Positions 1 through 24,000 of a DNA stretch of 24,000 bases are shown here, piece after piece (the stretch's first letter is position 1; each line of letters starts with the position of its first letter). The notes beneath the pieces were generated by a model. It was not told the origin of the DNA and did no database searches. It was given only the letters and a program-made list of their open reading frames with translations. Made by a program: the position numbers and the translations under genes. The stretch is from Mechercharimyces sp. CAU 1602 (GTDB taxonomy: Bacteria > Bacillota > Bacilli > Thermoactinomycetales > JANTPT01), in NCBI RefSeq assembly GCF_024753565.1, contig NZ_JANTPT010000001.1, forward strand, positions 1,173,969 to 1,197,968, written 5' to 3'.

Positions 1-8122: not shown

Positions 8123-8297
8123 GTCGCTCGAGTCGAAGCCTCCTCATGAATATGGGGTGAATACCACTAAGAAAAAAGGATGAGCGACGGCTTATGGTAT
8201 ATCCTCCTCGTGAATATGGGGTGAATACCACGTACGTGTATCAACAGAAGATCAGAACGAGGGTATATCCTCCTCATAAATATGAATAGAGCTTCGA
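8087..8297 (+). CRISPR. CRISPR-like mini-array: 4 copies of a 36-nt repeat and 3 variable segments
   Basis: Consensus is GGTATATCCTCCTCATGAATATGGGGTGAATACCAC. R1 is 8087..8122. R2 is 8139..8167 (3' 29 nt only). R3 is 8196..8231. R4 is 8262..8297 (first 23 nt conserved, the rest degenerate). Spacers are 16, 28 and 30 nt with no similarity to each other. No cas1/cas2 is present in the window. Confidence 0.6.
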
Positions 8298-8313
8298 AGG
8301 CTCTTCTTATATA

Positions 8314-8351
8314 GAAAAGCGATCCGCTCACTTTGAGTAGGATCGCTTTTC
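8314..8351. terminator. Bidirectional terminator-like hairpin
   Basis: Perfect 12-bp stem GAAAAGCGATCC (8314..8325) / GGATCGCTTTTC (8340..8351) with a 14-nt loop and T-rich flanks on both strands. It lies between the array end and the stop of the convergent 8411 gene. Confidence 0.6.
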
Positions 8352-8357
8352 TCTCCT

Positions 8358-8389
8358 TAATAGCACTGTTTTCCTCGTAATAGCGGTCA
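8358..8389 (+). repeat. Right copy of the 32-bp direct repeat flanking the tnpB module
   Basis: See the left copy at 6642..6673 (28/32 identical). Confidence 0.85.
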
Positions 8390-8410
8390 TATATATCCTT
8401 TTATCTGTAA

Positions 8411-8827
8411 TTACTTAAGATACTCATCTAGAAACTCATCGAATGAATCGCATATGGGCTCTGCTGCCTCTGGATTATGTGAAATGAAGTAGTCAGTATC
8501 CAAAAATATGATTGTTGGGTCTCCGCCTCGATAATCGAAACAGAAGTGATTTTTGCCTACATCCCATGCAAAAGGGAAAATAAACTCAAACCCTTCATCA
8601 TCTTCTAGTGCTTCTTTATATTTATCAATCATTTGATCAAGGGTAAACACTTTATAGAAGTACTGTTCTTCACCATCCTTCGTTATAATCTCAATTTCAT
8701 CTTCAACCACAGCTCCATGAAACTCGGATAACCATTCGTAAAACCTGTTTGGAAAAGATATATTTAATGTTGATAAAGATTGCTTCACTTTGTGTACATC
8801 CAAACTCTTGTTTACTGATTCCCACAT
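8411..8827 (-). CDS. SMI1/KNR4 (SUKH-1) family immunity protein
   Basis: Carries ...ISFPNRFYEWLSEFHGA... and ...FAWDVGKNHFCFDYRGGDPTIIFLDTD..., typical of SUKH immunity proteins. I set the start at ATG 8827, which has GGAGG 9 nt upstream and lies 14 nt after the toxin stop. The longest ORF (8878) would add a basic RKRRKRNRR stretch read from the toxin poly-Lys tract. Confidence 0.8.
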   Translation of the reverse strand: MWESVNKSLDVHKVKQSLSTLNISFPNRFYEWLSEFHGAVVEDEIEIITKDGEEQYFYKVFTLDQMIDKYKEALEDDEGFEFIFPFAWDVGKNHFCFDYRGGDPTIIFLDTDYFISHNPEAAEPICDSFDEFLDEYLK

Positions 8828-8840
8828 GCGTGACAGCCTC

Positions 8841-10067
8841 CTATTTCTTTTTCTTCTTTTTCTTTTTATTAATGTCATCTATTTCATCACTAGTCTCGCT
8901 TTGTTTTCCCCAAATGGCGTGCCCGCCAGTATGTCGTGCACTTTCATGAACATCTCTAGGTATCAGCTGCATTCTACCCGTATCTTGATGATGATGCCAA
9001 GTATAGTCTTTAGGACTACCTTTACCTTTTCTAATATCTTGCTTAGTTTTCTCAGGAAGGTCAAAACGGGTCTCCCAATCAGGATATTTTTGCTTAAAGA
9101 GCTCTGTAGCTAATGCCAATTGTTTAGGGCTTTTGCCCACAACCTTTTCATCAGGAATGTTAATCTCTGCCACTGTCCACTCGTCAAAAACCGGAAACCC
9201 ATCATCATTATAATATACTCCGTTATGCAACTTACCAGCATATTTACTATTTACCAGGGGAATTTCCCTATCATCTGATGTTTCGGCTACTTTCTTAATG
9301 TCACCATTGGCATACTCAGAGTCTACAATATCATATGAAAAATCAGGGTCTCCAGGCTTAAGAGAGCTAAAATTCTTATCTTGTTTTTGATTGCCTGCAT
9401 CTTCGTCTTCACAACTTTTACATGATCCTCTATCAAGGGCAGAATCAATTTCGCCTTGGGTTTCTCCAGCTGGTTCTCCCTCGAGGTAAGCAGAACCTAC
9501 AATTGTAAATGGATTACGCGTGAGAGTCCACTTAGCAAGTGATTTAATATCTAATTTGGGTCGTTCAAAAACCTCATCAATAATGTCGCCAAAGTAGTCC
9601 GCCGACTCTTCTCCGAATTCTTTCCACCATGAATTCGTCGAATCTGTTTCATCATCGTGATCCAGTGGAGTAATCCCAATGATGCTCGATGAATAAGTTG
9701 CCTTCCCTAGCTCTCCAAGCGTAGGCGGGTCATTCGATGGAGAATAAATTAACTCATTATATGTTTTTTTATCTTTATCCCACTTCGTAACAATTTCTAT
9801 CCCATCATCTTGTGCAGTATTATCTCCTGAGGATAAAATCGCTCCATTATGATCACTATTAGAGCCATTATCCTCTGGTGAGCTAACCTCACCCATCAAA
9901 GTCTGTTTAACCTTATTCTGTAATGCACGTGTTATATCATTATCCTCTGAGAACACATTGAGCAGAATGGTAGCAAGTAGTACACCTGCCATCAGGATGA
10001 TAACATATTCAATTGTCGAAGAACCCTTGCTAGAACTAATAATATCTTTGAGTCGTTTTATCATCAC
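8841..10067 (-). CDS. Polymorphic-toxin-like protein: Flp/class-III prepilin-like leader + linker + C-terminal HNH/EndoVII-fold (WHH/GH-E-like) nuclease, ending in K8
   Basis: The N-terminus ...SSSKGSSTIEYVIILMAGVLLATILLNVF fits the Flp G/xxxxEY motif plus a hydrophobic helix. The C-terminus is ...DDGFPVFDEW...DYTWHHHQDTGRMQLIPRDVHESARHTGGHAIWGK. A SUKH immunity gene follows immediately. The start overlaps the upstream stop (GTGA/ATG at 10067..10062). Confidence 0.75.
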   Translation of the reverse strand: MMIKRLKDIISSSKGSSTIEYVIILMAGVLLATILLNVFSEDNDITRALQNKVKQTLMGEVSSPEDNGSNSDHNGAILSSGDNTAQDDGIEIVTKWDKDKKTYNELIYSPSNDPPTLGELGKATYSSSIIGITPLDHDDETDSTNSWWKEFGEESADYFGDIIDEVFERPKLDIKSLAKWTLTRNPFTIVGSAYLEGEPAGETQGEIDSALDRGSCKSCEDEDAGNQKQDKNFSSLKPGDPDFSYDIVDSEYANGDIKKVAETSDDREIPLVNSKYAGKLHNGVYYNDDGFPVFDEWTVAEINIPDEKVVGKSPKQLALATELFKQKYPDWETRFDLPEKTKQDIRKGKGSPKDYTWHHHQDTGRMQLIPRDVHESARHTGGHAIWGKQSETSDEIDDINKKKKKKKK

Positions 10068-10729
10068 ACACCACCAAATACAACAATTGATGCATGAACA
10101 ATAGAAGCTAGCAACGCAATAATAAAGAAGCCCACGACGGATGACAAAATGAGTACAATCACTGACTTCCAGAATTTTATGCTGTGAGCTTTACTTAACC
10201 CTATGAAAAGAAGAATAAGCGTATGAAAAAATGCTAGAATATGAAGCACGGAAACGATTAAATGAATGTAAAACCGTATAGGCTGGTCAACACGCATACT
10301 CCCATATGCATGGTAGTAAATAAACCCTTTCGTAAAAAAATTACCGTATATAGCGATTTCAATTACCCATAAAATCAACGTCATTATCAGGGGAAGGGAT
10401 GCAAATAAGATCATCTGATAAATTCTCTTCCATGTGCCTTCACCTTTAAGCATATTGCCTATCCACTTGAACAAAGGCACAAAAACAACGATTAATACAA
10501 GACCATTTAGTAGTCCGTTGAACAAAACTGTTGCTAGTACTTGTAGCAAGTCTAGATTTAACCCTATGTAGTTTTTGAATGCGCCGTTGAATGCAACTAC
10601 CAATCCCAAGAGGTATGTTAATAGAAACAGCTTCCATAATGGTATAGACTCATTGTTTAACTCCTCAAAAAAAGAGCGAGGAGACAATAAAAAGTTTCGC
10701 ATTTTAGACAGCATATACAAGTAGCTCAC
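10064..10729 (-). CDS. Yip1-domain-like polytopic membrane protein
   Basis: 221 aa with about 5 hydrophobic helices and an N-terminus ...LLSPRSFFEELNNESIPLWK.... It is translationally coupled to the toxin gene. The start is uncertain among GTG 10729, TTG 10720 (GAGG 8 nt upstream) and ATG 10714. Confidence 0.6.
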   Translation of the reverse strand: MSYLYMLSKMRNFLLSPRSFFEELNNESIPLWKLFLLTYLLGLVVAFNGAFKNYIGLNLDLLQVLATVLFNGLLNGLVLIVVFVPLFKWIGNMLKGEGTWKRIYQMILFASLPLIMTLILWVIEIAIYGNFFTKGFIYYHAYGSMRVDQPIRFYIHLIVSVLHILAFFHTLILLFIGLSKAHSIKFWKSVIVLILSSVVGFFIIALLASIVHASIVVFGGV

Positions 10730-10767
10730 CTCAAAAATAGTAATAATATTTACTTTCTTAAAGAGAT

Positions 10768-10796
10768 ATTATAGCATTTGTTGGTATAACATGGAA
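10768..10796 (-). promoter_or_regulatory. Promoter candidate with an extended -10 for the yip1-toxin-immunity operon
   Basis: Minus strand has TTCCAT (10796..10791), a 17-nt spacer ending in TGC, then TATAAT (10773..10768), giving TGcTATAAT. It lies ~40 nt upstream of the operon start. Confidence 0.45.
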
Positions 10797-10833
10797 GTAT
10801 AATAATTCCAGTTCCACACACAAAAGGATATGA

Positions 10834-10879
10834 GTAATAGTATCTATAAGGTATTCAAATACCTTATAGATACTATTAC
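10834..10879. repeat. 46-bp perfect palindrome
   Basis: GTAATAGTATCTATAAGGTATT-CA-AATACCTTATAGATACTATTAC with 22-bp arms and no mismatch. It lies between the arpU-like stop (10897) and the toxin-operon promoter. No T-tract follows on either strand. Confidence 0.9.
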
Positions 10880-10896
10880 ACAACCTACCCGCCCCC

Positions 10897-11331
10897 TCAC
10901 ACAACCCCCAACATCACCGCCATCTTCCGCATCGCTTCCTTCTTAATCCTCCTATACGTACTCTCACTCCACATCAACCTCGCCTGCACCTCTTTATCCA
11001 GCCGATTCTGCATGTACCGTTCCTCTAACACCAGCCGCTCATCAATATCCAACACAGCCAATGACCGCTCAATCCGCTTCACCTCTACCTCCATCCACTC
11101 TAGCCGTTCTCTCTGTTCTGTTCGCCGAATCCCATATTGCTCTGTGGTCGACACATACGCACTATAACCAGGGCTTGTCCGCTCTTCATAGACAGGGGTG
11201 CAAGACGGGAACTCTTCTTCCATCTGCAAGGTTGCTTTCCAGGTACGATAGTTTTTCAATAGCTCCTCTACCTTTCGCCGATGCACAGGCTTCTTGTTCG
11301 CTGCTTTAGTCCCTGCTGCTACCGATTCCAT
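10897..11331 (-). CDS. ArpU-family phage late transcriptional regulator (sigma-region-4-like)
   Basis: 144 aa with ...VEELLKNYRTWKATL...RIERSLAVLDIDERLVLEERYM...STYRRIKKEAMRKMA. Size, motifs and position match ArpU/RinA-type regulators. Confidence 0.7.
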   Translation of the reverse strand: MESVAAGTKAANKKPVHRRKVEELLKNYRTWKATLQMEEEFPSCTPVYEERTSPGYSAYVSTTEQYGIRRTEQRERLEWMEVEVKRIERSLAVLDIDERLVLEERYMQNRLDKEVQARLMWSESTYRRIKKEAMRKMAVMLGVV

Positions 11332-11364
11332 ACCTGCACCCCCATATTGGATTAATTGTAACGG

Positions 11365-12123
11365 TTACTTATATACCGGATAGTCGATCTCTACTTCCAA
11401 CTCATCCATCCCATTGTCTCTACAAATCCTGTAAATCATGTTCGACTGCTTCTCTGCCCATCCAATATCCGTCGCATACTGATGTACCCCTGGATTCGCT
11501 GGATTGTACAACATCTTATAGAGCGTATCCTGATCATGGCTGGAATACGTATACCAGTCAGAGATGCACTTGGCTCCGCCAATGATCGCCTTCTTCACGT
11601 TGTTCCAGTTCTTCTGTTTCGCGAATGCGGCACCGAGATTTGATGCGTCGCCATCATATGCCGCTAATCCAAACACATTGTAATACCCTTCATAGTCCTT
11701 TACCGTACCATTTGCCAGCGCACTTGCCCCGTGGTTCGTTTCCAGAAGCGAGTGTGCAATCAGATACACTGGATCCACCCCATATATGTCTGCCGCCGCC
11801 TTAAATGTGAAACCTGTCCCTTCCAACGAGCCCTTTCCTATCAACGCCTGATCCAACTGCTCTATGCTGACATCCATCTGTTTTGACAATAGAATGTGTT
11901 GGAAAATCTTCGAGGGCGACATCGTATTTGACGGCGACACCTTCTCTATGACCTCTTCTAATGTCGCACTACGGAATCCGCCCAACTCATCATCCCATAC
12001 GATCGCTCCATTCGTGCCATACTCCTTGTGAATCTCACTTGCCTGCTCCACTGTCAAATCACAAGATGTAAACCCGAATGATCGCAACTCTCCGCTCAAC
12101 AACTCTCCTACTTTGAATCCCAC
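11365..12123 (-). CDS. GH73 N-acetylglucosaminidase-domain protein
   Basis: Carries ...AAADIYGVDPVYLIAHSLLETNHGASALANG...YYNVFGLAAYDG...QYATDIGWAEK, i.e. a glucosaminidase (LytD/FlgJ-type) domain with the catalytic Glu context. Confidence 0.75.
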   Translation of the reverse strand: MGFKVGELLSGELRSFGFTSCDLTVEQASEIHKEYGTNGAIVWDDELGGFRSATLEEVIEKVSPSNTMSPSKIFQHILLSKQMDVSIEQLDQALIGKGSLEGTGFTFKAAADIYGVDPVYLIAHSLLETNHGASALANGTVKDYEGYYNVFGLAAYDGDASNLGAAFAKQKNWNNVKKAIIGGAKCISDWYTYSSHDQDTLYKMLYNPANPGVHQYATDIGWAEKQSNMIYRICRDNGMDELEVEIDYPVYK

Positions 12124-12129
12124 CCCCCA

Positions 12130-12330
12130 TCATCTCCCTTTTAATTTAACTCTCGCATTCCTTTCTGGTTTCAATCCTCCATCAATCCTTTGTATAAATC
12201 CCAGTCGATCTCCCCTACCGTCCTGTACCGATACCCACACACCCGACACCTTCAAATTCACCTCCCGATCCTCCCCGCAAACCTCGCATCTATTCTCGAA
12301 TGCCACGGGATTATAGTAGATGACGGTCAT
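12130..12330 (-). CDS. Hypothetical protein (66 aa)
   Basis: ORF tightly packed between rusA and the glucosaminidase gene. Contains CEVC. Confidence 0.45.
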   Translation of the reverse strand: MTVIYYNPVAFENRCEVCGEDREVNLKVSGVWVSVQDGRGDRLGFIQRIDGGLKPERNARVKLKGR

Positions 12331-12753
12331 TCAATTTACCTCCCCTACAGTGACTTCTGCTCGTTCTTCTGCCTTGGAAATAACAGATACCTTCTCAATC
12401 TCCAGCCTCCGAACTTGTTTGTCATCCTCGTACGCAATCCCGTTCATTCCGTCCAGAATCGACTTACTGTAGTTGTCCACGTCGCCCTCTCTCTTGCCAT
12501 GCAGGTACACCCTTATTTCCACCCTCACAGGGGCTTTCGTGGGACGGACACCCGCCCCTTTCGCCGCCCATCCCACGTTGTTCTTGTATGCGAGATATCG
12601 CTTGGCATTAGGTCGTGTCCATTTCCCCCTCTGCGTCATCCGCACCGCTGGGACAGGACGACCCACTACCGTGAAGCTAATCATCCCATCACGCACAAAT
12701 CGCCGACTCTTCTTTCCTTGTTTGAACACTTGAAATCCGTAGCGTTCAACCAT
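12331..12753 (-). CDS. rusA: RusA-family Holliday junction resolvase
   Basis: Carries ...GRPVPAVRMTQRGKW...YLAYKNNVGW...DVDNYSKSILDGMNGIAYEDDKQV.... Confidence 0.85.
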   Translation of the reverse strand: MVERYGFQVFKQGKKSRRFVRDGMISFTVVGRPVPAVRMTQRGKWTRPNAKRYLAYKNNVGWAAKGAGVRPTKAPVRVEIRVYLHGKREGDVDNYSKSILDGMNGIAYEDDKQVRRLEIEKVSVISKAEERAEVTVGEVN

Positions 12754-12949
12754 TGATAATCTCCTCCTCAGTGGCTAATCTCAGATACTTCGTTGCATAA
12801 TAACCCCTGTAACCTTCGAGTAAAACAACCATGGTATCTTCAGTCCATCTCTGCTCATCCGATCTACAAATCCACACCTTGCCACGGAATTTTTTCAAAT
12901 CCGCCTCCCCACACCCGTACATGACCACCCGATCACCTGTCTTCAGCAT
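12746..12949 (-). CDS. Hypothetical protein
   Basis: ATG 12949 is preceded by GAGGGGGAG 7 nt upstream and overlaps the upstream stop (ATGCTGA). The longest ORF starts at 12985. Confidence 0.5.
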   Translation of the reverse strand: MLKTGDRVVMYGCGEADLKKFRGKVWICRSDEQRWTEDTMVVLLEGYRGYYATKYLRLATEEEIING

Positions 12950-13182
12950 TGTTCTGCTCCCCCTCTTTCCTTGTAGCTGACCCACCGCTCCAGAAATTCG
13001 TCAGCTTCATCTCCCAGCAAGACAATGATGTTTGCCCATTCCTCATATTCGAAATCCCATCTTGAACACTTCAAAATGACCAAGACCTCATTCTCAATCG
13101 TATTTCCTCGGTTCACCCAAGCCACATCTGCTAGGGAGAATATCTCATTCACACCTCGGAAGACCATAGACACAGGTTCCAT
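12943..13182 (-). CDS. Hypothetical protein
   Basis: 79-aa ORF in the tightly packed early operon. Confidence 0.5.
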   Translation of the reverse strand: MEPVSMVFRGVNEIFSLADVAWVNRGNTIENEVLVILKCSRWDFEYEEWANIIVLLGDEADEFLERWVSYKERGGAEQC

Positions 13183-13186
13183 CCGC

Positions 13187-13435
13187 TCACCTCAGATCAA
13201 ATTTAAATGTCGATAGGTCTGCCTCCTCGATCTCGTTCGGGCTCATCCGTCGCCACCGCCCTGTGACTCTGATAAAAGACTCCTCATCTCTTATCTCAAT
13301 GATCTCAAGTATTTTGTATATCTGTTCTTCATCCTGGTTCTTATAGACGACATCACCCTTCTTAAGTCTCGAATAGTTCAACATTGGTCGAGTGAATGTT
13401 TCCGGTTTATATTCGTCAATCCAGTTAATCTTCAT
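13187..13435 (-). CDS. Hypothetical protein
   Basis: 82-aa ORF with GGAGGA 4 nt upstream of ATG 13435. Confidence 0.55.
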   Translation of the reverse strand: MKINWIDEYKPETFTRPMLNYSRLKKGDVVYKNQDEEQIYKILEIIEIRDEESFIRVTGRWRRMSPNEIEEADLSTFKFDLR

Positions 13436-13711
13436 TTCTTCCTCCCCTCATGTCCTCCACCTCTACCGAATGCATTCCTTTCTTCTGCACTTGTGGGCAC
13501 TCAACCTCATCGTTTCGCCAATCCTTATACCTCAGCGCCTCTTTCAAACCGTGAGAGAGCTTGTAATACTCCCGCCATAGGCAAAGAAAAAATTCTTCTC
13601 ATAGCAGAGTGCGCCTCCACTAGGATCTGACTCAATAATACGTATCCCTTTCTTCTCAATTGTGTGCCTCATCCAATATTGGCTCAAGATCCTCCAGGCG
13701 GAAAGTCACCT

Positions 13712-13963
13712 CTACACCCCCTTCTCAAAGTAAGCCATTGCTAATGTCCAAGTAACTAGAGCAATTGATGAACCGACGAACATGATTAGGAGCAAAATTA
13801 CGGAGTCATCACTTAAATCCGCATTCCCTATAGAGAAATAAAACACGACGGAAGCTACCATGAATGCGATTATCAGTACTTGAAACACTTCCACCTCTTC
13901 ACGCCCCTCTCGCTCCACGTTTTCGTCTGCTGATCCGCCCTTGCCGAGCCAAGTCCATAACAA
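13712..13963 (-). CDS. Small membrane protein (2 predicted TM helices)
   Basis: Hydrophobic segments are VLIIAFMVASVVFYF and ILLLIMFVGSSIALVTWTLAMAYF. The true start may be GTG 13894 (GAGGGG 9 nt upstream), just past the upstream stop at 13899. Confidence 0.5.
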   Translation of the reverse strand: MLWTWLGKGGSADENVEREGREEVEVFQVLIIAFMVASVVFYFSIGNADLSDDSVILLLIMFVGSSIALVTWTLAMAYFEKGV

Positions 13964-14150
13964 GTAGCGTCACCTCGTCTGGGTCTCTGTCCAGCGTCTT
14001 TGCAATATCGTGAAGGCTCTGTCCATCCCGCCACATCTCCACCACCTGTGGTACCTCCGCTTCGTCCCAAACAAAATCGAGGTCTTCCAACGCCACATAC
14101 AACAATCTGCGCTCAAACGGTGTAGCAACAGGCATCTCTCTTCCAGTCAT
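13899..14150 (-). CDS. Small HTH-like protein
   Basis: Carries ...VVEMWRDGQSLHDIAKTLDRDPDEVTLLVMDLARQGRI..., a sigma-region-4/resolvase-type HTH. Confidence 0.5.
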   Translation of the reverse strand: MTGREMPVATPFERRLLYVALEDLDFVWDEAEVPQVVEMWRDGQSLHDIAKTLDRDPDEVTLLVMDLARQGRISRRKRGARGA

Positions 14151-14154
14151 CTAT

Positions 14155-15048
14155 CTATTTCCCTCCCCATAAACGATAGTCTGGTCCCTGTACGGGATAA
14201 ATTCGACCATGTGACATCCCAAACAGCCTCGATGTTGCTCCTCCTCCAATCCGCTCTTCTAGGGTCTCTGAATCCTCGTTTGAGCTGTAGATAATCGGCA
14301 ACTTGGATTTATATCGCTCATTGATGATTTGAAAATACATGCTTTGTTTTGATTCGGTCGGGTTGCTCTTACCGATGTCATCCCAGACTAAGACAGGAAC
14401 CCTTGTCACCAGCCCTAGAATGCGATTCATCTCCACTCCCCCGTCACCGATCATCTTGGACTGCATCAACTCGTCCATGAATAACACGTCTGAGATGATC
14501 AACACTCGCCTCCCCTTTGCAATCAAGTCCTTCGCCATCGCCACTTGAAGATGCGTTTTCCCTAGCCCATAGTTGTTATGCTGTTTCTTCTTCTCTCTTC
14601 TCTCAGAAAGATTCTTGATAGATTTCATCCTCTGCTCACCGAACTTAGCAATAAAACCGATGCTTCGCCGATGCTCGTTCTTATCTTGTAATAGCTTAGG
14701 AAAGTCCCTCAAGTATTCCTGAGACGCATTGTACAGTGTTTTCTGCGCCCCGTTGCTCACTTTGTACTGATCAAACCAAGCCTCTTTGAATTCATCGGGA
14801 ATCATCGCTGCATGAAGCCTCTGCTTGGCTTGCTCACGAATCGAACATTCACACTGCCCAAGGTACTTCCACCTATCATCTGGATCGAGAAGGTACCCCA
14901 TCCCCTTACACGTTGGGCATTTAGTTCCCGAAGAGTCCGTCGAACTGGTCGTAGTATCCCTGTCCCGTTTCTTCTGCTTGAGCGCTTCGACCCTTGCCTG
15001 CAGTTGTTCCATCATCGGAGCTATGCTCTTCATCCCGTCTGCCTGCAT
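14155..15048 (-). CDS. DnaC/IstB-like AAA+ helicase loader
   Basis: Walker A is YGLGKTHL and Walker B is VLVWDDIG. An N-terminal CPTCKG...CEC motif is present. GGAGG lies 7 nt upstream of ATG 15048. Confidence 0.8.
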   Translation of the reverse strand: MQADGMKSIAPMMEQLQARVEALKQKKRDRDTTTSSTDSSGTKCPTCKGMGYLLDPDDRWKYLGQCECSIREQAKQRLHAAMIPDEFKEAWFDQYKVSNGAQKTLYNASQEYLRDFPKLLQDKNEHRRSIGFIAKFGEQRMKSIKNLSERREKKKQHNNYGLGKTHLQVAMAKDLIAKGRRVLIISDVLFMDELMQSKMIGDGGVEMNRILGLVTRVPVLVWDDIGKSNPTESKQSMYFQIINERYKSKLPIIYSSNEDSETLEERIGGGATSRLFGMSHGRIYPVQGPDYRLWGGK

Positions 15049-15838
15049 GAGACCCTACCTCCTTCGCTTTCATGGCTCGAATGACCGTGTCACAGTAAGC
15101 AAACGACTTGATGCTATCTCGTTTATGCTTCGGCTTGTAGTGGTCAAAGGCATGGTCAATCCCTCGTCTAACCTCATCAAGCGTAAATTTATCGTCGATC
15201 AACTCTTGAATTAATTGCATATCTTTTGCACACAACAGTGTCCCTTTGTTCCGTCTCTGAATAAAGTAAGCTTCTATCTCTTGATTCATGATTGGCGTTG
15301 ATGGAAGATCATTGTCCAACCAACGATCATCGTTTTGTTGTTTTGTTGGTTTGTTTTCTTTTCTTTTTTCTTCTCTTCCGTTAGTTTCTTTTAGGAGTGA
15401 GCCCTCACTGAGTCCTCCGTGAGTATTCAATGAGTGATTATCGTTGGATTCTTCAACCTCTATTTCTCCTCTCTCTTCTACCGGATTTTCAAGTGGATCT
15501 GCTTTACTAGGGGCAGGTAATTTTGATGCGGTTGAGCGATTTATTGTTTGATGCTTCGAGAAATTAGGTAATTGGATATAGGTCTGTCCATCCACCTTAT
15601 ATGAATGGATCATTCCTTTATCTTCAAGCTGTTTTAACCATTCACTGACTTGTACATGAGTGATGTGTGAGTCATACGGAAACAAAAGTGAGCTAATCAA
15701 TGCAGGGTGTCCGCTCAGTCTTCCTTCATCGTCTGCATTGCTTATCAAGCCCATAAATGTCATCCTTGCCATCGGTTCGCACGTGCCTAACTTTTCATCC
15801 GTCCAATAGTTGGGGTCAATCATTCGTTTCCGAGCCAT
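14921..15838 (-). CDS. Phage replisome organizer / DnaD-domain replication protein
   Basis: The N-terminus is MARKRMIDPNYWTDEKLGTCEPMARMTFMGLISNADDEGRL.... The C-terminus has a DnaD-like ...EAYFIQRR...LIQELIDDKFTLDEVRRGIDHAF.... The 3' 128 nt overlap the loader gene. Confidence 0.7.
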   Translation of the reverse strand: MARKRMIDPNYWTDEKLGTCEPMARMTFMGLISNADDEGRLSGHPALISSLLFPYDSHITHVQVSEWLKQLEDKGMIHSYKVDGQTYIQLPNFSKHQTINRSTASKLPAPSKADPLENPVEERGEIEVEESNDNHSLNTHGGLSEGSLLKETNGREEKRKENKPTKQQNDDRWLDNDLPSTPIMNQEIEAYFIQRRNKGTLLCAKDMQLIQELIDDKFTLDEVRRGIDHAFDHYKPKHKRDSIKSFAYCDTVIRAMKAKEVGSHAGRRDEEHSSDDGTTAGKGRSAQAEETGQGYYDQFDGLFGN

Positions 15839-15889
15839 TTTCTTTCCCCTCCCCCTAGATGAGGGCGACCGTAGCCGCCCTTTGCTTAC

Positions 15890-16093
15890 TTAAATCCGTG
15901 TCAGCTCCCGTGCGTACACAATTCCAATATTCGTACATCCATAGACCACTTCGTCATTCTGTCGACTCACCCAGCGCACCCCGCATTGCTCCTTGACACC
16001 CTCGACTACCAGCTTGTCCCCTCCCTTTAGATAATTCAGTCCTTCTCCCTCTCTATCGAACGTCCAGCGCACCTTATACTCATTTAATCCCAT
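15890..16093 (-). CDS. Hypothetical protein
   Basis: ATG 16093 has GAGGGGG 7 nt upstream. The longest ORF starts at 16135. Confidence 0.45.
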   Translation of the reverse strand: MGLNEYKVRWTFDREGEGLNYLKGGDKLVVEGVKEQCGVRWVSRQNDEVVYGCTNIGIVYARELTRI

Positions 16094-16293
16094 TGATCTA
16101 CCCCCTCTAGTAGAAATAGCTCCTCCAGTGCCCACTCGCTTCCCCTCACAAGGCTTGTAATTGCCTCAGTTTCCCCTAGCGCACATGCCTGTTTAATTGC
16201 TATTAAGTCACTTTCTAGCATTTCGTAGTAGTAGAGCCTCCGTTCAGATAATGGCGTATCTTTTATAAGCTGATTCCCACCCCACTCCTGCAT
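16084..16293 (-). CDS. Hypothetical protein
   Basis: ATG 16293 is preceded by AGGAGGTGGAGGAAG. The longest ORF starts at 16344. Confidence 0.45.
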   Translation of the reverse strand: MQEWGGNQLIKDTPLSERRLYYYEMLESDLIAIKQACALGETEAITSLVRGSEWALEELFLLEGVDQWD

Positions 16294-16306
16294 CTTCCTC
16301 CACCTC

Positions 16307-16525
16307 CTATAAGGACTCTTGTGCCGCTCGAACGGCTTGTCCAATCTTCATGCCTTTGTATAGAAGCCTATACTCCCCTTGGTAGTGGTTATAGACTTCC
16401 CATCTGTGTTTACCTTCACGGATCATCGTCCAGTGATCGAAGTGTCCATCCTCGCTGACAAGCTGAAAGTAGAACATCATCCCGTCGTAACGGCTGTGCG
16501 ACTCATGGGTTCGAATCTCACTCAT
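16307..16525 (-). CDS. Hypothetical protein
   Basis: 72-aa ORF whose start overlaps the upstream stop (ATGAGTGA). Confidence 0.5.
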   Translation of the reverse strand: MSEIRTHESHSRYDGMMFYFQLVSEDGHFDHWTMIREGKHRWEVYNHYQGEYRLLYKGMKIGQAVRAAQESL

Positions 16526-17348
16526 TGAGCCCCAACACCTCCGCTACCTCGTCCTCTTTCGGATCACTCACATCCAACACTTCAACTTCTTTCGCTTCGG
16601 CTTCATCTTCCTCAGATGGTGGTGCTATTAGCTCAAGTAGCTCCTCCTTGGTGTTGCTTTTGATATGCCCAATGAGCTCGTCCATTTCTGCTACAGTCGG
16701 CTCTCTGTCTCCAGGGTCTATGATCACATTGAGAAGCTGAACGATCTGTTCATCTGTGAGCCCCTTGTTTCGTCCGATTTGAAGGGCTTCTTTCTTCTTG
16801 AGAACGAGCGGATCTTGTTTCGACTGTTGTTGTGGTCTCTGCTGTTGATGCTGGTACTCTTGATGGTTGATCTCCTCGGCGGATACTTCACCGAATCCCA
16901 CCAAGTCGAGAATGGCACGGTTTTTCGCCCTCGTAATTGCGTGCGCTCGGATGTTGTGGATGGTTTGCTGCTTCTTTACTGGTTTTCCTTGTCTGTCTAC
17001 CTTTTCATCAAAGGAGCACGCCCCATCTGCCTCTTGATATGCCCCGGTTCCAAGATGGACGGCTCTTGCTTTTGCTAGCCAAGCGATGATCTTTCCATCT
17101 TCCTTCAAAGGCTCATCTTGGACAATTTCACACGATAGATTGAAGAAGCGTTGAACCTTGCGAACAAAGGATTTCTTGGGGTGACGTTTTTCTCCGATCT
17201 TTTGAAAGTCCTCATCCTGTCCTATCTTCTGTTTCAGCTCTTGATAAAGTCTGAACTGATTTACCGTCTCTTCAACTGATCCCGCTGGGGTAATCAGTCC
17301 AGCGGGTTGTTGCTGTTCAATGACTTGGACGCTATTCTCCTTGCTCAT
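16518..17348 (-). CDS. Hypothetical early protein with an acidic C-terminal tail; possibly a ssDNA-binding/annealing protein
   Basis: 276 aa, located in the recombination/replication module. Carries ...HNIRAHAITRAKNRAILDLVGFGEVSAEE... and a Q-rich then acidic tail. I recognise no definitive family, so the function is a guess from context. Confidence 0.6.
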   Translation of the reverse strand: MSKENSVQVIEQQQPAGLITPAGSVEETVNQFRLYQELKQKIGQDEDFQKIGEKRHPKKSFVRKVQRFFNLSCEIVQDEPLKEDGKIIAWLAKARAVHLGTGAYQEADGACSFDEKVDRQGKPVKKQQTIHNIRAHAITRAKNRAILDLVGFGEVSAEEINHQEYQHQQQRPQQQSKQDPLVLKKKEALQIGRNKGLTDEQIVQLLNVIIDPGDREPTVAEMDELIGHIKSNTKEELLELIAPPSEEDEAEAKEVEVLDVSDPKEDEVAEVLGLNE

Positions 17349-17467
17349 TTGACCTCGCCCCCAGCGGCTTTACAAAGTAGCTCGTCCAAACAGTCGTCAC
17401 ACACGTACAACTTTTCCCCGACTTGCGTGATGTGCTCTTCTTCCTCACAGTAGTAGCAACCGCTCAT
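17345..17467 (-). CDS. 40-aa CxxC...CxxC zinc-ribbon-like micro-protein
   Basis: Below the ORF-track length cutoff. Translation is MSGCYYCEEEEHITQVGEKLYVCDDCLDELLCKAAGGEVK. It has ATGA overlaps with both neighbours (17467 and 17345..17348). Confidence 0.45.
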   Translation of the reverse strand: MSGCYYCEEEEHITQVGEKLYVCDDCLDELLCKAAGGEVK

Positions 17468-17754
17468 CAGAACATCCCTCCTGGATCTGTTTCGCTCTCT
17501 ACAGACGGTTTTAACTCTCCCCAGCCCGATCTCCAGTCAACCATATACTTATAGTCGTCAATCCGTTTTACTTTCACGCTCCACATACCATAGCTGTAGG
17601 GATCATATCCCGTCTCGCAAACGATCTGAAAGACAAGCCTGTTGATCGATTCCTTGTCAACTATCCTCTCGTAACAGTTGACCCATACTGTATGTTCTAA
17701 ATGTCCACCACTGTCGCTATAGCAAGTACACGTTAGTTGATCAGTAATTTCCAT
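17467..17754 (-). CDS. Hypothetical protein, paralog of 17766..18038
   Basis: ATG 17754 has GAGGAG 7 nt upstream and lies 11 nt after the upstream stop. It shares ...DKESI[ND]R..FQ...Y.PY.Y.M..V.V.R...Y.V.W.S with its neighbour. Confidence 0.55.
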   Translation of the reverse strand: MEITDQLTCTCYSDSGGHLEHTVWVNCYERIVDKESINRLVFQIVCETGYDPYSYGMWSVKVKRIDDYKYMVDWRSGWGELKPSVESETDPGGMF

Positions 17755-17765
17755 CTCCACACTCC

Positions 17766-18038
17766 TCAATCGCATGTTGTCCATGAACCCCACGTGACAA
17801 TGTATTGATCCTCCTTCATTCTCTCTACTACCACGTTGAACATGTCGTATCCGTATGGGCTATATCGAACGGACTCAGCTACTTGAAAAGCAAATCTATC
17901 AATAGACTCTTTGTCCTCTTCAATTGGATCGCTAACCGTCACATGCGCCTCATGTTGCAGGTATCCTCCGATCGAAACATAGCGCTTATTGTGATGGGTG
18001 ACTTCGAATGTGGCTGTTTTCAAGTGATCATCTCCCAT
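17766..18038 (-). CDS. Hypothetical protein, paralog of 17467..17754
   Basis: 90-aa ORF. See the paralog motif above. Confidence 0.55.
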   Translation of the reverse strand: MGDDHLKTATFEVTHHNKRYVSIGGYLQHEAHVTVSDPIEEDKESIDRFAFQVAESVRYSPYGYDMFNVVVERMKEDQYIVTWGSWTTCD

Positions 18039-18207
18039 TCTCAGTAGGCTGACGATACCCTCAATGACATCTCCGTCACTTATGACGGAAAAACATACAA
18101 AGAGAGTAATTGGAAAAGTTTAAAAAGGATGTTGTTCGAAAAGGCACTGATCCCCATCATTGTGGGTATATTGTGTATCATCATCACGTCAATAGTGAAA
18201 GATTGAC

Positions 18208-18306
18208 TCAGCGGCGGTTGTCCATAAGACATTGGATCACAAGTGAAATCAAAACTGCTATTACAAAGTTGAGCGCAATCAAGGCTCCGTCAGTCATACA
18301 CCCCAT
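18208..18306 (-). CDS. 32-aa hydrophobic micro-peptide
   Basis: GAGGAGG lies 8 nt upstream of ATG 18306. Translation is MGCMTDGALIALNFVIAVLISLVIQCLMDNRR: one TM helix plus a charged C-terminus. Confidence 0.4.
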   Translation of the reverse strand: MGCMTDGALIALNFVIAVLISLVIQCLMDNRR

Positions 18307-18385
18307 GAGTTAAGCCTCCTCTTGTCCTATCACTTGAAATATGATAGGATTCTGTTAGTTGAACTTTTGGAAGCTCAAGTTTCCG

Positions 18386-18496
18386 CTACCGCTCCAATCG
18401 GTGGCGGTTTTTCATTTGTTCCAGGCTCTTTTGGCGTAATTGATTCATCTGTTCGCTCCAACTGAGCTTGCGCCATTCCCCAACCTTGACGTTCAT
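18386..18496 (-). CDS. 36-aa basic micro-protein
   Basis: AGGGAGGTG lies 5 nt upstream, and the start forms an ATGA overlap with the 18493 stop. Translation is MNVKVGEWRKLSWSEQMNQLRQKSLEQMKNRHRLER. Confidence 0.35.
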   Translation of the reverse strand: MNVKVGEWRKLSWSEQMNQLRQKSLEQMKNRHRLER

Positions 18497-18693
18497 TTGA
18501 TCACCTCCCTTTCTTTCTCGTTCTTTTTAATAAGCTGATGTGCACATGCTTCACTGCACAATAGAAACTCCCCATCGTACAGTTCAAAAAACTCCTCATC
18601 CACAGCTCTCATAGATATTCGAATCCACCAAGCGTTGCAATCTTTCTCCGTCTTCCCACAGATGTCACATTCGTAGTACGTTCCCATTGCCAT
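18493..18693 (-). CDS. Small Cys-rich (zinc-ribbon-like) protein
   Basis: ATG 18693 has AAAGGAG 8 nt upstream and lies 14 nt after the antirepressor stop. Translation begins MAMGTYYECDICGKTEKDCNAWW...LLCSEACAHQ. The longest ORF starts at 18771. Confidence 0.5.
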   Translation of the reverse strand: MAMGTYYECDICGKTEKDCNAWWIRISMRAVDEEFFELYDGEFLLCSEACAHQLIKKNEKEREVIK

Positions 18694-18706
18694 GTGACCA
18701 GCTCCT

Positions 18707-19432
18707 TTATTGTGCTTTTTGCTGATTGAGCATCTTGTCCGCGACACGAATCGCATCATCCAAGCGATCAACTCTTGATAAGTACTCCGGCATGGTCAGC
18801 TTCTTGATGCTATGTTTGTATTTGTAGTTCTCAATCAACATGGTCAGGTTGGTACGATACGCTGTGTTAAACGCCTGCCTGAAATCATGCCACCCTTTCT
18901 GGAAGCCTAGTCCATTATCTGTCGAATACTTCCTCACCATGGCGTTTAAGCGTTGTTGCGGATCACCAATGGTATCGAGCTTGTCCAAGTTGTCGATACG
19001 ATGATGCGCTGCCTCTGCTTTGTCCTCCAATCGTTTGATTCGCTTCTCGTTGTCGACGTTCTGTTGAGCGAGCATCAGAATCAATTCAGATTGGCTCGGT
19101 TGTTCCTTTTGATATTGTCCGGTTTTTCGGATGGTTGGGATAACTTCATGTGTAATCCACCGTTTGAATGTTTTCGCTTCGGGTTTGCGACTTCTCAGGA
19201 TGAGTGTATATAGTCCTGGTTCATTGATAGCAGCTACTTCTTGCTTGCCTCCAAGGGTGTCCACTAATACCGACCCCCTTTCATCATCATCCAATCGATA
19301 AACGGCATCCCGATGATTGCTAATATCCAGCACCTCACATACATCCTTAGCGACAAACCAAGGTTCCCCGTTTTGGGTGAGCGTTCTCACATCTGAACCG
19401 TTGTAGTCGAACACTCGCTGAAGCTTGTCCAT
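18707..19432 (-). CDS. Prophage antirepressor (Bro-N domain + C-terminal antirepressor domain)
   Basis: The N-terminus ...FDYNGSDVRTLTQNGEPWFVAKDVCEVLDISNHRDAV... is Bro-N-like. Confidence 0.8.
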   Translation of the reverse strand: MDKLQRVFDYNGSDVRTLTQNGEPWFVAKDVCEVLDISNHRDAVYRLDDDERGSVLVDTLGGKQEVAAINEPGLYTLILRSRKPEAKTFKRWITHEVIPTIRKTGQYQKEQPSQSELILMLAQQNVDNEKRIKRLEDKAEAAHHRIDNLDKLDTIGDPQQRLNAMVRKYSTDNGLGFQKGWHDFRQAFNTAYRTNLTMLIENYKYKHSIKKLTMPEYLSRVDRLDDAIRVADKMLNQQKAQ

Positions 19433-19510
19433 CTCCTCATCTCCCTCCTAGGCTCGTCCACTGTGCCGAGCCGAAGCTCGGTCATATCTGAAGGTCACAA
19501 TCAATGGCGT

Positions 19511-19741
19511 TCACTTTGGATTAGGTTCATTTTTCTGTTCGTTTTGAACAATACTCCTATAGCAGGAAGACATTGCATTGTTCAAATTAAGAACAAATGG
19601 ATTTTTCTTGGCATATTCTTCACGAAACCACTCTTCTTGCTCTTCATCACTCATCCATGAAAATATAGAATGTACTATGCAGCGAGTATTCCCAAATTTA
19701 TATTCTTTAGGCTTTTTATAGTCTGAATTACTTTCCTTCAT
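19511..19741 (-). CDS. Hypothetical protein
   Basis: ATG 19741 has AGGTGGG 7 nt upstream. Translation begins MKESNSDYKKPKEYKFGNTRCIVHS...MSDEEQEEWF.... The longest ORF starts at 19852 and would overlap cro. Confidence 0.5.
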   Translation of the reverse strand: MKESNSDYKKPKEYKFGNTRCIVHSIFSWMSDEEQEEWFREEYAKKNPFVLNLNNAMSSCYRSIVQNEQKNEPNPK

Positions 19742-19824
19742 TTTGAATCCCACCTGCTTTGTAACCTCTATGGGATATCTTATGTGATGTGGACATAAGT
19801 ACAGGCATTCAAATCCTCCTATTT

Positions 19825-20046
19825 TCATGCAATCGTATGATTCTTTTCGCATCTAGTCTCTTCAAAAAAATTTTCCCACCTAAAGCCTAAAGCATTTGCT
19901 ACTTTTTTTGCTGAAGTAATACTGGGGTTCCTAATACCTTGCTCGTACTGACTGTAAGTTGATCTATGCACTCCAGCTTTATCTGCTATATCTTGTTGCG
20001 TATATCCCTGGCTCTTTCGAATATCTACTAGCCATTTCCGTTTCAT
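19825..20046 (-). CDS. Cro-like XRE-family HTH regulator
   Basis: 73 aa with ...SQGYTQQDIADKAGVHRSTYSQYEQGIRNPS.... It is divergent from the cI-like gene. Confidence 0.85.
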   Translation of the reverse strand: MKRKWLVDIRKSQGYTQQDIADKAGVHRSTYSQYEQGIRNPSITSAKKVANALGFRWENFFEETRCEKNHTIA

Positions 20047-20070
20047 TAACTCATCATGCCTCCCTGTATG

Positions 20071-20126
20071 TTTCTTTTCGCATCATTCATTAAATTCATT
20101 ATATGATGCGAAAAGAAACAAGTCAA
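20071..20126 (-). promoter_or_regulatory. Early (Pcro/PR-like) promoter with an operator inverted repeat
   Basis: Minus strand has TTGACT (20126..20121), a 17-nt spacer, then TATAAT (20103..20098). A perfect 16-bp inverted repeat TTTCTTTTCGCATCAT (20071..20086) / ATGATGCGAAAAGAAA (20103..20118) straddles the -10 and start site. Confidence 0.7.
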
Positions 20127-20182
20127 CAACATTTTTGGTTCTATTCGAAACTTATTTTCCGTTAAAATCCAATCCTTTTCCC

Positions 20183-20211
20183 TTTACTTGATGCTATTAG
20201 CATCATATAAT
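20183..20211 (+). promoter_or_regulatory. Repressor (PRM-like) promoter with an operator palindrome
   Basis: TTTACT (20183..20188), a 17-nt spacer, then TATAAT (20206..20211). The palindrome GATGCTATTAGCATC (20190..20204) lies in the spacer. It shares the ATGATGC/GCATCAT half-site with the Pcro operator. Confidence 0.6.
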
Positions 20212-20250
20212 GATGATATGCCTATATAGACTTGGAAGGAATGAATTCAA

Positions 20251-20613
20251 TTGAAACTTGGTGATCGGCTTAGAAAGTTACGCAGTAGACGAAAAATATC
20301 GCAACAGGAACTTTCTCACCGTTTAAATATAAATCGAGTCACATACAGCCAATATGAAACCAATCGCAGACATCCTGATTACGAGACTCTGCAAAAACTG
20401 AGTGAGTTTTTCTCAGTTTCTACAGATTATCTTCTGGGTCGCGAAGAACACCAACCCACTCTTTTGAGCATGGAAGAGTTTCTTGATCAAGATAACATCA
20501 TGTGGGATGAGAACACTCCTGCACATCCTGAAGGAATCGAGTATTTTAAACAGCTTTTAAAGCTCGCTAAATTAGAAGCCCAAAAAAACACAAACGATAA
20601 TGAATCGAAATAG
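20251..20613 (+). CDS. CI-like XRE-family repressor
   Basis: TTG start with GGAAGGA 10 nt upstream. Translation begins MKLGDRLRKLRSRRKISQQELSHRLNINRVTYSQYETNRR...STDYLLG. It is directly followed by int. Confidence 0.85.
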   Translation: MKLGDRLRKLRSRRKISQQELSHRLNINRVTYSQYETNRRHPDYETLQKLSEFFSVSTDYLLGREEHQPTLLSMEEFLDQDNIMWDENTPAHPEGIEYFKQLLKLAKLEAQKNTNDNESK

Positions 20614-20622
20614 GTGAGATTA

Positions 20623-22158
20623 ATGAACAGACCAAAGAATCTCGATGTATTTATCTATCTCCGCAAATCACGAACAGATGAAGAAGAGGAGCGAAAAGCT
20701 ATTGAGGAAGGTAATCATTTTGATACTTTAGATAGGCACCGCAAACAACTATTAGATCTTGCGCGTAAAGAGGGGCACTCAATCATTGAGATTTTTCAGG
20801 AAGTGGTATCCGGAGAATATATCATCGAGCGACCTGAAATTCAACGCATGCTTCGCCAAGTAGAGTCTGGAGCAGTCGAGGCAATCTTAATTGTGGACTT
20901 AGATCGTTTAGGGCGTGGTGATATGTTTGACATGGGCAGTATTTATCGTGCTGTTCAGCATAGTGATACTTTAATAGTTACTCCTAATGAGATTATAGAC
21001 CCAAACGATGAAGGCGCAGAGCTTCTTTTTGGAGTTAAATCACTTATTTCTCGTGAAGAATTAAAATCCATCACAAAACGAATGCAAAGAGGCAGGATTG
21101 CTTCAGTCAACGAGGGGAAATCCATCTCAAAGAAACCCCCATATGGCTACCTACGGGACAACAATCATAAATTATACCCTGATCCAGATACAGCCTGGGT
21201 CGTCAAAAAAATATTCGAGTTGTGCGCTACAGGCTTCGGCAGATTAAGTATCCTCAATGAATTGCAAAACTTAGGCATCCCTAGCCCTGGTAACGCTCCC
21301 TATTGGAATGTAGTTACTATAAAAAACATACTGATGAACGAAGCCTACCTTGGACACATTGTATGGGGGAAGACTAAGTTTAAGAAAATAAATGGAAAAA
21401 CAACCTCAAAAAAATTACCAAAAGAAAAGTGGAATATAAAAGAAAACGCTCATGAGCCCCTAATCGACCAAGAGTTATGGGACAAAGCTCATGCCTCGTA
21501 TGGTCTGGATAGCCCACGAACTAAACCAGGCAAGACCTTGAAAAACCCATTAGCTGGAGTTCTCTACTGTCGTATTTGCGGATACTCAATGCATAGAAAA
21601 TCAGATAAAAACAACTGCGCCATGGTTAGGTGCTTGAGCCCTGGCTGTATAGGTATACAGAAGTCAGCCTTACTAAGGCTAGTGGAAACTAGGATCTTAG
21701 AATCTGTAGAACAGACAATAACGAGTTACAAATTGGGTGCAGTAGAAACTCAAGAAGATGATTCTTCACTTTCCATGAAAAAAGCCGTGATTATCAAGAA
21801 AGAAGGAGAGATTAAAAAACTCCAGAACCAAAAAGAGAAATTGCATGACCTTCTCGAACAAGGAATATATGACGTTAGTACATTTTTGGAGAGACAATCT
21901 AAGCTTACCGAAAAAATAAAGGCAAACTCTGACCATATAAAAAACCTCAAAGATGAGGTTGATCTGAAGACAGAGAGTCAAAAAAAACAAAAAGAATTAA
22001 TACCTAAATTACAAAATATAACTGATAGATACGAAGATACAACTGATGTGGAAGAAAAAAACAAGCTACTAAAGTCGGTGATTAAAAAGGTTTTGTTTAG
22101 TCGAACAAAGCGAACAAAGAAGGATGACTTTGAGTTAGAAATATTCTTCCACATATAA
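20623..22158 (+). CDS. Large serine recombinase (phage integrase, SPbeta SprA-like)
   Basis: Carries VFIYLRKSRTDEE (catalytic Ser context), ...IVDLDRLGRG..., the recombinase-domain PPYGY, the Cys cluster CRICGYSM...C..VRC..PGC, and a long K/E-rich coiled-coil tail. ATG 20623 is preferred (AGGTGAG upstream); the ORF track starts at GTG 20614. Confidence 0.9.
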   Translation: MNRPKNLDVFIYLRKSRTDEEEERKAIEEGNHFDTLDRHRKQLLDLARKEGHSIIEIFQEVVSGEYIIERPEIQRMLRQVESGAVEAILIVDLDRLGRGDMFDMGSIYRAVQHSDTLIVTPNEIIDPNDEGAELLFGVKSLISREELKSITKRMQRGRIASVNEGKSISKKPPYGYLRDNNHKLYPDPDTAWVVKKIFELCATGFGRLSILNELQNLGIPSPGNAPYWNVVTIKNILMNEAYLGHIVWGKTKFKKINGKTTSKKLPKEKWNIKENAHEPLIDQELWDKAHASYGLDSPRTKPGKTLKNPLAGVLYCRICGYSMHRKSDKNNCAMVRCLSPGCIGIQKSALLRLVETRILESVEQTITSYKLGAVETQEDDSSLSMKKAVIIKKEGEIKKLQNQKEKLHDLLEQGIYDVSTFLERQSKLTEKIKANSDHIKNLKDEVDLKTESQKKQKELIPKLQNITDRYEDTTDVEEKNKLLKSVIKKVLFSRTKRTKKDDFELEIFFHI

Positions 22159-22200
22159 ACCCTCACAGAGCCTCCATACTTTTCTTCAGAACTCCCCTAA
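22150..22200. other. Approximate prophage/host junction (attR-type site)
   Basis: The integrase stop is at 22156..22158. The MurF-like frame appears recognisable from about 22172 (LHTFL...). The core dinucleotide cannot be defined without the other junction. Confidence 0.45.
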
Positions 22201-22258
22201 ATCAAACGGGTATCATCTAAATCTAAATACTGTCTCGTTCCTTCCTCGATATCTAACT

Positions 22259-23197
22259 ATGCTTAACAAATCCCATCGTGTCCTCCTGTTGGAAATGGGG
22301 ATGAAGTCCCTTGGCAACATTGCTCGTCAATGTGCTGTTGTACGCCCCCAACTCGGGGCGATTACGAATGTAGGCGAAGCTCACGTAGGAAGCCTTGGTG
22401 GGATGGATACTGTCGTCAAAGCTAAGCAGGAACTGATCAACGGTATGCGTAAAAACTCCACGATCTTTCTCAATGCAGATGACAAACGTTCCACTAAATT
22501 ACAAACAAATCGCTATCCTGGGACTGTAAAAACATTTTCTATTCATAATAAAGCGCATCTGCGGGCTAGTAACATCCGTTATACAACCAAGGGAATGTCC
22601 TTTCATCTCACCATGAATGGAGTCAAGTGCGGGGAAATGACTGTCCCCATGATCGGGGTTCACAACGTATACAATTGTTTACCGGCCATTGGTATCGCAA
22701 CAGAGATGGGGTTGTCGTTAGCGGAAATTCGTAGTGGTCTGCTACGAATGAGTGCTCCCAAAATGAGAATGCAACCAATTTCCGCAGGTAGAGGTAGACT
22801 GTTAATTAACGATGCATGGAATGCTAGTCCCTCTTCCATGAAAGCAGGAATGGAAGTATTTGCGCAAATTGCTCCTCATCGACCCGCCATCGCTGTTTTA
22901 GGCGATATGCTCGAGCTAGGTGCTCATTCTTCCTATTGGCATAAGCATATAGGTAAAATGGTCGCCACCATGCCTCTCTATCGGCTAGTTACCGTCGGCA
23001 CCCATGCCAAAAAAATTAGTGATACAGCCATTCAAAACGGATTTGCTCGCAATCGCGTGATTCACTTTCAAAGTTCCAATCAAGTTGCCTCCTACTTGGC
23101 CCGCGTCGCACCTGAAAAAGCCGCAATATACTTTAAAGCCTCGCGCAAATTTCGTTTCGAAAATATCATTCGATCACTTCTGCAACGGCATAACTAA
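22259..23197 (+). CDS. murF: MurF-like Mur ligase, 3' two-thirds only (5'-truncated by the prophage; likely a split gene)
   Basis: Carries LLEMGM...ITNVGEAHVGSLGG...NDAWNASPSSMKAG...VLGDMLELG...FKASR. The P-loop GxxGKT and the N-terminal domain are absent. Homology continues in frame upstream of the first ATG to about 22172. Confidence 0.8.
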   Translation: MLNKSHRVLLLEMGMKSLGNIARQCAVVRPQLGAITNVGEAHVGSLGGMDTVVKAKQELINGMRKNSTIFLNADDKRSTKLQTNRYPGTVKTFSIHNKAHLRASNIRYTTKGMSFHLTMNGVKCGEMTVPMIGVHNVYNCLPAIGIATEMGLSLAEIRSGLLRMSAPKMRMQPISAGRGRLLINDAWNASPSSMKAGMEVFAQIAPHRPAIAVLGDMLELGAHSSYWHKHIGKMVATMPLYRLVTVGTHAKKISDTAIQNGFARNRVIHFQSSNQVASYLARVAPEKAAIYFKASRKFRFENIIRSLLQRHN

Positions 23198-23225
23198 ACC
23201 CCTGCATCTATATAGCAGGGGTTTT
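23195..23225. terminator. Bidirectional rho-independent terminator
   Basis: AAA-CCCCTGC-ATCTATATA-GCAGGGG-TTTTT, between the convergent murF-like and glycosyltransferase genes. Confidence 0.8.
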
Positions 23226-23240
23226 TCTTTGTACTTTTTA

Positions 23241-24000
23241 CTATTGGTTAGTTGCTTTCTTCAATTGATCATCACAACTGATCAATGACCGCGTCAACTG
23301 TATCTCCTTTTTTGCTACCTCTTCCCAAGAAAACTTTTCTTGCACTCGTTGACGGGCCGCTTTCCCTAGCTGCTCTGCCTTTACAGGGTCATACAACAAT
23401 TCGATACATGCTTCTGCTAGGCGCGTCTGTAGCTCTTTTGGTTCAATGAGGATCCCGTTCTTCCCATGCTGAATCACCTCTGGAATCCCACCATTTGTCG
23501 TTGAAACCACAGGCAAACCCGTCGCCATACCTTCTAAATTTACAAGACCGTACGCTTCACTCCCACGTGAAGGGGTAACAAGCAGATCCGCAATTTGATA
23601 ATAGGTGACTAATTTCTCATGAGCAGTCGCAGTAATCCATGTCACATCACCTTTTACACGCTCCATTCTTTTCCTTACCAGCTGGAGATAGCGCGTTTCT
23701 TTATCCCCACTATAGTGTGTACTACCCACCACGAGCAGGTGGGCATCAGGATGAGCTTTTTTAATCTGCGGAAATACATCAAGCAGTACGTGCACACTTT
23801 TTTGTGCGATAATTCTGCCCACATATAAAATCACTTTTTTGTTGGCGATCCTCAGTCTCTCCCGTACCGCTATCCTTTTCTCATCCTCCTTATCTATCGG
23901 ATGAAATTGATCTACATCTACCCCGAGTGGCAACACATCGATCTTAGGAAGGCACATTGGAAAACGCTCCGCTATTCTCCTCTTCATAAACTCACTGTTT
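23241..24000 (-). CDS. GT4 (group 1) glycosyltransferase, C-terminal domain; gene continues past the right edge
   Basis: Carries ...ILYVGRIIAQKSVHVLL...SEAYGLVNLEGMATGLPVVSTTNGGIPEVI (E-x7-E). The frame stays open upstream of the listed ATG (23987) to nt 24000. Confidence 0.8.
   Translation of the reverse strand, partial: NSEFMKRRIAERFPMCLPKIDVLPLGVDVDQFHPIDKEDEKRIAVRERLRIANKKVILYVGRIIAQKSVHVLLDVFPQIKKAHPDAHLLVVGSTHYSGDKETRYLQLVRKRMERVKGDVTWITATAHEKLVTYYQIADLLVTPSRGSEAYGLVNLEGMATGLPVVSTTNGGIPEVIQHGKNGILIEPKELQTRLAEACIELLYDPVKAEQLGKAARQRVQEKFSWEEVAKKEIQLTRSLISCDDQLKKATNQ

Follow-up and report, generated by a model that had tools for sequence, protein, structure and literature searches.

A prophage-borne toxin of Mechercharimyces with an Flp pilin-like head and its proposed export or display by the Tad machinery

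Gene Content and Prophage Context

The window, which is the whole stretch of 24,000 nucleotides of Mechercharimyces sp. CAU 1602 DNA analysed here, carries a cassette of three closely packed genes on its minus strand, whose products, in 5' to 3' order, are a membrane protein of the Yip1 family, a toxin and an immunity protein of the SUKH type. The first gene (10729..10064, minus strand) encodes a polytopic membrane protein of the Yip1 family with about five transmembrane (TM) segments, whose length is 212–221 aa depending on which of four in-frame start codons (GTG 10729, TTG 10720, ATG 10714, ATG 10702) is used. Its stop codon TGA (10066-10064) overlaps by one base with the ATG (10064-10062) of the toxin gene (10064..8841, minus strand), the predicted product of which is a polymorphic toxin of 407 aa that joins an Flp pilin module to a WHH nuclease; the 408 aa given in a preliminary description of this DNA are obtained if translation begins at an alternative GTG (10067). 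The toxin stop codon TAG (8843-8841) is followed by an AGGAGG Shine-Dalgarno sequence (8840-8835) and then by the ATG of the immunity gene (8827..8411, minus strand), which encodes a SUKH-1 (SMI1/KNR4) protein of 138 aa. A mechanical ORF list places the start of this last gene at an upstream in-frame ATG (8878) within the toxin gene. ORF calls and reading of the sequence reproduced the positions of all three genes as previously described, but 13 intergenic bases, not 14, were counted between the toxin and immunity genes.

A candidate extended -10 element, TGcTATAAT (TGCTATAAT), can be read directly from the minus strand at 10776-10768, where it had been placed before; no convincing -35 hexamer accompanies it, and the site is absent from the listing of the consensus promoter scan. 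Between the gene for an ArpU-like regulator and the cassette, RNA folding revealed a perfect 21-bp hairpin (10834..10879, minus strand; -30.9 kcal/mol, z = -8.6 versus shuffles), which is probably a terminator or insulator, or possibly an operator. On the 3' side of the immunity gene, a terminator scan and the sequence itself indicate a GC-rich hairpin with a T-run (8311..8350, minus strand). It lies within a span flanked by 35-nt direct repeats (6639-6673 and 8355-8389) and could serve as an intrinsic terminator or, alternatively, be a subterminal hairpin belonging to an adjoining IS605-family element.

HMM domain calls on the neighbouring genes confirm that the cassette resides as a moron in a prophage, whose genes are ordered as serine recombinase, Bro-N, DnaC-like protein, RusA, glucosaminidase and sigma-r4/ArpU-like activator, followed by the cassette together with IS605 TnpB, ParB-methylase, HNH, TerS and TerL. 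The cassette is thus situated between the late regulator and the packaging genes. Its GC content is 38%, compared with 45–46% in the flanks, and this low value, the upstream hairpin, the candidate -10 element of its own and the downstream hairpin (terminator or IS end) support its interpretation as a self-contained, autonomous moron. A relative of the cassette (L021) occupies the same slot in a second, unrelated prophage.

A Pilin Module at the N-Terminus of the Toxin

The N-terminus of the toxin reads KG/SSTIEY and continues with VIILMAGVLLATILLNVF, which corresponds to a short leader ending in Gly, a G/XXXXEY motif and a hydrophobic helix of about 20 aa. By eye, this had been taken for an Flp or class-III prepilin signal, and at the level of homology the reading stands, being backed by a DUF4244 hit of the isolated N-terminus, by a profile made of Flp pilins only and by a family of about 17 toxins, two of which are encoded next to Tad operons with an A24 prepilin peptidase. 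The putative prepilin-type leader comprises aa 1-14 (10023..10064, minus strand; MIKRLKDIISSSKG), its last residue being the Gly that is invariant in alignment A1. The mature Flp-like pilin module, recognized by the profile of Tad-locus Flp pilins and, in the isolated N-terminus, by DUF4244, extends over aa 15-59 (9888..10022, minus strand). In it, SSTIEY is followed first by a hydrophobic helix (about 21 aa) and then by an amphipathic helix with LMGE at its end. The profile, which was built from five genuine pilins each encoded just after tadC in Tad loci, matches aa 4-59 of the toxin with an E-value of 4e-13 (46 bits) over profile positions 12-67 of 68, and identities between the head and Tad-locus Flp pilins are 35–52% across the whole module. 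DUF4244, which Tad-locus annotation papers treat as a Tad prepilin family, scores 28.6 bits on the first 60 aa alone (cut-off 27) and 23.4 bits in the whole protein, and four relatives pass this cut-off as whole proteins with 33–40 bits. The Pfam model Flp_Fap did not match the toxin at E-values up to 10, and no LXG domain was found in it with Pfam or NCBIfam, in agreement with the earlier statement that the N-terminus is not of the LXG type. Where the preliminary description saw only a leader, the N-terminus is an entire pilin module, and along its full length this head shows homology to the major Flp pilins whose genes lie next to tadB and tadC in Thermoactinomycetaceae.

In alignment A1 (12 sequences), G-1 (G14), T+3 and Y+6 do not vary, and 11 sequences have E+5; the same glutamate occurs in 14 of the 15 toxins compared. 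A Gly preceded by K, R, Q or D directly adjoins the predicted cleavage site in all 15 toxins as well as in all seven Flp pilins. With the major pilins of Flp/Tad (type IVc) systems, including the DUF4244 pilins of Actinobacteria and Thermoactinomycetaceae, the toxin has in common the Gly-ended leader, the G/xxTxEY motif and the hydrophobic helix followed by a short amphipathic one. It differs from them in its length (407 versus 60–75 aa), in being encoded by a prophage and not by a tad operon, and in position +2, where the toxins have Ser and the major Flp pilins Pro. Because of this substitution the toxins form a clade of their own and may have diverged in function. No clear co-variation was observed between the pilin heads and the Flp pilin of the respective genome. 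In the strict sense an Flp prepilin has about 50–80 aa and is encoded in a tad locus; with its 407 aa and prophage location, the toxin should therefore be regarded as a pilin-module fusion and not as a pilin proper.

Linker, Nuclease Domain, and Cognate Immunity Protein

By composition, the head is followed by an acidic linker or pre-toxin region rich in D, S, E and G (aa 60-264; 9273..9887, minus strand), which has no Pfam match; the net charge over aa 57-280 is -27. This region also contains the sole cysteines of the toxin, C215 and C218 (nt 9422-9411). One close Cys pair likewise accounts for the only cysteines in 13 of 13 full-length toxins of the family (L012 has two pairs), which argues that the passenger is exported.

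The C-terminal toxin domain (aa 265-387; 8904..9272, minus strand) is predicted from Pfam matches and PDB relatives to be a WHH/Colicin-DNase nuclease of the HNH/EndoVII type, with the motifs WHHH at nt 8999-8988 and HTGGH at nt 8933-8919. Both Colicin-DNase (1.1e-17, 65.1 bits, cut-off 25) and WHH (9.2e-17, 61 bits, cut-off 25.1) score far above their cut-offs. HMMs thus uphold the WHH half of the earlier assignment to a "WHH/GH-E kind" of HNH/EndoVII toxin and give no support to GH-E. The matching PDB entries 8bd1 and 8h8a (4e-06; 1e-09 when a profile was used) are C-terminal nucleases of T6SS-delivered Rhs toxins, and in alignment A3 T-W-H-H-H-Q and H-T-G-G are invariant and align to both structures. 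The Rhs toxins share the homologous domain with its WHHHQD...HTGG core, but their delivery scaffold is an Rhs cage with PAAR/VgrG and they belong to Gram-negative bacteria. A single-sequence AlphaFold model of the domain (pLDDT 40.5) has the expected strand-strand-helix order at the motif and is too unreliable for a fold search; as with the corresponding model of the SUKH protein, its quality is too low for use. The toxin ends in a tail of eight lysines (aa 400-407; 8844..8867, minus strand), which is present together with the C-terminal sequence exactly as quoted before. Its ortholog P0004 ends in HKKKRKSKKKNK, and the other WHH relatives do not have a lysine tail.

For the third gene, the SUKH-1 assignment is confirmed by the Pfam models SMI1_KNR4 (3.3e-13, 50.8 bits, cut-off 25.4) and SUKH_6 (1.8e-09, 38.6 bits, cut-off 27). 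A profile of the immunity proteins of the family matches the solved structures of B. subtilis YobK (2prv, 1.1e-11) and Lin2918 (2icg, 0.005), and the protein is 53% identical to its counterpart in the closest cassette, L024. Lying directly 3' of the toxin, it appears to be the cognate immunity gene.

A Family of Pilin-Headed Toxins and Its Partners

An exhaustive phmmer protein search, complemented by contig look-ups and by scans of genomes and metagenomes, yielded about 17 Flp::toxin loci, and all named source genomes belong to the Thermoactinomycetaceae (Bacillales). Their C-terminal cargo varies and includes WHH, LHH, Endonuclease_NS_2 (Endonuclea_NS_2) and phospholipase-like domains as well as a weak EndoU match; three relatives also possess a PT-TG pre-toxin domain. 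The immunity genes occupy the same place 3' of the toxin and code for SUKH or YezG-like proteins or are unrelated small genes. One type of pilin head thus carries at least five toxin domains, each with its own immunity gene, and the proteins form a family of polymorphic toxins (in the sense of Zhang et al. 2012) with a pilin module in the position usually taken by LXG.

Most members of the family are chromosomal and lie outside prophages. Only two of the loci, L003 and L010, neighbour tad operons, both of them complete and with a gene for an A24 prepilin peptidase; the window cassette is not located beside Tad genes. In Laceyella sacchari, TadB-TadC-Flp-...-TadE-like x3 and Yip1-Yip1-toxin-immunity are contiguous, and in Marininema the cassette is found about 2.2 kb upstream of an operon with A24 peptidase, TadZ, TadA, TadB, TadC and Flp. 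Hazenella has three cassettes and a complete Tad locus including the A24 peptidase. The genomes of relatives thus contain both the A24 prepilin peptidase and full Tad operons.

The Yip1 identity proposed earlier for the product of the first gene is borne out by Pfam (2.3e-16, 60.6 bits, cut-off 28.6; profile positions 3-172 of 173), and hydropathy analysis detected five hydrophobic blocks. The protein encoded in the window shares only 19–27% identity with the Yip1 proteins of other cassettes. A Yip1 gene is found immediately 5' of the toxin in 11 of the 16 assessable loci. Yip1 similarity is independent of toxin type: the proteins of L001 and L007 are 64.5% identical despite differing toxins, and Yip1 accompanies the pilin head across unrelated toxin domains. 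Since Yip1 follows the head and not the toxin type, a function in export or maturation fits the comparative data better than one as a second immunity component, both of which had been suggested. Yip1 is the family-specific accessory of Flp::toxins and their usual upstream partner. The sole studied bacterial Yip1 protein, YknW, acts in protection against the SDP toxin.

Six relatives encode a signal peptidase I (S26) upstream of the toxin. In all six enzymes the SPase I boxes (GxSMxP, RGD, KRV, GDxRxxSxDSR) look intact, and a TM helix is present at the N-terminus. The window cassette has no such gene and, like L003 and L024, possesses Yip1 without S26, whereas five relatives have neither protein, which counts against the main reading presented below. 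Both S26 and Yip1 are missing from toxin-free Tad loci and are therefore not general Tad parts, and the occurrence in six relatives of S26, which is not a Tad component, suggests a release step independent of Tad.

Proposed Export Route and Alternatives

On balance, and with slightly more confidence than doubt, we assign the prophage cassette to a small family of polymorphic toxins with an Flp prepilin head that is essentially undescribed, and propose export or display of these toxins via the host Tad machinery. We infer both this Tad dependence and processing by a prepilin peptidase, and the sequence of events might be as follows. The pilin module would enter the membrane and the passenger would cross it, with the Cys pair forming an extracytoplasmic disulfide loop. 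A host A24 prepilin peptidase of the TadV type would cleave after Gly14, and the host Tad machinery would pull out the module, whereby the toxin could either be displayed on the pilus or expelled. Yip1 might help to load or mature the bulky pilin fusions, as might the dedicated signal peptidase I in many relatives. Neighbouring cells without the SUKH protein would suffer DNA damage, and lysogens would outdo non-lysogens. Several observations speak against this reading: the window cassette and most others lie apart from Tad genes, six relatives have a signal peptidase I, the toxins deviate from the major Flp pilins at +2, the heads do not clearly co-vary with the Flp pilin of their genome, and the whole protein stays below the DUF4244 cut-off and is not matched by Flp_Fap. 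A bolder version, which we entertain only tentatively, regards the proteins as toxic pilins and the Tad pilus as a weapon: Yip1, with or without SPase I, would be responsible for loading them and the prepilin peptidase for processing, and the filament would carry warheads (nuclease, lipase and others) at its tip or along its length to neighbours by contact. The disulfide loop would then be a nick-and-release joint, and temperate phages would have acquired the cassette as a weapon for their lysogens.

The main rival to Tad export is release by Sec and signal peptidase without any Tad involvement, which we consider rather unlikely. In this case an unusual signal-anchor would have arisen from the Flp-derived head by co-option, and Sec or YidC would bring the passenger across. 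With the assistance of Yip1, an SPase I (a dedicated one in many relatives, the housekeeping enzyme in this host) would cut outside and free the DNase, which would diffuse like a bacteriocin. Atypical substrates with a signal peptidase of their own do exist, for instance TasA with SipW, and the six cassettes that encode an apparently intact S26 with its TM helix, the lack of S26 and Yip1 in toxin-free Tad loci, and the distance of most cassettes from Tad genes all speak for such a route. However, the G-1, T+3, E+5, Y+6 motif and the amphipathic second helix are kept across 15 toxins and would be needless for a mere signal-anchor. Moreover, reading of the sequences revealed no consistent AXA-type site after the hydrophobic helix, three cassettes (the window's, L003 and L024) have Yip1 without S26, and two cassettes adjoin Tad operons.

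A further alternative, in which the head has no export function, appears improbable. Here the toxin, produced along with the late proteins of the phage or by a subpopulation of cells, would remain attached to the membrane through its pilin-like helix until prophage lysis frees it, as happens with colicins and pyocins. The position of the cassette directly after the ArpU-like late activator and ahead of the packaging genes would suit this model, as would L021, which lacks Yip1 and S26 in the same slot of its prophage; but most family members are not phage-borne, a strong hairpin parts the cassette from the late regulator, a candidate -10 element of its own is present, and conservation of the Cys pair and the pilin motif points to export preceding lysis. 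We give even less credence to an intracellular addiction, abortive-infection or superinfection-exclusion module, in which the nuclease would act inside the lysogen and Yip1 and SUKH would be antidotes or sensors. Phage-borne toxin/antitoxin pairs are common, and the protective function of YknW would be compatible with such a role of Yip1. Yet none of the three proteins matched any PADLOC model of known anti-phage defence systems, and the proteins are organized like exported polymorphic toxins, with a common trafficking head, swapped C-termini and immunity proteins of the SUKH and YezG types; PT-TG occurs in relatives. Furthermore, Yip1 similarity does not track toxin type, and the Cys pair suggests an extracytoplasmic passenger.

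Relation to Known Systems

Polymorphic toxins are classed by their secretion route, which is set by the N-terminal domain: T5SS, T6SS, T7SS/LXG, MuF and others. In the accessible part of the foundational survey of these toxins, the words pilin, Flp, Yip1 and signal peptidase do not occur, and as far as we could find, a pilin module in the N-terminal trafficking position, as predicted here, is undescribed as a class. The closest organizational parallel is with the LXG/T7SS toxins of Bacillota (B. subtilis YobL-YobK, YeeF-YezG and SPbeta-prophage toxins), in which the trafficking domain likewise stands at the N-terminus, a linker (PT-TG in relatives of the cassette) leads to a swappable C-terminal nuclease, and an immunity gene lies directly 3'. 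The similarity extends to the SUKH protein (YobK, 2prv) and, in the relative L019, to a YezG-like protein with Endonuclea_NS_2, and SPbeta-like phages carry a WHH-type homolog with 39% identity and SMI1/KNR4 genes close by. In contrast to these systems, the cassette toxin lacks LXG and has an Flp prepilin module with a TM helix as its head, the partners of its family are Yip1 and signal peptidase I instead of WXG100 or Lap helpers, and Tad or Sec, not T7SS, would be the route of export.

Pilins with additional modules are known from Streptococcus sanguinis, where PilB and PilC consist of a pilin module and a linker-joined C-terminal functional module, and the available part of the study proposes that the filament presents modular pilins, probably at the tip (PMC8179133). 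These pilins are type IVa-like, however, with the IPR012902 motif, a globular pilin domain and adhesive cargo (vWA, lectin), whereas in the cassette a minimal Flp pilin (about 45 aa) carries a predicted toxin with its own immunity gene; the same part of the text describes no toxin cargo. A Tad-type machine has been tied to the killing of neighbouring bacteria in Myxococcus xanthus, whose Kil apparatus is required for contact-dependent killing of prey (PMC8460266, as far as accessible). The Kil apparatus is the machine of a diderm predator and no pilin-fused toxin is named in that portion of the paper, while in the present case the toxin itself bears the pilin module and its role in killing is putative. 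The only mention of toxin domains on Flp pilins that we found in the literature is the statement that ARC (CD38-like) polymorphic toxins occur fused to "Flp pilins" (JBC 2025, PMC12605009). It concerns a different toxin domain and is a single phrase in an architecture survey, with no word on Yip1, S26, Tad linkage or phage carriage.

The cassette thus points to a largely undescribed route of toxin export via pilus machinery in Gram-positive bacteria. If Tad exports or displays Flp::toxins, type IVc pili would gain a function beyond adhesion, a concrete candidate would be available for how Tad-like systems kill, and bacterial Yip1 proteins, the function of which is almost unknown, would acquire a testable role. 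Should the toxic-pilin version be true, it would constitute a new contact-dependent toxin delivery in monoderms and the first cargo shown for the Tad machine. The family is small, genetically simple (three or four genes) and present in cultivable type strains, among them Hazenella coriacea DSM 45707 and Laceyella sacchari DSM 43356, which makes the question directly testable. Carriage by two unrelated prophages suggests that lysogenic conversion can supply predicted interbacterial weapons that depend on a machine of the host. No orphan toxin-tip/immunity cassettes lie within the window, where the next element is IS605 TnpB, but the relative L019 does contain an orphan pair of leaderless toxin and immunity genes (12868-14375).

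Organization and Prophage Setting of the Cassette

The three minus-strand ORFs lie exactly where the preliminary description had placed them, and its assignment of their products to a Yip1 membrane protein, an HNH/WHH-type toxin and a SUKH immunity protein agrees with Pfam, where all three exceed the curated cut-offs. The first gene (10729..10064) encodes the Yip1 protein (2.3e-16). The second (10064..8841) encodes a toxin of 407 aa, counted from its ATG and identical in length to the database copy P0001, with matches to Colicin-DNase (1.1e-17) and WHH (9.2e-17), and the third (8827..8411) encodes an immunity protein of 138 aa matching SMI1_KNR4 (3.3e-13) and SUKH_6 (1.8e-09). The Yip1 stop codon overlaps the toxin ATG by one base (TGATG), and the gap between the toxin stop and the immunity ATG measures 13 bases. 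A mechanical ORF call lets the immunity gene begin at an in-frame ATG at 8878, within the toxin gene, but the AGGAGG at 8840–8835 indicates that 8827 is the real start. The promoter-like TGCTATAAT is present at 10776–10768 on the minus strand; this candidate element, identified by sequence reading, lacks a good −35 hexamer and is absent from a consensus promoter scan. Neither NCBIfam nor PHROGs returned a match for any of the three proteins, and the sole Rfam match, a sub-threshold Alpha_RBS hit within the toxin gene, was put down to chance.

In PDB sequence and profile searches the toxin domain aligned with the C-terminal toxins of the Rhs proteins 8bd1 and 8h8a, and a profile built from immunity proteins of the family matched YobK of B. 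subtilis (1.1e-11, profile-to-PDB search). AlphaFold single-sequence models of the toxin domain and of SUKH had a pLDDT of about 40, too low for the models to be used. The toxin ends in eight lysines, a tail matched by that of the ortholog (HKKKRKSKKKNK) and missing from the other WHH relatives. The codons of this tail are AAA and AAG, and another frame of the stretch 8844–8878 reads KRKRRKRNRR, which runs on into the immunity ORF if that ORF is started at the ATG at 8878. We take this reading as a coincidence of frame; alternatively, slippage at the lysine tail could possibly yield an extended immunity product.

The window is a prophage, whose right side carries a large serine recombinase (20614–22158) adjoining a Mur-ligase-family gene (22259–23197). 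The Mur_ligase_M match of the latter starts only at profile position 52, so that the gene looks N-terminally truncated; a gene of the Mur-ligase type may have been split by integration of the prophage. Intervening elements of spore-formers are known to split genes in this manner. From there the order is Bro-N, a DnaC-like loader, RusA, a glucosaminidase and a sigma-region-4/ArpU-like activator (10897–11331), the last gene before the cassette, beyond which follow an IS605-family TnpB, a ParB-methylase, an HNH gene, TerS and TerL. The ParB_N::N6_N4 DNA methylase fusion (3807–5231) and the HNH endonuclease (3151–3465) are situated just upstream of TerS and TerL, a common layout in phages with cos/HNH-dependent packaging.

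The GC content of the cassette is 38%, compared to 45–46% in the phage and host flanks. Between the ArpU-like gene and the cassette promoter lies a perfect 21-bp AT-rich hairpin (10834–10879, minus strand; −30.9 kcal/mol, z = −8.6), which, having no adjacent T-run, might act as terminator, operator or recombination site; a terminator scan located a further hairpin with a T-run 3′ of the cassette. Owing to its low GC content and these flanking structures, the cassette looks like an independently transcribed moron. Directly after the immunity gene follows an IS605-family element (6639–8389) that encodes TnpB only (6835–7932, plus strand; OrfB_IS605 and a Cas12f1-like TNB domain). Direct repeats of 35 nt (6639–6673 and 8355–8389, 86% identical) enclose the element and may represent its left- and right-end hairpin regions; downstream of tnpB it contains four copies of a 39-nt repeat (8086–8299). 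The closest relative of the cassette, a frameshifted version in Melghirimyces algeriensis whose toxin and SUKH protein are 46 and 53% identical, respectively, has an IS200 Y1 transposase gene approximately 1.2 kb downstream. With IS elements beside both cassettes, IS200/IS605 elements may move the cassette.

A Pilin Module at the Toxin N-Terminus

According to its sequence, the toxin appears to begin with an entire Flp pilin module. In order to avoid circularity, a Flp profile was restricted to five pilins encoded directly after tadC (in Laceyella sacchari, L. putida, Hazenella, Baia, and Thermoactinomyces). Run against 2,419 ORFs, it matched toxin residues 4–59 (E 4e-13, 46 bits; profile positions 12–67 of 68), a segment reaching from the last leader residues across the cleavage motif to the hydrophobic helix and a second, amphipathic helix. 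Moreover, the first 60 residues alone matched Pfam DUF4244 with 28.6 bits over profile positions 2–53 of 54 (cut-off 27), whereas the full-length toxin scored only 23.4 bits; Tad-locus annotation papers on Bifidobacterium and Corynebacterium take DUF4244 as the Tad prepilin. Together, these matches bear out the earlier reading of the N-terminus as a Flp/class-III prepilin. No LXG or MuF head was detected on the toxin by Pfam. At the module end, where genuine pilins terminate (IKGKE followed by the stop codon), the toxin runs on into an acidic linker.

Counted from the predicted cleavage site after Gly14, G-1, T+3 and Y+6 are invariant among the family heads, and E+5 is found in 14 of 15 toxins; position +2 is Ser in the toxins versus Pro in major pilins. 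The one toxin deviating at +5, from a Hazenella locus (L001), has Gln instead of Glu (G/SSTLQY). In type IV filament systems, the minor pilin at the tip typically lacks Glu5. A test of whether each head is most similar to the Flp pilin encoded in the same genome was only weakly suggestive, for Hazenella, and carries no weight in our argument.

A Family of Pilin-Headed Toxins

Word-indexed protein searches with toxin residues 1–275 and with Yip1 returned the query only; an exhaustive phmmer search found relatives, and contig look-ups together with genome and metagenome scans raised the family to about 17 loci. One strong phmmer match (P0003), a eukaryote-like repeat protein, was discarded as spurious. 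All named source genomes belong to the Thermoactinomycetaceae (Hazenella, Laceyella, Salinithrix, Marininema, Melghirimyces, Kroppenstedtia, and Planifilum). Behind the common head, PT-TG or other central regions are followed by C-termini of the WHH, LHH, Endonuclea_NS_2 or phospholipase-like type, by one with a weak EndoU match, or by unassigned domains, and each toxin gene precedes an immunity gene of its own (SUKH, YezG-like or novel). This combination is characteristic of polymorphic toxins, of which the Flp::toxins thus appear to form a family. In a locus of Salinithrix halophila (L019, 3598–14375), a type I restriction-modification operon is immediately followed by genes for a Flp::Endonuclea_NS_2 toxin and a YezG-like immunity protein, and these by an orphan leaderless toxin fragment (12868–13929) with its own SUKH gene (13932–14375). 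The LXG/T7SS toxins of Bacilli possess the same toxin and immunity modules, but differ in their trafficking head.

In the literature that we found, such a head is mentioned only in passing. The words pilin, Flp, prepilin, Yip1, and signal peptidase do not occur in the accessible portion of the foundational survey of polymorphic toxins (Zhang et al., 2012). The cargo of modular type IV pilins is adhesive, with no toxins described in the available sections of that work (PMC8179133), and prey killing by Myxococcus needs a Tad-like machine, the available text naming no pilin-fused toxin (PMC8460266). A 2025 paper lists “Flp pilins” among ARC toxin domain fusions, without analysis (PMC12605009). 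Therefore, we regard the cassette toxin as a polymorphic toxin whose trafficking head and partner genes are essentially uncharacterised.

Partner Genes and Linkage to Tad Loci

A Yip1 gene, in one to three copies, directly precedes the toxin gene in 11 of the 16 assessable loci. Two of these proteins, linked to a WHH toxin (L001) and to a toxin with another C-terminus (L007), are 64.5% identical. That Yip1 similarity does not track toxin type speaks for a role linked to the pilin head; of the two functions considered in the preliminary description, export or maturation is thus favored, and that of an immunity component was set aside. YknW, the sole studied bacterial Yip1 protein that we found in the literature, modulates the assembly of a membrane export complex. 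Six loci additionally encode a signal peptidase I (S26) of approximately 150 aa with an N-terminal transmembrane helix and intact catalytic boxes. The window and the related M. algeriensis cassette have Yip1 and lack S26, five toxins (L013, L018, L019, L021, and L030) have neither, and neither gene was present in the toxin-free Tad loci examined.

In Laceyella sacchari (L003), genes for TadB, TadC, Flp, a VWA protein, several membrane proteins and three TadE-like proteins are followed without interruption by Yip1, Yip1, toxin and immunity genes. In Marininema, an S26-Yip1-toxin-immunity cassette is located approximately 2.2 kb upstream of a Tad operon whose first gene encodes an A24 prepilin peptidase and whose further genes encode a SAF/CpaB-like protein, TadZ, TadA, TadB, TadC, and Flp. 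The Hazenella genome contains a complete Tad operon, A24 peptidase included, and three cassettes at other places. Two Tad-adjacent cassettes among roughly a dozen independent chromosomal loci are more than expected by chance (P about 0.003, a rough estimate that assumes a target of ~25 kb in a genome of ~3.5 Mb); the majority of cassettes are unlinked to Tad genes. Unusual for the Tad locus of a monoderm bacterium are a TadE-like pseudopilin fused to an M23 peptidoglycan peptidase in L. sacchari (7718–8572) and four tandem VWA lipoprotein paralogs after the Flp gene in Hazenella (L014, 10229–16482).

Proposed Route of the Toxin

In our best model, to which we give somewhat better than even chances, the pilin module would enter the membrane and the passenger be exported, whereupon a TadV-type peptidase would cut the leader after Gly14; the toxin would then be exported or displayed by the Tad machine with the help of Yip1, and in other loci also of S26, and cells without SUKH would die. 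The main rival, which we regard as doubtful, holds that the head is a mere signal-anchor and that signal peptidase I frees a diffusible toxin, with Tad not involved. The S26 genes of six loci and the many cassettes remote from Tad genes can be read in its terms; a conserved AXA-type signal peptidase site behind the hydrophobic helix was sought in the toxin sequences, and none was consistent.

A second, unrelated prophage (L021, 437–9324, Salinithrix halophila), with a Terminase_2 TerS, a T4-type TerL and an SPP1 portal, carries a Flp::WHH toxin (3616–5271) and an acidic putative immunity protein of 153 aa (5277–5738) in the same slot as in the window, with genes for a sigma-like regulator and a methylase at one flank and those for TerS, TerL and portal at the other; phage carriage is thus not unique to the window. 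A blastn search of GenBank phages with the cassette and a leader-alignment scan of IMG/VR found nothing. Release of the toxin by phage lysis appears improbable to us. An intracellular role in addiction or defense is very improbable; no cassette protein matched a PADLOC defense model.

Export of the passenger is suggested by the distribution of cysteines. In 13 full-length members (window, L001, L002, L003, L005, L007, L009, L010, L012, L013, L018, L019, and L021), one close pair (C215-x2-C218 in the window toxin, 9411–9422) comprises the only cysteines, except in L012, which has two pairs, and L018, with an extra Cys near the start of a mechanically called ORF. This pattern points to what is probably an extracytoplasmic disulfide loop; by analogy to AB toxins, one may speculate that it serves as a nicking joint. 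In Yip1-linked toxins, the pair precedes the toxin domain, behind the central region, and in Yip1-less ones it directly follows the pilin module. The four toxins without Yip1 and S26 whose sequences were inspected (L013, L018, L019, and L021) have in common a glycine-rich hydrophobic central domain (e.g., AAGVGLLFVPGGQAFGAGILIGA...GGAAGAVGGGVSGGVARG), whose sequence resembles glycine-zipper membrane segments and which might either substitute for Yip1 or take part in the entry into target cells.

Follow-up and report, generated by a model that had tools for sequence, protein, structure and literature searches.

A prophage with a SprA-like serine integrase interrupts a non-canonical MurF-like ligase gene in Mechercharimyces sp. 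CAU 1602 and may be a gene-intervening element

The window analysed here, a stretch of 24,000 nucleotides from Mechercharimyces sp. CAU 1602, ends the visible part of a prophage within a host gene for a MurF-like ligase (Table 1). Everything to the left of position 22230 is a real prophage, as an earlier sequence-only reading had proposed: next to a cro/cI pair it carries genes for Ant, DnaD-like and DnaC-like replication proteins, RusA, a glucosaminidase, a toxin/immunity moron, TnpB, a ParB-methylase, an HNH protein and both the small and the large terminase subunit, while window position 1 cuts it off before its late genes and left end (attL). No close relative of this phage was found among 50,697 deposited phage genomes. 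Given the TnpB gene inside the prophage, the phage may be decaying.

The integrase is probably co-transcribed with the cI-like gene and has the domains that characterise large serine recombinases: a Resolvase domain (residues 13-169, E 1.2e-19) whose motif IYLRKSRTD places the nucleophilic Ser16 in a YxRxS context conserved in relatives, a Recombinase domain (E 4.6e-26) and a zinc ribbon (Zn_ribbon_recom, E 0.001, which is under the curated cut-off). Its best solved relative is SprA/YokA of SPbeta (structure 9dxh, E 3.5e-45, residues 8-499 against 14-517), a match over its full length that bears out its description as SprA-like, and it also matches the phrog_95 integrase (E 6e-101). Furthermore, it is 59% identical to an integrase of Thermoflavimicrobium daqui and 54% identical to one of Melghirimyces algeriensis, both of which sit beside split murF-like genes. 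Another 80 relatives from IMG/VR (35-55% identity) use other att sites and have no MurF neighbour, and are therefore uninformative for the murF-like site.

Table 1. Annotated features of the window (positions counted from its first nucleotide)
Feature	Position	Strand	Details
Remaining visible prophage	1..19432	-	PHROG and Pfam scans
Small conserved ORF, 76 aa, candidate recombination directionality factor	19511..19741	-	Second gene of the early (cro) operon
Lysogeny switch	19825..20613	.	cro-like HTH 19825-20046 (-), cI-like HTH 20251-20613 (+); Pfam HTH_3 in both
CATACGAT motif	19832..19839	-	5' of the small ORF, within the 3' end of the cro-like gene
Divergent sigma-70-like promoters	20098-20126, 20183-20211	-, +	Promoter scan 11/12 and 10/12, respectively
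Large serine integrase, SprA-like, 511 aa	20623..22158 (alternative start 20614)	+	Pfam Resolvase, Recombinase, Zn_ribbon_recom
Phage spacer, integrase stop to attR	22159..22208	+	No similarity to MurF-like family members; no terminator-like site by terminator scan
attR	22209..22250	+	P half-site 22209-22228 (GGTATCATCTAAATCTAAAT), crossover AC 22229-22230, host half-site B' 22231-22250
3' part, on the host side, of a MurF-like (A-type) ligase gene	22229..23197	+	Runs from the G-N-L-N-T Thr codon through the stop; 323 codons
Intrinsic terminator 3' of the murF-like gene	23199..23229	+	CCCCTGC, 9-nt loop, GCAGGGG, then TTTTT; read from sequence

On the host side, the mechanically called ORF that starts with an ATG (22259-23197, +) matches Mur_ligase_M (E 1.9e-30) and Mur_ligase_C (E 1.4e-12), and its translation contains all of the Mur-ligase motifs that had been quoted for it. 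Against the murF model TIGR01143 it matches profile positions 107-418 of 418, which means that the N-terminal domain and the P-loop are absent, as had been noted; because it is truncated, it scores only 238.6 against a cut-off of 288.6. In tblastn the host-derived part is 55% identical to residues 141-458 of an intact homolog (P0001). The terminator behind the gene was passed over by the terminator scan, its loop being longer than 8 nt. Further downstream lies a convergent GT4 gene, the glycosyltransferase neighbour of the sequence-only reading.

Where exactly does the host gene begin? The frame does stay open 5' of 22259, back to a stop at 22136-22138, and similarity to MurF had been thought to reach back to about 22172, some 15 nt from the integrase stop. 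However, similarity to 83 family members begins only at N-L-N-T (nt 22220), which is also where the tblastn alignment to P0001 starts, at its residue 141. The translation upstream of it, SLHTFLQNSPKSNGYH, is unlike the TEMVASILKYRWSMVKTQG of the family. Phage DNA, with the 20-bp attP arm, accounts for bases 22159-22228, and an open frame of 30 codons 5' of the ligase fragment is unremarkable by chance. The junction thus does fall inside the coding sequence, but at about residue 144 instead of 120-125, and 71 nt instead of about 15 nt past the integrase stop. The crossover AC lies within the Thr codon of G-N-L-N-T, an invariant motif placed 27 codons past the first codon of the P-loop motif G[ST]xGK[ST], and the insertion there parts some 143 N-terminal codons (with promoter, domain 1 and P-loop) from the 323 C-terminal ones.

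The phage arm of this junction shares 18 of 20 positions with the corresponding arm of T. daqui, and 19 of 20 with the reverse complement of the P' arm at the far end of the T. daqui element. Additionally, GGTAT at -20 and AC at the centre (GGTAT-N15-AC) are common to all attR sites. By this comparison, a temperate phage has its attR junction at 22209-22250. Exact attP patterns of the window type had no match in viral_contigs or metagenome_contigs. The distance from integrase stop to att arm is 50 nt in the window and 3-43 nt in relatives. The suggestion that the 3' end of the integrase gene nearly touches the crossover, and that recombination might alter its C-terminus, was rejected, as the ORF lies entirely on the phage side.

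Judged by its motifs and scores, the interrupted gene is a non-canonical MurF paralog, here named A-type, and the suspicion that it is a paralog and not the canonical murF was well founded. On TIGR01143, full-length members of the family reach 308-332 bits (P0001 328.6, P0012 332.2), above the cut-off yet far below the 460 bits of canonical MurF, on a model that is itself of the 'subfamily' type and not an equivalog. Their match begins only at profile position 43-44, so that the N-terminal domain is divergent. In place of the canonical loop GNxNNxIGxP, A-type proteins have GNLNT(F/Y/L)x(F/Y)LP and a second, B-type group has (S/A)N(N/H)N(I/V/L)Axx(I/L)P, while canonical sequences among the same matches read GN(L/F/Y)NNEIG(L/V)P. 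What A-type and canonical proteins share is the three-domain Mur-ligase architecture, the P-loop and the motifs of the middle and C-terminal domains, and P0001 aligns with the E. coli MurF structure 1GG4 over residues 76-445. Apart from loop, score and N-terminal domain, they differ in genomic setting: none of six A-type contexts contained the ddl or dcw genes of a housekeeping neighbourhood, and the A-type gene of Paenactinomyces sits among glycosyltransferase, rhamnose and sulfation genes. A conserved GAATAnGATA box lies 5' of A-type genes.

Genomes can hold several such paralogs, up to at least four among the matches listed. In Mechercharimyces sp. CAU 1602 a search for a second murF, as the sequence-only reading had suggested, leads to an intact B-type paralog (P0136). 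A tblastn search with a canonical sequence (P0164) against the loci examined returned A and B types only. All homologs of the A-type gene come from Thermoactinomycetaceae, the family of the host itself, whose members are endospore formers. In late sporulation of B. subtilis, Mur enzymes including MurF rise under sigma-K control (PMC10745906).

Both halves of the gene can be seen in four relatives, namely M. algeriensis, T. daqui, Shimazuella alba KC615 and one metagenome contig (L003), where elements of 9,894, 9,005, 4,357 and 4,363 bp, respectively, split it at the same base and the two halves flank the integrase element in the same orientation. Joined in silico at the AC, all four are in frame and give G-N-L-N-T-x-x-(F/Y)-L-P, and the T. 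daqui join is a complete ORF of 460 aa. The attP sites rebuilt from these elements are inverted repeats centred on the AC (arm matches 13-17/20), whereas the arms of attB match at only 6-10/20; this is the pairing of a dyad-symmetric attP with a less symmetric attB expected of serine integrases, of which the window shows the P half only. These joins lend strong comparative support to the earlier idea that the gene may be split and reconstituted.

The elements differ greatly in what they carry. That of M. algeriensis has TetR, GTPase, methyltransferase and MFS transporter genes and no phage genes; the smallest ones, of about 4.3 kb, have kept the integrase and a small ORF and contain no phage or transfer genes; and the window prophage and the T. 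daqui element have only integrase and small ORF in common. Cargo DNA cannot be aligned between elements, while near-identical att arms occur in hosts with ligases only 53% identical, which shows that the recombination module moves horizontally. As judged from substitution ratios, the retained parts show purifying selection: pN/pS is 0.12-0.13 in the two gene halves, at a pS of 0.64-0.75, and 0.16-0.17 in the integrases, at a pS of 0.57-0.65, and the small ORF lies at 0.17-0.30. For the halves, however, such a signal could also stem from recent independent insertions into intact genes.

The reading that we favour, and place slightly on the probable side of even, is that the A-type gene is split by the prophage and rejoined by an excision that the host needs for ligase expression, in the manner of the intervening elements SPbeta and skin. 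A SprA-family integrase would have put the phage into a fixed site of the A-type gene. Serine-integrase recombination is conservative, so that excision at the AC would restore the gene exactly, a restoration followed in silico for the four related elements and not for that of the window. We infer that the host depends on this step because the elements of about 4.3 kb keep only integrase and small ORF under purifying selection, with the gene halves intact. The setting that seems likeliest, by analogy with SPbeta in spsM and skin in sigK, is a terminally differentiating mother cell, to which we give rather less than an even chance; phage induction would yield the same rejoining as a by-product.

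A simpler account is plain insertional inactivation, in which the G-N-L-N-T site of a dispensable paralog offers a convenient and widely conserved attB, a safe harbour, and the gene is off in lysogens, with no programmed excision and with rejoining only upon prophage induction or loss of the element. Three cultured strains carry the gene split, so it must be dispensable for growth in that state, and a search for sigma-E, sigma-K, sigma-G and sigma-H consensus sequences 5' of A-type genes in six genomes revealed no shared sporulation promoter. In-frame rejoining follows automatically from conservative recombination and is not itself proof of function, and the differing cargo and shared att arms are what a horizontal module would show. 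We nevertheless regard this account as somewhat unlikely: a dead gene and a useless recombinase should gather stops and frameshifts, yet the halves have stayed open at a pN/pS of about 0.12 over a pS of about 0.6-0.75 in three insertion-bearing lineages, and the smallest elements, with nothing to transfer themselves by, keep a full-length integrase and small ORF at 0.16-0.30.

Under the excision reading, the 5' half of the Mechercharimyces gene quite probably lies at the left end of the prophage, beyond the window, where a murF-like 5' fragment would be expected to close with ...AAY YTN AAY AC and to be continued by an arm resembling ATTTA(G/T)ATTTAGATGATACC. A search with an attL pattern (P-loop, 58 nt, AAYYTNAAYAC, N15, NTNCC) recovered T. 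daqui, S. alba and M. algeriensis plus two chance matches in genome_contigs, and two chance matches only in metagenome_contigs. No match came from the source genome, which may lie outside genome_contigs, have an attL that departs from the pattern, or have lost the 5' half.

The last case would amount to an old truncation in the Mechercharimyces genome, with the 5' half deleted or decayed, the prophage defective and the window fragment a pseudogene remnant, even if the split gene of the relatives still works. The missing attL match points that way, but is uninterpretable, as the source genome may be missing from the collection. A defective prophage would also accord with the TnpB insertion and with the N-terminal region of the small ORF, which appears frameshifted relative to T. 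daqui, whereas integrase and attR arm are intact, the arm being 18-19/20 identical to those of T. daqui. Likewise, the fragment is absent from the protein database in which the integrase is present, and may therefore be annotated as a pseudogene; it keeps 91 of 96 near-invariant family positions, deviating at 5 where the family median is 1. Intact members from divergent genera, however, deviate as much or more (P0045 at 5, P0086 at 7 and P0090 at 13 positions), and the 323 codons of the fragment run without stop or frameshift and retain all catalytic motifs. Overall, we consider an old truncation quite improbable.

Excision would be needless if N- and C-terminal fragments were both translated and assembled into an active ligase. 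In some relatives the phage arm does provide an in-frame ATG or GTG just 5' of the crossover, from which gene callers predict proteins (P0029, P0047, P0046), but in the window no in-frame start codon follows the stop at 22136-22138 before 22259, and the ATG at 22259 has no Shine-Dalgarno sequence in front of it. The cut also falls inside the ATP-binding domain, just past the P-loop, and there is no sign of co-evolved interaction tags, all of which makes a two-piece enzyme highly improbable. One further point in its favour is that no B-type paralog of T. daqui or M. algeriensis appears among the matches listed.

If excision does take place, it would require a partner for the integrase. Every element has its own recombinase, and homologs of the small ORF of the window are present in every murF-splitting element, which makes it a candidate for the directionality factor; that excision requires the integrase together with this 76-aa protein seems to us fairly probable. 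A homolog also adjoins the closest phage integrase, that of Bacillus phage 11143, and homologs and related integrases appear to share contigs, as judged from contigs of identical length. The small ORF has no significant match in Pfam, PHROG or PDB, including the SprA-SprB fusion chain, and its family comprises 39 representative clusters among 1.84 billion proteins.

The sequence-only reading had called for an SprB-like factor with a sporulation-type promoter; a candidate factor was found, though one without detectable resemblance to SprB, and the evidence on its promoter is suggestive only. [quoted passage not shown] The window copy is located 24 nt 5' of an out-of-frame ATG at 19808 and about 90 nt 5' of the start at 19741; the motif was not found in the M. 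algeriensis and T. daqui elements, and no convincing -35 element accompanies it. We also entertain, as an unlikely and more speculative extension, that A-type proteins are cell-type-specific ligases that serve the cortex or some other envelope polymer of the spore, gated by excision, with integrase elements domesticated as a switch and a directionality-factor family not described before. In a stronger form of this extension, the split gene may be the sole MurF-family ligase of hosts such as T. daqui and M. algeriensis.

Should excision prove real and regulated, a peptidoglycan-precursor-type ligase would join the small set of genes rebuilt by programmed rearrangement, and Thermoactinomycetaceae would be added to the bacterial families concerned. 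A single att site exhibits, across hosts, the whole of a proposed path from phage (the window) through cargo elements of 9-10 kb to remnants of 4.3 kb. The analysis also yields natural attP/attB pairs of serine integrases defined to the crossover dinucleotide, together with a candidate cognate directionality factor from a family without annotation; pairs of integrase and directionality factor are scarce and wanted for genome engineering (PMC12286644, PMC11722253). Finally, it brings to notice that spore formers possess a clade of MurF-like ligases outside the canonical type.

The split murF-like gene looks like a new example of a gene-intervening element of the SPbeta/skin type. As with SPbeta in spsM of B. 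subtilis (SprA, SprB), an endospore former has a temperate phage with a large serine integrase inside a protein-coding gene for envelope biosynthesis, the integrase gene adjoins the att site, and phage-derived mini versions exist. The candidate directionality factor belongs to an early operon of the phage and may be served by a promoter inside that operon, as reported for sprB (PMC4191935). On the other hand, the target here is a MurF-like ligase and not a sugar epimerase/dehydratase, and the host is a member of Thermoactinomycetaceae. The phage itself has no relation to SPbeta, the small ORF is not detectably similar to SprB/YotN, and excision is predicted from in-silico joins.

The elements of S. 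alba, L003, T. daqui and M. algeriensis resemble the stage reached by skin (sigK), vfbin (spoVFB) and vrin (spoVR), which are degenerate elements that have retained a serine recombinase, lie within a coding sequence and are passed on with their host. Those targets, however, are proven mother-cell sporulation genes with sporulation-specific excision, whereas the murF-like case is read from sequence. The skin element has a length of about 48 kb, and the smallest murF-splitting elements, at 4.3 kb, are much smaller. A non-phage counterpart is gin in gerE of Bacillus cereus ATCC 10987, with a serine recombinase (GirC) and a small accessory factor (GirX) (PMC5595907); the M. algeriensis element is likewise non-phage, carries a recombinase and a small factor candidate, and splits a gene. 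Unlike gin, which has 28.6 kb and three recombinases, murF-splitting elements have one recombinase and a different target. Feiner et al. reportedly described, in 2015, active lysogeny at comK by the Listeria phage phi10403S, where, as here, a prophage within a coding sequence would form a reversible switch. That switch is said to operate in vegetative cells inside phagosomes, with re-integration, whereas the murF mini-elements, having no replication functions, fit a terminal cell type better.

The ORF at 22259-23197 matches the Pfam domains Mur_ligase_M and Mur_ligase_C, and every Mur-ligase motif quoted for it in the sequence-only reading is present in its translation. Because its match to the murF profile TIGR01143 begins only at profile position 107 of 418, from which it runs to the end, the N-terminal domain and the P-loop are absent from this ORF, as had been proposed. 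Of the 96 near-invariant positions the fragment retains 91, against a median of one deviation across the family and 5-13 in some intact members, and its best homologs among the matches listed are about 55% identical, all of them from Thermoactinomycetaceae. The gene directly 5' of it, in the same direction, encodes a large serine recombinase (P0177 in the protein collection), whose best relative of solved structure is SprA/YokA of SPbeta (E 3.5e-45, full length), in agreement with its earlier description as SprA-like.

The prophage said to adjoin the fragment is likewise evident, as the DNA left of the junction carries phage replication, lysogeny and terminase genes. Among them are cI-like and cro-like genes whose sigma-70-type promoters diverge, Ant, DnaD-like and DnaC-like replication genes, RusA, a glucosaminidase gene and a toxin/immunity pair; a ParB-methylase, an HNH endonuclease and both terminase subunits, small and large, are also encoded. 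Position 1 of the window falls short of the late genes and of the other phage end, and a search among deposited phage genomes returned no similar relative. The toxin/immunity genes, with a membrane-protein gene beside them, are likely a moron (8411-10729, minus strand). The methyltransferase fusion and the HNH gene adjoin the terminase genes, an arrangement typical of HNH-dependent cos packaging. A TnpB gene, on the strand opposite to the phage genes, may be a sign of decay or a passenger; a similar one is found near the split gene of Melghirimyces algeriensis (L001 18333-19421). Mechercharimyces sp. CAU 1602 encodes a further large serine recombinase, P0208, which shares 52% identity with the one in the window, so that another integrase element may be present elsewhere in its genome.

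Features of the window and elements splitting MurF-like genes in relatives
Feature	Position or genome	Strand	Size	Remarks
Large serine recombinase	20623-22158, alternative GTG start 20614	+	511 aa	Resolvase, Recombinase and zinc-ribbon domains
Small ORF	19511-19741	-	76 aa	Public gene call P0297 gives exactly the same protein
Yip1-domain membrane protein	10064-10729	-		Beside toxin/immunity genes
Nuclease toxin-type protein	8841-10067	-	408 aa	C-terminal Colicin-DNase/WHH nuclease domain
Immunity-type protein	8411-8878	-		SUKH-1/SMI1-KNR4
TnpB, IS200/IS605-type	6835-7932	+		OrfB_IS605 and Cas12f-like TNB domain
ParB_N-N6/N4 DNA methyltransferase fusion	3807-5231	-		
HNH endonuclease	3151-3465	-		
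Splitting element	Melghirimyces algeriensis DSM 45474		9,894 bp	
Splitting element	JGI metagenome contig L003		4,363 bp	
Splitting element	Shimazuella alba KC615		4,357 bp	
Splitting element	Thermoflavimicrobium daqui FBKL4.011		9,005 bp	

The position of the junction required revision. MurF similarity had been traced back to 22172, but this extension is spurious, because the window matches the family of the split gene only from the motif N-L-N-T (nt 22220) onward, with no similarity before nt 22220, and because its tblastn alignment with the intact homolog P0001 starts at residue 141. In 83 homologs N-L-N-T is invariant and follows the first residue of the P-loop motif at a fixed distance of 27 residues. 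Several short homologs have N-L-N-T at their N-terminus and have a serine recombinase of about 500 aa directly upstream on each contig, and their aligned junctions share a phage-side arm, GGTAT-N15, followed by AC. The phage arm of the window (22209-22228) is identical to the P arm of T. daqui at 18 of 20 positions and to the reverse complement of its P' arm at 19 of 20. Judged from this near-identity, the window crossover is the AC at 22229-22230, 71 nt 3' of the integrase stop and near residue 144 in the full-length protein. The earlier interpretation is partly supported: a serine-integrase prophage does lie within the coding sequence of a MurF-like gene, but its junction, formerly placed near residue 120-125, is 57 nt further downstream.

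In four relatives (M. algeriensis, L003, S. alba and T. daqui) the element could be read end to end. Each is flanked by a 5' fragment of about 143 codons and a 3' fragment of about 320 codons in equal orientation, and attL and attR have in common only a 5-10-bp stretch that includes AC. In-silico joining at AC, a check suggested earlier for the window prophage, gave an intact frame in all four, reading G-N-L-N-T-x-x-(F/Y)-L-P across the junction and, in T. daqui, a complete 460-aa ORF. At the level of these reconstructions, restoration of the split gene is shown to be exact in four genomes, and insertion to be site-specific and conservative, at one codon of the gene. The rebuilt attP sites of the four relatives are inverted repeats, each of them most symmetric about AC, with 14, 17, 13 and 17 of 20 arm positions matching, compared with only 6-10 of 20 in attB; an inverted-repeat attP and a less symmetric attB is the pattern expected of serine integrases (PMC11722253). 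The same insertion site is used by at least two integrase lineages, mutually only 34-37% identical.

The MurF-like genes of Thermoactinomycetaceae fall into two related types, the A-type, which is split here, and a B-type, which can co-occur with it, and among the matches listed copies per genome reach at least four. Both types are without the canonical MurF loop GNxNNxIGxP, and their TIGR01143 scores of 308-332 bits are just above the subfamily cut-off of 288.6, canonical MurF scoring 460. No ddl or dcw neighbours occur in six contexts, as had been noted for the window. The suggested search for a second murF elsewhere in the genome gave an intact B-type ligase, P0136, as the second paralog of Mechercharimyces sp. 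CAU 1602. Among the matches listed, none from T. daqui or M. algeriensis is of the B-type. The A and B genes of Paenactinomyces guangxiensis, 6 kb from each other, have glycosyltransferase, dTDP-rhamnose and sulfation genes around them, and this cluster recalls the sps spore-polysaccharide genes of B. subtilis. It comprises GT2 and GT4 glycosyltransferases, rmlABCD-like genes, APS kinase and sulfatase/phosphodiesterase genes (L007 1-9800, also 2110-2370), and its B-type gene has a match to the sigma-K consensus, AC-N17-CATAAAATA, 44-72 nt upstream of the start. Upstream of the intact A-type gene, a palindrome (CATGGATCCATG in L096, about 9930-9960; CATGGACCCATTG in L007, about 9935-9965), preceded on both contigs by a conserved GAATAGGATA box, may be an operator for some regulator; L096 also contains a 2-kb stretch, 7980-10001, without a called gene. 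MurF-like ligases without the canonical loop also occur in other endospore-forming Firmicutes, namely Thermincola, Desulfuribacillus and Clostridia MAGs (P0150-P0163), and the Thermincola potens gene (L095 8001-9422) lies outside the dcw cluster, beside a yqeG-like phosphatase gene and aroE.

What the elements carry differs widely: a full phage in the window; TetR, GTPase, methyltransferase and MFS transporter genes in M. algeriensis; LanC-like and MFS fragments in T. daqui; and unrelated small ORFs in L003 and S. alba, whose elements can be aligned only in the integrase region. The 9.9-kb, non-phage element of M. algeriensis (L001 400-6966) also encodes two ORFs without assigned function and an HTH_17 excisionase-like protein; its GTPase is EF-G/RF3-like, possibly for ribosome protection, its methyltransferase is a SAM methyltransferase, and the cargo as a whole looks like a resistance type. 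The fragmented LanC-like lanthionine-cyclase and MFS transporter ORFs of T. daqui (L097 3658-4756) look like decayed remains of a lantibiotic locus. Together the elements form an unusually complete natural series, from a whole phage to a 4.3-kb remnant.

Comparison of the window prophage with the T. daqui element shows just two genes in common, the integrase and one small ORF. This small ORF is present in every murF-splitting element, usually divergent from the integrase, and we infer from this co-occurrence that it is a candidate for the cognate recombination directionality factor. In T. daqui it lies 4.3 kb from the integrase. The closest phage integrase in GenBank, that of the B. cereus phage Bacillus phage 11143, is accompanied by a homolog equally placed in the early operon, so the family extends beyond murF-targeting elements. 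There it is a 69-aa hypothetical protein (L100 4334-4543; GU233956.1 25833-26042), the first early-operon gene, divergent from a cI-like gene and the integrase. The family had no significant match in Pfam, PHROG or PDB, amounts to only 39 representative clusters in a set of 1.84 billion proteins, and its members, where named, are called 'hypothetical protein'; it would be a new candidate family of directionality factors. Upstream of the window copy (region 19742-19852), an ATG at 19808 on the minus strand, preceded by a strong AGGAGGA ribosome-binding site, begins a frame of 26 codons (MPVLMSTSHK...) that matches the N-terminus of the T. daqui protein (MPVQLSDLHK...) and is out of frame with the conserved domain starting at 19741, a mismatch that appears to indicate a frameshift or a move to an internal start.

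Selection was gauged from pN and pS. For L003 and L005, both of which have the insertion, the 3' half gave pN 0.098 and pS 0.75, and the 5' half of L003 and S. alba gave pN/pS 0.12 at pS 0.64. The integrases gave pN/pS 0.16-0.17 at pS 0.57-0.65, and the small ORF 0.17-0.30. The similar synonymous divergence fits co-inheritance of host gene and integrase, and the intact frames fit continued use of the gene and its excision machinery, although the same values may reflect recent, independent insertions.

The left end of the window prophage probably carries the 5' half, which would lie on the plus strand, about 143 codons ending in G-N-L-N and AC with an arm resembling ATTTA(G/T)ATTTAGATGATACC after them, and would join in frame to 22231. 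In the proposed mechanism the integrase and the small ORF would excise the element, and the host would rely on this excision. An earlier suggestion to look for a directionality factor with a sporulation-type promoter yielded the small ORF as a candidate factor; for the promoter, the sole hint is CATACGAT, which resembles a sigma-E -10 element and is without a clear -35 element. Three mini-elements have it 22-31 nt ahead of the start codon of the small ORF; two elements lack it. A sporulation promoter sought upstream of the A-type ligase gene was not found, and our literature search turned up no description of a split murF, nor of elements of this kind in Thermoactinomycetaceae. In the B. subtilis mother cell, Mur enzymes rise under sigma-K control (PMC10745906). 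The window copy of CATACGAT falls within the end of the cro-like gene and precedes the out-of-frame ATG by 24 nt and 19741 by about 90 nt, a position that recalls the sprB promoter internal to an operon of SPbeta. If the analogy with SPbeta/spsM, skin/sigK, vfbin, vrin and gin holds (PMC4191935, PMC5595907), excision would naturally take place in the mother cell during sporulation. The window element is best assigned, as a new member, to the known class of gene-intervening serine-integrase elements.
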